Positions 1 through 64,000 of a DNA stretch of 64,000 bases are shown one piece after another. Made by a program: the position numbers and the translations under genes. The first letter of the stretch is position 1, and the number at the start of each line of letters is the position of its first letter. The notes beneath the pieces are model-generated. The model saw only the letters and a list, made by a program, of their open reading frames with translations. It ran no database searches and had not been told where the DNA came from. Source of the DNA: Marinicella sp. (lineage in GTDB: Bacteria; Pseudomonadota; Gammaproteobacteria; Xanthomonadales; Marinicellaceae); the NCBI GenBank assembly GCA_965230295.1, contig OZ246001.1:2336001-2400000 (forward strand), written 5' to 3'.

Positions 1-2
1 AA

Positions 3-110
3 TACGATTACATGCTGGGTTATGAATTTAAAGTAAATGAATCGATATATTCAGCATTTTTTGCATTCAATGATGGTCACTTAGAGTGGAAACATGTCGA
101 TGAGTTCTAG
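3..110 (+). CDS. C-terminal fragment of a hypothetical protein (gene begins before the window)
   Basis: Open frame from the window edge (YDYMLGYEFKVNESIYSAFFAFNDGHLEWKHVDEF) ending at TAG 108-110; no recognisable motif. Confidence 0.5.
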   Translation, partial: YDYMLGYEFKVNESIYSAFFAFNDGHLEWKHVDEF

Positions 111-113
111 CAG

Positions 114-145
114 GTAGGTTGAGCTAAGCCTGTGCAACCCAACAC
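114..145 (+). repeat. Degenerate GTAG-tagged REP-like palindrome
   Basis: GTAGGTTGAGCT...AACCCAAC just after the stop codon; GTAG tag plus imperfect stem. Confidence 0.45.
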
Positions 146-160
146 TGATCTGAGATATCT

Positions 161-282
161 AAAGACACTGGATCCCGGCCTTCGCCGGGACGACGATTCT
201 CTCAATATCGCTATGCGCCTGTCGAGTGACGGAAAATACAATTTACCGTCATCCCGGACTTGATCCGGGATCCAGTGTCTTT
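161..282. repeat. Inverted pair of CGTC-tagged REP-like elements
   Basis: 161-195 AAAGACACTGGATCCCGGCCTTCGCCGGGACGACG and 247-282 CGTCATCCCGGACTTGATCCGGGATCCAGTGTCTTT; each is a hairpin and they are inverted copies; same family at 45367-45483. Confidence 0.85.
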
Positions 283-305
283 TAGGCATTGCAAAGGTAA
301 GTTAT

Positions 306-1514
306 TTAACCCAAACCTGTTCTGACCGCAATCTTATTATGCAACGTCCGGTGTACCGGGCACTTGTCTGCAATCACAAGTAACCGCTCAATATCAGCCT
401 CGCTCAAGTCGCCTTCAAAAACAAGGCTGCGGTCGATGACATCCACTTGTGGGTGTTCATCATCACAAGCCTGACAATCTTCGCCGTGTTCGCGGCTGTG
501 CCACAAATTAACCACCACATTGTCCATGGGGATTTTCTTTAAATTGGCGTACATGCGCAGGGTCATGACGGTGCAAGTGCCTAAAGCGGCCAGCAGGTGT
601 TGGTAGGGGTCGGGTCCGGTGTTGTTGCCACCGATTTTCAATGGTTCATCGGCCACCCATTGGTGCGAAGCCGTTTGCACATCGCATTGGAATTGGTGAT
701 CGATTTCAGTGACCCGCACATGTTTGTCTGCCACCTGCACTTTGGCTGGTGTGTCATCAACGGCATCAATGAATTTTTCTGACCAAGTGGCGATCACTTT
801 GGCGGCATAGGCAGCGTCTTCGCGTCGGGTGAGCAGGTGGTTGGCGTGATCCAGGCTGACGAAGCTTTTGGGGTGTTTGGCGGCCACGTAAATTTTTTCC
901 GCTTCGTTGATCGAGACCGTGTCATCAATCGGTGAGTGCATCACCAGCAGGGCTTTTTTTAATTGGCTGATGTGGCTGGTGTCTTGTTGGTTCAGATCGT
1001 CGACAAATTGTTTTTTGATCTTGAAGGGTCGTCCACCCAGGTCAACATTGGCTTCACCTTCGGCATCGATGGTGTCCAGATCACATTGGAACAGGTGTTT
1101 GACATGGCCCGCATCGGCCGGTGCCCCAATGGTCACCACGGCTTTGGCGGAAGGGATATGCCCCGCAGCTTTGAGCACCGCAGCGCCGCCGAGTGAATGG
1201 CCGATCAACAAGCTTGGGGCTTGAAAATGTTCGGTCAAGTAATTAGAGGCGGCCACCAAGTCTTCCACATTGGAGGAGAAATTGGTGTTGGCAAAATCAC
1301 CATCTGAATTACCCAAGCCGGTGAAATCAAAGCGCAACACCGCATATCCCAACTCAACCAATGCTTTGCTGATGTGTGACGCCGCGATGAAATCTTTACC
1401 ACAAGTGAAACAATGGGCGAAGACCACATAGGCTTTGGCGTGTTCACTGTGGCGTTCCAACAGTCCGGACAATTGGCCCTGACTGCCTTGGAATTGGATG
1501 GCTTGTTTTTGCAT
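306..1514 (-). CDS. Bifunctional alpha/beta hydrolase / OsmC-family protein
   Basis: [16 protein letters not shown] and GHSLGG nucleophile elbow in the N-domain; C-terminal OsmC domain (LGTCT...KCPVHRTL). Confidence 0.92.
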
Positions 1515-1607
1515 GTGCTGTCCCCTCGACTTGTTGATTGTGGTTATAAGACCATTTTAGCAGTTAAAGCTTGCAGGAGAATTTTTTGGCTTTTCCCGTA
1601 CAACGAC

Positions 1608-1688
1608 GTCGACTGAAGTCGACACTCCAAATAATTATCATGAGACCAGTTAAGATAACAACACTTGGAGCGTTGGCATCTGTCAAGC
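1608..1688. repeat. Head-to-head pair of TGGAG-tagged REP-like hairpins
   Basis: Minus strand 1630-1608 TTGGAGTG-TCGACT-TC-AGTCGA; plus strand 1665-1687 TTGGAGCG-TTGGCA-TC-TGTCAA; same tag and loop, compensatory stem changes. Confidence 0.6.
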
Positions 1689-1691
1689 AGG

Positions 1692-1787
1692 CTTCGATTA
1701 CGCTCAGCCAGCGAGCGGTCAGGTTGACCGTTCACTGAGCGGAGTCGAAGTGAGCGGAGTCGAAGTGAGTGGAGCCGAAGTGAGCGG
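1692..1787. repeat. CTTCGA/TCGAAG-type REP-like inverted pair with tandem 15-bp expansion
   Basis: CTTCGATTACGCTCAG (1692-1707) is inverted relative to TGAGCGGAGTCGAAG, repeated at 1736, 1751, 1766 (2 mismatches) and partially at 1781. Confidence 0.8.
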
Positions 1788-1869
1788 TTCATCTGTGTTC
1801 AAGAAGGTTAAAACCCCCAAGGGCATATCATTTGATACAGATCCTCAGGTAAAATAAAGTTTTACTCCG

Positions 1870-2256
1870 ATGAAATCCATGATCCAGCACGACAGTTTGA
1901 ATGTATATGGTGAGGCTTTGGAGCCTTGCAGTGAAGATCCAGTCACTGGTTTTTTTCGCGATGGTTGTTGTAACACTGCGAATGAAGACATGGGTATGCA
2001 CACGGTTTGTGTACAACTGACCGATGACTTTTTACAGTTTTCTCAGCGCATGGGCAATGATTTGATCACCCCACATCCTGAGTTTGATTTTCCTGGGCTC
2101 AAAGCGGGGGATCGCTGGTGTTTGTGTGCCACCCGATGGTTACAGGCTTATAAGGCTGGTGTGGCACCCAAGGTACACATGCGCAGTACGCACTTTCGCA
2201 CTTTGGAAGTGGTCAATATCAAATTACTCAAAGCCCATGCAGCGGATCTGCAATGA
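1870..2256 (+). CDS. DUF2237 family protein
   Basis: NVYGEALEPCS.DP.TGFFRDGCC...H.VC...GNDLITP...GDRWCLCA.RW motif. Confidence 0.92.
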   Translation: MKSMIQHDSLNVYGEALEPCSEDPVTGFFRDGCCNTANEDMGMHTVCVQLTDDFLQFSQRMGNDLITPHPEFDFPGLKAGDRWCLCATRWLQAYKAGVAPKVHMRSTHFRTLEVVNIKLLKAHAADLQ

Positions 2257-2265
2257 AGGATAGAT

Positions 2266-3165
2266 TCAATGTTCTGGGTTGATCAATTTATAACGGCGCT
2301 TTTTGCTCCGTATCGATTGGATGCTGATGATCAGTAAGGCGGTCCAAATGCCCGCAAAAGCCACTTGGTGGCCGGGTGTGAAGGCTTCGCCATAAAACAA
2401 CACCGCAATCAAAAAGCTGATGGATGGTGCAATGTATTGCAAGAAACCAATCAAGGTCAGGGTCAATCTTTTGGCTGCATAATTAAAGCCAATCAATGGC
2501 AGGATGGTCACCAAACCAGAAAAAACCAACAGCCACAGGGTGTTGCTATCCATCGGCATTGATGCGGCGGGTGCCCAATACATCAAAAACAACAAGGCTG
2601 GAATCAGCAACATGCAGGTTTCCCAAAACAAGCCAATCAAGGGCCTGACATCCAGTTGTTTTCTGACCAATCCATACAAACCAAAAGTAACGGCCAAAAA
2701 CAAAGCAATCCAGGGTGGTTGGCCAATATAAATGCCCAGGTAAATGGTGGTGGCAGAAGCGATCAACAGGGCCACAACCTGGACCTTATTCAAGCGTTCA
2801 TGCAGGAACAGCATGCCCAAAAAGATGTTCACCAGTGGGGTGATGAAATAACCCAGTGAAGTGGCCAGGATTTGTCCATCATTAACGGCCCAAACGAAAA
2901 TCAACCAATTACTGACCACCAAAGAGCCGCTGAGAAATAAAATGAATAATTGTTTGCTGGATACTTTCAGTGCTTGAAATAAGTGTTGGCGTTCTCGAAT
3001 GGCCAAAAACAACAACAGCGTAAGCGCTGCCCAGATGATGCGGTGGGCGATGATGTTGATGGCAGGCACATGTTGTAACAGTTTGAAGTAGATGGGTGCA
3101 AAGCCCCAAAAAATGAAACAAAACAAGCCGGCTGCCAAACCTTTGTTGTGGTCGGTGATGGGCAT
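2266..3165 (-). CDS. rarD: RarD-family EamA/DMT transporter
   Basis: About 10 TM segments; WG..PIYFKLL, IAHRIIW, SLGYFITPL, QYIAPS. Start placed at M7 (3165); the ORF extends to 3183. Confidence 0.88.
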   Translation of the reverse strand: MPITDHNKGLAAGLFCFIFWGFAPIYFKLLQHVPAINIIAHRIIWAALTLLLFLAIRERQHLFQALKVSSKQLFILFLSGSLVVSNWLIFVWAVNDGQILATSLGYFITPLVNIFLGMLFLHERLNKVQVVALLIASATTIYLGIYIGQPPWIALFLAVTFGLYGLVRKQLDVRPLIGLFWETCMLLIPALLFLMYWAPAASMPMDSNTLWLLVFSGLVTILPLIGFNYAAKRLTLTLIGFLQYIAPSISFLIAVLFYGEAFTPGHQVAFAGIWTALLIISIQSIRSKKRRYKLINPEH

Positions 3166-3256
3166 GTGCGTATTGTAGTGCATTTATCTGTGTGGGCCGA
3201 TAAAACCTACTGCTGATTCGTTATATAATCAAATCAATTTATTCTAAGCAACAATC

Positions 3257-4102
3257 ATGAAAACCATTTTGATCATCAGTTCTTTGTTGATAAGCAGTGT
3301 CAGTTTCAGCCATCAAGATGCCAGCCAAGCCAGTCACATTGATGATGGTTCAGTGACTTATTTGGGTAATACCGGTTTGTTGGTCGATCATGGTGAGCAA
3401 CAGATTCTGTTTGATCCCTTTTTTCACAACCACTTTGGTCATTACCAATTGGTTCCTGAGGAAACCAGAACAGCGATTTTTTCTGCCCAGCCACCGTTTG
3501 ATTCTATTGAAATGATTTTGATCAGTCATGCCCATGCAGATCACTTCGATGCCAAAGATGTGGTGAAGTATCTGACCAGCCACCCTGCCACGAAGCTGTT
3601 GGCTCCCAGCCAAGCGGTCAATGAGTTACAGGCAATCACCGGCTATGAGGCTGTTGAACAACAAGTCACCGGGATCGATTTGGCCTATGGTGATGAACCG
3701 ATCGAGTTGAGGTTTCCTGGGATTGAAATTGATGTGGTGAGGATACCTCACGCTGGATGGCCTGGCCGGGCACATGTCTCCAATTTAGTGTACCGTGTGA
3801 CTTTGAATGATCAAGCCACAGTGATGCACATGGGTGATGCCGATCCGGATGATGAACATTTCAAACCCTGGGCCAGTTATTGGGAGTCGCAAATAACCGA
3901 TCGAGCTTATCCGCCTTACTGGTTCATGTTGACCCCCAATGGTCAGGAGATCATTGCCAACCGAATCAACACCAAGCAAGCCACTGGCGTGCATGTTCCT
4001 ATTCAGGTGCCGGAGGCGCTGAAATCCAGTGGTGCCGACTTTTTTTCTGAAACAGGGTCGAACCATCCCATCAAAACAGTCAAGCCAACCAAACAACAAT
4101 GA
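3257..4102 (+). CDS. Exported MBL-fold metallo-hydrolase
   Basis: Signal peptide; YLGNTG, ILFDP, SHAHADH (HxHxDH), HMGD. Confidence 0.85.
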   Translation: MKTILIISSLLISSVSFSHQDASQASHIDDGSVTYLGNTGLLVDHGEQQILFDPFFHNHFGHYQLVPEETRTAIFSAQPPFDSIEMILISHAHADHFDAKDVVKYLTSHPATKLLAPSQAVNELQAITGYEAVEQQVTGIDLAYGDEPIELRFPGIEIDVVRIPHAGWPGRAHVSNLVYRVTLNDQATVMHMGDADPDDEHFKPWASYWESQITDRAYPPYWFMLTPNGQEIIANRINTKQATGVHVPIQVPEALKSSGADFFSETGSNHPIKTVKPTKQQ

Positions 4103-5463
4103 ACTCAAACAAATTGATCAAATCCATCCTCATAGCCAGCCTGTTGTGTTGGCAAATCAGTTGGGCAGGTATGCCAAAAATTCTGCCCCTAAAAACCCAG
4201 GCGCAAGTCATTGATCGCTTACTTGAAGAGAAAGTGAACAGCACATTGCCAAAGTTGATGCGAGATGCAGGCATCGACATGTGGATCGTGATGGCCCGAG
4301 AATACAATGAAGATCCAGTCATCAGAACCATGTTGCCAGCGATTTGGCATGCGGCTCGACGACGCACCGTCTTGGTGATGTATGATCCAGGTCGTGACCA
4401 GGAAATAGAAACCATGGCTGTGGCTCGTTATGACGTCGGTCAAGTGTTCAAGAAATCCTGGGACAAAGAACAGCAACCTGATCAGTGGGCCAGGTTGGTT
4501 GAAATCATCGAAGCCAGAAAGCCACAAAAGATTGGACTCAATTATTCAGATCACTATGGCCAGGCCGATGGTTTGACTTACGCAGAACAGCAAGCCTTCA
4601 TGAACAAACTGCCTGCCAAGTACTACAGTCGAGTGGTCAGTGCTGAAACGTTGACCGTTGGTTGGCTGGAAACCAGAACCCCTGGTGAAATGGTCGTTTA
4701 CCAACAAATCGTCAGCATCGCACATCATATATTGGCAGAAGGTTTGTCCAGCAAAGCCATTCAGCCAGGTGTGACATCGACCGAAGATTTGGTTTGGTGG
4801 TATCGCGAACGCGTCAAGTCATTGAAATTGGACACTTGGTTCCATCCTTCGGTTTCAATCCAGCGAGCTGACAAAGAACAATTTGATCATTTGCGTACCT
4901 TTGATAAACGCCCTGCAGAGAACATCATACAGCCCGGTGACTTAATCCATGTGGATTTTGGCATCACTTACATGCGCCTTAACACCGACACCCAACAACA
5001 TGCCTATGTTTTAAGGCCTGGTGAAAAAGATGCGCCTGGGTACCTCAAACAAGCTTTAAAAAATGCCAACCGTTTACAGGACATCTTCACCGATAACTTT
5101 ATGGTGGGCAGGACCGGCAATGAAGTGTTGGCCATGTCCAGACAACAAGCCATTGATGAAGGCATCAAGCCAGCCATTTATACCCATCCCATAGGATATT
5201 ATGGCCACGGTGCAGGTACCACTTTGGGCATGTGGGATTCACAAGGGGGCGTGCCACACACGGGTGACTACCCTTTACATGCCAACACCGCTTATGCCAT
5301 TGAATTGAATGCAGCTACCTATATTAAGGAGTGGGACAAAGAAATTCGCATCATGTTAGAGGAGGATGCTTTTTTTGATGGTGAATCTGTGCACTACATC
5401 AATGGCAGGCAAAAGCAGTTTCATTTGATTCCCAGACAGCACAATCAGATTCTGGGTGATTGA
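4099..5463 (+). CDS. Exported M24-family (Xaa-Pro) aminopeptidase
   Basis: Signal peptide; GDLIHVDFG...NTDTQ, HPIGYYGHGAG, AIEL, LEED metal ligands; ATGA overlap with the upstream gene. Confidence 0.88.
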   Translation: MNSNKLIKSILIASLLCWQISWAGMPKILPLKTQAQVIDRLLEEKVNSTLPKLMRDAGIDMWIVMAREYNEDPVIRTMLPAIWHAARRRTVLVMYDPGRDQEIETMAVARYDVGQVFKKSWDKEQQPDQWARLVEIIEARKPQKIGLNYSDHYGQADGLTYAEQQAFMNKLPAKYYSRVVSAETLTVGWLETRTPGEMVVYQQIVSIAHHILAEGLSSKAIQPGVTSTEDLVWWYRERVKSLKLDTWFHPSVSIQRADKEQFDHLRTFDKRPAENIIQPGDLIHVDFGITYMRLNTDTQQHAYVLRPGEKDAPGYLKQALKNANRLQDIFTDNFMVGRTGNEVLAMSRQQAIDEGIKPAIYTHPIGYYGHGAGTTLGMWDSQGGVPHTGDYPLHANTAYAIELNAATYIKEWDKEIRIMLEEDAFFDGESVHYINGRQKQFHLIPRQHNQILGD

Positions 5464-5841
5464 GGTGACCTAGGAAAGCTGCTCAGCAGCTTTTCATAGA
5501 TATAATCTGGGTGAGCCAAAACAGCTATTTTTTGGTGAAAAACATTAAAATTTGGGTTATTTCAGGTCAGTTGTTAAGAGGATTCTGTTGATTAAGTTGG
5601 GCCATTTGGCAGGCCTGGTATGGACTGAAGCTCAGGTTTTACGGGCTTTGAAACTTATTAAAGGTAAATTTCAAGTAAAGAAAGCGTTTTGATTGAAAAA
5701 AATAATGTTAAGAAAATGTAAAAAAAACTGAATTGTGACTTTTTTTTAACAAATGAAAGTGTTAGTATGTGCCGGATAGGGAATCTATATAGATGCAATT
5801 TTTTGAGTTAACTCATGGATAACAATTTGGAGAACATATAA

Positions 5842-8547
5842 ATGAAAATGAAACGTAATCCTATTACTAATGCTGTGCAAAAAGCATTATTTACAGGTTT
5901 TATCGCTTCTTCAGCTTTCGGTACTGTTGCTTTAGCACAAGACAGTGACGACGATTCAGTTGAAGAGCAGGGTAAAATTACTGTTACGGGTTCGCGTATT
6001 AAACGCTCAGACATTGAGGGTGCGGTACCGGTAACAATCATTACTCGTGAACAATTAGAGCTCAGCGGTGAAAGTAATGCTGCTGACTTCTTAAGAAACA
6101 CCACTTTTAACACTTCTGGTTCTTTCAGACCTCAGTCTGGTAGTTCAATCCAAAGTGTATCAACACTTAGCTTACGTGGTATTGGTTCAGCCAGAACATT
6201 GGTTTTGGTTGACGGTCGTCGTATTCCTAAAGCACCTACTTCTGGTCAAGCACAAGATTTGAACGCCATCCCATTGGGTGCGATTGAAAGAATCGAGATT
6301 TTGACTGACGGTGCATCGGCTATTTATGGTTCTGACGCCATCGGTGGTGTTGTTAACGTGATCACACGTACAGACTACACCGGTGCTGAAATCACCTTGG
6401 GTGCTCAAGAAGTGAGCATCGCTGCTAATGGTGGTGAGAGAGAAGAAGGTTCTGTACTGTTTGGTGCAGCCAATGACCGCTCTAGCGTTATTGCTGGTAT
6501 TTCCTGGAATGATCGTGAGATTATTTTCCAAAGAGATTTGCCTTGGAATGTGCCAGGTGGTTCTACTTTCAGTAACAACTTCCGTGCAGTTGCGGCTGCT
6601 GGTAACGAAACAGGTCCATTCATTTCAGCCACAGCTTGTAACTTCCCTAACACCGGTTTCTATACCTTGAATCCTGGTGCTGGCGTTGCTGGCGGTGAGC
6701 GTTGTGCTTATGATTTCACATTGGAATCTGCTGATGAAGCTTCGATTGAAAACCAATCTTTCTATGTGAAAGCACGTCATGAAATCAATGACAGTTGGGA
6801 ATTGTGGGTTAATGCCGGTGTTTATGAAACCAAATCATTTGGTCGTTATGCACCAGTACCAGATGGCAGTGCGTTCTCAGGAACAGGCTTGCCAATTTCT
6901 GCCTCAAGCCCTAACAACCCAAGTAACCCAGCCAGCCCATTGTATGACCCAGCAAACTGGGCCACACCTCAAGTGGTTCACTGGAGACACCGTTTTGATG
7001 CGTTAGGTAATCGTGATAACAACATCACAACAACCAACACCAGTTTCGAAATTGGTACCACTGGTCAAGTGGGTAATGCTGAAGTTGAGTTTGGTGTAAC
7101 CAGAGCCAACTCTAACAGTGTGAACATTGGTAGAAACTACTTGTTAAGATCTGCTGCAGCTTCAGCTGTTGAAAGTGGTGCTTACAACTTGGCTGATCCA
7201 TACAATTCTCCTGCTGCAGTATTGAACTCATTGCGTGTAACAACTAACCGTGATGCTAAATTCGACCAAGACACCATGTTTGGTTCTGTTGCATTTGATT
7301 TGTTTGACATGGCTAACGGCCCTGTATCAGTTTACATTGGTGCAGAGTACCGCGATGTGAAATATCAAGACAGATATGACTCATTGTCAGAAGCGGGTCA
7401 AGTTGGTGGTTCATCAGGTTCGAGTGCCGGTGGCGGACGTGACGTAACTTCTGTATTCTTCGAGGGCTTGGTGCCATTGTTGGATAACTTGGAAATGTCT
7501 ATCGCTGGTCGTTACGATGACTACTCAGATTACGGTGATGATTTCTCACCTAAAGTATCTTTCAGATACCAACCTCTGGATAACTTGACTTTACGTGCAT
7601 CGTACGGTGAAGGTTTCCGTGCACCAACTTTGGATATTTTGACTCAACAGCCTGCAGAATCAGCTGATACTGTTAATGATCCTCAAACTTGTATCGCTGA
7701 AGGTTTGGCAAGTACTTGTTTGACTCAAATTCAAGGCAGAGTTATTGCTAACCCAGCTTTAGGATCTGAGCAATCTGAGCAGTTCTCTTTAGGTTTGGCT
7801 TATGAGCCATTTGACTGGTTGAACTTCACTGTTGATTACTGGGATATCGAAGTTTCGGATCAAATCCGTAACATCACAGCTCAAACATTGGTTAATGAAA
7901 ACATCCGTGGTGAAAGCAGACCAGGTTTAGGTTGTGTGCGTGATGCAGCAACTGGTGCCATTATTCTGTGTACTCGTGGTGCAACCAATGAAGGTTTGAT
8001 CAACGCTTCTGGTGTTGATATCAACGCTCGATTCACTTACGAAGCTTTGGCTGGTAGTTTCTCTCACCAGTTCCAATGGTCTCGTGCTTTGTCTCAAGAG
8101 CTTGATAAAAACCGTGAGTTGGTTGACGATCCAGGTACTCCACCAAATCGTATCGTTATCAACAACAGCTACACCTATGGTGATTGGCAGTTTGCTTATA
8201 ACCTGAATATGGTTGGTGATCAGTTCAACAACGTAAGTTCATTCAACACACTTGCTGAAGCTGATGCTTATGTTGCTGGTTTAGCTCCAGGAACTGACAT
8301 TGATCGTGAAGTAGGTAGAAATGGTCTTTACTATGTTAAAGATGGTCACACGCCAACTTGGATCACTCATGACTTCCAGTTGAATTACTTTGCGCCTTGG
8401 GACGGTAAATTCACAGTCGGTGTACAAAACGCCGGTGAGAAATTCCCACCAATTGGTTTAGGTAATACGACCAACCGTGATTACGACTTTAACCTGTATA
8501 ATGGTTATGGAAGAATCACTTACTTCAGATACACTCAAACTTTCTAA
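5842..8547 (+). CDS. TonB-dependent outer-membrane receptor
   Basis: TonB box ITVTGSRIKR, plug motifs LRGIG..RTLVLVDGRR and IERIEILTDGASAIYGSDAIGGVVNVIT, C-terminal Phe; strongly biased (high-expression-like) codon usage; GGAG SD. Confidence 0.95.
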   Translation: MKMKRNPITNAVQKALFTGFIASSAFGTVALAQDSDDDSVEEQGKITVTGSRIKRSDIEGAVPVTIITREQLELSGESNAADFLRNTTFNTSGSFRPQSGSSIQSVSTLSLRGIGSARTLVLVDGRRIPKAPTSGQAQDLNAIPLGAIERIEILTDGASAIYGSDAIGGVVNVITRTDYTGAEITLGAQEVSIAANGGEREEGSVLFGAANDRSSVIAGISWNDREIIFQRDLPWNVPGGSTFSNNFRAVAAAGNETGPFISATACNFPNTGFYTLNPGAGVAGGERCAYDFTLESADEASIENQSFYVKARHEINDSWELWVNAGVYETKSFGRYAPVPDGSAFSGTGLPISASSPNNPSNPASPLYDPANWATPQVVHWRHRFDALGNRDNNITTTNTSFEIGTTGQVGNAEVEFGVTRANSNSVNIGRNYLLRSAAASAVESGAYNLADPYNSPAAVLNSLRVTTNRDAKFDQDTMFGSVAFDLFDMANGPVSVYIGAEYRDVKYQDRYDSLSEAGQVGGSSGSSAGGGRDVTSVFFEGLVPLLDNLEMSIAGRYDDYSDYGDDFSPKVSFRYQPLDNLTLRASYGEGFRAPTLDILTQQPAESADTVNDPQTCIAEGLASTCLTQIQGRVIANPALGSEQSEQFSLGLAYEPFDWLNFTVDYWDIEVSDQIRNITAQTLVNENIRGESRPGLGCVRDAATGAIILCTRGATNEGLINASGVDINARFTYEALAGSFSHQFQWSRALSQELDKNRELVDDPGTPPNRIVINNSYTYGDWQFAYNLNMVGDQFNNVSSFNTLAEADAYVAGLAPGTDIDREVGRNGLYYVKDGHTPTWITHDFQLNYFAPWDGKFTVGVQNAGEKFPPIGLGNTTNRDYDFNLYNGYGRITYFRYTQTF

Positions 8548-8567
8548 TCGAAGTTTGATAAACTGAG

Positions 8568-8595
8568 AAAAGGCGTACTTCGGTACGCCTTTTTT
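8568..8595 (+). terminator. Intrinsic terminator
   Basis: AAAAGGCGTAC-TTCG-GTACGCCTTTTTT. Confidence 0.9.
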
Positions 8596-8610
8596 ATTGG
8601 CCTATATATA

Positions 8611-9561
8611 TTGGAACTGGAAAAGATGGCAAAAAATCATTGGACGGCTTACTGGCAAACTGGGGCATTGACCTCACTGCCGATGGACTTCAAAGAAAAC
8701 TATGATGGCGAATTGGCGTTGTACTGGAATGACATACTCAGCAACAGTCAAACACCTGTATCAATTCTTGATGTGTGCACAGGCAATGGTGCGATTGCTA
8801 TTCTGTTACAGGAATTGGCGGATGAGCTAGATTTGGAAGTTTCAATAACTGCAGTAGACGCATCTGACATCAAACCAGATGTCATCAGTGAGGTTTTCCC
8901 TGATAAAGAAGGCGCCATAAAGAAAATCAATTTTGTTGGCAACTGCTTGGTTGAAAATATGTCACAAGTGATCGATCATAAGTTTGACCTGATTGTCAGT
9001 CAGTATGGCATAGAATATTGTGACACTGAGCAAGCAGCAGTATCAGTCAGGAAGATGCTGAATCCTCAAGGTAGATTGGTATTTGTGGCTCATGCTCCGG
9101 AGACTGATATCCATAAATACATGCGTGCTGAGGAACAAGTTTATCAGTACTTAGAAGAAGTCAATATCATGAATTTATTCCTGCAATTTGCTCAAAATAA
9201 AATGTCTGCAAATGGCTTTAAAAGTAAATTATCTCAAGCCTTAGAGCAAATGAAATACAAAATAGAATATCGTGGACAAGATTTATTTAATGTTTGGGCG
9301 AACTCAGCCATGCAACTTTCGCAGATGAATAATGCTGTTCTGAAAACTCAAAAAACGAAAATTCACAATTTTTACTTACAATACAAGCATGCACGAGACC
9401 GGGCTTTGGATATGTTGGCTGTATCAGAAAAATTAAGCAACCAGCCTGATTGGTACTCGGCTTTTGAAAAACAAGGTTTAACGTTAATCAAACAGGGTGA
9501 TGTTTTATACAGGGGGCAACACAACGCTGGTCATTTCTACGAATTCAAACTTGATACATAG
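8611..9561 (+). CDS. Class I SAM-dependent methyltransferase
   Basis: ILDVCTGNG motif I, FDLIVSQYGIEY, LNPQGRLVFVAH; ATG at 8626 is an alternative start. Confidence 0.85.
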   Translation: MELEKMAKNHWTAYWQTGALTSLPMDFKENYDGELALYWNDILSNSQTPVSILDVCTGNGAIAILLQELADELDLEVSITAVDASDIKPDVISEVFPDKEGAIKKINFVGNCLVENMSQVIDHKFDLIVSQYGIEYCDTEQAAVSVRKMLNPQGRLVFVAHAPETDIHKYMRAEEQVYQYLEEVNIMNLFLQFAQNKMSANGFKSKLSQALEQMKYKIEYRGQDLFNVWANSAMQLSQMNNAVLKTQKTKIHNFYLQYKHARDRALDMLAVSEKLSNQPDWYSAFEKQGLTLIKQGDVLYRGQHNAGHFYEFKLDT

Positions 9562-9609
9562 CTCAATCAGGCATTGAGGTATTTAATCGGTAAACAGTGT
9601 AATTAATCT

Positions 9610-10236
9610 TCAGTTGATTAAAGTGTTGATCAGGTCTTGATTGATGATTTTTTGCTTACTGGTGCTGTTGCGATCAGCCTTTACGATGGCCTTTAAGCTT
9701 TTTAAGGCTTCTTCAAAATCATCATTCACCACCAAAAAGTCTGCTTTATGGTAATGCTTCAATTCTGCGATGGCTTTGGTCATTCTGGTTTTAATCACTT
9801 CGGCTGAATCCTGACCTCTGGATTCCAAACGGTCTTGCAAAGCCTGAATGCTCGGAGGCAGTATAAAAATACTCACTGCATCGGGAAACCTGGTTTTGAT
9901 TTGTTCGGCACCTTGCCAATCAATTTCTAACACCACATCATGCCCTTCATCCAACATTTTTTGTACCGTTTCTTGTGAAGTACCATAATGGTTGCCAAAT
10001 ACATTGGCCGACTCCATAAAAACACCAGCCATATCCATCTGCTTGAATTTATCTGTGCTGATGAAATGATAGTTGTAACCATCAATCTCTTTCGGTCGTG
10101 GTTTTCTGGTGGTGTGTGAGATAGATAGTTTTAAATGGTTGGTGTCTCTAACCAACGCATTAACCAAGGAAGTCTTACCCGTTCCTGAGGGGGCTGATAC
10201 GATAAACAGGGTTCCTATGAGGTTATTTTTTGACAT
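9610..10236 (-). CDS. gmk: Guanylate kinase
   Basis: SAPSGTGKTS, SHTTRKPRPKE.DG.NYHF, YGTS, LEIDWQGA. Confidence 0.97.
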   Translation of the reverse strand: MSKNNLIGTLFIVSAPSGTGKTSLVNALVRDTNHLKLSISHTTRKPRPKEIDGYNYHFISTDKFKQMDMAGVFMESANVFGNHYGTSQETVQKMLDEGHDVVLEIDWQGAEQIKTRFPDAVSIFILPPSIQALQDRLESRGQDSAEVIKTRMTKAIAELKHYHKADFLVVNDDFEEALKSLKAIVKADRNSTSKQKIINQDLINTLIN

Positions 10237-10263
10237 AATCTTAGTTTTTCTTATTCAGTGCTG

Positions 10264-11130
10264 TTATTCAATGTTTTGGATTTGTTCGCGCATTTGTTCA
10301 ATGGTCACTTTTAAATCAATGCTGGCATTTGAAGTGGTGATGCTGGCTGATTTGGAACCAATTGTGTTTGATTCTCTGTTAAGTTCTTGAACGATGAAAT
10401 CCAGCCTGCGGCCCACAGGCTCTTTCAGTGTTAACACTCTATTAAGCTCAATCACATGGGCGTCCAAGCGATCTAATTCTTCTGTGATGTCAATTTTCTG
10501 TAATTGCATGGCCAGTTCTTGTTCAAACCTTTCTGGGTTGACTTCAACTTGTAAATCTGCCAGTTTGTCTTTTAATTTTTGTGACAAAGCAGCATTGATG
10601 GTTGGAACATATGTTCTGATTTCTTCAGTCAGGTTTTTGATGGTTTGAGCCTTTTCTTCAAGTACTGCCAACATCGCTGCGCCTTCTCTGGTTCTGGATT
10701 CGATCAATTGCTTGATGCTGTCATCCACCAACTGAATGGCTGTGGCATTGAGTTCAGATGTATCAGCAGGCTGTTGTACAATGACATCTGGCCAATTCAT
10801 GAACTGACCAGTACCCATGTTTTGTTTAAGGTCAAAATCAAAAGCAATGGAATCGGCATTGGCAACCAATTGAGCCAACAACGCTTTGTTCACACTCAGT
10901 TGGGTTAAACTAACTGATTCGTTGGGAAAGAATTTGATAAAAACAGATACTTTGCCGCGGGAAAGTTGTTTGTTGAATGATTTTCGAAACTGGTTTTCAG
11001 CTGCACGGAGAAAGTCAGGGCACTTAATGGTTAAATCTAAAAACCTTTGGTTGACTGAACGTATTTCACAAGTCAGTCTTCCTAAACTGTTTTCAACTTC
11101 GTGGGAAGCGAAGGCGGTCATTGATTGCAT
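10264..11130 (-). CDS. yicC: YicC/YloC-family endoribonuclease
   Basis: SMTAFA, EIRSVNQRFLD, DITEELDRL, GRRLDFIVQELNRESNTIGSKS, EQMREQIQNIE. Confidence 0.95.
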   Translation of the reverse strand: MQSMTAFASHEVENSLGRLTCEIRSVNQRFLDLTIKCPDFLRAAENQFRKSFNKQLSRGKVSVFIKFFPNESVSLTQLSVNKALLAQLVANADSIAFDFDLKQNMGTGQFMNWPDVIVQQPADTSELNATAIQLVDDSIKQLIESRTREGAAMLAVLEEKAQTIKNLTEEIRTYVPTINAALSQKLKDKLADLQVEVNPERFEQELAMQLQKIDITEELDRLDAHVIELNRVLTLKEPVGRRLDFIVQELNRESNTIGSKSASITTSNASIDLKVTIEQMREQIQNIE

Positions 11131-11281
11131 GGCATCATGGTACTTTTAATTGAAGGGCTATTATAATGTATTGTTCTGTGTGTAAATAAAAAAAATAAAG
11201 GTCCGTAATTTATAAACGTGACTTACGACCAGTGTACAGATGCTGTATTGCGGTTATATTGAACAAAAAAAGAGGTTAATA

Positions 11282-14200
11282 ATGAAAAACATTTGGATAC
11301 TGTTGTTACTGCTTTGTGCAACAACAGGTTTAACAGCGAGTAAGAAGGGGGAAGATGATCATCAGGGATCAAAAGATAAATTTGCTGGCATTACACTCAG
11401 AAGTATAGGTCCAGGCTTGATGTCGGGTCGGATTGCTGACATAGCCATGCACCCTGAAAATGAGAATGTTTGGTATGTTGGTGTGGGGTCTGGTGGAGTC
11501 TGGAAAACCGTCAACTCCGGCACCACATGGACGCCCATATTTGACCAGCAAAATGTCTATTCAATAGGCAGTGTAACCATAGATCCCAACAATCCTGAAC
11601 GTATCTGGGTCGGCACTGGAGAAAACATTGGTGGTAGACATGCCAGTTATGGAGATGGTTTGTACTTGAGTGAAGATGGCGGCAAATCATGGAAAAATAT
11701 GGGTTTGAAGGATTCTGAGCGGATATCTACGGTTGTCATTCATCCCAAGGATTCAAATACACTGTGGGTCGCCGTTCAAGGACCCCTGTGGTCCAAAGGT
11801 GGAGAACGCGGACTGTATAAAACTTCAGATGGCGGAAAAACCTGGAATAAACAATTGGGCGACGAAGATTGGACGGGCGTCACTGATGTGGTCATTGATC
11901 CCAGAAATCCGGACAGGCTATATGCAGCGACATGGCAGAGGCACAGGAATGTGGCGGCATATATGGGAGGTGGGCCAAATACAGCCATATATAAAACTGA
12001 CGACGGTGGAGATAATTGGCAAAAGCTCAGCTCAGGTTTGCCCAGTGAAAGCATGGGCAAAATTGGTTTGGCCATATCACCGATTAAACCGGATGTGGTT
12101 TATGCAGCTATAGAGTTAAAAAGGAGAACGGGTGGGATCTATAAGTCCACCAATCAAGGCGCTTCCTGGACCAAACAATCCGATGCCGTTGCTGGTGGAA
12201 CGGGACCTCATTACTACCAGGAATTGTATGCTTCACCCCATGTGTTTGACCGGCTTTACCTGATGAGTAACCGCATGATTATTTCTGATGATGGGGGCAA
12301 GACATACCGCACAATGAACGAGAAAAATAAACATGTGGACAACCATGCTATCGCTTTTAAGGCCAGTGATCCTAATTATGTTTTGATTGGTACAGATGGT
12401 GGTTTGTACGAAACATTTGACCGGACCAAAACATGGAAATTTGTAGCCAACTTACCAGTTACGCAATTTTATAAAGTTGCAGTCGATGATGCAGAGCCGT
12501 TTTATCATGTTTATGGTGGCACCCAGGACAACAACACGCAAGGAGGTCCATCCAGAACAGATAACCGCCAGGGCATTCGAAATTCAGACTGGTATGTGGT
12601 GTTGTTTGGTGATGGTCATCAGCCTGCCACAGAGCCAGGCAACCCGGATATTGTGTATGCAGAATGGCAACAAGGCAATTTAGTCAGACACGATAAAACC
12701 ACAGGTGAAATCGTTTACATCCAACCTCAGCCTGAGGCAGGTGAGCCAGCAGAAAGGTTTAACTGGGATGCACCCATTTTGGTATCACCCCACAACCCCA
12801 CAACCTTATATTTCGCCTCACAAAGGGTATGGCGATCTGATGACCGCGGTGACAGTTGGCGCGCGATCTCGGGTGACCTGACCAAAAACCAAGAGCGTAT
12901 AGAATTACCCATTATGGGGTCTCAACAAGGTTGGGATATGCCATGGGATGTGCTGGCCATGAGTAATTACAACACCATCACCTCCATTTCAGAATCGCCA
13001 CAGCAAGCTGGCCTGATCTATATTGGAACAGATGATGGTTTGGTTCAGGTAACTCAAGATGGCGGTGAGAATTGGCGCCAGATTGAAGTGGGCGATATGC
13101 CAGGTGTTCCTGCAACGGCTTTTGTCAATGACATCAAAGCCGACTTACATGATGTCAATACGGTGTACATTGCATTAGACAACCACAAATATGGTGACTT
13201 TTCTCCCTATTTGTTGAAAAGTAATAATCAAGGTAAAAGTTGGAAAAAGATGAGCACTGGCATCCCTGAAAAACATTTGGTTTGGCGTTTGGTTCAAGAC
13301 CATGTTGATCCAGAGTTGATGTTTGTTGGGACTGAATTTGGCTTGTTTTTCTCCTATGATGGTGGTGATAAGTGGCAAGAGTTAACGGGTGGTTTGCCGA
13401 CCATATCAATCAGAGATTTGGCCATACAAAAAAGAGAAAACGATTTGGTGGCGGCAACCTTTGGACGGGGTTTTTATATTTTGGATGATTACAGCTTATT
13501 GCGTAACCTGGATCAGGAAGCTTTATCAAACAATAAGCTGTTTCCGGTAAAAGATGCCTGGTGGTATATTCCCAGAATGGTTTTAGGCACCAATCCCAAG
13601 GCCTCACAGGGTGATGCATTTTTTAACACTGAAAACCCCCCCTATGGTGCCGTGTTTAATTATTACCTCAAAGATGGTTTGAAAACCAAAGCGGCACAAC
13701 GGCAAAAAGCAGAAAAAGAAATGGTCAAACAAAAGAAAGCCATCAAGTTTCCTGGTTGGGATGCTGTCGATGCTGAACGCACAGCGAAAAAACCCAAGGT
13801 TTGGTTAACTGTTAAAAATAACCGGGGTCAAGTGGTCAGAAGGGTGGCCGGAACCACCAAAAAAGGCTTCAATCAAGTGGCCTGGAGTTTACGATATCCA
13901 GCCTTTGGTGTGGCCGGTGAAGGCGGTGGATTTTTCAGTGATGAACCTGAAGGTATGCTGGTTGCTCCAGGGCAATACAACGTTTCCTTGAGTCAAGAGG
14001 TAGATGGTGTGGTAACCGAGTTAAGTACACCTCAAACGTTCAACGTAAAACCACTTCGACAGGGTGCGCTTAAAGGTGCTTCTTATGAAGATGTCGCCGA
14101 TTTTTGGCAACAACTATCAGCAGTTCAGCATGAAGTTGCGGTTTCAAACAAGAAATTGTCTGAAGCGATTAAACGCACTGAGCTGATTGAAAAGGCGCTG

Positions 14201-14530
14201 AAAAACAGTTTGGCTGAACATGGCGAGTTGGACGCCACATTGCACCAAATCATCACTGACCTCCATACACTGGATGCCAACATGAATGGTAACCGCTCCA
14301 AACGACAAATTGGTGAAAAAACCAAAGTGACCATTGGTTCACGTTTAGGGGCTGCTGGTATAGGTACAGGTTTGTCTACATATGGGCCTACACCGACTCA
14401 CATCAAAACCTTATCCATTGCCAAGGCTGAACACGATGCTTTGAAGCCTCAAATTGAAGACATCACAGATAAGCGCATTCCAGCTTTGGAAAAACAATTG
14501 GAAGCCATTGGCGCGCCTTATATTCACTGA
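11282..14530 (+). CDS. Exported VPS10/BNR (Asp-box) beta-propeller protein, putative glycosyl hydrolase
   Basis: Signal peptide after a GAGG SD (start 11282; ORF opens at 11240); about 11 Asp-box repeats (e.g. SEDGGKSW, TSDGGKTW); GGTQDN; helical C-terminus. Confidence 0.85.
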   Translation: MKNIWILLLLLCATTGLTASKKGEDDHQGSKDKFAGITLRSIGPGLMSGRIADIAMHPENENVWYVGVGSGGVWKTVNSGTTWTPIFDQQNVYSIGSVTIDPNNPERIWVGTGENIGGRHASYGDGLYLSEDGGKSWKNMGLKDSERISTVVIHPKDSNTLWVAVQGPLWSKGGERGLYKTSDGGKTWNKQLGDEDWTGVTDVVIDPRNPDRLYAATWQRHRNVAAYMGGGPNTAIYKTDDGGDNWQKLSSGLPSESMGKIGLAISPIKPDVVYAAIELKRRTGGIYKSTNQGASWTKQSDAVAGGTGPHYYQELYASPHVFDRLYLMSNRMIISDDGGKTYRTMNEKNKHVDNHAIAFKASDPNYVLIGTDGGLYETFDRTKTWKFVANLPVTQFYKVAVDDAEPFYHVYGGTQDNNTQGGPSRTDNRQGIRNSDWYVVLFGDGHQPATEPGNPDIVYAEWQQGNLVRHDKTTGEIVYIQPQPEAGEPAERFNWDAPILVSPHNPTTLYFASQRVWRSDDRGDSWRAISGDLTKNQERIELPIMGSQQGWDMPWDVLAMSNYNTITSISESPQQAGLIYIGTDDGLVQVTQDGGENWRQIEVGDMPGVPATAFVNDIKADLHDVNTVYIALDNHKYGDFSPYLLKSNNQGKSWKKMSTGIPEKHLVWRLVQDHVDPELMFVGTEFGLFFSYDGGDKWQELTGGLPTISIRDLAIQKRENDLVAATFGRGFYILDDYSLLRNLDQEALSNNKLFPVKDAWWYIPRMVLGTNPKASQGDAFFNTENPPYGAVFNYYLKDGLKTKAAQRQKAEKEMVKQKKAIKFPGWDAVDAERTAKKPKVWLTVKNNRGQVVRRVAGTTKKGFNQVAWSLRYPAFGVAGEGGGFFSDEPEGMLVAPGQYNVSLSQEVDGVVTELSTPQTFNVKPLRQGALKGASYEDVADFWQQLSAVQHEVAVSNKKLSEAIKRTELIEKALKNSLAEHGELDATLHQIITDLHTLDANMNGNRSKRQIGEKTKVTIGSRLGAAGIGTGLSTYGPTPTHIKTLSIAKAEHDALKPQIEDITDKRIPALEKQLEAIGAPYIH

Positions 14531-14538
14531 TAACCATC

Positions 14539-14574
14539 AATTCATGAGTCGGTGTACGTACCGACTCATGAATT
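14539..14574. terminator. 15-bp perfect hairpin between convergent genes
   Basis: AATTCATGAGTCGGT-GTACGT-ACCGACTCATGAATT; the right arm overlaps the last codons of the minus-strand gene. Confidence 0.65.
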
Positions 14575-15429
14575 AATCAGATCGGCCCATTGTTTATTAT
14601 TTTCTTTAAAGCTGTTAATTTGACCAGTTGATAATTCAGAGTCAATCAAACTTTGGCACCTATTTCTGGCCCAGCTAAACAGTTTGGTATCGGCTGGGTT
14701 CATCTCAGTCATCAATGCAATTTCCTGTTCCTTGAGCTCACCACGTTTGATGAATGGCTTTGAAACATTGCTCCTTTGATAGAAAATATCTGTTAAGTGC
14801 AGTCGGTCTTTTAGTAACAACAATCCCTCGTCAAACAAACAAGTGGTTAACACCAGTGAAAAGCAGGTTTCGAGGGTGTTCTTGGCCACGTTGTATAAAT
14901 CATCATCACTGGTTTGACCGTGGTGTAAATAGCCGCTGAAACGCTTGCATTGGCCATTGGACAATTCCGGTGTGGGAGAAGCCTTAAGGAATTCCGACAA
15001 GGATTTGTTTTTCACCTTTTGGTGCATTGGGTGGTCCGATTTTCCCATCACATAATTGAAGTAAGACAGAATCCGGTCAATGGGGTCTCTGAGTAGGGTG
15101 AAATGAAATGTGGCTTGTTCAGGAAGCAGCTGGTATAGCAAGCCATGCATGGGATGATGACCGCAGATCAGTCGAGGGTAATTTTTCTTGAGTTCGAGTA
15201 ATTTTGGTTGTTGGACCAGGTCAGGCGCATTGACATGTAAGACAGCGGCTGCCTTGTAGTTTTTAAACAGTATGGATTCTAGACTGGTGCCGCCGGTCTT
15301 GGGTACATGAGAAAAGCACACAGTGTACGGGCCTGTGGCATAGGTATTTGATACTAAATTGTTTTTTAAAATGTGTTTGTTGGCATCAAAGTTTTCAATA
15401 TCTGATTTCAAGAACCAATTGTGCTGCAT
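14566..15429 (-). CDS. Sulfotransferase (family 2-like domain)
   Basis: 5'-PAPS-binding motif HVPKTGGTS and 3'-phosphate motif LLRDPIDRILSYF. Confidence 0.85.
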   Translation of the reverse strand: MQHNWFLKSDIENFDANKHILKNNLVSNTYATGPYTVCFSHVPKTGGTSLESILFKNYKAAAVLHVNAPDLVQQPKLLELKKNYPRLICGHHPMHGLLYQLLPEQATFHFTLLRDPIDRILSYFNYVMGKSDHPMHQKVKNKSLSEFLKASPTPELSNGQCKRFSGYLHHGQTSDDDLYNVAKNTLETCFSLVLTTCLFDEGLLLLKDRLHLTDIFYQRSNVSKPFIKRGELKEQEIALMTEMNPADTKLFSWARNRCQSLIDSELSTGQINSFKENNKQWADLINS

Positions 15430-15546
15430 TTTTTGTTATACTAATCATTCGTGAACAAGTTTGAAAGTGTATCACATCAGCTGTAATGCCATTTACTTGG
15501 TTGATCGGTGACAATTTATGTCAATTTGGAAAGCTGGTCTTTTCAA

Positions 15547-15577
15547 TTGTAAACTTTAAGGAGGAAAAAGTTTACAA
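15547..15577. promoter_or_regulatory. 11-bp inverted repeat (candidate operator) upstream of pilA
   Basis: TTGTAAACTTT-N9-AAAGTTTACAA in the divergent intergenic region. Confidence 0.45.
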
Positions 15578-15710
15578 ATGACTGATAATTGCGGTTTGAA
15601 CTAAAAATTAGGAATTCAGTTCTTGTCGTTATCGAATGAATCCAATAACCTATGCGTATGGATGAAATTTGAGTAACCATTTTAACGAAATTTTTTAGAG
15701 GTAAATAGTA

Positions 15711-16136
15711 ATGAAAAGAAATCAACAAGGTTTTACATTAATTGAATTAATGATCGTAATCGCAATTATCGCGATCCTGATGTCGTATGCGATTCCTGCA
15801 TATCGTGACTACACTGTAAGAGCAAAAGCTGGTGAAGGTATTTCTCTGGCTGCTGGTGCAAAACAATCTGTATCAGAAACTTATATCAGTGAAGGTGCGT
15901 TGCCAGCTTCTAACGCTTCTGCTGGTTTAGCAGCTCCAGGTTCTATCACTGGTGAAAATGTAGCTTCTGTTACTGTTGGTGGTAGTGGTGTGATTACTGT
16001 TGCATTTAACACAGCTGACACTAACTTAAGTGGTCAAACTGTTCTGTTAACTCCAGACGTAACTTCTGGTGGTAGTGTTGAGTGGCGTTGTTCTTCAGCT
16101 CTGGCAGATCGTTTCTTACCAGCTGATTGCAGATAA
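15711..16136 (+). CDS. pilA: Type IVa major pilin
   Basis: Prepilin site [25 protein letters not shown]-terminal Cys pair; GAGG SD, high-expression-like codons and its own terminator. Confidence 0.95.
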   Translation: MKRNQQGFTLIELMIVIAIIAILMSYAIPAYRDYTVRAKAGEGISLAAGAKQSVSETYISEGALPASNASAGLAAPGSITGENVASVTVGGSGVITVAFNTADTNLSGQTVLLTPDVTSGGSVEWRCSSALADRFLPADCR

Positions 16137-16156
16137 AGAATCAATATTAAGGTTCT

Positions 16157-16187
16157 AAAAGGCGCGATTTTCGCGCCTTTTTTTTTT
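16157..16187 (+). terminator. Intrinsic terminator of pilA
   Basis: AAAAGGCGCGA-TTT-TCGCGCC followed by a T10 tract. Confidence 0.9.
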
Positions 16188-16208
16188 ATTCATAAAAATG
16201 GTTAATTA

Positions 16209-18149
16209 ATGATTCATTCAAAAAGAGTTCAGATTTCACTGGTTGCCTTGCTGATTATTATGACTGGTATTATCTATATGCCAGGGTTGAAAGGAGGTTA
16301 TGTATTTGACGATTTACATAGCCTGTCAAAGTTATCCATTATCAATGAAGATTTGAGTTTTGAGAAAATTTTTGACTACATTGGAGCGTCTAAAACGGGC
16401 CCTTTGAAAAGACCAGTCTCGGTGATGAGCTTTTTAATTGATGGACAAAAATGGCCTACATTTGCCTTCCCGTTCAAAAGAACCAACCTGGTTATTCATT
16501 TGATCAATGGTCTGTTGTTGTTTCTTATTGTTTTTTCAGTTTTCAAAGCCAAACTGCAATACCGGCAAAGTGCATTCTATATTTCATTATTTGCCAGTGC
16601 TTGTTGGATTCTTCACCCATTTATGGTCTCGACCACCCTGTATATTGTACAGAGGATGGCCATGTTGCCGGCGATGTTCTCGTTGTTGGGCATGTTGTTG
16701 TATGTCAGAGGCCGTTTAAATTGGCACCAAGACATCCACAGAAAAGCACAGGTACAAATGTTTTCAGCTGTGCTATTAATGGTGCCACTGGCGGTTTTGA
16801 GTAAAGAAAATGGTATTTTATTGATTTTTCATATTGCCATACTTGAGAAAATTATTTGCGCCAATTGGCTGCAGTTAAAGCCACTGAACAATCACCAGAA
16901 ATGGATGTTGATTCGCTTGCCTGTTTTGGCGTTGGTTTCGATGTTAATCCTTAAATTTCCTGGTTTCTTAAAAGGCTACGAAGTCAGAGAATTCACCCTG
17001 TTAGAAAGACTCATGAGTGAGACTCGTGCCATCTTTAAATACTTATATCATTTGTGGGTGCCTAGCTATTTCACCGAAGGTGTCTTCACCGATGGATTCA
17101 AGAAATCAACTTCATTGTTTCAGCCCATATCAACGTTGTATTCATTGGCGGGATTGTTGATCTTGGCAGTCACTGTGTTTCTATTGAGAAAGCGTTTTAT
17201 TTGGTTGTGGTTTGCCGCTGTTTTCTTTGCGATTGCACATATACTGGAATCATCATTTGTACCATTGGAGTTGTATTATGAGCACAGGAATTACTTGGCT
17301 TCTTTGTTTATGTTTGTACCATTGAGCTTATTGATTCATTGGGCTACACAACAATCAAAAGTATTTCTTGTTGTACCTTTTTTGATCATCGCCACATTGG
17401 TATTTCAAACTGTACTCAGGGTTGATATTTGGAGCGATAATCTGCGTATGCATTATTTGACCATGCAGAAATATCCTGAGTCTATCAGAGCAAGAACATT
17501 GACTGCTTCATACTTGGATAACCTTGATCGTCAGGAAGAAGCGTTGGACATCATCGCTGAAGGTGTGCAATTACACGAGAATCTGGAATTGAGGTTTAAT
17601 CAAGCATCGCTGAAGTGCAACTTGAAAATTCTGAACATGCAAGACATCAATCAATTGGTTAATGATATCAAGCGAATAGATTTCACCAAAGATGATGTGC
17701 GCCCATTGGGCAATTTAATGGCTAAATTATTGATCAAAGACTGTATGGATGACAATGCGATCGTTGCAGCTGATCATATGCTGCAAGCATTGAAAGTCAA
17801 TAAAAACGTAATAGATGGCTATGGTGAAGAGTTGATACTGTATTTGGAAGGTACTATTTTAATCGAGCAGCACCAATTTGAACGGGCTGCAACGGCGATA
17901 AAGAATTCTTTTGCTGTTACCAGTAATGACTATATTTCCATCAACAATGCTGTGATAAAATTTATTTCAAAGAGGCAAACAGACATTGCAGATCAATTAT
18001 TAAGCATTGCTGAAAATCGATACGCAAAAGAATATGAATACAAAGTTGACTGGTCGAAGTTTGGTGAAAAACTCAGAAGCACCAGGGTTGTCATTGATCA
18101 AATTAAAAAACAAAATGAAGCTATCAATAATCATTCCGGCGAAAAATGA
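16209..18149 (+). CDS. GT-C fold membrane glycosyltransferase (TMTC/TfpW-like) with helical/TPR-like C-terminus; probable pilin glycosyltransferase
   Basis: Multiple TMs; YVFDD acidic motif after TM1, RPVS, NLVIHLING, HP...YIVQRM, SKENG, YEHRNYL; directly downstream of pilA. Confidence 0.75.
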   Translation: MIHSKRVQISLVALLIIMTGIIYMPGLKGGYVFDDLHSLSKLSIINEDLSFEKIFDYIGASKTGPLKRPVSVMSFLIDGQKWPTFAFPFKRTNLVIHLINGLLLFLIVFSVFKAKLQYRQSAFYISLFASACWILHPFMVSTTLYIVQRMAMLPAMFSLLGMLLYVRGRLNWHQDIHRKAQVQMFSAVLLMVPLAVLSKENGILLIFHIAILEKIICANWLQLKPLNNHQKWMLIRLPVLALVSMLILKFPGFLKGYEVREFTLLERLMSETRAIFKYLYHLWVPSYFTEGVFTDGFKKSTSLFQPISTLYSLAGLLILAVTVFLLRKRFIWLWFAAVFFAIAHILESSFVPLELYYEHRNYLASLFMFVPLSLLIHWATQQSKVFLVVPFLIIATLVFQTVLRVDIWSDNLRMHYLTMQKYPESIRARTLTASYLDNLDRQEEALDIIAEGVQLHENLELRFNQASLKCNLKILNMQDINQLVNDIKRIDFTKDDVRPLGNLMAKLLIKDCMDDNAIVAADHMLQALKVNKNVIDGYGEELILYLEGTILIEQHQFERAATAIKNSFAVTSNDYISINNAVIKFISKRQTDIADQLLSIAENRYAKEYEYKVDWSKFGEKLRSTRVVIDQIKKQNEAINNHSGEK

Positions 18150-18975
18150 AGCAAAAAGCTTGGTAACCTTGCTACCAAAGTTAAAAGAGTTACATGATGA
18201 CGCACAAATCATTGTTGTCAATGATGGCTCAACCGATGACACCAACAGTGTATGCGACTCACTGGGAGTAGAGGTTGTAGAGCACCCTTATAGCAAAGGC
18301 AATGGTGCAGCAATCAAATCGGGAGCCCGTGCATCGACCGGAGAAGTGCTTGTTTTTATGGATGGTGACGGGCAACATCGACCTGAAGACATTGCATCAT
18401 TGTTAGAAAAATACAACCAAGATTATGACATGGTGGTTGGGGCGCGAAATAAAAAGTCACAAGCATCGCTCGCACGGTTGTTTGGTAATGGGGTATATAA
18501 CAGAATTGCCAGTTACATGACTGGTCACAAAATCGATGATTTAACTTCAGGTTTTAGGGTGGTTAATGCTGAAAAGTTTAAGCAGTTTTTGTATATGTTA
18601 CCAAATGGATTTTCTTATCCAACAACTTGCACCATGGCCTTTTTCAGGGCTGGATTCTCGGTGGGATATTTACCCATTTTCGCCCCAGAAAGAATCGGCA
18701 AAAGCCACATCAATTTATTCAAAGATGGTGCTCGCTTTTTCCTGATTATTTTTAAAATTGGTACCTTGTATTCACCCATGAAATTGTTTTTTCCTGCCAG
18801 CGCTGTCTTTTTTCTGACAGGCCTGATGTATTACTTATACACTTATTTGACCGATGGTCGATTCACTAATATGGGTGTTTTATTGTTTTCAACATCCATC
18901 CTTATTTTTTTACTTGGATTGGTGTCTGAACAAATAACCACCTTGTTTTATCAAACCAAACCCAAAGACGAATGA
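18115..18975 (+). CDS. GT2 DPM1/GtrB-like polyprenyl-phosphate glycosyltransferase
   Basis: SIIIPAKNE, VVNDGSTD, KGNGAA, MDGDGQH, DLTSGFR; two C-terminal TMs; start MKLSII at 18115 overlaps the GT-C gene. Confidence 0.88.
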   Translation: MKLSIIIPAKNEAKSLVTLLPKLKELHDDAQIIVVNDGSTDDTNSVCDSLGVEVVEHPYSKGNGAAIKSGARASTGEVLVFMDGDGQHRPEDIASLLEKYNQDYDMVVGARNKKSQASLARLFGNGVYNRIASYMTGHKIDDLTSGFRVVNAEKFKQFLYMLPNGFSYPTTCTMAFFRAGFSVGYLPIFAPERIGKSHINLFKDGARFFLIIFKIGTLYSPMKLFFPASAVFFLTGLMYYLYTYLTDGRFTNMGVLLFSTSILIFLLGLVSEQITTLFYQTKPKDE

Positions 18976-18984
18976 CTGAATAAA

Positions 18985-19020
18985 TGTCAAATTTTGTTAA
19001 ATAATTGTCAATATGTGTCA
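18985..19020 (+). promoter_or_regulatory. Four phased TGT(C/T)A direct repeats upstream of the second pilin
   Basis: TGTCA 18985, TGTTA 18995, TGTCA 19006, TGTCA 19016 (10-11 bp spacing). Confidence 0.45.
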
Positions 19021-19152
19021 TTATTGGCCTAATTGGTTCTGAAATCTCCTAAATTCACTTGATTTTTTAAGATTTGTTTCTTGATCTTGAGGACATTGTT
19101 TACATGTCTGATCTTTCTGTTGACAATGGTATTTTAGACAATAAACAGTATT

Positions 19153-19602
19153 ATGACGATTTCTAAGAATTCCAAAGGCTTCACATTGATTGAGTTGATG
19201 ATCGTTATAGCAATTATTGCGATTCTTATGGCTTATGCCATTCCTGCTTATCGAGATTACACCGTTCGAGCGAAAGCCGGTGAAGGGCTAAGCATATCAT
19301 CAGGCGTTAAGACATTTATTTCAGAAAACTGGGTGGCTTCAGCAGACATCACCACTTTCAACAGTGGAACAAATGGGGTGCCTGTTGCCAACACCATAAC
19401 GGGGAAAAATGTCAGTCAAGTCGCGGTTAATGCTGGCGTCATTGTGGTTTCTTTCTTCAATGACCCAACTTTGGCCGGAAATACTTTGACATTAGAGCCA
19501 CTATTACCTGGTTCAGCTGGTAACAATGGCAACAGTTTGAGGTGGCGTTGTACTTCTTCATTGGCTAACAGGTTTCTGCCGCCTGAATGCAGAACCCCAT
19601 AA
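19153..19602 (+). CDS. Second type IVa pilin (PilA paralog)
   Basis: [39 protein letters not shown]; C-terminal WRC...EC Cys pair. Confidence 0.93.
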
Positions 19603-19692
19603 CCGCATTCAGTCAACAGTAGAATTTTTATCTTTGAATGCTGTGGCTTTGCGGGTGTGCATTTCTGACCCTCTTGACCGAATTTGCTTGGG

Positions 19693-20247
19693 TTAATTTT
19701 CTTCAAATTGTTGTGCCAGCAAGAGCAACTTTTTACTGCGTTCTTTAATCCTTTTGGCCGGCACTCCAGCATAAATACTCCATTCACTGGTGTCTTCTAA
19801 CACCAGTGACATGGCACCAATTGAAGTTCCCGTATCAAGTGTGACACCAGGCATGATGACAGATCCTGCGCCAACGATCGAATGTTGCTTTAAAGTAACT
19901 GCCTTTTTAAATTCATTTTTGTATTTGACTGGAATGGTTGAGTTGGCCATGGTCATGCCACTGTAGTCATCGGATTGGCTGAAGACTTTTACGCCATATG
20001 CCAAAGTGGTGTAATCTTCCAGCACAATGCCTTTCTCACCGCCTGCGATCAAGCACTGGGGTGTGATGTGTATGTGCTTGCCAATTGAAACATGTCCGGA
20101 TACCACACAGAAGTCATCAATCCTTGAATGGTCATTGATGCTGATCAGGTGGTGATCATAGATTGCGGCTTTGTCACTTATTTTGACGTTTTTGCCGATG
20201 TGTTTGAAACCCAGTTGGTTTAATTCTTCTTTCGTATAATAAGCCAT
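19693..20247 (-). CDS. Left-handed beta-helix acyltransferase, VioB-like (dTDP-4-amino-4,6-dideoxyhexose N-acetyltransferase)
   Basis: MAYY..EEL..LGFK.IG.NVKISDKA.IY, RIDDFCV, SDDYSG, hexapeptide repeats, YAGVPAK; TGATG overlap with the upstream gene. Confidence 0.75.
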   Translation of the reverse strand: MAYYTKEELNQLGFKHIGKNVKISDKAAIYDHHLISINDHSRIDDFCVVSGHVSIGKHIHITPQCLIAGGEKGIVLEDYTTLAYGVKVFSQSDDYSGMTMANSTIPVKYKNEFKKAVTLKQHSIVGAGSVIMPGVTLDTGTSIGAMSLVLEDTSEWSIYAGVPAKRIKERSKKLLLLAQQFEEN

Positions 20248-21317
20248 CAGCATGAGCTCCTGAATAAAGTTTTTAATTGCTTTAAATAGTTTTCTTCAGA
20301 GAAGTAAGTCCTCACAGCCATTTGATTGTGGCTTTTTTGTGCTTCAGTCAGTCGATCTAAATCAAGTGTATTGATATCATACACCTTAAGTCCTATTTCC
20401 GTGAACAAATCCCATGAACTGATGTTTGGCTTCATGAATATTTTTTTACCCAGGCCAATCAAACTTATGGTGTTTCCCATGGCTTGTTGTCGATTGTGCG
20501 CAAATACAGCAATATCAATGTCAGATAAAAATTTCAAATAGTCTTCATAAGGCATGAATTCGGTCAAGGCCACGAACTGATCGCCAAACATTTCTTGGCC
20601 GGTTTTGATGACCTCTTTGGCATGGTTTTGGTCACCATAAGACAAAGGGGTGAATAGCTTGATGGGCTGCGATTTGAATTGACTGAGGTGCTCAAAAATC
20701 TCAAGGTGGTTGTTGCTTGGGTCTGCGGAATTCCCCACTTGGATGTTGATCCCCTCATGTGGCTTTGATTGAATATTGATGTGTTTGTATAGATTGCTTG
20801 GGTACATAAAACACTCGTGGTATTCAGCATCAAGACCATACCATCGCTTGGCCAGTGAGTAATCACCTTTGACATAGGTGACAACGTGTTTAATGTCTTT
20901 AAATACCCTGATTCTGAAAAATTCATAAATCTCATGGTAAAAATGCTTTTTCTTCAGAAGTTTATAAAAGTAAAGGTCTTTACCCCAAATCAGCCAGTAA
21001 ACCTTCTTTCTTAACCGAGGAAACAAATACAAAAATAGCAGCAACCAAGGAGATGCCAGTGAGTGGACAAAAATAGTTTTTGACCTGAACATCATGGCCA
21101 ACAATTTAAGGTGTTTAAGCACTGAAAAATAGCGTGCGAATATGAAGTTAAATTTAAATTTTTTATAGCCTTCATCATGATGGCCATAATGAAAGAGTTC
21201 ATGACAACTCAAGTCAAAGTTATGGTGAGACATGAACTCGAAAAACCCCTTTGAAAATTTCTTTTCATTGTTGAAGATATGTAAATACGCTGTCGTTTTT
21301 TTGGCTTGTTCAGTCAT
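20247..21317 (-). CDS. WecF-like 4-acetamido-fucosyltransferase (GT56)
   Basis: IWGKDLY, IQVGNSADPSNNH, PLSYGD, RQQAMGN motifs typical of the WecF family; start MTEQ at 21317. Confidence 0.8.
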   Translation of the reverse strand: MTEQAKKTTAYLHIFNNEKKFSKGFFEFMSHHNFDLSCHELFHYGHHDEGYKKFKFNFIFARYFSVLKHLKLLAMMFRSKTIFVHSLASPWLLLFLYLFPRLRKKVYWLIWGKDLYFYKLLKKKHFYHEIYEFFRIRVFKDIKHVVTYVKGDYSLAKRWYGLDAEYHECFMYPSNLYKHINIQSKPHEGINIQVGNSADPSNNHLEIFEHLSQFKSQPIKLFTPLSYGDQNHAKEVIKTGQEMFGDQFVALTEFMPYEDYLKFLSDIDIAVFAHNRQQAMGNTISLIGLGKKIFMKPNISSWDLFTEIGLKVYDINTLDLDRLTEAQKSHNQMAVRTYFSEENYLKQLKTLFRSSC

Positions 21318-22218
21318 GGATTTGTATGGTTTCTTTGGGTGGAGGCATGGCTTTACCAATCAAAAACATCAACAAGTCAGTCAATATGCTGATGACCCTA
21401 AATAACAGGATCACTTGCAAGGCAAAAATGGCCCCTAAGAATGGGCTGAATAATAGGGTGAACGTATACTCCCTGATGCCAACACCGCCTGGGGCTCCAG
21501 GTACCAAAAATCCAATTAAGAACGACAAGGCGAACCCGGAAACACATAAAAAATAGGGTGTTTCATAATGATTGACCACCAAGCCAGTCAGTATATAAAT
21601 AGAAAGTCCGCCCAATAATGACATACCAAAGAAAATGATATATACCTGAAATAATGTGATCACTTTATTTTGTAAAATCTCTATTTTCTCGCGGATTTTG
21701 TCCAGGAAAAAGAACACTAAAGTACCACCTAATATGCCAGCCAATACAATCAAAGATAGGTGTTTGCCGCTGATCAGTTTTGAAGCATCGTAATACAACA
21801 GATAACAAACCCCAACAGATAGAGAGGCCAAGGAAAACATCAAAATTTCAACAAATACCGAATAGGCAATGTCTGCTTTCTTAAGGTGTGTTTTTGCCAA
21901 ATAAATCCTGCCTATGAAATGGGCCACATTGCCAGGTAAGTATTTTGCGATTTGAGTCAGCGCAGTGATTCTGAATGCCGTTTTGAACTTGAACTCGGGG
22001 TATTTCTTGTTGACCAAAACAACCCAGGCAAAAGAAAATAGCACATAACCCAAAAGTCCAATACCCACTAAAAAAAGTCCTGTTAAAGTGTTAGGCCAGG
22101 AAAATGTGATCGGTTCTAATTTGGAAAAATTTTCCCACAGTATTTGCAGCAACAAATAGACAGATATGATGACCAATATGTGTCCAATGTATTTGATGTG
22201 CTTTTTGTATTTTTCCAT
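21310..22218 (-). CDS. Lysylphosphatidylglycerol-synthase-TM (UPF0104) membrane protein, putative lipid-linked sugar flippase
   Basis: About 8 TMs; KYLPGNV and PGAPGGVGIRE motifs, LFRVI near the C-terminus. Confidence 0.75.
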   Translation of the reverse strand: MEKYKKHIKYIGHILVIISVYLLLQILWENFSKLEPITFSWPNTLTGLFLVGIGLLGYVLFSFAWVVLVNKKYPEFKFKTAFRITALTQIAKYLPGNVAHFIGRIYLAKTHLKKADIAYSVFVEILMFSLASLSVGVCYLLYYDASKLISGKHLSLIVLAGILGGTLVFFFLDKIREKIEILQNKVITLFQVYIIFFGMSLLGGLSIYILTGLVVNHYETPYFLCVSGFALSFLIGFLVPGAPGGVGIREYTFTLLFSPFLGAIFALQVILLFRVISILTDLLMFLIGKAMPPPKETIQIHD

Positions 22219-22300
22219 CTTCAGCAGTTCTCAAGTTGTCAATGCGAATTTTTGTGGGTGATGATCTTCAATGTTTTTGTTAATAATTGGGTGTTATGGG

Positions 22301-23443
22301 TCAATGATTGTATTTGTAGAACGCTTCAATACTGCTGATTACGGATTGTAATTCAGTGGCTTTGATACCATAAAACAGTGGTAACCTCAGTAAACGTTCA
22401 CTTTCTTTTGTGGTGAATTCATCAGTGCCTGATAAGCGTCCAAAATTCATGCCAGCTGGGGCGCTGTGCAAAGGTACATAGTGAAAAACACTCAATATGT
22501 CAGCTTCCTTCAGATGCTTGATCAATTGAGATCTGACATCCAGGTTTTCAACTTTAATGTAAAACATATGGGCGTTGTGCTGACAATTTGAGGGGATGCT
22601 GGGCAACTCAATGAAACCAGAATTTGCCAACCCACTTAAGCCCTTTAAATACGTGTTCCAACTGGCTAAGCGGTTGTTTCTGATTGTCTGATATTGTTCA
22701 AGTTGGCCCCATAAATAAGCCGCACTGACGTCATTCATCAAATAACTGCTGCCAATGTCGACCCAGGAGTACTTATCAACCATACCCCTGAAGAACAAGC
22801 TCCTGTTGGTACCTTTTTCTCTGATGATTTCTGCCCTTTCTACGAATTTTTTATCGTTTATAATTAATAAGCCTCCTTCACCTGCGCTGGTGTAATTTTT
22901 AGTTTCATGAAAACTGAATGCGCCCATGTGACCAATGGTTCCTAGTTGTTGATTTTGGTAGCTGCTGGTCATGGCTTGAGCAGCATCTTCAATCACATAC
23001 AAACCATGATGATCGGCAATGTTCATGATTTTTTCCATTTCACAACCCACACCTGCATAATGCACTGGAACAATGGCTTTGGTTTTTGGACTCAGTGCGG
23101 CTTCTATCTTATCCTCGTCTAAATTCATGGTGTCGGGACGGATGTCCACAAACACTATTTTGGCACCCCGTAACACAAATGCATTGGCCGTTGAGACAAA
23201 TGTATATGAAGGCATGATCACTTCATCACCAGCTTTGATGTCAAGCAGCATAGCAGCCATTTCTAGTGCATGAGTGCATGAGGTGGTTAACAGTGCTTTT
23301 TTGCAGTTCAGGTGTTGAGTGAACCATTCATGACACATCTTTGTGTAACTACCATCACCAGATATTTGTGCACTTTGCATAGACTGCATCACATGTTTTT
23401 CTTCATTCCCTGTAAATGGTGGTTTGTTAAATGGTATTTTCAT
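22301..23443 (-). CDS. wecE: dTDP-4-amino-4,6-dideoxygalactose transaminase
   Basis: IPFNKP, TTSCTHALEMAA, SYTFVSTANAF, SFHETKN (PLP lysine), EKGTNR...VDKYSW, FHYVPLHS. Confidence 0.93.
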   Translation of the reverse strand: MKIPFNKPPFTGNEEKHVMQSMQSAQISGDGSYTKMCHEWFTQHLNCKKALLTTSCTHALEMAAMLLDIKAGDEVIMPSYTFVSTANAFVLRGAKIVFVDIRPDTMNLDEDKIEAALSPKTKAIVPVHYAGVGCEMEKIMNIADHHGLYVIEDAAQAMTSSYQNQQLGTIGHMGAFSFHETKNYTSAGEGGLLIINDKKFVERAEIIREKGTNRSLFFRGMVDKYSWVDIGSSYLMNDVSAAYLWGQLEQYQTIRNNRLASWNTYLKGLSGLANSGFIELPSIPSNCQHNAHMFYIKVENLDVRSQLIKHLKEADILSVFHYVPLHSAPAGMNFGRLSGTDEFTTKESERLLRLPLFYGIKATELQSVISSIEAFYKYNH

Positions 23444-23728
23444 AGCTCATTCTCAGCCAAGTGAACAAAAAGTAATCTCATCCAATAATGTTACCCTGAA
23501 TCAGGCCAATAAGGGACAAGAAATTTCACTGGTGTTAGATTAAGCTCAGTGATTGAATTGAAGAATGGGGCTGAGCAGACAAGTTCCGCCTGATAGTTGA
23601 TCTAAGATACGCTTTTTGAATGGTGGTTTTGAGACCAAAAGATAAATGTCGCAGTTAGACTAATAGCACATGTATATTTTGAAGGTATCTTCTATAATCA
23701 TATTAACTGTAAAGAATGAAGGGAACAT

Positions 23729-24736
23729 ATGGAGAACAGGTATCAAACTAAAAAGTCTAAGTTGAATTTGTGGCTGTATGTCACATTGACAGTGGTGGCT
23801 TTGATGTTTTTGTTATCTTTTTATTTCGATCAAGAGCCTCAATTCTTTGATGTCAATGAAGTGGCTAAAAAGAGAGCAAGTTCGCACAACCATGAATTGG
23901 TCACAGGCTATACCAGCGGTGCAACCTTTATGGAAGTGACAGATGTGTTGTTGAATAAGCCAGGTGGCTATATGTCAAATGATGTGTTGCCACCCTTTGT
24001 GCTGATGGACAACATACCCAATTGGGAATTTGGTGTGTTGGTCCAGGTGCGAGATTTTGCCCGAGTCATGCGCAATGACATCAGTCGTTCACAAAGTCAG
24101 TCAGTAGAAGACATTGACTTGAGAGAAGCTGATCCCAAGTTCCACAATGACCATGATAAGTGGATTTGGCCTCAAACAGAAGGCCGGTATCGAGAAGGTC
24201 AAGTCTATTTTCATAATTACCTCGAGCGTTTGGCAGATACCAGCGACCCTGATGGTCAATTTTTTGCCCGTACAGACAACCTGGTCATTTGGTTGAATCT
24301 GGTAGAGAAACGATTGGGGGCGATGTCACAGAAGCTGAGTGCCAGTGTTGGTCAGGATCGCGTCAACACCGATACGGGAGGTGATGAAGTGGCCGAAACT
24401 TCAACCTATAAACCCAGTGAATTGCGGGTACAAACACCATGGCTCAAGATAGATGATAATTTTTATGAAGCCCGAGGTGCAACATGGGCTTTGATTCATT
24501 TCATGAAAGCTGTTGAGGTCGATTTTAAGGGTGTCTTAGAGAAAAAGAATGCACTGGTCTCACTGCGACAGATTATACGTGAACTGGAGGCGGCCCAAGA
24601 CACCATATGGACACCCATGATACTGAACGGTTCTGGTTTTGGCTTTTTCGCCAACCATTCATTGGTGATGGCGTCATACATTTCAAGAGCCAATGCAGGT
24701 GTGATCGATTTAAGACAGCTATTAGAGGATGGTTGA
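23729..24736 (+). CDS. DUF2333 family protein
   Basis: N-terminal TM; KPGGYMSND..PP...DNIPNWEFGVL.QVRD, IDDNFYEARG, NHSLVMASYISRANA. Confidence 0.88.
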   Translation: MENRYQTKKSKLNLWLYVTLTVVALMFLLSFYFDQEPQFFDVNEVAKKRASSHNHELVTGYTSGATFMEVTDVLLNKPGGYMSNDVLPPFVLMDNIPNWEFGVLVQVRDFARVMRNDISRSQSQSVEDIDLREADPKFHNDHDKWIWPQTEGRYREGQVYFHNYLERLADTSDPDGQFFARTDNLVIWLNLVEKRLGAMSQKLSASVGQDRVNTDTGGDEVAETSTYKPSELRVQTPWLKIDDNFYEARGATWALIHFMKAVEVDFKGVLEKKNALVSLRQIIRELEAAQDTIWTPMILNGSGFGFFANHSLVMASYISRANAGVIDLRQLLEDG

Positions 24737-24793
24737 ACACGTTTGAATTTGTTATCCTTGTACCTGTTTAACTACAGGCGCAAAGGGTAATTA

Positions 24794-26680
24794 ATGAACC
24801 AACATAAGTATCGCTTAGATATTCAAGGACTGAGGGCAGTTGCTGTTCTGTTGGTGGTCTTTAATCACTTGGGAATGAATATGTTTTCAGGTGGTTTTGT
24901 CGGAGTTGACGTGTTTTTTGTGATCTCTGGATATGTTATTTCTTTGGTTATCTTAAAAGAGTTTGACGCATTCAACGGATTCGATTTCAAACGATTCTAT
25001 TTAAAACGCATTCAAAGGCTGGCACCTGCCTTGGCGGTGTTAATCATAACGGTTTCTTGGTTTGTGATGTTTCAATCTCAATGGGAAGCCGAGCAAATAA
25101 ACAATACCATAAAGACCTCTTACTTTGCTTTGCTGTGGGTCAGTAATTTTTATTATGCATTCAGGGATGTGGATTATTTTGACACATCCATTGGTGAAGA
25201 ATTGTTTCTACACACGTGGTCACTGGGCGTTGAAGAACAATTCTATTTGTTTTGGCCTGTCATTCTTATCTTGTTATTAACCCATATCGCTTCACCGAAG
25301 GCCAAAATTAAGTGGATTTCAGCGCTGGTTCTGATGTCCTTGCTGTTGCATTTTATGCTTTCCCAATTTGGCGATATGGTGTCTTTTTATATGATGCCAA
25401 CCAGAATGTGGCAATTCGGCCTGGGTGGGCTGGTTGCATTTTATCATTTTAAAGGCAAGTTCAATCAATCGCTGGCTCAAATCCAGTGGTTGGCACCCAT
25501 TGGATTGGTGACAATCGTATTAAGCGCAGTGATGCTGACAGAACATAGCCGATATCCATATTGGCAGGTGATGCCGCCAACGGTAGGTGCGGCCATGGTA
25601 GTCCTGGCGACAAACCCGTCTCAACTTGGATTCACAGCCAAGGTTTTATCTCTCAAGCCAATGGTTTGGATTGGGAACCTATCCTATTCAATTTATCTGT
25701 GGCATTGGCCACTGGTTTACTTGGTTTTTGATTATTATGCAATGTCAGGGTTATGGGCCGGGTATGTTTTGTACTTCCTGCTCACTATGTCTTTATCAGC
25801 GATGAGTTTTTATCTGGTAGAAAACCCAACCCGGAAGTATCAGTTTCCAGATGCCGTTGGGTTTGTTAAAAAGGCTGTTTTTGTCAGTAGCCTGTTTGCG
25901 ATCACATTATTGATGATCCAATTCTCAAATAATTATTTCAATGGAAGCATCAGAAAAAACCAGCCAGTTAAGTATGTTGCTGCTCATGACAAGCCAGAAA
26001 TTTATAACATGGATTGTGATAGTTTTTACCACAATGATGACTTAACTCCATGTGTTTTTGGAAATGACAAGGCTGAGAACCATGTGGTTTTAATGGGCGA
26101 TTCTGTTGGCATGCAATGGTTTTCCACAGTGAAGGAAAAGTACCTGTCAATGGGATGGAAGCTCACGGTATTAACAAAGTCAAGCTGTCCACTCATTGAA
26201 ATACCTTTTTATTATCGAGTGGTTAAGTCAACTTATGATGTCTGTGACAGTTGGAAAGAGAAGGTGTATCAATACATTTTATCTATCAACCCAGATCTGA
26301 TCATTTTAGGAAATGCCAGTAATTACCCGTTTGATGAGTCGCAATGGAAACAAGGCTTGAGACAACTATTTGAAAAGCTCAGGCCAATAAAAAGTGTTGT
26401 TAAATTTGTGATCAGTTCACCCATCAATGCAGGTTGTGTTCAACAAGAGAATCAGGCTGGGCACTGTCAGTTTGTACCTGCTCAATCAGAACAATTTAAA
26501 TGGCAAAAAGAAGTGATTGCTGAGTTTACTGAAGTCAGTGTCATTGATTTGACTGAATATATATGTCCTGATGGGCTGTGCAGTGATCAAATGGGTGACA
26601 TGATCGTGTTTCGGGATAAAACTCATTTGACTGATACTTACGTCAGATCTTTGTATCAAAAAATCCAGCCATATTTTTAG
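24794..26680 (+). CDS. OafA-like acyltransferase_3 + SGNH O-acetyltransferase
   Basis: YRLDIQGLRAVAV, GGFVGVDVFFVISGY, HTWSLGVEEQFY, SYSIYLWHWP; SGNH GDS and DxxH (RDKTH). Confidence 0.9.
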   Translation: MNQHKYRLDIQGLRAVAVLLVVFNHLGMNMFSGGFVGVDVFFVISGYVISLVILKEFDAFNGFDFKRFYLKRIQRLAPALAVLIITVSWFVMFQSQWEAEQINNTIKTSYFALLWVSNFYYAFRDVDYFDTSIGEELFLHTWSLGVEEQFYLFWPVILILLLTHIASPKAKIKWISALVLMSLLLHFMLSQFGDMVSFYMMPTRMWQFGLGGLVAFYHFKGKFNQSLAQIQWLAPIGLVTIVLSAVMLTEHSRYPYWQVMPPTVGAAMVVLATNPSQLGFTAKVLSLKPMVWIGNLSYSIYLWHWPLVYLVFDYYAMSGLWAGYVLYFLLTMSLSAMSFYLVENPTRKYQFPDAVGFVKKAVFVSSLFAITLLMIQFSNNYFNGSIRKNQPVKYVAAHDKPEIYNMDCDSFYHNDDLTPCVFGNDKAENHVVLMGDSVGMQWFSTVKEKYLSMGWKLTVLTKSSCPLIEIPFYYRVVKSTYDVCDSWKEKVYQYILSINPDLIILGNASNYPFDESQWKQGLRQLFEKLRPIKSVVKFVISSPINAGCVQQENQAGHCQFVPAQSEQFKWQKEVIAEFTEVSVIDLTEYICPDGLCSDQMGDMIVFRDKTHLTDTYVRSLYQKIQPYF

Positions 26681-26707
26681 TTACCAATAAGGTACTCAAC
26701 CCTGGTA

Positions 26708-28474
26708 TCAGTTCAGTGAATATTTCAACAACAGTTGATCAGCTGATTTAATTTGTAAAGTCATTGGCGCTGCCGCATCTTCAGCTTTTACTTCAAATTG
26801 TAGCAAATGGAAGTTTGTACTATTCAATGATTTAAAAATGGGATTGTTGCCCAGTGGTGACGTGGTTAAAGATACAGGAATTTCTGTGTTTGAATCAGAA
26901 GATTGGGGGTGTATTGTGAGTGCCAGTGCTTGATGTTTAGATTTAACAACCCAACCTTTAAGGGAGCCATCACTTATTTCATGATACACCACAGGGGGCA
27001 TCATGCATTGACCTCCTCCAGCCTTAAAAAAATGAAAGTTTTTCAGCCCGTCATTCAATACAAAAGTATCTATCAGCTTCATCCCGTTTAAGTACGCACA
27101 TGCTGATTGGTAAAAGTCAATTTGTTCATTCAATTTCAAGGATGAATGTTCAATCAGCACCAGCTCTGTGGTTGTTGATTCGGCATGGATCAAATCCATC
27201 AGCATCAATTGTCTAGCGCGTCCATGTTTTTCATTCAATGGGTGCGGTAGTGATTTGATGGTTTTGGCCCGTTTTGAGTAAAAAGTCAGCTCAGCCAATG
27301 TTTTAAACTGATCAACCACCAAGGTGCTGGCTTGTTCCTGATGCAATAGTTCATCTGCCTTGTTAGTGATTTCCTGCCACCCCACAGCATTGCTGATAAT
27401 TCTGGTTTTTAAAAGTGAGTTGGCAGTGGATCCATGTAGCCATATTTGCATGATTAGAAGTGCTGCAAAGGTCGCTACAACACCACTGGCCCAAGCCCAC
27501 TGTTTAACCGGAGAAGGTTTGTTGTTGGCAGCAGCCACCAATAACAGCACATAGGAAACCAAGGTCCAATGAATGTTGAGTCGTAAATTATCTGAAAAAA
27601 AACCCACCACCGCGTACATCATCCAATGTAAGGTTGCAGTATATGTGATGCTTTTAAGTAAAGGCTGCTTGCGTGTACCGGTTGAGCCCTGCAATATAGT
27701 CTGGAAGCAAAGCCAGAAAACTATCGGCGTGGTGATGAGAATTTGTATGAACAGGAAACTGGCGTGAGAAGCCTGGAATTCCCACGGGTGTCGATCTTTG
27801 AGTTGAAATGCCAACAACACAAAATCATGTTGTAAATTAAATACAATGATTGGTATGAAGCCGATTAACATCAGAGGCAGTGAGTATTTCAGGAGTGGTA
27901 TCACAACTTTCTGCTGTTTTCTGTAAACCCACAAAAAGACCAGCCCAGTAAGTAAAACAACAATCCAAAACCTTAGGTGCACATTGATGCCTGCTGCCAG
28001 CATGACCCCCAACCACAAATAAAAGTGTATCTGGTTGGTATTGATGGCTTTGGCAAGAAACAACATGGCCAACAGGGTGAAGAAGACAATCCATATATCA
28101 GGAATGGCCAAACCTCCAGCGATACCCAATAAAGGCAGTGCCGAGACCAACAAGCCTGTGAGCCATTTATTGTGTTCACTGGCATCGATCTCGTTAGCCA
28201 ATTGCATGGCCAGCCAAGGCATGCTCAAGGCAGCCAGCAGATTGGGTATTCTGATGAAAAATTGGTGTCGAGGAAATATCCAATCAGACAAGGCCAAAGT
28301 CCATGGTGTCCAACCTGGTACTTCACTGTAAGACCAATTTAACCACTGGCCTTCAAGCCAATAAAATGCCTCATCTACGAACAATTGGTTTTTATAGGCA
28401 GCATATATTTGCAGCAAACTGATCAGCACATATACGCTGAAGAAATAAAGCTTGGCTTTATCAGGCTTCAGCAT
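26708..28474 (-). CDS. ArnT/PMT-family (GT-C) membrane glycosyltransferase
   Basis: LFVDEAFYW after TM1, IRIP, AIPD; about 11 TMs plus a periplasmic C-domain. Confidence 0.75.
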   Translation of the reverse strand: MLKPDKAKLYFFSVYVLISLLQIYAAYKNQLFVDEAFYWLEGQWLNWSYSEVPGWTPWTLALSDWIFPRHQFFIRIPNLLAALSMPWLAMQLANEIDASEHNKWLTGLLVSALPLLGIAGGLAIPDIWIVFFTLLAMLFLAKAINTNQIHFYLWLGVMLAAGINVHLRFWIVVLLTGLVFLWVYRKQQKVVIPLLKYSLPLMLIGFIPIIVFNLQHDFVLLAFQLKDRHPWEFQASHASFLFIQILITTPIVFWLCFQTILQGSTGTRKQPLLKSITYTATLHWMMYAVVGFFSDNLRLNIHWTLVSYVLLLVAAANNKPSPVKQWAWASGVVATFAALLIMQIWLHGSTANSLLKTRIISNAVGWQEITNKADELLHQEQASTLVVDQFKTLAELTFYSKRAKTIKSLPHPLNEKHGRARQLMLMDLIHAESTTTELVLIEHSSLKLNEQIDFYQSACAYLNGMKLIDTFVLNDGLKNFHFFKAGGGQCMMPPVVYHEISDGSLKGWVVKSKHQALALTIHPQSSDSNTEIPVSLTTSPLGNNPIFKSLNSTNFHLLQFEVKAEDAAAPMTLQIKSADQLLLKYSLN

Positions 28475-29790
28475 TTAGGTACTTTGAGTTTTTTTCCTGC
28501 GTTGATGAGGTATCTGGGTGCTTTGATGGCATTCAACTGGGCAATTTCCCTTTTGCTGGAGCATTTAAATTTTCTACTGATGCTGCTCAATGAATCCCCT
28601 TGTTTGATTTTATAGTAGGTAAAGACCGGGCGATCTGGGAAGTCAGCATCATGAATGGTTTTTGCCAACGCCATTAAGTCAGAGTCATTACAACTGTTTT
28701 CATAAACAGGTTTCAACTCATTGGGTATAACCACCACCGCGTTTTGTTTGATGACCCGCTTGGCTTTAATGCTTGAGTTCAAATTTCGCAACACCCTGTA
28801 CCAGCCCATGGTTTTGTTGTATTGTCCAAAACAAACGGCCAATTCACTCAATGAAGTGTCAGTTTTCGCCCGAATCAAGGCGGTGCTGCCATCGATGCTG
28901 TCAAGGATCACATTGTAAGCATTGGGGTTTTCATAGATCAACATGGCTGACAGCACTATGGCAATATAGTCTTGTGTTTCACTGGGTAAGTCATAAAAGA
29001 ACTGACTGTCCCAGATGGATCGATTTTTGTGTTTTTTGTTGAGTCTTTTGAAGCGGTTTTCCCCGGCGTTGTAAGCCGCCAGGATTTTGGCAAAATCATC
29101 TCCATAAAGTTGCCTTTGTTCTAAGATGTAATTCGCAGCACCCTTTGCTGCTGATTCAGGGTGGAATCTGGCATCATAATCGCCTATGGTGCCTTGAACG
29201 CCAAACCTTTGGGCAGTGGCAGGCATGAATTGAAATAAACCACTGGCTCCGGCAGATGACATTGAATGCACACGGCCGCCACTTTCTTGTGTGATGATGG
29301 CCAACAAAAAAGCTTCCGGGATGTTTTTTTGTGCGAACGGTGGCCAAATTTTACTTCTTAAATACTGGTAGTTTTGCCAGGTTTCTATGAGTTTGGGTCT
29401 CTTCCAAGTCAACCATTCGTTCAAAGAAGCTTGAACCCTGACGTTATTGAGCAGTGGTTGATTCAAATCAATGACAGCTGTTGTCAGTTGGTTTGCCGGA
29501 TCGGCATTGGCTTGTGATTCTTCGGCTTCTCTGGCTTCTGGAGGCTGGTTTTCAGACAACTCGGCTTCAATTTTTTCTTGATCTGCCACATCGGCAAAAT
29601 ACTGGTTCAATTCATCCAGACAGGTGGGCTCTTTTTGGCACAATTCTATACCGGCTATCAACACAGCAGTTTCCAGTGGTTCTGGTTCAACAGCTTGTTC
29701 TGGTTTAACAGCCTTTTGTTGACAGGCAGAAAAAATGATCAGGGCAATAAAGATTGAAATTAGTCGCATAAAGTTAATTGCAGCAGTCAT
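28468..29790 (-). CDS. MltD-like lytic transglycosylase lipoprotein with LysM
   Basis: Lipobox-like FSAC; SLT motifs QESGG, GLFQFMPATA, AAYNAGE, ETQDY; C-terminal LysM (YKIKQGDSLSSIS). Confidence 0.88.
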   Translation of the reverse strand: MTAAINFMRLISIFIALIIFSACQQKAVKPEQAVEPEPLETAVLIAGIELCQKEPTCLDELNQYFADVADQEKIEAELSENQPPEAREAEESQANADPANQLTTAVIDLNQPLLNNVRVQASLNEWLTWKRPKLIETWQNYQYLRSKIWPPFAQKNIPEAFLLAIITQESGGRVHSMSSAGASGLFQFMPATAQRFGVQGTIGDYDARFHPESAAKGAANYILEQRQLYGDDFAKILAAYNAGENRFKRLNKKHKNRSIWDSQFFYDLPSETQDYIAIVLSAMLIYENPNAYNVILDSIDGSTALIRAKTDTSLSELAVCFGQYNKTMGWYRVLRNLNSSIKAKRVIKQNAVVVIPNELKPVYENSCNDSDLMALAKTIHDADFPDRPVFTYYKIKQGDSLSSISRKFKCSSKREIAQLNAIKAPRYLINAGKKLKVPKC

Positions 29791-29839
29791 GAGTATTGTG
29801 TATTATCAGTATTTTAGAGACTTCAGCAACCTTTCAACC

Positions 29840-30292
29840 ATGAATTTATTCAGTTCGATCAAATCAATGCTTCAAATTGGTCAATCAAATAAGCAACTGA
29901 ATGATACAGAACAACAAGAATTGAATCACGCCATTGTTGAGTTAATGTTGGAAATGGTGCGGGCAGATTTTGTAGAACTGTATGCTGAAAAAACAGCCTT
30001 ATCCGAGTACCTTTCCAGTAAGTTGGGCCTGTCAAAACAAGACGTGGCACAGTATATTGAGGTGGCAGAAATGCGAACAGACTTTTCAATTTCCCTTGAA
30101 TCTCAAACCAATGTCATCAATAATTACTTGGGTAGTGTGCAGAAGCTTGACTTGATGCAACACATGTGGGCATTGGCTGTGGCAGACAATGAAGTCCACT
30201 TGTTAGAACAAAATTTATTTTATAAGGCGGGACAGTTGTTAGGCATCAAAAAGCCACAACTTGACGAGATTTGTCAATCCGTGGATCTTTAA
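29840..30292 (+). CDS. TerB-family protein
   Basis: LMLEMVRAD...EK, MWALAVADNEVHLLE; start MNLF at 29840. Confidence 0.75.
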   Translation: MNLFSSIKSMLQIGQSNKQLNDTEQQELNHAIVELMLEMVRADFVELYAEKTALSEYLSSKLGLSKQDVAQYIEVAEMRTDFSISLESQTNVINNYLGSVQKLDLMQHMWALAVADNEVHLLEQNLFYKAGQLLGIKKPQLDEICQSVDL

Positions 30293-30314
30293 CCCAAGCA
30301 ATTTAAGGAATATT

Positions 30315-31403
30315 ATGGATTTAACACATTTTTTAAAAACCATGCGTGAAATGAATGGTTCTGACATGTATCTCAGTACCGGTGCTCCGATTAACGTAAA
30401 GGCTGAAGGTGTGCTTCAATCCTTGAGCAGTACCGGCTTGCCACCAGGTATAGTAGAAAAGATTGCCTATTCATTGATGGATGAGAGGCAGATCAAAGAA
30501 TTTGAAGACACGATGGAATGTAATCTGGCTGTTTCTATCAAAGGTGTGGGTCGTTACCGGGTCAATGTGTTCAGACAACGGGGTGAAGTCTCCATGGTGA
30601 TCCGAACCATCAAAAGCACCATTCCTAAGTTGGAAGAGTTGAACATGCCACCGCATTTGTATGATTTAATCATGGAAAAGCGGGGCTTGATCTTGGTGGT
30701 GGGTGCCACAGGTTCTGGTAAATCTACCACCATGGCTTCAATGATTGATCACCGTAATTCAAGCATTACGGGTCACATCCTGACAGTTGAAGATCCCATT
30801 GAATACGTTCACAAGCACAAAAAATCTGTGATCAATCAACGAGAAATCGGTATCGACACCTTAGGGTATGCGCCGGCTTTGAAAAATGCCTTGCGTGAAG
30901 CCCCGGATTTGATTTTGATTGGTGAGATCAATGACGCTGAAACCATGGAAGCTGCAGTTTCATTTGCTGAAACTGGTCATTTATGTATGGCCACACTGCA
31001 TGCCAACAATTCAGACCAAGCCATGGAGCGGGTGTTGAACTTTTTCCCCAATGACATGCATAACAACGTGTTGATGAATCTGGCATTGAACTTACGAGCA
31101 GTCATTTCACAACGATTGGTGATTGATGTTGATGGCAAACGCCGTCCGGCATGTGAAGTTTTGATGAACACCCCACAAATCAGGGAAATGATCAGAAGGG
31201 GAGAAATCAATGAATTGAAAATGGCGATGGAAAAGTCATTGGAAGATGGTATGCAAACATTTGACCAAGCCTTATATGATATGTACAAAGAAGGTATCAT
31301 TACATTAGAAGAAGCCTTGGGTAATGCCGATTCAGCACAAGGACTTGAAGTGCGAATTAATCTATCGAGTGAAGATGATACCGGTGGCGATGATTATTTT
31401 TGA
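30315..31403 (+). CDS. pilU: PilT/PilU-family type IV pilus retraction ATPase (PilU-like)
   Basis: GATGSGKST, EDPIEY, NALREAPD, AETGHL...TLHAN, GMQTFDQ; lacks the PilT AIRNLIRE motif; AAGGA SD before 30315. Confidence 0.88.
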   Translation: MDLTHFLKTMREMNGSDMYLSTGAPINVKAEGVLQSLSSTGLPPGIVEKIAYSLMDERQIKEFEDTMECNLAVSIKGVGRYRVNVFRQRGEVSMVIRTIKSTIPKLEELNMPPHLYDLIMEKRGLILVVGATGSGKSTTMASMIDHRNSSITGHILTVEDPIEYVHKHKKSVINQREIGIDTLGYAPALKNALREAPDLILIGEINDAETMEAAVSFAETGHLCMATLHANNSDQAMERVLNFFPNDMHNNVLMNLALNLRAVISQRLVIDVDGKRRPACEVLMNTPQIREMIRRGEINELKMAMEKSLEDGMQTFDQALYDMYKEGIITLEEALGNADSAQGLEVRINLSSEDDTGGDDYF

Positions 31404-31559
31404 TCACACAGCCTCTTACTGAGTATGCCTGTCATGAGTTGTCTCAGAACAGTTCGTGGTCAATTCAACATGAGAAAAAATCAAGTCAACAATGTGACAT
31501 TGTAGTTGAGTCTTGTCCTCTGTTCGATGGCTAAAATAACGCATGCCTATCACAAAATC

Positions 31560-31588
31560 GTGACAACTTCATGAATTAACCATACAAT
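31560..31588 (+). promoter_or_regulatory. Candidate sigma70 promoter for the YIDPG cassette
   Basis: GTGACA-N17-TACAAT about 30 nt before the ATG. Confidence 0.55.
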
Positions 31589-31620
31589 AGCCCCGTTTAA
31601 AAGATACGAACCAACAACCT

Positions 31621-31836
31621 ATGAAGTTACTTATCTCAATGTTTGTTTTAATGCTCATGATGACTCCTGGCGTGGCTTTTGCCTATATTGATCCAGGTTC
31701 AGGAAGTGCAATCATGTCTGCGATAATCGGATTTTTTGTGGCGATTGGGTTGGCCATCAAAACCTATTGGTACAAATTAAAATCTTTGTTTGGGAAAAAG
31801 GATAAAGAAATCGAGTCAACTGAAGACAAAGAATAA
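31621..31836 (+). CDS. Small 'YIDPG' membrane protein (signal peptide, one TM, charged tail)
   Basis: 71 aa: hydrophobic leader ending AFA, then YIDPGSGS, TM helix, basic WYKLKSLFGKK and acidic tail. Confidence 0.8.
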   Translation: MKLLISMFVLMLMMTPGVAFAYIDPGSGSAIMSAIIGFFVAIGLAIKTYWYKLKSLFGKKDKEIESTEDKE

Positions 31837-31864
31837 CTGAAATTTAATAAAAGGAAGTCGTTAT

Positions 31865-32524
31865 ATGACAGACAAAGACATTGAGTTTAATAAACATTAT
31901 TGGGATGACTTTTATAAGCATAAGCACAGAATCATTCCATCACAGTTTTGTGTTTGTGTGCTGACCGAGTTGAACCGTGAGGCTTCAGTGGTGGAATTGG
32001 GAAGTGGCAATGGTCGAGATTCTTTGTACTTTGCCAGTAAAGGCTGTTCAGTTACATCCATGGACCTGTCTCATGAAGCCATCAGCCAATCAAACAAAAG
32101 AGCGGAAGCAGAAGGGTTGAATGGCACCCGTTTTTTCCAAGGAGACTTAACGTCCAAAAAAGACATCAGCAGGACGGTGGATCACGCACGAAAATCGAAT
32201 GAAAATCAACCCATTACTTTTTACTCCAGGTTCGTGATGCATTCGCTTGACGACGAACAAGAACAGGCCTTTTTGAAAGTGATGGGCCATTGTGTAAAAG
32301 CAGGTGAACACATTTATTTCGAGTTCAGGTCTGCGGAAGATGCCGCATTAGACAAGCATTTTGGTGGTCATTTCAGGCGATATGTAAATACTGAAACCTT
32401 CAAAAAAAGATTGAGCGATGAAGGGTTCAAAATTGAATATGAGATCATTGGGCAAGGCATGGCTAAATATAAAGAGGAAGATCCTTTCGTGGCCAGATTC
32501 ATCGCCAAAAAACTGGATCCTTAA
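31865..32524 (+). CDS. Class I SAM-dependent methyltransferase
   Basis: YWDDFY, VVELGSGNGRDS, FYSRFVMHSL, HFRRY; AGGA SD. Confidence 0.85.
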   Translation: MTDKDIEFNKHYWDDFYKHKHRIIPSQFCVCVLTELNREASVVELGSGNGRDSLYFASKGCSVTSMDLSHEAISQSNKRAEAEGLNGTRFFQGDLTSKKDISRTVDHARKSNENQPITFYSRFVMHSLDDEQEQAFLKVMGHCVKAGEHIYFEFRSAEDAALDKHFGGHFRRYVNTETFKKRLSDEGFKIEYEIIGQGMAKYKEEDPFVARFIAKKLDP

Positions 32525-32548
32525 ACACACAATACATCAAAGGCAGCC

Positions 32549-33691
32549 ATGTTTCGGTTTTTCAAATATTTAAAAAATGTCATTGCATTTAATCAGCTGC
32601 CCAGAAAAACAAGAACTGTCGTTTTTTATTCAGAAGGAAAAAACTATTGGGTGCATTTACAGGGGCTGGTTAATGAATTGCTGAACACCCATAAAGTCCC
32701 TGTTTGCTATGTCAGTTCAAACGACAACGATCCTGGTTTGGCCATGCAACACCCCAATTTTCACAGTTTCCTGATTGATGAGGGATGGATCCGGAATTGG
32801 TGGTTTGAAAATTTAGAAGCTGATATGTTGGTGCTGTCTATGCCGGACATTCACCAGTATCAGGTCAAAAGGTCAAAACACCCTGTGCATTATGTTTATG
32901 TACAACATTCATTGGTCAGTAAGCACATGGTTTATCGTGAAGGCGCATTTGACCACTATGATTCAATCTTCTGTGCGGCACCACATCATTTCAAGGAAAT
33001 CAGGGCCATAGAGTCCTTGTACAACTTGAAACCCAAAAATTTGTATGAACACGGCTATGCCAGGTTGGATTCAATCCTAAAAAATGCCCAACAGAATAGA
33101 AATAATGAATCCGCACACAGCGCTAAGCCGCATGTACTCATTGCACCTTCTTGGGGCGAAGTTAATGTGGTGGAAGATTATGGCCAACAGATTATTGAGA
33201 CTTTGTTGAATCACAATTACAAAGTCACGTTAAGACCTCACCCTCAAACCATCAAGTTTTCTAAGAATACAATTGATGCGTTGGTCAGTCAATTTTCAAC
33301 AAACCCGGACTTCTCCTTTGAGGGGAATGTTGATGGCGAGGCCTCATTACACATGTCTGATGTCATGATCAGTGATTGGTCTGGGGCAGCACTGGATTAT
33401 GCTTTTGGACTCGGCAAGCCTGTGTTGTTCCTGGATGTGCCCAGAAAAGTCAATAACCCGGAATACGAAAAATTGGGAATCGAGCCGTATGAAGTGATGA
33501 TCCGTGAGAAAATTGGACGTGTGATCAGCGTGGATCAAGTTGATGAGATCCATCACTCAATTGAAGCTTGTTTGGAAAAACATAAAACAGCACCTTATGA
33601 ACATGATATTTTCAACCTCGGAAAATCTGATGAAGTGGGTGCCCGGTTACTGATAGATATATCTGCCAAATTGGAACATGAAGAAGGTTAA
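32549..33691 (+). CDS. CDP-glycerol glycerophosphotransferase (TagB/TagF-like, GT-B) family protein
   Basis: VQHS, GYARLD, LIAPSWG, LRPHPQ, SDVMISDWSGAALDYAF..GKPVLF. Confidence 0.8.
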   Translation: MFRFFKYLKNVIAFNQLPRKTRTVVFYSEGKNYWVHLQGLVNELLNTHKVPVCYVSSNDNDPGLAMQHPNFHSFLIDEGWIRNWWFENLEADMLVLSMPDIHQYQVKRSKHPVHYVYVQHSLVSKHMVYREGAFDHYDSIFCAAPHHFKEIRAIESLYNLKPKNLYEHGYARLDSILKNAQQNRNNESAHSAKPHVLIAPSWGEVNVVEDYGQQIIETLLNHNYKVTLRPHPQTIKFSKNTIDALVSQFSTNPDFSFEGNVDGEASLHMSDVMISDWSGAALDYAFGLGKPVLFLDVPRKVNNPEYEKLGIEPYEVMIREKIGRVISVDQVDEIHHSIEACLEKHKTAPYEHDIFNLGKSDEVGARLLIDISAKLEHEEG

Positions 33692-33694
33692 TCT

Positions 33695-34822
33695 TTGATG
33701 CAAGTTAAACACCTGAACAGCTTTTTTCTATTCTTGTTATTGCTGTTTCCATTGCAGTCAAATGCCAGTATTTCAAATAAAAAAACCGTCAATAGCCAGC
33801 ATGAATTAAAGGCCCAAATAGACAGACAAATCCGCGAGTCCTATGATTTTTTTGGCTTGGCAATTTATTTAAACCAAATTCATTTCTTTTCATACACTGA
33901 TCAACAGCTGATGCCATTGGCCTCAGACGATTCTGTGGTTGAATTGGGTCGTGATTCGAGCCTGTTGGTTGTCGGTAGGTTTAATGTCTTGATCCTGCAA
34001 GCAGATGGTCAAATCATAAACCTTAAAGAAGGTGAGATTAAGTTTGATACATCGGCCAGTCATCCTTTGCAGTACCGTGTCGTTTCAAAACCTGAAGTGG
34101 GCCTAGTCAATGAAGCGTATGAGTCATTGAGGTATCACCAGCTGTATACACCACTGGCGGCGTTATCCAGAGGCTTGGAATGGGTATTGAGGTCACTGGG
34201 TAATCATATGAATTGGGGGTTTGCCATCATTGTCATGGCCGTTTTGATCAAGATTTTACTGATCCCGATCAATGTGCTGACCGTCAGATCACAAAGAAAA
34301 GTCAGTCAGGTTCAAGCAAAATTAATGCCTGAATTGGCCGAAATCAAAGCAAACTTTGATGGAGAAGAAGCCCATAACAAGATAATGGCGGCCCACAAGC
34401 ATCATGGAGTTTCTCCATTTTTCACTTTGAAACCCTTGATGAGCACATTGATACAACTGCCGGTGTTGATTGCCGTCTTCAATGTTTTGGCTGAAATGCC
34501 TGAGTTACGTGGTGCAACATTTTTGTGGATTGGGGATCTGGCATACCCGGATGTGATTGTGCAATTTTCAAGTGGCATCAGTATGTTTGGTGACAAGATC
34601 AGTCTCTTGCCTGTACTCATGACGATCATCGCATTATTGGCCTCATATGCTTACAAGGATCAGCATTTACCTGAGCAAGCGGCCAAGGCCCAAAGGAAAA
34701 AACTGTTGCTGATGGCGATGGCGTTTTTTGTTTTGTTTTACCCCTTTCCGGCATCCATGGTCATGTATTGGGCCATGGCCAATCTACTCCAGTTTATTCA
34801 GCAGAATTTGATGCGCAGTTAA
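33695..34822 (+). CDS. Divergent YidC/Oxa1-family membrane insertase paralog
   Basis: NWGFAII...IKILLIP, cytoplasmic hairpin, IQLPVL, FLWIGDLAYPD, FPASMVMYW..NLLQ..QQ; short N-terminal periplasmic region; not in the rpmH-rnpA-yidC context. Confidence 0.85.
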   Translation: MMQVKHLNSFFLFLLLLFPLQSNASISNKKTVNSQHELKAQIDRQIRESYDFFGLAIYLNQIHFFSYTDQQLMPLASDDSVVELGRDSSLLVVGRFNVLILQADGQIINLKEGEIKFDTSASHPLQYRVVSKPEVGLVNEAYESLRYHQLYTPLAALSRGLEWVLRSLGNHMNWGFAIIVMAVLIKILLIPINVLTVRSQRKVSQVQAKLMPELAEIKANFDGEEAHNKIMAAHKHHGVSPFFTLKPLMSTLIQLPVLIAVFNVLAEMPELRGATFLWIGDLAYPDVIVQFSSGISMFGDKISLLPVLMTIIALLASYAYKDQHLPEQAAKAQRKKLLLMAMAFFVLFYPFPASMVMYWAMANLLQFIQQNLMRS

Positions 34823-34913
34823 ACACTGAACACACGCCAGTGATATGGTTTCAGGCCATAGATTTAAGGACTGGTGAATCATTTTTGCGCAATGTATTCT
34901 TGCCGATATACAT

Positions 34914-34942
34914 ATGACAAGTGATGAATTAGGAGCTATAAT
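34914..34942 (+). promoter_or_regulatory. Candidate sigma70 promoter for wzm-wzt
   Basis: ATGACA-N17-TATAAT. Confidence 0.55.
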
Positions 34943-35116
34943 GCAGCGTCATTCATCATAGATTAGAAACCATAAAATCCAAAGCTTTCAGGAAAAACAT
35001 GTGGTCATTGAGCCGTCAAATTCTGGAGGACTGGTTTGATCACATATAAACAAATGCAGGATTTTAATAGACCATGATGACAGCCTGTCTGTTAATCACC
35101 AATTATCTCGAGCTTT

Positions 35117-35899
35117 ATGGAATTTTTCAAAGACATCTTAACTGGCTATAAGCGCAAAAGATTGTGGAAGAAGCTGGCCGTATTGGAATTGAAGAGTAGA
35201 TTCCAAGGTGCTTTTATCGGTACATTCTGGATTGTCTTGACCTTGATGATTAAAGTGGGCATGTTGTCACTTATCTACTCGATGGTACTGGAAAAAGACA
35301 TCAAAGATTATGTGTTGTTTTTGGCTTTGGGGCTGTTGACCTGGAATTTCATTTCTGCGGTGATCGTAACCAGCGGAAATATTTTCAGAAAAGCCGCCAA
35401 TTTTCTACAACAAATGGACTTGCCACATTCCATTTTTGTTTATCAAAACATTTATCGAGAAATTGTGTCGCTACTGATGTATCAGCTTTTTGCCATTCCC
35501 CTGGTCATCATCATCAAAGGTTGGGATTTTGTTGGTTTGATTTGGTTGTGGTCATTCCTGGGTTACTTGATCATCATTTTAAATGCATTTTTTGTCAGTA
35601 TGTGGCTGGGTTGGTTATCTGTTCGATTCAGAGATGTTCAGTCTTTATTAACCAGTTTGGTCATGATCATTTTCTTAGTAACCCCGATCCTGTGGCCGCC
35701 ACCTGAGCAATTTGCCGGTAGTTTGTATTTCCAACTCAATCCATTTTATCATTTGCTTGAATTAATCAGGTCGCCAATACTGCAAGGTGTTGTACCCGTT
35801 ACATCCTGGTATGTCAGTTTAGGGTTGTTGTCTTTCAATGTGTTAATTTGCGTGATGTTTTATCGCAGAGTCAAACACCGTTTGGTCTTGTGGTTGTAA
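35117..35899 (+). CDS. wzm: Polysaccharide ABC exporter permease (Wzm/TagG/KpsM family)
   Basis: ELKSRFQGAFIGTFW, RFRDVQ, FLVTPILW, LNPFYHLLELIR; 6 TMs. Confidence 0.9.
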   Translation: MEFFKDILTGYKRKRLWKKLAVLELKSRFQGAFIGTFWIVLTLMIKVGMLSLIYSMVLEKDIKDYVLFLALGLLTWNFISAVIVTSGNIFRKAANFLQQMDLPHSIFVYQNIYREIVSLLMYQLFAIPLVIIIKGWDFVGLIWLWSFLGYLIIILNAFFVSMWLGWLSVRFRDVQSLLTSLVMIIFLVTPILWPPPEQFAGSLYFQLNPFYHLLELIRSPILQGVVPVTSWYVSLGLLSFNVLICVMFYRRVKHRLVLWL

Positions 35900-35901
35900 T
35901 C

Positions 35902-36612
35902 ATGACGAGCATATCTTTAGAAAACATCACTTTTTCTTATAAATACTTTCCATCCATCAGCGGTGGACTACTGAAAAGCAATTCAGGCCTCAAAAGCCAG
36001 ACTGCTTTGTCAGATGTTAACCTACAAATTAACCATGGTGATCGGGTTGCCCTGTTGGGAACCAATGGTGCTGGTAAATCCACCTTGTTGAAAATAATCG
36101 CTGGCATTTACAAACCCGAAAAGGGTGAAGTAAAAACTGAAGGTCGGGTCTATACATTTCTGGGTAGGAATGTGGGTGTGATGCCCCAGCTTTCAGGGTA
36201 TGACAACCTCACTGTTAGGGGGTTGTTGCTTGATTTGCCTGATGATGTGATCGAAGAGAAAATTAAAAGCATTGTCGAGTTTACAGAGTTGGGTGATGGC
36301 ATTCATCGACCGGTTTCTACCTATTCAATGGGCATGCGGGCACGTTTGACTTTTGGTATGTTGATGTTTATTGATGCAGACATTCTGTTGATTGATGAAG
36401 GATTGGGTGCTGGAGATCAGTTTTTCCTGGAAAAGGCCCGTAGATTTATCAATGAATTGTTGGACAATTCAAAAATATTAATTTTTGCCAACCACTCTAA
36501 CCAATTGTTAAAGCAATTTTGTAACAAAGCATTGCTGGTTAATGAAGGACATATTTTGTCTTATGGTGCATTTGATGAAGTCTTGCATCAGTATAACCAT
36601 TTGAAAAAATAG
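35902..36612 (+). CDS. wzt: Polysaccharide ABC exporter ATPase (Wzt/TagH/KpsT family), no C-terminal carbohydrate-binding domain
   Basis: GTNGAGKSTLLK, TYSMGMRARL, LLIDEGLGAGD..F; 236 aa from the ATG at 35902. Confidence 0.9.
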   Translation: MTSISLENITFSYKYFPSISGGLLKSNSGLKSQTALSDVNLQINHGDRVALLGTNGAGKSTLLKIIAGIYKPEKGEVKTEGRVYTFLGRNVGVMPQLSGYDNLTVRGLLLDLPDDVIEEKIKSIVEFTELGDGIHRPVSTYSMGMRARLTFGMLMFIDADILLIDEGLGAGDQFFLEKARRFINELLDNSKILIFANHSNQLLKQFCNKALLVNEGHILSYGAFDEVLHQYNHLKK

Positions 36613-36748
36613 AGTTTCTAGAGGTGCAACCATCATGTCTTGAACCAATCACGACGTTTTTGATAGAAGGTTTGGTAGCAAGATATTTTTGCCATTTAAA
36701 TTTTGGAGGTTACAATGTGTTTTCCTCGGTCAGATATAGGATTGAAAC

Positions 36749-37597
36749 GTGATTAATATAGTATCAGCTGTTAAAGATATGGTTCTTTCGGTCAAGAACT
36801 TCTTGGAAATGAACCCTGGAGTCAGAAGCATTTATGTTGGTGGGTATACCGCGTTGGTTAAACTGAAGTTTGGCCGAAGGTTATATGTTGACTCAAGAGA
36901 CATAGGGGTTGGTTCACATATCATGATCACAGGAGTGTGGGAAAAAAACTACACCGAATTGGTGAAAAAGCTGGTTAAAGAAGGCGACACCTTTGTCGAT
37001 GTGGGTGCAAACTTTGGTTACTACAGTGTGCTGGGCGGCCACCTGGTTGGGAATACAGGTCAAGTATTTGCATTTGAACCTAATCCGAGGCCATTCGAAT
37101 TACTCAGGATGTCAATGAAAGCCAATGGCTTCCTTAAGCCAAACGACTCAAATGTGTTTAAATTTGGTGTCTCTGATGCAGCTGGTGAAGCCTCATTCAA
37201 TTTCAAAGAAGGCGATTTTGGTGGTGGTTCAATGTTCATCCCAGAACAAAGACTGGAGACAGAAGAGTTTGCTACCATTGACATCAAAATTGACTCTTTG
37301 GATCAAATGCTGGATCATGTTGACTCAATCGATTTCATAAAGATCGATGCTGAAGGCAGTGAAGTGAATGTCATCAGAGGGATGAAGGAATTGATTCGAA
37401 GGTCTCCTAAGATAAAAATATTGATGGAGTTTTATCCTAATTTCATCAAGAAACACGTTTCTTTGTCTGAGTTCACTGATGAGCTTGAATCGATGGGTTT
37501 CCATTTCAACAAGGTGATCAATTCAAAATTGATCCCTGTGGCTGCCAGTGAACTACCCAATTTAGAAAACTGCTATTTGCTGTTAAGCAAATCCTGA
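36749..37597 (+). CDS. FkbM-family methyltransferase
   Basis: FVDVGANFGYYS, VFAFEPNP, FIKIDAEGSE; candidate promoter TTGCCA-N16-TACAAT at 36689-36716. Confidence 0.9.
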   Translation: MINIVSAVKDMVLSVKNFLEMNPGVRSIYVGGYTALVKLKFGRRLYVDSRDIGVGSHIMITGVWEKNYTELVKKLVKEGDTFVDVGANFGYYSVLGGHLVGNTGQVFAFEPNPRPFELLRMSMKANGFLKPNDSNVFKFGVSDAAGEASFNFKEGDFGGGSMFIPEQRLETEEFATIDIKIDSLDQMLDHVDSIDFIKIDAEGSEVNVIRGMKELIRRSPKIKILMEFYPNFIKKHVSLSEFTDELESMGFHFNKVINSKLIPVAASELPNLENCYLLLSKS

Positions 37598-37700
37598 AGA
37601 TCTGTGGCCATTAAACAGCGCTTGACAGCACTGATTCAAGGACTGGTTGAAAAACCATTAACTTCATCATGATTTTACCACCAAGTATCAGCGAGTAATT

Positions 37701-39677
37701 ATGTCCATTCAATACCGCAAAGACATAGATGGACTGAGGGCTTTGGCCGTTATTCCTGTGGTCTTGTTTCATTCTGGATTTCCTTTCTTTGAAGGTGGTT
37801 ATGTTGGCGTAGATATCTTTTTTGTGATCTCTGGATTCTTGATCACCAGTATTTTGATGAGACAATTGAATCAAGGTGCTTTCTCTATTGCAAACTTCTA
37901 TGAAAGGCGCATCAAAAGAATCTTTCCAGCTTTGTTCACAGTTTTGTTGGTGTCATCCATTGTTGCCATTTGGCTGATGTTGCCTGGTGAGTTTAAGCAG
38001 TTCAAACAAAGTATGGTTTCGGCTTTGTTCTTTTTCTCTAATTATTTCTTCATGTTTGATGTGGGGTATTTTGCCGACCCTGCAGAAACCAAGCCTTTGT
38101 TACACATGTGGTCTTTGGCTGTTGAAGAACAGTTTTATGTGTTGTTTCCTGTCTACTTGTTTTTGGCCTTTAAATATTTCAGGAAATACCTGGGTATAGT
38201 TACCTTACTGTTGTTTTTATTGTCATTTATTTACAGTGTCGTCTTGGTTGAATACCGTCCAGGCGATGCTTTTTATTCAACACCGGTCAGGGCATGGGAG
38301 TTGATGATAGGTTCTCTATTGGCCATCTATCCGAACAGGTCATTATTGGCCCATAAAAATGTAGCCAATGCACTGTCTTTGAGCGGTTTGTTATTGATCA
38401 TATATGCTGTGGTTTTTTTCGATAAGACCACCCCATTTCCAGGCTATATGGCCATGATTCCAGTGATGGGCTCTGCGTTGATTTTGTTTGCAGCTCATCA
38501 TCAGGGTAATTATGTGGGTCGTTTATTATCCACGCCGGTCTTCAGGTTTTTTGGGTTGATTTCCTACTCGTTGTATCTTTGGCACTGGCCTGTGTTGGCT
38601 TTTGCGCGATTGTATTCATTGGGGTCTCATCCTGACGATTTGATGCCCATGTTATTGGTATTGATGATTGTCCTTTCATTCTTGAGTTGGCAATTTGTAG
38701 AAAAACCATTCAGAAGTGGTCAGTTGTTAAATCCCAACAGTAAGGTGTTGCTCAATCGTTACAGCGGGTCTTTGTTGGTCTTGTTTGTGACTTTGACTGC
38801 TTTGGCTTTTTCTGATTACCGACGTGCTGTCAAGCGAGAACACCGTTCGCATAGGGAGGCCAGAGTACTCAGTAAGCCCATGGAATTGAATCAATGTGAT
38901 CATTACAAAGGTTCATCACGTAATCTGAACCTGTGTTTTATTGGAGACGTTAATAACCCTGAAATCAGTTTTGCGATGCTGGGAGATTCTCATGCATTTG
39001 CATTGATGCCTGGGGTGTATGATTCTGCCCAGTCTCATGGGAAGAAAGGCATTTTTATTGGAAGCGGCGGGTGTATCGGCTTATTTGGAGTGACCCGCGA
39101 AAAACAAGGCTTTGAGCATTGTAAATCGAGGATGGATGCATTTGCAGAGTACATCGCTACACAACCTGGTATTAAACAAATCCTCATAGCTTCCAGGTGG
39201 GGGACGTATACCACAGGTAAAAGATATAAAAACACCATCGGTGATTCGTTTTACATCAGCGATGAACAAACCAAGCAAATTTCATTCGAAGAAAATAAAT
39301 TGGTCTTTGAACGGGGCTTTGAGCATACCATTGAATTTTTAAAAGGACTTAATAAAGAAATCACTGTGATCACACAGGTGCCTGAGAGTGAATACAGCAG
39401 CCTCGATATCATCAGGGCCAAGCGATTAAATAGATCGGTTGACTTCCGGCCCAAAGTCACAGAATATATGGCACGTCAAAAAATAGCCACGGATGTGTTT
39501 ATGAAGTATGAAGCCAGTGGCGACATTGACTTGATACCTGTGCATGAAAGCATGTGTGGATTAACACACTGTGTGGTGTTCGATGGTGGCAAATCCATTT
39601 ATATAGACAACAACCACATTTCCAGAACTTATGCCAAGAAATTATCACCCATCTATGATTACTTGTTTGAAGAATGA
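37701..39677 (+). CDS. OafA-like acyltransferase_3 + SGNH O-acetyltransferase
   Basis: YRKDIDGLRALAV, GGYVGVDIFFVISG, HMWSLAVEEQFY; GDSHA and DNNH. Confidence 0.9.
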   Translation: MSIQYRKDIDGLRALAVIPVVLFHSGFPFFEGGYVGVDIFFVISGFLITSILMRQLNQGAFSIANFYERRIKRIFPALFTVLLVSSIVAIWLMLPGEFKQFKQSMVSALFFFSNYFFMFDVGYFADPAETKPLLHMWSLAVEEQFYVLFPVYLFLAFKYFRKYLGIVTLLLFLLSFIYSVVLVEYRPGDAFYSTPVRAWELMIGSLLAIYPNRSLLAHKNVANALSLSGLLLIIYAVVFFDKTTPFPGYMAMIPVMGSALILFAAHHQGNYVGRLLSTPVFRFFGLISYSLYLWHWPVLAFARLYSLGSHPDDLMPMLLVLMIVLSFLSWQFVEKPFRSGQLLNPNSKVLLNRYSGSLLVLFVTLTALAFSDYRRAVKREHRSHREARVLSKPMELNQCDHYKGSSRNLNLCFIGDVNNPEISFAMLGDSHAFALMPGVYDSAQSHGKKGIFIGSGGCIGLFGVTREKQGFEHCKSRMDAFAEYIATQPGIKQILIASRWGTYTTGKRYKNTIGDSFYISDEQTKQISFEENKLVFERGFEHTIEFLKGLNKEITVITQVPESEYSSLDIIRAKRLNRSVDFRPKVTEYMARQKIATDVFMKYEASGDIDLIPVHESMCGLTHCVVFDGGKSIYIDNNHISRTYAKKLSPIYDYLFEE

Positions 39678-39767
39678 TGATCATTTGATTGATTGATGTG
39701 GTTTTGAAACAACCCAAATTAGCAGCATTCTGATAGAATAACGAGCTTGCTTTGCAAATTAAAAAAT

Positions 39768-40742
39768 ATGTTAAATCTAAAAAAACAATTTTCAATTCCC
39801 AAAAAACAATTGAGTGAATGGTATTCACGCAGTGTTGCAGAAAGGAATGAATTGAATAACCAGTTCATTGATAGCAAGTTAATTGACTGGGAAGAGATGA
39901 AGGACAATACCCCGGTCAGAAAAATCAAACCATTTCATGTCAAAACCAACGTGGTGTTTTTTCATATTCCCAAGACTGCAGGGACCACATTAGATTTTGT
40001 GATCAGCAAAAACTTACCCATTTGGGGTATTTTTAAACAACATGGAGCTGATTTCGATCGAAATGTTGCGGCTTTTTATAAGTCTGGCGATGGGCCCAAA
40101 ACAGTCATGGGCCACAATGAACTGAACGATTATTTTTATCAACTTTTAACCAGAGAGCGATTGATACACATCACCACCATCAGAGAGCCAGTGGCTCGAG
40201 TGGTTTCATATTATGATTTTCTACGGGCACAGCCTGCCCACCCAAGCCATCATTTGGCGGTCAATATGTCATTGGCGGAGTTTGTCCAGTCACCTAAGTC
40301 AGACGAAGTCAATAATGCACAGTCATACAGGTTACTTGGTCTGTTAAAACACAATCAATATAAATCAGAAAAAAGGTCCGAACAAGAATTGATAGAAGCC
40401 AGTATCAAACAACTTTCTGATCGGTTTACCTTGTTTGGCACCACTCGCCAATTCGATGCCTTTCTATTGATGATGTCAAAATTGATGAACTGGCAAGATG
40501 TCTATTATAAAAAACAAAATGTAACCAATAAAAAGTTCAAAACTGATTTGAATGATGTGCCAGAAGAAGTCATACAAATCATTAAAGAATACAACAAAGT
40601 AGATATAGGGCTTTATGATCAGGCAGAGCAATTGTTCGATAAGCGGGCGGCTGAGTTGAACATCACAGATGAAGTGGTTGAAGCTTATCGTGCCAGGAAT
40701 AAAAAATACCAAGCCCTTATCGTCCAAAATCAAAAGTTTTGA
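39768..40742 (+). CDS. Sulfotransferase (family 2-like domain)
   Basis: FFHIPKTAGTT and IREPVARVVSYY; start codon uncertain (ORF opens at 39747). Confidence 0.85.
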   Translation: MLNLKKQFSIPKKQLSEWYSRSVAERNELNNQFIDSKLIDWEEMKDNTPVRKIKPFHVKTNVVFFHIPKTAGTTLDFVISKNLPIWGIFKQHGADFDRNVAAFYKSGDGPKTVMGHNELNDYFYQLLTRERLIHITTIREPVARVVSYYDFLRAQPAHPSHHLAVNMSLAEFVQSPKSDEVNNAQSYRLLGLLKHNQYKSEKRSEQELIEASIKQLSDRFTLFGTTRQFDAFLLMMSKLMNWQDVYYKKQNVTNKKFKTDLNDVPEEVIQIIKEYNKVDIGLYDQAEQLFDKRAAELNITDEVVEAYRARNKKYQALIVQNQKF

Positions 40743-40826
40743 TGGCGATATGAAAGCCTATATAATTTAATCAATTGAAGCTGGAGTTTAATCAATTCTG
40801 GGTTTATAAAATGGTAAGCATATAAA

Positions 40827-42122
40827 GTGATGAATAAGAAGATGAATATTCTGGTTGATGGATTCAATTTAGGTTTGAAAAAGGGTTCAGGCATCAAAAC
40901 TTATGGCATGACTTTGTTGGATGCTTATGAGCTGCTGGATCATGAAGTTGGAATTTTGTTGGATAACCAATTCCTGACCGGTAAAGATCAATTGTTAGAC
41001 GAGGTCAGTTTGTTCGATCAGGATGAAATCAGACCCAAGGCCATGTTTGATTTTCGCCTGCTCAGCCACATCAAAACCCTCAGTTACTATTTCAGAAAAA
41101 GAAAAGGCAATTATGTAGTGCCTAAAATCACTGAGCCAGATCCGGAAAATTATTTGTCTCATGTGGGCGGTAAGAAATACCACTATATTGAAAATATTGG
41201 AGATGTTTATAACACGGCCAACCGGTTGTTTGCAGTCACCAAAAAAATCACTCAATTAAAGCTCAAGAAACAACCCGATATCTTTCATTTAACCACACCA
41301 TGGCCCTTAACAGTCAAAGGAGCGAAAACTGTGGTCACCATTCATGATTTAATCCCTTTGAAAATACCGTTCACCACTTTAGATTTGAAAGTCCATTTTT
41401 ATGAACTATTTAAATGGGCAGCTACCACAGCTGATCTGATATTGGCTGTATCCGAACATACCAAACAGGACATCATGGAAATTTATGATGTACCTGAAGA
41501 AAAGATCAAAGTGACTTATCAATCTTACAAAGGTGGCAACATTGAGATTAAGAAAGAAGACGCCGCCGTCTATCTGAAATCTAAGCAGTTAGAGGCTGAG
41601 AAGTACATTTTATTCGTTGGTAACATCGAGCCTAAGAAAAACATCAAGCAATTGATCAGGGCGTTTGCATACATCAAAAAAGGTTATAAATTGGCCATAG
41701 TTGGTCATAAAGCTTGGATGTCTGACTCACAATTGGTTGGGCTGAAAAGCTATCTAAAGAAAAAAGAATATGTGATGTTGGACTATGTCACTGAAGAAGA
41801 ATTGGCCATGTTGTATGGTAATGCTTTTTGTATGGTGTTCCCATCATTGTACGAAGGTTTTGGCTTGCCAGTCCTGGAAGCCATGCAAAACAATTGCCCA
41901 GTCATTTGTTCTGATCGATCTTCGTTGCCTGAAGTGGCTGGAGATGCGGCTTTGTATGTTGACCCTTATAAGTTCACAGACATCAGAGATCAGTTAGATA
42001 AACTGATCGCCGATCCTCAATTACGTCAGGAAATGATCGAAAAGGGCAAAGCACGGGTTGAATTTTTCAGTCCAGAAAATTATGCCAGACGATTGCACGA
42101 GGCCTATGAAGGCCTCATCTAA
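40827..42122 (+). CDS. GT4 glycosyltransferase (MtfB/WbpX-like)
   Basis: SGIKTY, VTIHDLIP, VGNIEPKKN, FPSLYEGFGLPVLEAM. Confidence 0.9.
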   Translation: MMNKKMNILVDGFNLGLKKGSGIKTYGMTLLDAYELLDHEVGILLDNQFLTGKDQLLDEVSLFDQDEIRPKAMFDFRLLSHIKTLSYYFRKRKGNYVVPKITEPDPENYLSHVGGKKYHYIENIGDVYNTANRLFAVTKKITQLKLKKQPDIFHLTTPWPLTVKGAKTVVTIHDLIPLKIPFTTLDLKVHFYELFKWAATTADLILAVSEHTKQDIMEIYDVPEEKIKVTYQSYKGGNIEIKKEDAAVYLKSKQLEAEKYILFVGNIEPKKNIKQLIRAFAYIKKGYKLAIVGHKAWMSDSQLVGLKSYLKKKEYVMLDYVTEEELAMLYGNAFCMVFPSLYEGFGLPVLEAMQNNCPVICSDRSSLPEVAGDAALYVDPYKFTDIRDQLDKLIADPQLRQEMIEKGKARVEFFSPENYARRLHEAYEGLI

Positions 42123-43476
42123 TCAAAGGTTTAAATGGTTACCAGATTGGTTACACACAAAATCCAAGAAAAAAGCCAATCCTGCCAGTTATTTCGTACA
42201 CATTCCGAAGACAGCAGGTACCAGTTTCATTGTTTTACTAGATCGTTTTTATGCCGCTGAGAAAATCTATCCACACCAGTTGTGGCGTGAAACTCAAGAA
42301 ATCGATGTGGATGCCAATGATGCCTATGACTTATATAGGGGGCATTTTGGTGGTGGTGGCGTTTCAGTACTGACCCGCAGGGACCTTGAGTATTTCACCC
42401 TGTTGCGTGATCCGAATTCAATGGCCCAGTCAACCTATCAATTTGTGAAACGAGAAAAAAATACCAAAGTACATGAGCTGGTCGTACAACAGCAAATGAG
42501 TTTTTCCGATTTTTTACAACACCACATCACTTCACCATTGGTCAAAAATCGTTTGATCAGGAACATTTCATTTGATTTTGTTGATGACCCTGCAGCACAA
42601 GAAGTGTTTTTGTCAGCAGAAACCATTCAGTATTTACAGTCCATTATCGAACAACAGAAACCAGCCATTGATGATGATCAGCGCTTGCTGCGTGCCAAAG
42701 AATTTTTGGTGTCTTGTCGCTGGTTTGGGTTGTTGGAACGATTTGATGAGTCCATGCAATTGTTGTGCTACACCATGCATTGGCCTCCTGTTGGCAGCAG
42801 TCAAAAATTGAACACCCACAAACATGCGCTTACAGTCTCTGAAGCTGAGACTGATATACTGGAAAGACTCAATCAACAAGACACCGCATTTTATTCTTTT
42901 GCCAGTACTTTGTTTGAACAAAGGTTGGCCGATATGAAATCATCGTTGGATCAATTAAGAACCTCTGAGTGTCAAAGTACTGATGACTTATTGGACCAGC
43001 GATACCAACAGCATCAAGCTCAAGTGATGGCTGATCAATTGCCTGCTGAATTGTCTTATGGTTTTGATCAGGCCTTATTAGGCAGCCAATGGCATCGACG
43101 TGAACTGATGCACCCTGAAAATGAATATTTTCGATGGACGGGTCCAGGCAGTGTGTCAAGTATAGACTTTTGGGTACAGCCCAAAGAATATACCATTACC
43201 ATGCGCCTGATCAACGCCACAGATGTGGCTGTTTTGGATGGTTTGATATTGACCCTGAACGGGCAACCTGCCCAATGGAAAACCAATGATACCGGTTTGG
43301 TGAGAATCTTGTCTTTAAGTTGTGAAAAAGAAATGATCCATAGCAATGGTTTGCTGCGCCTGGGAATTCAGTGCAATGCAATGACCAGTCACCAGCAAGC
43401 ATTTGGTTCCGATGATGAAAGGCTTGTCGGTGTGGCGATACATTGGATAAAATTTAAACATGTCAGCAGCCAATAA
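42106..43476 (+). CDS. Sulfotransferase (family 2-like) with C-terminal beta-sandwich domain
   Basis: YFVHIPKTAGTS, LLRDP; C-terminal WH.RE...FRWTG...DERLVGVA; start MKASS at 42106 overlaps the GT4 gene. Confidence 0.82.
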   Translation: MKASSNQRFKWLPDWLHTKSKKKANPASYFVHIPKTAGTSFIVLLDRFYAAEKIYPHQLWRETQEIDVDANDAYDLYRGHFGGGGVSVLTRRDLEYFTLLRDPNSMAQSTYQFVKREKNTKVHELVVQQQMSFSDFLQHHITSPLVKNRLIRNISFDFVDDPAAQEVFLSAETIQYLQSIIEQQKPAIDDDQRLLRAKEFLVSCRWFGLLERFDESMQLLCYTMHWPPVGSSQKLNTHKHALTVSEAETDILERLNQQDTAFYSFASTLFEQRLADMKSSLDQLRTSECQSTDDLLDQRYQQHQAQVMADQLPAELSYGFDQALLGSQWHRRELMHPENEYFRWTGPGSVSSIDFWVQPKEYTITMRLINATDVAVLDGLILTLNGQPAQWKTNDTGLVRILSLSCEKEMIHSNGLLRLGIQCNAMTSHQQAFGSDDERLVGVAIHWIKFKHVSSQ

Positions 43477-44719
43477 ACCCATATTTATCACCGGCCGGTT
43501 TCGTTCAGGGACTTCGTTTTTGTGGCAGTTGTTTGATCAACTGGAGGATTACTGTGCTTGGTATGAACCCTTGCACCCACAATTACTGACCGCCATTCAT
43601 TATGTGAAACCCAAAGAAGATCATGTCGGAGTTAAGGATTATTGGTCTGCGTATCGTCAACACCCGGAATTTGCCAAAAACTATTCGTCAGATTTTGCCA
43701 CCCAAAAGTTGTACCTGGAAAGCAAACATGACTACCACGAGTTGGAATCCTATATCAAACATTTGATTTTGCTGTCTGGATCAAAAACGCCTGTGTTGCA
43801 ATTCAATCGAGTTGATTTGCGTTTGGGTTGGTTGCGAGCTAAATTTCCTCAGGCCAGGATTATTCACATTGAACGCAACCCCTTGCAGCTGTATTATTCA
43901 CAGCGAAAACACATTGATGAAGACAGTCGACACCAAGAAGATTATTGGGATGCCTATGAATTGATGCCATGGTGTCATGGACTTTACCAAGAGTTTCCAT
44001 TTCTGTTGGACGGCGCACCGGATCAACATGCATTTTATCGATTCTATGCCTTGTATCAATTGTCAAAATGGAATGCGGCCAAATACGCCAATCAATCCAT
44101 CAATTTAGATGTGGATGTCTTTCAAAGTGATGCTTTTATAGCCAAGTTGAACCAGGTTGTGCCTTTATCTTTACAACAACAATCTCAGATCAAAGCCATG
44201 ACCCATGTACCAGAACAAAGGATGTTTGCGGCTGAATATGTTGAAGCAATGGCAAACATCATGACTACAGTTGATCTTAAGCTGGCCGAAGCCGGGTTGA
44301 CTGAAAATTTCCCGCACAGGTCGTTGTTGGCGATACAGTTCCAACACCCTGATTTTTGGTCTCAATTCAAATCATCTCAACAAGATTTATTGGCATTAGA
44401 AAAAGCCACAGACAAGCTGGCCAATGAAGTTAACAGGATTCATCAAGAGAACCAATATTACCTCAGGGAGATTGATACTTTGTCTGGCAACAGCCATGAG
44501 CTAGATGGACTGCCTGAGGGCATTCTTGATGTAGATAAAATCACACTGCCCACAAAAAAAACGGCCGAAAGTTTGTTGATATACTTCGACCAGTTGACCA
44601 ATGCCATGACACAAATTCTGGCCATCAATGCTTATTTGGATCCAGAGTTTTATGCTTTGAAAGATGCGGCCGATGGCAAGCAAACGCCAGTTGAACCCGA
44701 TGGCGAGAAAGACTCATGA
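43460..44719 (+). CDS. Sulfotransferase (Sulfotransfer_3-like) with helical C-terminal extension
   Basis: PIFITGRFRSGTS, YEPLH, IHIERNP...SQ. Confidence 0.8.
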   Translation: MSAANKPIFITGRFRSGTSFLWQLFDQLEDYCAWYEPLHPQLLTAIHYVKPKEDHVGVKDYWSAYRQHPEFAKNYSSDFATQKLYLESKHDYHELESYIKHLILLSGSKTPVLQFNRVDLRLGWLRAKFPQARIIHIERNPLQLYYSQRKHIDEDSRHQEDYWDAYELMPWCHGLYQEFPFLLDGAPDQHAFYRFYALYQLSKWNAAKYANQSINLDVDVFQSDAFIAKLNQVVPLSLQQQSQIKAMTHVPEQRMFAAEYVEAMANIMTTVDLKLAEAGLTENFPHRSLLAIQFQHPDFWSQFKSSQQDLLALEKATDKLANEVNRIHQENQYYLREIDTLSGNSHELDGLPEGILDVDKITLPTKKTAESLLIYFDQLTNAMTQILAINAYLDPEFYALKDAADGKQTPVEPDGEKDS

Positions 44720-45351
44720 ACAAAACCAAAAGAACAGAAATATTTACCCGCTGGCGCAACATCAACCCCAAACCCACCACGGAGTTGGAATTTTCATCTC
44801 CATTCGAGTTGTTGGTGGCGGTGGCACTTTCAGCCCAATCGACTGATGTGGGTGTCAACAAAGCGACCAGCAGACTGTTCCCTGTGGCGAATACCCCTGC
44901 AGCCATTTTGGCCTTGGGTGAAGAAGGCTTGAAGAACTACATCAAAACCATTGGTTTGTATAACTCAAAAGCCAAGCACATCATCCAAACCTGCCAAATA
45001 TTAATTGAGCGTTTTGATTCGGTGGTACCTGAAAACCGTGAGGATCTAGAGTCCTTGCCTGGCGTGGGACGAAAAACCGCCAATGTGATTTTGAACACAG
45101 CCTTTGGTCAGCCTACCATGGCGGTGGACACCCACATTTATCGGGTTTCTAACCGCACCAAAATAGCACCGGGTAAGAACGTTCTAGAAGTTGAAAAAAG
45201 GCTGGTGCGTTTGATACCCAAAGAATTTATGGTCGATGCCCACCATTGGTTGATCCTACACGGCCGTTATGTCTGTAAAGCACGTAAGCCGATGTGTGGT
45301 GAATGCGTGATCGTGGATTTGTGTGAATTCAATAAGAAGGTGTTGGATTGA
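44716..45351 (+). CDS. nth: Endonuclease III
   Basis: LSAQSTD, HhH LPGVGRKTANV, AVDTH, 4Fe-4S motif C-X6-C-X2-C-X5-C. Confidence 0.97.
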   Translation: MNKTKRTEIFTRWRNINPKPTTELEFSSPFELLVAVALSAQSTDVGVNKATSRLFPVANTPAAILALGEEGLKNYIKTIGLYNSKAKHIIQTCQILIERFDSVVPENREDLESLPGVGRKTANVILNTAFGQPTMAVDTHIYRVSNRTKIAPGKNVLEVEKRLVRLIPKEFMVDAHHWLILHGRYVCKARKPMCGECVIVDLCEFNKKVLD

Positions 45352-45366
45352 ATATCACTTCTGATT

Positions 45367-45483
45367 CGTCATCCTGCGACTTGATCGCAGGATCCAGGTT
45401 GGTTGATCCATAATCAATTCATAATACTTAAATAGAATTCATCACTTACTGCCTGGATGCTCTGGTCAAGCCACAGCATGACG
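45367..45483. repeat. Inverted pair of CGTC-tagged REP-like elements
   Basis: CGTCATCCTGCGA-CTTGA-TCGCAGGATCCAGG (45367+) and, on the minus strand from 45483, CGTCATGCTGTGG-CTTGA-CCAGAGCATCCAGG; between convergent nth and aroE. Confidence 0.85.
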
Positions 45484-45494
45484 TTGTTTTTCAT

Positions 45495-47317
<1,823 letters not shown>

Positions 47318-47361
47318 CTAAAATTTCACCCCATTACTCATATTCATCAGAAAAACAAACC

Positions 47362-48132
47362 ATGGCCATTGTCATCAAAACACCTGAACAAATTGAAAAA
47401 ATGCGTGAAGCCGGTAAAAATGCAGCTGAAGTGCTGGATTTAATCGGAGAACACGTCAAGCCCGGTGTTTCAACCTTGGAATTAGACGACATCTGCCACC
47501 GCCACATCGTGGAGGTGCAAAAATGCATTCCAGCACCTTTGAATTACCGGGGTTTCCCCAAATCCATTTGTACCTCCGTCAATCAAGTGATTTGTCATGG
47601 CATACCCGATGAGAAAAAGATCCTCAAAGACGGTGACATCATCAACATCGATGTGACGGTTATTAAAGACGGTTGGCATGGAGACACGTCCCGCATGTTT
47701 TTTGTGGGAGAACCCAAGACCCGGGCCAAAAGGTTGGTGGATGTGACCTATCAAGCCATGAAAACCGGCATTCAAATGGTAAAACCAGGTGTGAGGCTGG
47801 GTGACATTGGTGCGGCCATTCAGGCTTTGGCCTACAAAAACCGCTATTCAGTGGTTTATGAATACTGCGGTCATGGCATCGGTCAAACCTTTCATGAAGA
47901 CCCACAAGTTTTGCACTATGGTCGTGCAGGCACAGGTGTGGTGTTAGAGGAGGGCATGACTTTCACCATTGAACCTATGATCAATTTGGGTAAGCGCCAC
48001 AGCAAATTGTTGGGTGATGGTTGGACAGTGGTGACCAAAGATCGCAGCCTATCGGCACAATTTGAGCACACCATTGCGGTCACCAAAGATGGCTATGACG
48101 TGTTGACCGAATCGCCAAACTATCCCCTGTAA
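47362..48132 (+). CDS. map: Type I methionine aminopeptidase
   Basis: CTSVNQVICHGIP, GHGIG..FHE.P, FTIEPMIN, SAQFEHT. Confidence 0.97.
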   Translation: MAIVIKTPEQIEKMREAGKNAAEVLDLIGEHVKPGVSTLELDDICHRHIVEVQKCIPAPLNYRGFPKSICTSVNQVICHGIPDEKKILKDGDIINIDVTVIKDGWHGDTSRMFFVGEPKTRAKRLVDVTYQAMKTGIQMVKPGVRLGDIGAAIQALAYKNRYSVVYEYCGHGIGQTFHEDPQVLHYGRAGTGVVLEEGMTFTIEPMINLGKRHSKLLGDGWTVVTKDRSLSAQFEHTIAVTKDGYDVLTESPNYPL

Positions 48133-48135
48133 TCC

Positions 48136-50724
48136 ATGGCTTTATTGGCACCACCAGACCATGCCGATGACTACTTTGACTTGAATGAACTGGCTGCCAT
48201 CAAAGGTCAGCCCATCACTGCCTATAAAAAACTGCTGCAATCAGCTGATGAGAAGTTGAATCAGGCATTTTATCAATGGCAAAACATCTCAAGACTGGTC
48301 AGAACCCGGGCTTGGGTGGTTGAACAGCTGGTTATTGAACTGTGGCGCCGCAATGAACTGGATCAACATCAACTGGCTTTGGTGGCTGTGGGTGGATTCG
48401 GGCGAGGTGATTTACAACCCCATTCTGATGTTGATCTATTGATTTTGTATCACCAAAATTTACCTGAAGATGCTGTCAGTGCTTTCATTCAAAACCTGTG
48501 GGATTTGGGTTTGGATGTGGGTCAATCAGTACGTACGGTTAAAGACTCTGTGGCCTTGGCCAGTGATGACATTTCTGTGGCCACCAATTTAATGGAAAGC
48601 CGTTTCATGCAAGGTGAACATCCCTTGTTCAACGACATGTATGAAAAAACCAATGACCGTCACATGTGGTCAGGACGGGATTTCTTTCAGGCCAAATATC
48701 AGGAACAATTGAATCGCCATGAGAAGTGTGGTGGAACAGCCTATAATTTAGAACCCAACATCAAAGAAGGCCAAGGTGGCTTGCGTGACATTCAAATGGT
48801 GACCTGGGTGGCACAGCGACATTTCCATGTGAAATCCATGCATGGGTTAGTAGACGTTGGATTTCTGTTACCCGACGAATACATACAATTACAAAAAGGC
48901 ATGCGCAAGCTTTGGAAAATCCGCTATGCATTGCATTTGTTGGCTGGACGCAAAGAGGATCGGTTGTTGTTTGAACACCAAAAAGAACTGGCCAAGATAT
49001 TTTCATATCAGGATGACGATGAGTCATTGGCGGTAGAAAAATTCATGCAAAGCCATTACCGCAATGCCATGCAGCTTGAACAACTGAATATGCGTTTGTT
49101 GCAGTTGTTTCAGGAAAATATCCTGCAGAACCATGAAGACAAACAAGCGACGGTATTAGATGATGATTTTAAGATCATCAATCAATATTTAGAAGTCAGC
49201 AACCGACAAGTCTTTATCGATCGGCCTGCTGCTTTGTTTGAGGTGTTTCATCATTATCAACAAAACCCTCAGATCCATGGCATCAGAGCCAACACCTTGC
49301 GATACATCAGCCAAAGTTTGTATTTGGTTGACGATGCCTTTCGCCAGGATGACCACATAAAATCCATGTTTGTTGATATTTTCAAGCACAAGAACTTGGT
49401 GTTCAGTCAACTCAAACTGATGAATGCTTTGGGCATACTTGGCGCGTATTTGCCGGTTTTCGGCCGGATTGTCGGTCGCATGCAATATGACCTGTTTCAT
49501 ATGTATACAGTGGATCAGCATACGTTGTTTGTGTTGCGCAACATCCGTAAGATATTTCTTACAGCACGAGAGCACCCGTTGGCCAACGAAGTGTCAAAGC
49601 GGATTGAGTCACCATATGTATTGAATTTGGCAGGTTTCTTTCATGACATAGCCAAAGGCAGAGGGGGTGACCATGCTGAATTAGGGGCTGAAGAAGCCAT
49701 CCTGTTCGGACGTTCTTTTGCTTTGCCAGAGAGCGATGTGGATTTGTTGGTGTGGTTGGTTAAGTACCACTTAATCATGTCTGTGGTGGCACAAAAGCAG
49801 GACATCAGTGACCCACAAGTGATTGCTCAGTTTGCCCACTTGGTGCGTCGGCAAACATACCTGGATCACTTGTATATCTTAACGGTCGCCGACATATCAG
49901 GTACCGATCCAAAATTATGGAACTCTTATAAAGACAGTTTATTGCAAGAACTGTATGCCAGAACCACCCAGTATTTGTCAGCAGAAGAAGATGTTCAGGT
50001 CGAGTCTACAAAAGCTGAAGCCATGGGGTTGATGGATGAAAAACACCATGAGGATGTGGTTGATCTGTGGCAGCATTTTCCAGACCGCTTTTTTGATTAT
50101 TCATCGCCTGAACAAATTGCTCAGATCAGTCTGGCCATTGCAGAAAATAAGCACCAAGCAACGGTTTGTGTCACCGAACAACACAGGGACGGTTTTGAAC
50201 TGATGTTGTATGGCAAAGATCAGACCGGATTGTTTCATCACGTGGTAGGAGTGCTGGCTAATCACCAGATCAGTGTCGGTAATGCCAGAATTTACAGCGG
50301 GTCCAATGGTTTTGTTTTGGATTACTTTCATTGTTTGGGTGATTACGATGTCAATACCATAAAACAATTAGAAATGGAGTTGTTGACCGTGATTCAATCA
50401 GGTTTGAAACAAACCACAAAACGTGAAATGGTTGTCAGTCGTCGTGAAAAAATGTTTCTGGAGCAACCTAAAATGAATTTTTCTGCAGGACGGCATGAGC
50501 ATGAAACACGATTTGAGGTCACATGTACAGATTATGCCGGCTTATTGGTTAACATCACCCAAATTTTTGTTGATCAAAACATCGACATACATGCTGCTAA
50601 AATTGGTACATTTGGTCACCGGGCAGAAGACGTGTTTTGGCTGTCTCATGAAGACAGGGCTTTGTCAGTTGACATCCAAATTGCGATCAAAAAAGAAATG
50701 TTCGAGATGCTAAGAAAAATATAA
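48136..50724 (+). CDS. glnD: PII uridylyltransferase/uridylyl-removing enzyme
   Basis: AVGGFGRG...HSDVDLL, EPNIKE..GGLRD, HD domain (YTVDQH...HDIAKGR), two ACT domains; map-glnD synteny. Confidence 0.96.
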   Translation: MALLAPPDHADDYFDLNELAAIKGQPITAYKKLLQSADEKLNQAFYQWQNISRLVRTRAWVVEQLVIELWRRNELDQHQLALVAVGGFGRGDLQPHSDVDLLILYHQNLPEDAVSAFIQNLWDLGLDVGQSVRTVKDSVALASDDISVATNLMESRFMQGEHPLFNDMYEKTNDRHMWSGRDFFQAKYQEQLNRHEKCGGTAYNLEPNIKEGQGGLRDIQMVTWVAQRHFHVKSMHGLVDVGFLLPDEYIQLQKGMRKLWKIRYALHLLAGRKEDRLLFEHQKELAKIFSYQDDDESLAVEKFMQSHYRNAMQLEQLNMRLLQLFQENILQNHEDKQATVLDDDFKIINQYLEVSNRQVFIDRPAALFEVFHHYQQNPQIHGIRANTLRYISQSLYLVDDAFRQDDHIKSMFVDIFKHKNLVFSQLKLMNALGILGAYLPVFGRIVGRMQYDLFHMYTVDQHTLFVLRNIRKIFLTAREHPLANEVSKRIESPYVLNLAGFFHDIAKGRGGDHAELGAEEAILFGRSFALPESDVDLLVWLVKYHLIMSVVAQKQDISDPQVIAQFAHLVRRQTYLDHLYILTVADISGTDPKLWNSYKDSLLQELYARTTQYLSAEEDVQVESTKAEAMGLMDEKHHEDVVDLWQHFPDRFFDYSSPEQIAQISLAIAENKHQATVCVTEQHRDGFELMLYGKDQTGLFHHVVGVLANHQISVGNARIYSGSNGFVLDYFHCLGDYDVNTIKQLEMELLTVIQSGLKQTTKREMVVSRREKMFLEQPKMNFSAGRHEHETRFEVTCTDYAGLLVNITQIFVDQNIDIHAAKIGTFGHRAEDVFWLSHEDRALSVDIQIAIKKEMFEMLRKI

Positions 50725-50928
50725 CCTCTGAATTTTCAAATTTTTATACTAATTTCTTTTGAATAGTACTGAAAACTTGAATTGTTTTTATAGATATTTG
50801 CATCAAAAATCTCAATATTCAATTCTATATTTAGGGTTCAAAAAACTAATTCTAAATTCGACTTTTATTAGATAATGTAAAATGAACAAGAATTATGTAA
50901 TTAATAATAAAAAATACTGGAGAATGCT

Positions 50929-52146
50929 GTGCTCATTCATAAGAAAACAATAAAGAAAATTGTAGTCTTTTACATGTTAGTGGTTGTTGTTTTTGGGTCA
51001 TTAGCTGAAAATTTGATAATAGATGTTGATGGAAATACATATTTACTTCCTATCAGTGGTGAAGTTCAAATTGATTTTGATGATGGAGATGTTACCGTTT
51101 CATTTAATGAAAAAGATGAAAATGTAAGGAAAGTATATGCAGCTCTTCAAAATAACACTTTTACTGTAAATAAAAGTAAAAATTATTTACATGATCAAAA
51201 TGATATCCTAGAAAATAATAAAAAACTAGAAAGAAACTCATATCTTTACATTCTTGTAAATTCAACAGCTAAGTCGATAAAGTCGAATGTTAATATTGAA
51301 ATACAAAGGCTGATTGAAAATCTTAATTATATAAAGTCAGGATTTTGTCAACTTCCTAAAGATCTATTTTTTAATCCAGGAAATTTAAAATGTAACAATA
51401 TATTAATCAAAAAAGAAATAGAATTTGGATCTAAGGGCGAGGTTGTCGAATATATATTGATTCTTCAAAAAAGGATAAATATTCTTGAGTCAAACGTTTT
51501 TAATCTAAGAAATTTAATTTCTCATGTTGAGGAAAATTTTATAAAAAATGAAAATAATGAACAACTACTAAAAAATGAATCACTTGTGATTGATGGTTTT
51601 GATTCAAATGTCAATTATTATAAAGAGATGATTAGAGATTTAAAAGTAGACCTAAATATCGAAATGACAATGAAGAATACTATTAAAACTGATCTTGAAT
51701 TGATGAAAAACAAATACAATGATGAAAAGGATCAAAATATAGAACTTCAAAGCAACTTGAAAAGTGAAATATATCTTAGAAATTTGCTTATATATTCTAT
51801 TTTTACAATTGTAGTTTCGATTATATTTGTTTTGATTGTTTCCAAAACATTAAAAAATAGAAATACGCAATTTAATAATAAATTGGAATTTCTAAAAAAA
51901 GAAAAAGTTGATTTGTCAAATAGGTTAAACCAATTAAATTATTTAAGAGTTTTTTTACTTACTTTTACGTCTTTAACAGTATTAGGTTTCGCTTATAGGC
52001 AGCTTTTTGTTAGCAATATTCAAATGCAAGATTTAGCAATTTTAATACCTGTTATTTTAGCTTTAGGATCTATTCCGTATTTTGTCCATAAAATTATTCT
52101 CAGTACTAAACAAGAACTAATCAATATTCTCAGTCAATTAGATTAG
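50929..52146 (+). CDS. Hypothetical AT-rich membrane protein with coiled-coil region
   Basis: 405-aa open frame with GGAG SD; N-terminal hydrophobic segment, heptad-like middle, three C-terminal hydrophobic helices; no known motif recognised. Confidence 0.7.
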   Translation: MLIHKKTIKKIVVFYMLVVVVFGSLAENLIIDVDGNTYLLPISGEVQIDFDDGDVTVSFNEKDENVRKVYAALQNNTFTVNKSKNYLHDQNDILENNKKLERNSYLYILVNSTAKSIKSNVNIEIQRLIENLNYIKSGFCQLPKDLFFNPGNLKCNNILIKKEIEFGSKGEVVEYILILQKRINILESNVFNLRNLISHVEENFIKNENNEQLLKNESLVIDGFDSNVNYYKEMIRDLKVDLNIEMTMKNTIKTDLELMKNKYNDEKDQNIELQSNLKSEIYLRNLLIYSIFTIVVSIIFVLIVSKTLKNRNTQFNNKLEFLKKEKVDLSNRLNQLNYLRVFLLTFTSLTVLGFAYRQLFVSNIQMQDLAILIPVILALGSIPYFVHKIILSTKQELINILSQLD

Positions 52147-52165
52147 GTTTCTGAGTAAATATTTT

Positions 52166-52924
52166 TCAAAATATCTTGTACAAAAAGCCAGCGAATACAG
52201 ACAGCCTTTGGTCGTCATCTACTATTGGGCTGTTGCTGATTTCATCGCTGTAAAACTCATTTTGTATGTTGCCAACAAATGACCACTTGTCATTGATTCC
52301 AAACAACCCAAATACACCCAGTTGATAAGAGTGTGCCGAACCTGTTTGATAGGCAGGGGTGGTTACAGTGGCATCGATGGGCCTGACGCCAAAGAAGTAA
52401 TTCACCACTTCTTCGGTGTGGTGTTCATAAGACAGTTGGGGCATGATCAACCAACGCTTGTAGAAAATGGGCGCTGAATAGCTGAAGCTGCTGGAAGAAC
52501 CATTGTGTTTGTTGTTGATTTCATGGTTGTGTTTGATCTTGAATAAACCCACTTTACTTTTGTATTGTGCCGATACAAAAGTATTCACCGGAAAGCTTAA
52601 ATCAGGTAAATCGCGCAGTAAACGGCTGTCACCTCGATCGGTGTCACCCACTAAGTTTACGCCCAAGCCAAAATCAACTTCCCAGTTCTTTTCATCAATC
52701 AGGTTGAAGCCGATGTCACCGGCTTGTACATAGAATCGTTTGTACTGGTAATCTATGGCCGGGAAAATTCTGGATTGACTGCTGCCTCCCAGATAGATAG
52801 ATTGGCTGTTGACGGCAGCTAAGCCAATTTGTAATTCGTGTTCTTTGGGTGGTGAGTCTGGAACAGGTTGAGCCAGACTGGCAGTCGAGGTAAATAATAA
52901 AAGGCATGGTAGGATGGTTTTCAT
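52166..52924 (-). CDS. MipA/OmpV-family outer-membrane protein
   Basis: Signal peptide; Y.G......P, VNYFFGV, EISNSPIVD, terminal YKIF. Confidence 0.85.
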   Translation of the reverse strand: MKTILPCLLLFTSTASLAQPVPDSPPKEHELQIGLAAVNSQSIYLGGSSQSRIFPAIDYQYKRFYVQAGDIGFNLIDEKNWEVDFGLGVNLVGDTDRGDSRLLRDLPDLSFPVNTFVSAQYKSKVGLFKIKHNHEINNKHNGSSSSFSYSAPIFYKRWLIMPQLSYEHHTEEVVNYFFGVRPIDATVTTPAYQTGSAHSYQLGVFGLFGINDKWSFVGNIQNEFYSDEISNSPIVDDDQRLSVFAGFLYKIF

Positions 52925-52941
52925 GATTGGTTCCTGTTGCG

Positions 52942-53598
52942 TTATTTGATCAGTTTCTGGCCCGCTTTTTTGATGTTTTCTTTACTGACTTTGGCTGGAA
53001 TGTTGATGCCTTTGATCACAGCAGGGCGTTGACCAATTTCATCAGTCCATTGTTTCAAATGTTTAAAAGGGCTTAATTCAACACCTGACCAATTGTGGGT
53101 ATGTACCCAACACCAATTGGCGATGTCAGCAATTGAATAACCTCCTGCTAAATACTCAGCATCTTTGAGGCGGTTGTCTAAAATGCCAAACAAGCGTTTG
53201 ACTTCGTTCTGATAACGTTCAATGGCTGCTGGTATTTTTTCCGGAAAATAACGATAAAACACATTGGCTTGTCCCATCATGGGGCCGATGCCTGACATTT
53301 GGAACATCAGCCACTGCATCACCACAGATTTGCCCTTGGCATCTGTAGGCATCAATTGGCCATACTTTTCGGCCAGGTAGACCATGATGGCACCACTTTC
53401 GAAGACCACGAAATCGTTCGCTTCAGTGTCTACGATGGTTGGGATTCTGCCATTTGGATTCAGTGCAGTGTATGCCTCAGTTTTCTGCTCGTTTTCAGCT
53501 AAATTGAGTGCGATTAACCGGTAATCGATCCCCAGTTCTTCCAGCATGACAGATATTTTCCAGCCATTGGGTGTGGCTGCTGTGTATAGTTTGATCAT
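52942..53598 (-). CDS. Glutathione S-transferase (YfcG/YghU-like)
   Basis: TPNGWKI..MLEE, NPNGRIP, FESGAI, GPMMGQ; GAGG-less start MIKLY at 53598 assumed (ORF opens at 53613). Confidence 0.9.
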
Positions 53599-53752
53599 TG
53601 AGGTAATCGCCAACGAAATGATTAATTATAAATCTTATTATAAAAAGTTGGCGTTGGTTTTGAGTGAATTGTGCGGATTAATTTTTTCAGCAGTGGTAAA
53701 AGGTTTGAATGAAAAACTCGTCCTTGAGTCTTCCTTGGTAGTCAGTATATCT

Positions 53753-54067
53753 TCAGCCATCTCCATTGAAGCTTTCAGTCAGTACTTTTGAATTGTGGAT
53801 AGAATTGGCTCTTCTCATGTCTTCAGCTTGATTCCGTTCTCGCCTTTTCTCTTCTCTGGTGGTGCAGCTTTTGGTTTTCAGGTGTGACCCTGTCTTGCGA
53901 TGAGATTCACAAACGACTTCATGCTTGTCACCGGTTTTGGTTAATTTAAAGGATGATGCTTGGTCTGTTTGGTAGTATTCATCACCAATTTTTACCCCAA
54001 CAACCTTATTGGGTGAAGAATTACAAGCTGTTAATACAAAAAAGAAAATAAGTAAAAGTAGTTTCAT
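53753..54067 (-). CDS. Hypothetical lipoprotein
   Basis: Lipobox LTAC; VVC....TGSH....C motif; GGAG SD. Confidence 0.75.
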   Translation of the reverse strand: MKLLLLIFFFVLTACNSSPNKVVGVKIGDEYYQTDQASSFKLTKTGDKHEVVCESHRKTGSHLKTKSCTTREEKRRERNQAEDMRRANSIHNSKVLTESFNGDG

Positions 54068-54349
54068 AATGTTCTCCGTACGATAATATTAGTAGATAGT
54101 CAGATTAATATAAATGATTCTTTTCAGATGTGCAAATGATAATTACCTGGAAACCAGTAAAACTTTAAATTTAAGGTGTTAGAAATGGATGTGTGATACC
54201 CCAAAAGAATGGTTTGGCACATTCCTGCTACTAAAAGTCATGAATGTCGTCAAGTCAACACCACAGCTTAATCAAAACTTTGTGAAAGTTCTTGGGATGT
54301 TCTTCGATTGACCGGCTAAAACCTTAACTTGGTAATAGATGGTATGTGC

Positions 54350-56923
54350 TTAACCAGGAAAAATGAGTTCTTTAGCAGGTTGCCTTAAGTTGTATTGTGA
54401 TGACATGACGGCTCCATAGGCGCCAGTGTTGGCAATCAGAATGGTGTCACCTACTTCGGTTTTCGGCATTTTTCGATCAACACCCAGTACGTCACCGGAT
54501 TCACACATGGGACCGACAATACTCGCTGTATATTGGGTCGGTGCCTCCAGACGGCTTAAATTGACAATGTTGTGCCAGGCACCGTACAGTGCTGGTCTGA
54601 TCAAAGAGTTCATGCCGGTTTCGATGCCGATATAACCTTGGTTTTCTTTCCATTTAGTTTGAGTCACTTGAGCCATTAATATGCCACAATGAGCAACCAA
54701 AAATCTTCCTGGTTCCATCCATAAATCCACTTGGTTGTGGGTTTTTTTGAAGTTTAACAAGGCTGTGTTTAAGGCGGTCATGTCCAGTCCCATGTCGCCT
54801 GGATTTTCCCTGATGCCCAAGCCACCACCGAGGTTGATGATTTTCACATTTGGGAAATAAGACATGCATTGCCCTAAGTACTCGGCGATGCGAGGCCAGT
54901 TGTTGTGATCAAGTATGCCACTACCTGCATGTGAATGAAGCCCCACCACATGTATGTTTTGTTGTTGACACCATTTTGAAACTGCTTGTACTTCAGCCGG
55001 CGGGATTCCAAATTTTGAATGTGTCCCTGCGGTTCTTACATAACGGTGGTGACCACTGCCGTGACCTGGGTCCAGGCGCAAAATCACTGATTTTTGGGTA
55101 AACATTTCTGGATAATCGTACAGCAAAGTTGGGTTGTCAATGGTGACATGCAAACCTTTGTTGATGGCCATTTGGTATTCTTCAACCGGTGCAAAATTAG
55201 GAGTGAACAAGATGTGGTCAGGCACTATGTCATGACAACATGATGAAACCCGTTCTATTTCTTCAGGTGAAACAGTTTCCAGGCAAATGCCATGGCTGTA
55301 AATGTACGACAATATTTCCGGGTGAGAATTCGCTTTGCTGGCATAATAAAAACGATCAATCGCTGTGATTTGATTGAGTTGGTCGATTTGATGTTTAATG
55401 GTGGGTAGATGGTAAACATAACAAGGTGAATGATCGGCAGACAATGACAACAATGCCTGTTGGTGTTGTTGCCACCAGGCTTGGGTCTTTTCAGGTAATT
55501 TTGATTTGTCTTGGATCAATTCAGCCCAGGTGGGGCCGAAATCATCGAGTTCTTTGTCTTCAATAATCAGCACTTCATGCAAGGCGCGGGCCAATTTGTC
55601 AGCTTGATCTTCATCGACGACAAAGGTTTGGTTGAGGTCATTTGATGATTGTGTGGTGATGTATATGCGTTGGTCTGCAAAGGTAGATAACACCGGTGCA
55701 ATTTTGTCTGCCAAAGCACGTATTCGATAACCAACCAAAGTCACGGCAGAGCAGTTTTGAAAAATCTCTACCTCACACATGGGTGCCAGTTCTGTTTTTA
55801 ATTCAGCCAACACACTGTCAGTCAGTATGTTGTCTATGTTGTCCAGAGAGATGGTGATGTTGGTTTGTGCTGTTGAAACCAAATCAATGGACAAACCCAG
55901 TTTCTTGTAGATGCCAAATACATCACCCATGAAGCCAGCCTGGTGCCACATGTTGATCGATTCCATGGAAACCAGTGTCACTTGATGGCGGTTGTTGATG
56001 GCCGAGACACGCGGTTTTTTGGCGCTGTATTCTGTGGCCAATACGGTGCCCTTGGCATCAGGGTGATTGGTGTTCTTGATGACCAATGGGATGTTGTTTT
56101 GTTCGACTGGCAAGATGCAGCGAGGGTGTAGTACTTTACCCCCACTGGCTGCAATTTCTCTGGCTTCCTGATAACCCAGATTCAACAACAAGCGGGCATT
56201 GGGAATGCTGTGCGGATTGGCACTGAAAATGCCGTGGACATCAGTCCATATTTCCAGTCTGGAGGCATTCAAAATAACCGCCATATAGGCTGCAGTGGTG
56301 TCAGAACCGCCTCGGCCCAACAACACCGTTTGCTTGCTTGAATTACTGGCAATGAACCCTGGTATGACATAGAAGTTATCAGTCAGTTTTTGATTGATGC
56401 CGGTATCAGGTATGATGTCACATTTGGCCGATAAAATTTGGCTGTCTGTGCTCCGTTTGTCATCATCTGAACTGACTAACCAGTCTTTGGGGTCAAGGCT
56501 TTGGGCAGGTAATTTTTGGCCAAGGTACTGGATGATGATTTTATGGGTGCACAATTCTCCCATGGCCAACAATTCAGCTTGCTGTAAAGTTGTCAGGGAA
56601 GGTGTGTTGTCCAGTTTCTGCAACAGAAGAAAATCATTTTCCAAGCACTGGGTATCTACATTCAATTGGTCAGCTAATGATGAAATACCTGATATGAAAT
56701 CGGCGTAGATAGACACATTATCATTGATTTTCCGTGTCAGTAAATTGGTTAATCCTGAAGCAGCAGAATGTACCAACAAGACTTTGTGTCCTTGTTTAAT
56801 CCGGGCTGACACAACGTCGACAATGACTTGCCATTTTTCGAGGCTGGAAACTGACGTTCCACCGAATTTCAATACCACCCAAGAATTCAAAACTTCACCT
56901 GATTTTGCGGTTAAAAAATGCAA
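54350..56923 (-). CDS. lysAC: Bifunctional aspartate kinase / diaminopimelate decarboxylase
   Basis: VLKFGGTSV, LGRGGSDT, ACT domains; then YASKAN, HSHAGSG, NLGGG, EPGR, GPMCESGD, GAYG. True start may be slightly downstream. Confidence 0.93.
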   Translation of the reverse strand: MHFLTAKSGEVLNSWVVLKFGGTSVSSLEKWQVIVDVVSARIKQGHKVLLVHSAASGLTNLLTRKINDNVSIYADFISGISSLADQLNVDTQCLENDFLLLQKLDNTPSLTTLQQAELLAMGELCTHKIIIQYLGQKLPAQSLDPKDWLVSSDDDKRSTDSQILSAKCDIIPDTGINQKLTDNFYVIPGFIASNSSKQTVLLGRGGSDTTAAYMAVILNASRLEIWTDVHGIFSANPHSIPNARLLLNLGYQEAREIAASGGKVLHPRCILPVEQNNIPLVIKNTNHPDAKGTVLATEYSAKKPRVSAINNRHQVTLVSMESINMWHQAGFMGDVFGIYKKLGLSIDLVSTAQTNITISLDNIDNILTDSVLAELKTELAPMCEVEIFQNCSAVTLVGYRIRALADKIAPVLSTFADQRIYITTQSSNDLNQTFVVDEDQADKLARALHEVLIIEDKELDDFGPTWAELIQDKSKLPEKTQAWWQQHQQALLSLSADHSPCYVYHLPTIKHQIDQLNQITAIDRFYYASKANSHPEILSYIYSHGICLETVSPEEIERVSSCCHDIVPDHILFTPNFAPVEEYQMAINKGLHVTIDNPTLLYDYPEMFTQKSVILRLDPGHGSGHHRYVRTAGTHSKFGIPPAEVQAVSKWCQQQNIHVVGLHSHAGSGILDHNNWPRIAEYLGQCMSYFPNVKIINLGGGLGIRENPGDMGLDMTALNTALLNFKKTHNQVDLWMEPGRFLVAHCGILMAQVTQTKWKENQGYIGIETGMNSLIRPALYGAWHNIVNLSRLEAPTQYTASIVGPMCESGDVLGVDRKMPKTEVGDTILIANTGAYGAVMSSQYNLRQPAKELIFPG

Positions 56924-57066
56924 ACTTTAGGGAAAAAAAATAAATCATGCAAGTATTATCGTTTAATATGTTCTTAAGTTATACCCGCACTTGATTTGAT
57001 CCGTCTCGGGACAGATAGAAATCAAACAATCCACAGACAACTGAATGAAGCAGGAAGACAGTATTT

Positions 57067-59436
57067 ATGAATGAGCACACCAAATTAAAATGGCAAGAAG
57101 TCAGGTGGCAATGTGATGCCTCTGAATTGGGTTTTAAATCCACCAAAGAGGTCAAGGCAACCGATGTGATTGTTGGGCAGGACGATGCCTTGGAGGCGCT
57201 GCAATTTGCCATTGAATGTCAAGCCTATGGACAGAATGTATACGTCAGAGGTTTGAGTGGAACTGGCAGGATGAGCATGGTTTCAAAAATCTTGCGGGAT
57301 GTGAAGCCACAGATCAAACAAAAAACCGAACATTGTTATGTGGCCAATTTTACTCAGCCTGATCGACCCAAATTGATCAGCTTGCCGGCCGGTGATGGCG
57401 TGAAATTCAGAGACATGATGGAGGCCATGAGCCTTTATTTTGCAGAAGAGCTTCAAAAGTCTATGGAATCTGAAGCCTTGTTGGCAGAAAAGAACACTGC
57501 AGAAGAAAAGTTGCAAGCAAAAATCAATGGCCTCACAGGGCCGTTTGAGAAAGAGCTGGCAAAAAATAATTTAGCCATGATCAATGTCAATACCCAACAA
57601 GGGCAGCAAACGATCGTTGCACCCACCATCAATGGAGAAGTTTTAGATCCCAATGTATGGCAACAGAAAGTGGCAGCCGGTGAAATCAGCGAAGAACAAC
57701 AAGCTGTACTGATGGAAGCCCAGCAAGCCTATAGCAAAAAACTAGAAGATTTGGGTCGCAAAATCAATGAAGTTCGTGAACAAGGCATGGCCCAGATTAA
57801 AAACATGTTTGAATCACACATCAGTGGTTTGATTGATGCTGAAATCGAGAAATTCAAAGCGGCTTTTGATAGCCAGCAAATGCTGGCCTTTTTGCAATCT
57901 GTGAAGGAAGACCTGATTGACCAGTTTTTCTATCACAAGAAAAGTACCATCAACCCAGTTGAACGGTATGCAGTCAATTTGTTGTTGGCTCAAGATGGCA
58001 ACAGTGACTGCCCTGTTTTGGTTGAAAGGGTACCTTCTTTGCAAAACTTATTGGGGTCAATCGAAAGTAAGTGGAGTGAGAATGGTCCAGTTTTGGCCGA
58101 TCATATGAGTATAGTTGGTGGTTCTTTATTGCGTGCAGATGGCGGGTTTTTGGTGTTGGATGCACGAGACCTGCTGGCTGAGCCAGGTGCATGGAAAACC
58201 CTCATACGCACCATCAAAAATGAGTTACTAGAAATAGTTCCCGCAGAAATGAATTGGCCTTTTGGGCAACCTTCTTTGAAACCTGAGCCCATTCCCGTAA
58301 GCATGCGTGTCATCTTGATAGGTGACTCGAACATCTATTACTACCTTGACAACCAAGATCCTGACTTTCCTGAATTATTCAAAGTGCTGTCTGATTTTGA
58401 TTCGGTGATCCAACGCAATAAGCAAGGTTATGAGAACTATGCTGCAATCATAGCGAAAATCATCCAGGAAGATGGGTTGTTGCCATTCAATGCCACGGCC
58501 GTGGCTCGGTTGATTGAACATGGTGCTCGGGTTTGTTCACAACAAGATAAGCTGACCGCAAAATTTTCCCGTGTGGCTGATTTGGCTCGCGAGGGTAACT
58601 TCTTGGCTGTTAAAGACAACAAAAAAGTGGTCACCGGTGAGCACATCAAACAAGCGGTTGCCAGGACCAAGAAAAGAGCGGGCCTGTCATCAAGAAAATT
58701 TCAAGAACGCCTACAGGATGGCACCATCAACTTGGATACTGAAGGGTATACGGTTGGTCAGATCAATGGTCTGGCGGTGATCCATGCCGGCCCCATTGTT
58801 TATGGTTTCCCTTCTCGCATCACCACAACAATCGGACCAGGCAGGGCTGGGGTGATCGATATTGAAGGCATGGCAGGTAAATCGGGTTCTATCCACACCA
58901 AAGGTTTTCACATTTTAGGTGGTTTGTTGCGCTACATGTTACCCGTTGAACATCCGTTGACATTTTCAGCTTCAATTGCTTTTGAACAAAGTTATGGTGG
59001 TATTGATGGAGATTCGGCGTCTGGAGCAGAGTTTTGTTGTCTGATATCTGCATTGACACAAGTGCCGATCAATCAAGGGTTTTCCATGACGGGTGCGATT
59101 GATCAACATGGGCGTGTACAAGCCATTGGTGGGGTGAATGAAAAAATTGAAGGGTTCTTTGATACCTGCCAATACCGGGGGCTGACAGGTCAACAAGGTG
59201 TGATCATTCCACATGCCAATGCTGGCGAATTGATGTTGCGGGCAGATGTGCAACAAGCTTGTAAATCGGGTCAATTCGCGATCCATGCAGTTTCTCACAT
59301 CACAGAGGCTATGGAAGTGTTGATGGGGCAGACTGCTGGGGTACTGATTGATGGTGAATATGCTGAAAATACGCTGATGGATTTGGCCATGAAAATGGCC
59401 AGAAAGTACTGGCAAAATACGCAGGCAAAGGGTTAG
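57067..59436 (+). CDS. Lon-family (LonC/YcbZ-like) protease
   Basis: AAA-like N-part with coiled coils; catalytic dyad DGDSAS and IGGVNEKIEG. Confidence 0.88.
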   Translation: MNEHTKLKWQEVRWQCDASELGFKSTKEVKATDVIVGQDDALEALQFAIECQAYGQNVYVRGLSGTGRMSMVSKILRDVKPQIKQKTEHCYVANFTQPDRPKLISLPAGDGVKFRDMMEAMSLYFAEELQKSMESEALLAEKNTAEEKLQAKINGLTGPFEKELAKNNLAMINVNTQQGQQTIVAPTINGEVLDPNVWQQKVAAGEISEEQQAVLMEAQQAYSKKLEDLGRKINEVREQGMAQIKNMFESHISGLIDAEIEKFKAAFDSQQMLAFLQSVKEDLIDQFFYHKKSTINPVERYAVNLLLAQDGNSDCPVLVERVPSLQNLLGSIESKWSENGPVLADHMSIVGGSLLRADGGFLVLDARDLLAEPGAWKTLIRTIKNELLEIVPAEMNWPFGQPSLKPEPIPVSMRVILIGDSNIYYYLDNQDPDFPELFKVLSDFDSVIQRNKQGYENYAAIIAKIIQEDGLLPFNATAVARLIEHGARVCSQQDKLTAKFSRVADLAREGNFLAVKDNKKVVTGEHIKQAVARTKKRAGLSSRKFQERLQDGTINLDTEGYTVGQINGLAVIHAGPIVYGFPSRITTTIGPGRAGVIDIEGMAGKSGSIHTKGFHILGGLLRYMLPVEHPLTFSASIAFEQSYGGIDGDSASGAEFCCLISALTQVPINQGFSMTGAIDQHGRVQAIGGVNEKIEGFFDTCQYRGLTGQQGVIIPHANAGELMLRADVQQACKSGQFAIHAVSHITEAMEVLMGQTAGVLIDGEYAENTLMDLAMKMARKYWQNTQAKG

Positions 59437-59458
59437 AATTGTGACCCGGTTCACAAAG
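59437..59458. promoter_or_regulatory. CRP/Clp/Vfr-type binding site
   Basis: TGTGA-CCCGGT-TCACA (59440-59455), a perfect TGTGA-N6-TCACA core. Confidence 0.7.
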
Positions 59459-59502
59459 GTTAAATACTTTTTTAAGAAATCGCCTTATCTTTATGATTTT
59501 AC

Positions 59503-59531
59503 TTGAAGTTTTATTTTTCTTTTGTTATGAT
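59503..59531 (+). promoter_or_regulatory. Candidate sigma70 promoter
   Basis: TTGAAG-N17-TATGAT with TGn extended -10. Confidence 0.55.
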
Positions 59532-59606
59532 TAATATTGTACGAAACTATTTCTTTTTCAGCTGGTCTGATAAGCGTTGAAGTTTAATTTTCGGGGATGA
59601 AGCAAA

Positions 59607-60386
59607 GTGTCAACTAAATTGAAGGGTAAAATAACTGGTTTAGCACTGATGGTGCTGGCTGGAACTACCTGGGCTGAAGAGTTGAAACCATTCAAACCCT
59701 TTGACATTGCCGGGGTGACGACTCCCACATCCATCAACTTCCCAACTTCGATCAACACCTCCAATAACAATGCCTCGCCACTGTTTCGTGGCACCTTGAT
59801 GGATAACTATGCCAGCTTCGATTTTTTAAGTCCACAAGACAAGGGTTATCACCTTTCAACCAACAGGGAAGGGCTGTTTGGTGATGAATTGGTGGTCGGC
59901 ATGAAATTTGCTGATTGGTTAACTTTGCGCTTGAATGTGATTGATGAGAGTGACTCAACCCATTTGTTTTCAACGGTAAACTACCGAGGGAATTATCAAT
60001 CTGATAGTGATTTAGTGGGTTATCAGTTTGGTGTCAGCTCGGTCATGAATATCAGCGACAATTGGCGCCTGGGGTTTGATTTGGGTCGTGGTAAAGTGGG
60101 TGGCGACCTGGTTGGTTTGTACCAAGATAATTTAGACACCACTCGGTTGGGATTCGGTATCAGAAATCAAAAGTTCGGAGCAACGTTCCAGTCTGATTTC
60201 ATGAACAGATCTTCCAACAATGAATTTGAACAAGCCACCATGGATTTGCAAGTGGACTGGCATTTCACCAAAGATGGAACCATTTCATTTGGAGCCCGCC
60301 GCAGCGTCAATGAAAACACTTCAACCACCTCACTGGATCAACTCAGAGGCACTGTTCCTTACATTAAATTCAAACACAATCTATAA
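59607..60386 (+). CDS. Hypothetical exported protein, probable outer-membrane beta-barrel
   Basis: Signal peptide (TWA/EE); alternating amphipathic strands (WRLGFDLG, TRLGFGIR, LQVDWHF, YIKFKHNL). Confidence 0.65.
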   Translation: MSTKLKGKITGLALMVLAGTTWAEELKPFKPFDIAGVTTPTSINFPTSINTSNNNASPLFRGTLMDNYASFDFLSPQDKGYHLSTNREGLFGDELVVGMKFADWLTLRLNVIDESDSTHLFSTVNYRGNYQSDSDLVGYQFGVSSVMNISDNWRLGFDLGRGKVGGDLVGLYQDNLDTTRLGFGIRNQKFGATFQSDFMNRSSNNEFEQATMDLQVDWHFTKDGTISFGARRSVNENTSTTSLDQLRGTVPYIKFKHNL

Positions 60387-60432
60387 TTCTGTTATATTGA
60401 TTGTCTTTATTCAGCAATAGATTTTCGTTATT

Positions 60433-61011
60433 ATGTATCCACTGCATAAGTTCTTATTATTGATCGGCAGTGTACTGTTGATGACAGCCTGTCAAAATAA
60501 ATCAAACATCAAACCAAGCCATGCCCAAAATCGTGTGAATTTAGCCGATAAGCATGCTTACGAATTCAGTGGGAAAATGTCATTTTCAGATGGTCGAGAT
60601 GGCGGTTCCGGCAGAATTGTTTGGCATTATGAAAAGGAAAAAATCGATGCCACTCTGAAAGCTCCATTAGGTAGTAAGAGCTGGCAGGTGGTTGAATCAG
60701 AAAGTGGAACTACCTTAATCACCAGCAAAGGTGAGGTGTACAGGGCCGAAACCACTGAAGCACTCATCAGCGAACAATTGGGTTGGCCTGTACCTTGGAC
60801 TCAATTGAGTGCCTGGGTGTTGGGGCAACAATTTAACAGCAGACAATCCCAATTGAAATGGGCAGATGACAGTTTCACCATCAGTGAAAATGGTTGGCAG
60901 ATAGTCTACAGCAAACTGAAAGCTTATCCGGAAGGTGTGATGCCTCACAAAATGGTGGCCCGAAAAGGCGATTATGCCATTAAGTTATCTGTCAAGAAAT
61001 GGCAATGGTGA
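60433..61011 (+). CDS. lolB: Outer-membrane lipoprotein receptor LolB
   Basis: Lipobox MTAC, FSGK, APLG, LGWPVP...L..WVLG, GWQIVY; lolB-ispE-prs synteny. Confidence 0.9.
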   Translation: MYPLHKFLLLIGSVLLMTACQNKSNIKPSHAQNRVNLADKHAYEFSGKMSFSDGRDGGSGRIVWHYEKEKIDATLKAPLGSKSWQVVESESGTTLITSKGEVYRAETTEALISEQLGWPVPWTQLSAWVLGQQFNSRQSQLKWADDSFTISENGWQIVYSKLKAYPEGVMPHKMVARKGDYAIKLSVKKWQW

Positions 61012-61823
61012 AACAACAAATCCTCAGCCCTGCAAAAATCAATTTAATGTTGAGGGTGTTGGGACAGCGATCTGATGGTTACCATGAATTACAGACTTGT
61101 TTTCAATTGTTGAATTGGGGTGATTTACTGACTTTTGAACAAAACCAAGCCAATGGCAGCAATCAAGTTGACATCATTGGTTTTGGTGATTTAGCTGTTA
61201 AGGATAATCTGATCTACCAGGCTGCACAAATGCTTAAGCCCTGGGCACAAGCCAATACAGATTGGACCATTACGGTAAACAAACAAATTCCTATGGGGGC
61301 CGGTTTGGGAGGTGGTAGTTCTAATGCGGCCACCACTTTAAAATTTTTGAATGAACACTGGCAATGCGACTTAAGTACATTCGATTTATTGGCTTTGGCT
61401 GTCAAATTGGGTGCAGATGTACCCGTCTTTATATTAGGGCAGGGTGCTTTGGCAACAGGTATTGGTGATGTGTTGAGCCCCAGAAGATTTGAAACACCTT
61501 ATATACTGTTGTTGTTGCCAGATTGTCATATCAAAACACCAGACTTATTTAAAGCCAAAGAACTGGTCAGAAACCAAAGTGTATTGAATGAGTCTTCATT
61601 GCATGACCAATCATTTTGGATCAATGATTTTTACCCAGTGGTCTTGCATCAATTTCCTGAGATTAAACAGATTTATGATCAATTGCGAAATCAAATAAAT
61701 TTGAAATTGTCGGGTACTGGATCAGCCATGTTTGCCTTGTATGACGATGAAGCCAGGGCCATGAAAGCTCAGCAACTGGCCAGTCAAGTTTGTCGCAGCC
61801 TGGTGGTTGAATCCATACAATGA
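61005..61823 (+). CDS. ispE: 4-diphosphocytidyl-2-C-methyl-D-erythritol kinase
   Basis: SPAKINL.L, DGYHELQT, IPMGAGLGGGSSNAA, GADVP, LSGTGS. Confidence 0.96.
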   Translation: MVKQQILSPAKINLMLRVLGQRSDGYHELQTCFQLLNWGDLLTFEQNQANGSNQVDIIGFGDLAVKDNLIYQAAQMLKPWAQANTDWTITVNKQIPMGAGLGGGSSNAATTLKFLNEHWQCDLSTFDLLALAVKLGADVPVFILGQGALATGIGDVLSPRRFETPYILLLLPDCHIKTPDLFKAKELVRNQSVLNESSLHDQSFWINDFYPVVLHQFPEIKQIYDQLRNQINLKLSGTGSAMFALYDDEARAMKAQQLASQVCRSLVVESIQ

Positions 61824-61912
61824 TATGCGGTTAAAATGCTTCCCTAGGTGGATGCCTAAAATGAGTTCAAATTCAATGCCAAAAAAAACCCAAAAAATTT
61901 AGATTTTTGGCT

Positions 61913-61948
61913 TTGCATTAAAATTTTATCTGGTTATAATATGCCGCC
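61913..61948 (+). promoter_or_regulatory. Stable-RNA-type sigma70 promoter with GC-rich discriminator
   Basis: TTGCAT-N16-TATAAT-ATGCCGCC with upstream A/T tracts; a second TATAAT lies at 61994. Confidence 0.65.
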
Positions 61949-62010
61949 TTTGAAGCAGATTATGCTGTTTTCAAAGAACAGAGCCAAACCCAATATAATG
62001 GCTCGCGAAT

Positions 62011-62086
62011 TGGGATGTCGCCAAGTGGCTAAGGCACCAGGTTTTGATCCTGGCATTCGCAGGTTCGAGTCCTGCCATCCCAGCCA
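62011..62086 (+). tRNA. tRNA-Gln (anticodon TTG)
   Basis: Cloverleaf: acceptor TGGGATG/CATCCCA, anticodon arm CCAGG-TTTTGAT-CCTGG, T-loop GGTTCGAGTCC, encoded CCA; conserved ispE-tRNAGln-prs position. Confidence 0.97.
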
Positions 62087-62140
62087 TATTACTGTGATGC
62101 CTGCGCTGAGCGCGGGCATACTTATATCTGAGGCTGATAA

Positions 62141-63094
62141 ATGTTCGATCGTGGTATCAGGTTGTTTTCAGGCAACGCCAACCCCGCATTGGGCCAAAAA
62201 ATTGCAGACAACTTAGGCGTTCCTTTAGGGCGTGCTAAGGTTGGCCGTTTCAGTGACGGTGAGGTTTCTGTAGAAATCAGAGACAATGTGCGTGGCCAAG
62301 ATATTTTTTTGATCCAGCCCACTTGTCGCCCTACCGCAGATAATTTCATGGAATTGGTGGTTATGGTAGATGCGCTGAAAAGAGCTTCTGCCAGGACAGT
62401 CACCGCTGTGGTTCCTTATTTTGGCTATGCCAGGCAAGACCGCAGACCCAGATCTTCTCGGGTGCCAATCACAGCCAAAGTGGCTGCTAAAATGATTGCA
62501 GCTGTAGGGGTTGATCGGGTGTTGACTGTAGATTTACATGCCGATCAAATTCAAGGCTTTTTTGATATACCAGTGGATAATGTGTATGCCTCGCCTTTGA
62601 CTTTAGCTGATATGTGGCAGCGTTTTGACAGCAAGGACGTGACCATTGTTTCGCCAGATATAGGTGGTGTAGTCAGAGCCAGGGCGATTGCCAAAAGGTT
62701 GGGTTGTGAATTGGCAATCATTGATAAAAGGCGCCCTAAGCCGAATATGGCTAAGGTCATGAACATCATCGGTGATGTCAGCGATCAAATTTGTATTTTG
62801 GTGGATGACATGATTGATACAGCGGGTACTTTGTGTGCTGCATCTACTGCCTTGAAAGAGTGGAATGCCAAAGAAGTACATGCTTATTGTGTGCACCCTG
62901 TTTTATCAGGAGATGCCATTAAGAACATAGAAAATTCAGGGTTAACAGAGTTGGTTGTCACTGACACCATTCCATTACGCCAAGAAGCCCTGGATTGTAA
63001 AAAGATCCGTCAGTTGTCTGTCGCAGAAATGCTGGGAGAGACCATCCGACGAATTGCTAACAGAGAGTCTGTTAGCTCAATGTACATCGACTGA
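62141..63094 (+). CDS. prs: Ribose-phosphate pyrophosphokinase
   Basis: [45 protein letters not shown]. Confidence 0.98.
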
Positions 63095-63119
63095 TTGTTA
63101 ACAATCAGATCGGTGATTT

Positions 63120-63140
63120 ATGTCCTGGTCGCAAGGACAT
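63120..63140 (+). ncRNA. rplY (L25) leader hairpin
   Basis: ATGTCCT-GGTCGCA-AGGACAT just upstream of rplY; the GGUCGC loop matches my recollection of the gammaproteobacterial L25 leader. Confidence 0.6.
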
Positions 63141-63163
63141 GTTTACTTAAATAGGAAAATATT

Positions 63164-63838
63164 ATGGCAATTTTTAAAGTAGAAGCCGAATTGCGTGAAG
63201 ATGTAGGGAAAGGTGCGAGCCGCCGCTTACGACACGCAGGCCAAGTACCAGTGGTGCTATATGGCGGTGCCAGACCACCAGCCAACCTCGCCCTGGATCA
63301 CAACAAAGTATTGCGCTTGATCGAAGACGAAGCGTTTTTTTCAAGCATCATCGAATTCAGTGCTGATGGTGGTAAGAAACAAAAAGTAGTGATCAAAGAT
63401 GTGCAAAGACATCCTGCAAAACCAGTGGTCATGCACATGGATTTCATGCGTGTCAATGAAAAACGTGAAATCACCATGTTGATGCCATTGCACTTTTTGG
63501 GCGGTGACACTTCTCCTGCTGGTAAATCATCTCGTGTGATGATCGATTACCAAATGAATGAAGTTGAAATCACTTGTTTACCAAAAGACTTACCAGAGTT
63601 CATTGAAGTGGATGTGTCTACATTTGATGCAGGCGACAATTTACACCTCAGTGATATCAAGATGCCTGAAGGCGTTACCTTGACTGCCTTTACCCATGGT
63701 GATGATGAAGCACACGACTCTGTCGTGGTCTCTACTGCCATCATAGGTCAAGCTGAAACTGAAACAGACGACGAAGCTGCACCTGCTGCAGATGAAGTTG
63801 AAGCCACTGAGCAGTCTGGCGACGACTCGGCTGAGTAA
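63164..63838 (+). CDS. rplY: 50S ribosomal protein L25 / Ctc
   Basis: GKGASRRLR, VP.VLYG, DVQRHP, HMDF.RV; Ctc-type C-domain and acidic tail. Confidence 0.97.
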   Translation: MAIFKVEAELREDVGKGASRRLRHAGQVPVVLYGGARPPANLALDHNKVLRLIEDEAFFSSIIEFSADGGKKQKVVIKDVQRHPAKPVVMHMDFMRVNEKREITMLMPLHFLGGDTSPAGKSSRVMIDYQMNEVEITCLPKDLPEFIEVDVSTFDAGDNLHLSDIKMPEGVTLTAFTHGDDEAHDSVVVSTAIIGQAETETDDEAAPAADEVEATEQSGDDSAE

Positions 63839-63848
63839 GATCGACTCG

Positions 63849-63880
63849 ATCAAGGGAAGTACACCGCTACTTCCCTTGAT
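63849..63880 (+). terminator. 13-bp hairpin after rplY (attenuating terminator or stabiliser)
   Basis: ATCAAGGGAAGTA-CACCGC-TACTTCCCTTGAT; weak U-tract. Confidence 0.6.
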
Positions 63881-63901
63881 TACTCTTAAACCATTCATCA
63901 C

Positions 63902-64000
63902 ATGCAAGTCATCATTGGCTTAGGTAATCCTGGCGATAAATACCAAGCCACCCGTCACAACGCCGGCTTTTGGTATATAGATGCCTTGGCCAAAGCGTTC
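63902..64000 (+). CDS. pth: Peptidyl-tRNA hydrolase (5' part, truncated by window end)
   Basis: [24 protein letters not shown]; rplY-pth synteny. Confidence 0.95.

Follow-up and report, generated by a model that had tools for sequence, protein, structure and literature searches.

Several described systems resemble parts of the locus reported here. In C. jejuni, the O-methyl phosphoramidate (MeOPN) system of the capsule (Cj1415-Cj1422) relies on a cytidine-nucleotide donor along with dedicated transferases and a pair of methyltransferase genes to place a small, capped phosphoryl moiety on a surface glycan; in the accessible literature, the capsule-locus genes named include no microprotein, no YidC paralog, and no sulfatase-like partner. 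For PntC-Ppm pathways, the accessible literature describes CMP activation for cell-surface phosphonates and names LicD-like transferases, glycosyltransferases, and sulfatases, while its main text makes no mention of YidC or TagF and one of these works likewise none of an insertase. The microprotein DltX shuttles D-Ala by means of an invariant Tyr on its extracellular side, and related systems fuse its motif to an enzyme (PMC12148441, accessible part).

The cassette analyzed here occupies positions 31621-34822 (+ strand) of the window, i.e., the whole 64-kb stretch of Marinicella DNA under study. Its four co-oriented genes in the ORF list encode a microprotein of 71 amino acids (31621-31836), a class I SAM-dependent methyltransferase of 219 amino acids (31865-32524), a TagB/TagF-family CDP-dependent phosphotransferase-like protein of 380 amino acids (GPT; 32549-33691), and a YidC/Oxa1-family paralog of 375 amino acids when read from a TTG codon (YidC2; 33695-34822). 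The close packing described in a previous, sequence-only reading of this DNA was confirmed, with intergenic gaps of 28, 24, and 3 nt, the last of which grows to 6 nt with an ATG start of YidC2. This ATG at 33698 is probably the start instead of the TTG at 33695 because the database copy of the protein (P0001) has 374 amino acids. Upstream of the cassette, a PilT/PilU-like ATPase gene (30261-31403, +; T2SSE) provides a synteny anchor, and downstream wzm starts after a gap of 294 nt, in agreement with the proposed position directly upstream of wzm/wzt. The candidate promoter 5' of the microprotein gene fared less well: the site GTGACA-N17-TACAAT is present at 31560-31588 (+; a consensus match only, 10/12), but it is not in itself above chance since the same scan found 9 promoter-like sites in 31300-35200 compared to 9.7 +/- 3.3 in shuffled sequences. 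A second site that is likewise only a consensus match (ATGACA-N17-TATAAT, 34914-34942, +; 11/12) falls within the 294-nt gap between the cassette and wzm.

YidC2 scores above the cut-offs of PF02096 (104 bits; cut-off 35) and TIGR03592 (125.9 bits; cut-off 84.3), and its AF2 model (pLDDT 85.5) has the predicted five-helix core fold of YidC with a coiled-coil hairpin, matching E. coli YidC 6al2 (E 2e-12), 3wvf, and 3wo6 (TM 0.73 on target) in Foldseek. It shares the core family and the fold with canonical YidC as well as with the second YidC found in Gram-positives, and also a positively charged residue conserved in core helix 1. This residue, K186, is invariant in 21/21 aligned rows (15/15 of the 375-aa type), is matched by K or R in canonical YidC copies, and presumably is the equivalent of E. 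coli R366. Unlike canonical YidC, however, YidC2 is only 375 amino acids long, has a short, beta-rich periplasmic N-domain of ca. 130 amino acids without any match to the large P1 periplasmic domain PF14849, and is patchily distributed (found in 7 of 24 genomes within the genus). The Marinicella genome encodes a canonical YidC of 576 amino acids (YidC_periplas and 60KD_IMP) between rnpA and mnmE. Given this copy and the missing PF14849 domain, YidC2 is a paralog and not the housekeeping gene, just as the sequence-only reading had suspected.

GPT is the sole PF04464 gene of the Marinicella genome (47.4 bits; cut-off 22.1). Its AF2 model (pLDDT 90.4) is predicted to adopt a TagF-like GT-B fold with TagF 3l7i (E 5e-14), App3 8qoy, and TarL 8va1 as best PDB matches at 15-17% identity to these solved members, and the earlier assignment as a TagB/F-like transferase therefore stands. 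H120 and H231, the latter within an R-P-H-P-Q stretch, are invariant in all 27 rows of an alignment of GPT rows alone and are candidates for the counterparts of the catalytic histidines of TagF. Like TagB/TagF/TarL and TagF-like capsule polymerases, GPT is predicted to act from the cytoplasmic side, as it follows a transmembrane helix and a basic segment in the gene fusions described below. In contrast to these enzymes, it has a dedicated microprotein as putative anchor, and the cassette comprises no CDP-glycerol or CDP-ribitol synthesis gene; no cytidylyltransferase gene at all is found inside it.

The microprotein matches no family of Pfam or NCBIfam and is composed of a signal-peptide-like leader ending in AFA, the sequence YIDPGSGS, one transmembrane helix, the segment KTYWYKLK, and a charged tail. 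It shows the features expected of a protein exported by Sec and cleaved by signal peptidase I: alongside a hydrophobic core, the n-region of the predicted leader contains one or more K or R in all 28 aligned rows, position -1 is A (27 rows) or S (1), and position -3 is A (20), V (4), S (3), or G (1). Ten positions (Y22, D24, P25, G26, G28, S29, G37, A41, K47, and K52) are invariant in the alignment at 43-62% identity across phyla, with Y22, D24, and P25 kept in 28/28 rows, and the distant homologues inspected retain the Tyr-x-Asp-Pro start. Y22 directly follows the AxA-type site and would be extracytoplasmic judging from the charges. At E<=1e-3, the microprotein is matched by 7992 representative clusters. 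It resembles DltX as a membrane microprotein with an invariant, predicted-extracytoplasmic Tyr that would serve an envelope-modification pathway. However, its motif is an N-terminal Y-I/L-D-P-G and not the C-terminal FxYxxF of DltX, the chemistry would be phosphoryl and not acyl transfer, and its partners are GPT, YidC2, and sulfatase-like proteins instead of MBOAT and SGNH proteins.

Our search returned 294 relatives of YidC2, and 55 loci from Pseudomonadota, Acidobacteriota, Bacteroidota, Bdellovibrionota, and SAR324 were compared, 41 of which have a microprotein homologue. Among the loci of other genomes, 34 are flanked by 5 kb or more on either side (full-flank loci); 31 of these encode GPT and 30 the microprotein, while three Halieaceae-type loci (L018, L027, and L063) have neither gene within 8 kb. 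In a class sample of genomes (300 scored for microprotein and YidC2, 301 for GPT), we found the microprotein in 25, GPT in 9, and a YidC2-like protein (E<=1e-35) in 5 genomes; every genome with GPT and every genome with YidC2 also has the microprotein, and this constant company sets YidC2 apart from canonical YidC. The anticipated co-occurrence in other genomes is therefore real, and these comparisons support that the four genes form a conserved unit rather than a random neighborhood. We found no publication that describes a system of microprotein, GPT, and YidC or that links YidC to such a cassette. The cassette represents a widespread and unstudied bacterial system, which probably adds small phosphorus-containing groups to the cell envelope.

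The slot between the microprotein and GPT genes is variable and holds either a methyltransferase, as in our cassette (Methyltransf_25 at 1.2e-09 and TehB-like models), CDP-phosphoramidate genes, or a CMP-hydroxyethylphosphonate module. The methyltransferase is found at 20/55 YidC2 loci and a GlnK-like gene at 19/55, but never both together (0/55). The phosphoramidate gene set, i.e., glutamine kinase, cytidylyltransferase, and gamma-glutamyl-CDP-amidate hydrolase, was encountered at 18-19 of the 55 loci. As in the MeOPN system, these relatives encode directly upstream of GPT a Cj1418-type protein (NF004508, 1024.8 bits with a cut-off of 501; PPDK_N and PEP-utilizers), a gamma-glutamyl-CDP-amidate-hydrolase-like GATase (NF045546, 137 bits and thus below the equivalog cut-off of 250), and an NTP transferase. 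The third module adjoins GPT and combines a cytidylyltransferase-PEP mutase fusion with a phosphonopyruvate-decarboxylase-like TPP enzyme and an Fe-ADH (PEP mutase and phosphonopyruvate decarboxylase at loci L019 and L100). This version fits the CMP-activation logic of surface phosphonates in PntC-Ppm pathways, whereas our 64-kb window contains no phosphonate genes. In the GPT tree, the versions are interleaved, with starred branches forcing at least 4 changes of the methyltransferase label and L022 (phosphoramidate) and L016 (methyltransferase) as sisters at 100/96. Because the methyltransferase alternates with phosphoramidate and phosphonate modules, GPT most likely moves a small capped phosphoryl group and not a polyol-phosphate polymer. 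The polyol-phosphate transfer originally proposed is thus probably not its chemistry, and the nucleotides made by the donor modules linked to GPT in relatives distinguish it further from TagB/TagF/TarL.

The methyltransferase version differs from the MeOPN system in that the Marinicella genome lacks these three upstream genes and has only the methyltransferase in the slot, and no Cj1415-type kinase was recognized on the cassette side. Specifically, the genome contains no GlnK-like gene and no gamma-glutamyl-CDP-amidate hydrolase above the cut-offs of the NF004508 and NF045546 profiles (all matches are far below and in other genes). There is also no PEP mutase with phosphonopyruvate decarboxylase in this genome; the sole PEP-mutase-family match (PF13714) adjoins a citrate-synthase-family gene and therefore belongs to a PrpB/PrpC-type pair. 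The donor of the Marinicella version is consequently a guess. Conversely, the C. jejuni capsule locus is not known to encode a microprotein, a YidC paralog, or a sulfatase-like partner.

A gene for a membrane protein of the alkaline-phosphatase superfamily (sulfatase-like) is present at 25/34 full-flank loci. These proteins have an N-terminal multi-transmembrane region followed by an outer domain in which Asp, Thr, and His-Asp-His-Gly positions are conserved (T224 in 89% and D424-H425-G426 in 100% of 38 proteins). Only 3/38 carry the Cys/Ser-x-Pro-x-Arg motif of the formylglycine type, and sequence searches against solved structures gave marginal matches with carrageenan sulfatases as the best (E 0.006). 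LtaS, EptA/MCR, OpgB, and PptA are periplasmic phospho-form transferases of the same superfamily. The partner proteins resemble them in their architecture and in the rarity of the formylglycine motif, but differ in that these putative enzymes are coupled or fused to a YidC core. The Marinicella cassette itself has no sulfatase-like gene, and the two homologues elsewhere in the genome are only ca. 24% identical and far from the cassette, one of them standing alone.

Gene fusions of the kind that the sequence-only reading had mentioned were found. Microprotein and GPT form a single protein in P0277 and P0278 as well as in the genomes G044, G120, G138, and G197, all four of which also carry a YidC core within a frame of 756-981 amino acids; one such frame reads YidC core, multi-transmembrane region, and sulfatase-like domain. 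Similarly, P0280 joins a YidC core to a multi-transmembrane sulfatase-like protein, in another departure from canonical YidC, and of the nearest 30 clusters in the Atlas, 23 consist of PF02096 proteins of ca. 950-1056 amino acids, with a Sulfatase domain also found in 14-38% of the members in the three clusters inspected for it. The invariant groove Lys of YidC2 is replaced by N, T, or S in the fused YidC cores, and free and fused forms may therefore do different jobs. The fusions pair YidC with sulfatase-like proteins and the microprotein with GPT, which gives no preference to the simple view of a private YidC for the microprotein. Comparison of the loci shows the core of this putative system to comprise microprotein, GPT, and a YidC-family protein, with a sulfatase-like protein usually added.

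We place about even confidence in the reading that the four genes are the reduced methyltransferase version of a conserved, modular, two-sided inner-membrane system that would attach a small capped phosphoryl group to a target in the envelope. After export via its cleavable signal peptide, the microprotein would use its single helix and the KTYWYK juxtamembrane segment to tether cytoplasmic GPT to the membrane. GPT would then pass phosphoryl-X from a cytidine nucleotide to a membrane-bound carrier or acceptor, with X being NH2 or CH2CH2OH in the phosphoramidate and hydroxyethylphosphonate versions and, most simply, O-methyl in Marinicella, where the methyltransferase may act on donor or product. 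YidC2 would partner with a sulfatase-like transferase encoded elsewhere in the Marinicella genome and either assemble this enzyme and the microprotein or pass the polar head group outward through its hydrophilic groove to the periplasmic leaflet; the accessible literature reports that YidC and other insertases scramble lipids. Finally, the group would be placed on a glycan, e.g., the polysaccharide exported by Wzm/Wzt, or on another envelope molecule. The idea of a surface-polymer tailoring module is partly supported, by the conserved unit, the YidC paralog, the transferase fold, the fusions, and a plausible glycan context, but probably without the polyol-phosphate chemistry.

Rather unlikely is that YidC2 merely serves as a dedicated insertase or chaperone of the microprotein and, at loci that have it, of the multi-transmembrane sulfatase-like enzyme, while GPT and the methyltransferase add a cap or side group of the methyl-phosphate type to the lipid-linked glycan in the cytoplasm before its export by Wzm/Wzt, analogous to WbdD, the kinase-methyltransferase terminator of E. 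coli O9a. An invariant groove Lys as in YidC2 is typical of working insertases and goes along with a full YidC core fold. Moreover, the microprotein with its leader, short acidic periplasmic stretch, transmembrane helix, and basic tail is of the type of small YidC clients such as M13 procoat. GPT has the size of TagB with the fold of TagF, and the cassette lies immediately 5' of wzm/wzt, with wzm or wzt also present at L014, L039, and L049. However, wzm or wzt are found in the fetched flank of only 9/55 YidC2 loci, and the genome already has its canonical YidC. Insertion alone would hardly explain why an insertase core is fused to its own client, the fused cores have lost the Lys, and a purely cytoplasmic pathway needs no periplasmic sulfatase-like enzyme, yet most full-flank loci encode one.

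More doubtful still is a role of the microprotein as acceptor or covalent shuttle, in which the Tyr after the predicted cleavage site or the following Ser would bear phosphoryl-X, either as the end product or for transfer to the sulfatase-like enzyme. The strict conservation of Y22, D24, and P25, also seen for Tyr-x-Asp-Pro in distant homologues, would suit this role, as would the 6/12 GPT-less microprotein contexts in which a sulfatase-like gene is nonetheless present (a homologous protein of ca. 465 amino acids adjoins the microprotein in 9 of these 12). A Tyr-dependent D-Ala shuttle is documented for DltX (PMC12148441, accessible part), but the core of our system has neither the DltX motif nor an MBOAT or SGNH partner. 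Furthermore, the microprotein is fused to cytoplasmic GPT and not to a periplasmic enzyme, and such a shuttle leaves the membrane crossing of the group unexplained. That the genes are mere neighbors without common function, or that the microprotein ORF is no gene at all, is hardly credible: the promoter match at chance level would agree with it, but it is contradicted by microprotein conservation across phyla, by co-occurrence at 30-31 of the 34 full-flank loci, and by the fusions.

For the preferred reading of a modular system that would modify the envelope, the genes downstream of the cassette (all +) offer a surface glycan as possible target. Wzm (35117-35899; ABC2_membrane) and Wzt (35848-36612; ABC_tran) form an ABC glycan exporter (35117-36612), with 148 bits for NF050109 and 227 bits for NF050108, both below the equivalog cut-offs. 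The rest of the glycan locus (36749-44719), as judged from profile matches, encodes an FkbM methyltransferase, an AT3-SGNH acyltransferase, two sulfotransferase-family proteins, and a GT4 glycosyltransferase alongside a 472-aa ORF without family. A pilT gene with 90-93% identity lies in front of the cassette both in L014, which has the methyltransferase version, and in L044, which has the phosphoramidate version, and at Marinicella-labelled loci both versions alternate at this same site after pilT, adjoining glycan genes. This exchange makes the proposed surface-glycan context plausible, and the glycan exported by Wzm/Wzt is possibly the one that is decorated by the cassette. Against the two-sided scheme stand the Halieaceae-type loci without GPT and microprotein, the lack of a sulfatase-like gene in the Marinicella cassette, the different residues of free and fused YidC cores at the Lys position, and the small number of YidC2 loci with wzm or wzt; moreover, a TagB-like enzyme in the cytoplasm might modify a glycan bound for ABC export directly and without any periplasmic step.

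The four cassette genes lie on the plus strand between 31621 and 34822, co-oriented and separated by short gaps as the sequence-only reading had described. They encode a 71-aa microprotein with a YIDPG motif (31621-31836) that matches no Pfam or NCBIfam family, a 219-aa class I SAM methyltransferase (MT; 31865-32524; Methyltransf_25, TehB-like), a 380-aa TagF-like transferase (GPT; 32549-33691; PF04464 Glyphos_transf, 47.4 bits against a cut-off of 22.1), and a YidC paralog (YidC2; 33695-34822; PF02096 at 104 bits, TIGR03592 at 125.9 bits) of 375 aa when read from a TTG codon. The intergenic gaps measure 28, 24, and 3 nt, the last growing to 6 nt with the ATG at 33698 from which the 374-aa database form of YidC2 starts. 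The promoter proposed earlier (GTGACA-N17-TACAAT) is present at 31560-31588, though a scan for such sites returned 9 compared to 9.7 +/- 3.3 in shuffled sequence. A gene for a PilT-like ATPase lies upstream of the cassette, and a 294-nt gap with another promoter-like site separates YidC2 from wzm, followed by wzt, an FkbM methyltransferase, an AT3-SGNH acyltransferase, two sulfotransferase-family genes, and a GT4 glycosyltransferase. The wzt ORF as listed (35848-36612) has a TTG start and overlaps wzm by 52 nt; since its NF050108 match begins at residue 39, the real start is probably further downstream.

Scanning one genome per species with a YidC2 alignment retrieved 55 loci from Gammaproteobacteria, Alphaproteobacteria, Burkholderiaceae, SAR324, Flavobacteriales, Bdellovibrionales, and Acidobacteriota, whose ORFs we labelled by BLASTP against the proteins of the window and of four of the fetched loci (L013, L016, L031, and L037). 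Of the 34 loci in which YidC2 has 5 kb or more on both sides, GPT is found in 31 and the microprotein in 30, i.e., the cassette genes do co-occur in other genomes as had been proposed, and 25 of the 34 additionally carry a gene for a sulfatase-like protein, a membrane protein of the alkaline-phosphatase superfamily. The slot filled by MT in the window is variable: MT occurs in 13/34 of these loci and a ca. 1000-aa GlnK-like gene in 15/34, while across all 55 loci the two are present in 20 and 19 cases, respectively, and never together (0/55). An FmtL-like gene of 450-480 aa accompanies the GlnK-like gene in 13 loci and MT in none. Three of the loci with full flanks (L018, L027, and L063) have YidC2 without GPT or microprotein. 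The same holds within the fetched flanks for five Halioglobus/Halieaceae records (these three, L028, and L066), and in L018 an 855-aa sulfatase/phosphodiesterase-like gene directly follows YidC2.

In an evenly drawn class sample, 300 genomes were scored for microprotein and YidC2 and 301 for GPT. The microprotein was detected in 25 genomes (23/300 without the unpublished G078 and G334), GPT in nine, and YidC2-like proteins in five at E<=1e-35, a cut-off that misses short fused or minimal YidC cores; every genome with GPT or YidC2 falls inside the microprotein set. Four of the nine GPT genes are fusions with the microprotein (genomes G044, G120, G138, and G197), and all four of these genomes have a second YidC core in a frame of 756-981 aa, which in G138 lies directly downstream of the microprotein-GPT fusion. 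The 981-aa protein of G120 reads as a YidC core, many transmembrane helices, and a sulfatase-like domain, in this order. A search for longer proteins containing the microprotein found nine, including two database proteins (P0277, 443 aa; P0278, 450 aa) in which the microprotein precedes GPT. The fusions mentioned in the sequence-only reading exist, as microprotein-GPT and as YidC core-sulfatase-like proteins. A word search for longer forms of the window's YidC2 core yielded none, which is weak evidence, and fusions were seen by other routes: of the 30 clusters nearest in the ESM Atlas, 23 consist of such PF02096 proteins, about 950-1056 aa in length, with Pseudomonadota and Spirochaetota as the phyla listed. 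The three clusters displayed have 53, 298, and 76 members, of which 14-38% also have a Sulfatase domain.

GPT is the sole PF04464 gene of the window's genome. A PDB search with its sequence gave no useful match, and its predicted structure (pLDDT 90.4) has a TagF-like GT-B fold that matches TagF (3l7i, E 5e-14) and also TarL. Its likely substrates are suggested by the genes that replace MT elsewhere. In L013, three genes lie between microprotein and GPT: a 995-aa protein with PPDK_N and PEP-utilizers domains (NF004508 at 1024.8 bits, cut-off 501), a Peptidase_C26/GATase protein that comes closest in NCBIfam to gamma-glutamyl-CDP-amidate hydrolase (137 bits against an equivalog cut-off of 250), and an NTP transferase. 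This is the set of enzymes that makes cytidine diphosphoramidate in Campylobacter jejuni, where Cj1418 is described as a glutamine kinase formerly annotated as PEP synthase or PPDK that acts with Cj1416 and Cj1417 (PMC11800397, PMC6429109, PMC10971088). The GlnK-like proteins of ca. 1000 aa (L013:347-1000 and homologues) are matched by NF004508 over residues 211-994 only; the additional ca. 210 residues at their N-terminus have no Pfam match and might take the place of the absent Cj1415-type kinase. L019 and L100 have in this slot a cytidylyltransferase-PEP mutase fusion together with a TPP decarboxylase and an Fe-alcohol dehydrogenase, a hydroxyethylphosphonate-type module that fits the published CMP activation of surface phosphonates. 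L100 (G120:C1:992500-1008000) is a compact form of this version with a 449-aa cytidylyltransferase-PEP mutase, a 702-aa decarboxylase-alcohol dehydrogenase fusion, a 410-aa microprotein-GPT fusion, the 981-aa YidC-sulfatase-like fusion, and two more giant sulfatase-like genes of 1108 and 1255 aa.

In a GPT tree (42 rows, IQ-TREE), the MT and phosphoramidate versions interleave, with starred branches forcing at least four and at least five changes and L022 and L016 being sisters at 100/96, which argues that GPT stayed nearly unchanged through repeated replacement of the module. In loci labelled as Marinicella, one and the same place after pilT is taken by the MT version in the window and L014 and by the phosphoramidate version in L044, and this alternation (30261-34822 in the window) resembles serotype-like variation of surface-glycan loci. 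No phosphoramidate or phosphonate genes were found in the window's genome; a PEP_mutase match that might have indicated a phosphonate pathway turned out to be a PrpB-type gene beside citrate synthase. Given that the donors linked to GPT elsewhere are small groups activated on cytidine nucleotides, GPT probably transfers a single small phosphoryl-X unit. In view of the linked phosphoramidate and phosphonate modules, the chemistry is probably not the polyol-phosphate transfer suggested earlier, and we do not infer a polymer. For the window's version, the simplest guess is that X is methyl phosphate, with MT acting on donor or product.

The microprotein has ten invariant positions in an alignment of 28 homologues. 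Its first 16-32 residues are variable but always include K or R, a hydrophobic core, and small residues at -3/-1 (Ala at -1 in 27/28), followed by the conserved Y-I-D-P-G-S-G-S, one transmembrane helix, K-T-Y-W-Y-K-x-K, and a variable charged tail. Such a layout suggests a cleavable signal peptide and a mature protein of ca. 50 aa, in which the invariant Tyr would be the first residue and face the periplasm. Searching 1.84 billion representatives with a profile matched 7992 clusters at E<=1e-3, 797 of them at E<=1e-10; the best 150 are all 57-124 aa long. In genomes with no GPT match, we found twelve microprotein-like genes (L084-L095). A homologous ca. 465-aa protein with weak methyltransferase-like matches adjoins nine of them; of the twelve loci, six include a sulfatase-like gene and two a YidC-family gene (224 or 522 aa). 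The microprotein is thus a general partner of such membrane enzyme sets and not of GPT alone. The L084-L094 loci (genomes G101, G302, G105, G095, G249, G122, G287, G247, G196, G091, and G054) have AY[ILV]DPG[ST]G-type microproteins, often with a 540-590-aa sulfatase-like protein, and represent a second, apparently commoner system around the same microprotein. The FmtL-like protein of the phosphoramidate loci (466 aa) and the ca. 465-aa methyltransferase-like partner share no significant similarity.

In all 38 sulfatase-like proteins gathered from the loci, the N-terminal part has multiple transmembrane helices. Conserved residues (L013 numbering) include D187, T224 (89%), H367, and D424-H425-G426 (100%), while a formylglycine-type motif is found in only 3/38; we take this pattern to be that of Thr-nucleophile phosphotransferases and phosphodiesterases of the alkaline-phosphatase superfamily (LtaS, EptA, OpgB, PptA). 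A PDB sequence search gave marginal matches only, and we therefore claim the resemblance at superfamily level. The window's genome encodes two distant sulfatase-like homologues, both far from the cassette. In L014 (Marinicella litoralis), a DltB-like MBOAT gene (10805-12214; TIGR04091 at 190.6 bits, cut-off 375) is located downstream of YidC2; its neighbours are a methyltransferase-like gene of 442 aa and a 372-aa gene that belongs to no family.

The window's genome, a single 4.0-Mb contig, also encodes a canonical yidC of 576 aa (YidC_periplas and 60KD_IMP) between rnpA and mnmE, which bears out the earlier expectation; YidC2 is thus not the only copy. YidC2-like proteins gave 294 matches at E<=1e-3 in a word-indexed search, mostly of 360-400 aa, and are patchily distributed (7/24 genomes of the genus). 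The confidently predicted structure of YidC2 (pLDDT 85.5) is closest in the PDB to YidC of E. coli and Bacillus halodurans, with a short beta-rich domain as its periplasmic N-terminal part and no PF14849 match.

What the data show directly is the set of parts, how conserved it is, that modules have been swapped, and that parts are fused in pairs; the mechanism is a matter of inference. In three-part periplasmic decoration systems such as Gtr and Arn, a cytoplasmic loader is followed by passage through the membrane and a periplasmic transferase. By analogy, the cassette may belong to a two-sided pathway in which the microprotein would tether GPT to the membrane at its inner face, GPT would move a small phosphoryl-X group from a cytidine nucleotide, and the YidC-family protein would work physically with a periplasmic alkaline-phosphatase-type enzyme, a picture for and against which we see roughly balanced chances. 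A plain insertase function of YidC2 with purely cytoplasmic capping of the glycan seems possible but on the unlikely side. Lys186 in the first core helix of YidC2 is invariant in 21/21 family members and aligns with K or R of canonical copies; at this position, N, T, or S is found in the fused and minimal cores. The YidC-core tree, used solely for this column and for rough grouping, was built with FastTree and midpoint-rooted without support values, and its G025 row, a longest ORF taken blindly, was disregarded.

It is likewise doubtful, if worth stating, that the YidC-family protein is no longer an insertase alone and forms the transmembrane conduit of an envelope-decoration machine. The microprotein-anchored GPT would then load a phosphoryl-X head group (X being methyl phosphate, phosphoramidate, or hydroxyethylphosphonate) on the inner leaflet, the group would cross via the YidC groove, either lipid-linked or on the N-terminal Tyr of the microprotein, and a Thr-nucleophile alkaline-phosphatase-type transferase would set it on the envelope. 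Such a role is conceivable in light of lipid scrambling reported for YidC and other insertases, and the Tyr route would be a phosphoryl version of DltX. That the microprotein itself is acceptor or shuttle on the model of DltX appears improbable. A predicted complex of YidC2 with the mature microprotein (residues 22-71) scored 0.01 in a prediction made without control runs, a result that speaks neither for nor against their interaction.

Literature searches combining YidC with paralog/glycerophosphotransferase or with sulfatase/phosphonate, and term searches in the main text of two phosphonate genomics papers, found no such system; a 2019 review has phosphoramidate sugars known from Campylobacter only. 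All cassette parts belong to known families, and a conduit or shuttle role would, if true, make the case much more novel. Within the literature searched, the link of a YidC paralog and a conserved exported microprotein with nucleotide-activated rare-phosphorus chemistry is new. The gene system so defined is widespread and unannotated, with thousands of representative clusters for the microprotein family by itself. It offers a genetic handle on where phosphoramidate and phosphonate surface decorations occur beyond Campylobacter; with YidC as conduit, phosphoramidate decorations would be widespread in marine and sediment bacteria. The system is also a natural setting in which to ask if members of the insertase family move lipids or head groups in vivo, and its two-gene fused versions provide a compact means of reconstitution.

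Other features of the window can be noted alongside. A 472-aa ORF inside the glycan locus (42058-43476) overlaps the ends of its neighbours by 65 and 17 nt and has no Pfam or NCBIfam family; it is neither FmtL-like nor the ca. 465-aa partner seen elsewhere, with no similarity to either. A low-GC stretch after glnD (50001-52146; 0.30 vs about 0.42) holds a 405-aa ORF (50929-52146) without a Pfam family. Just upstream of the cassette region, a second AT3-SGNH acyltransferase (24794-26680) is followed by a PMT_2/ArnT-like GT-C glycosyltransferase on the minus strand (26708-28474), so that the cassette is flanked by further envelope-modification genes.
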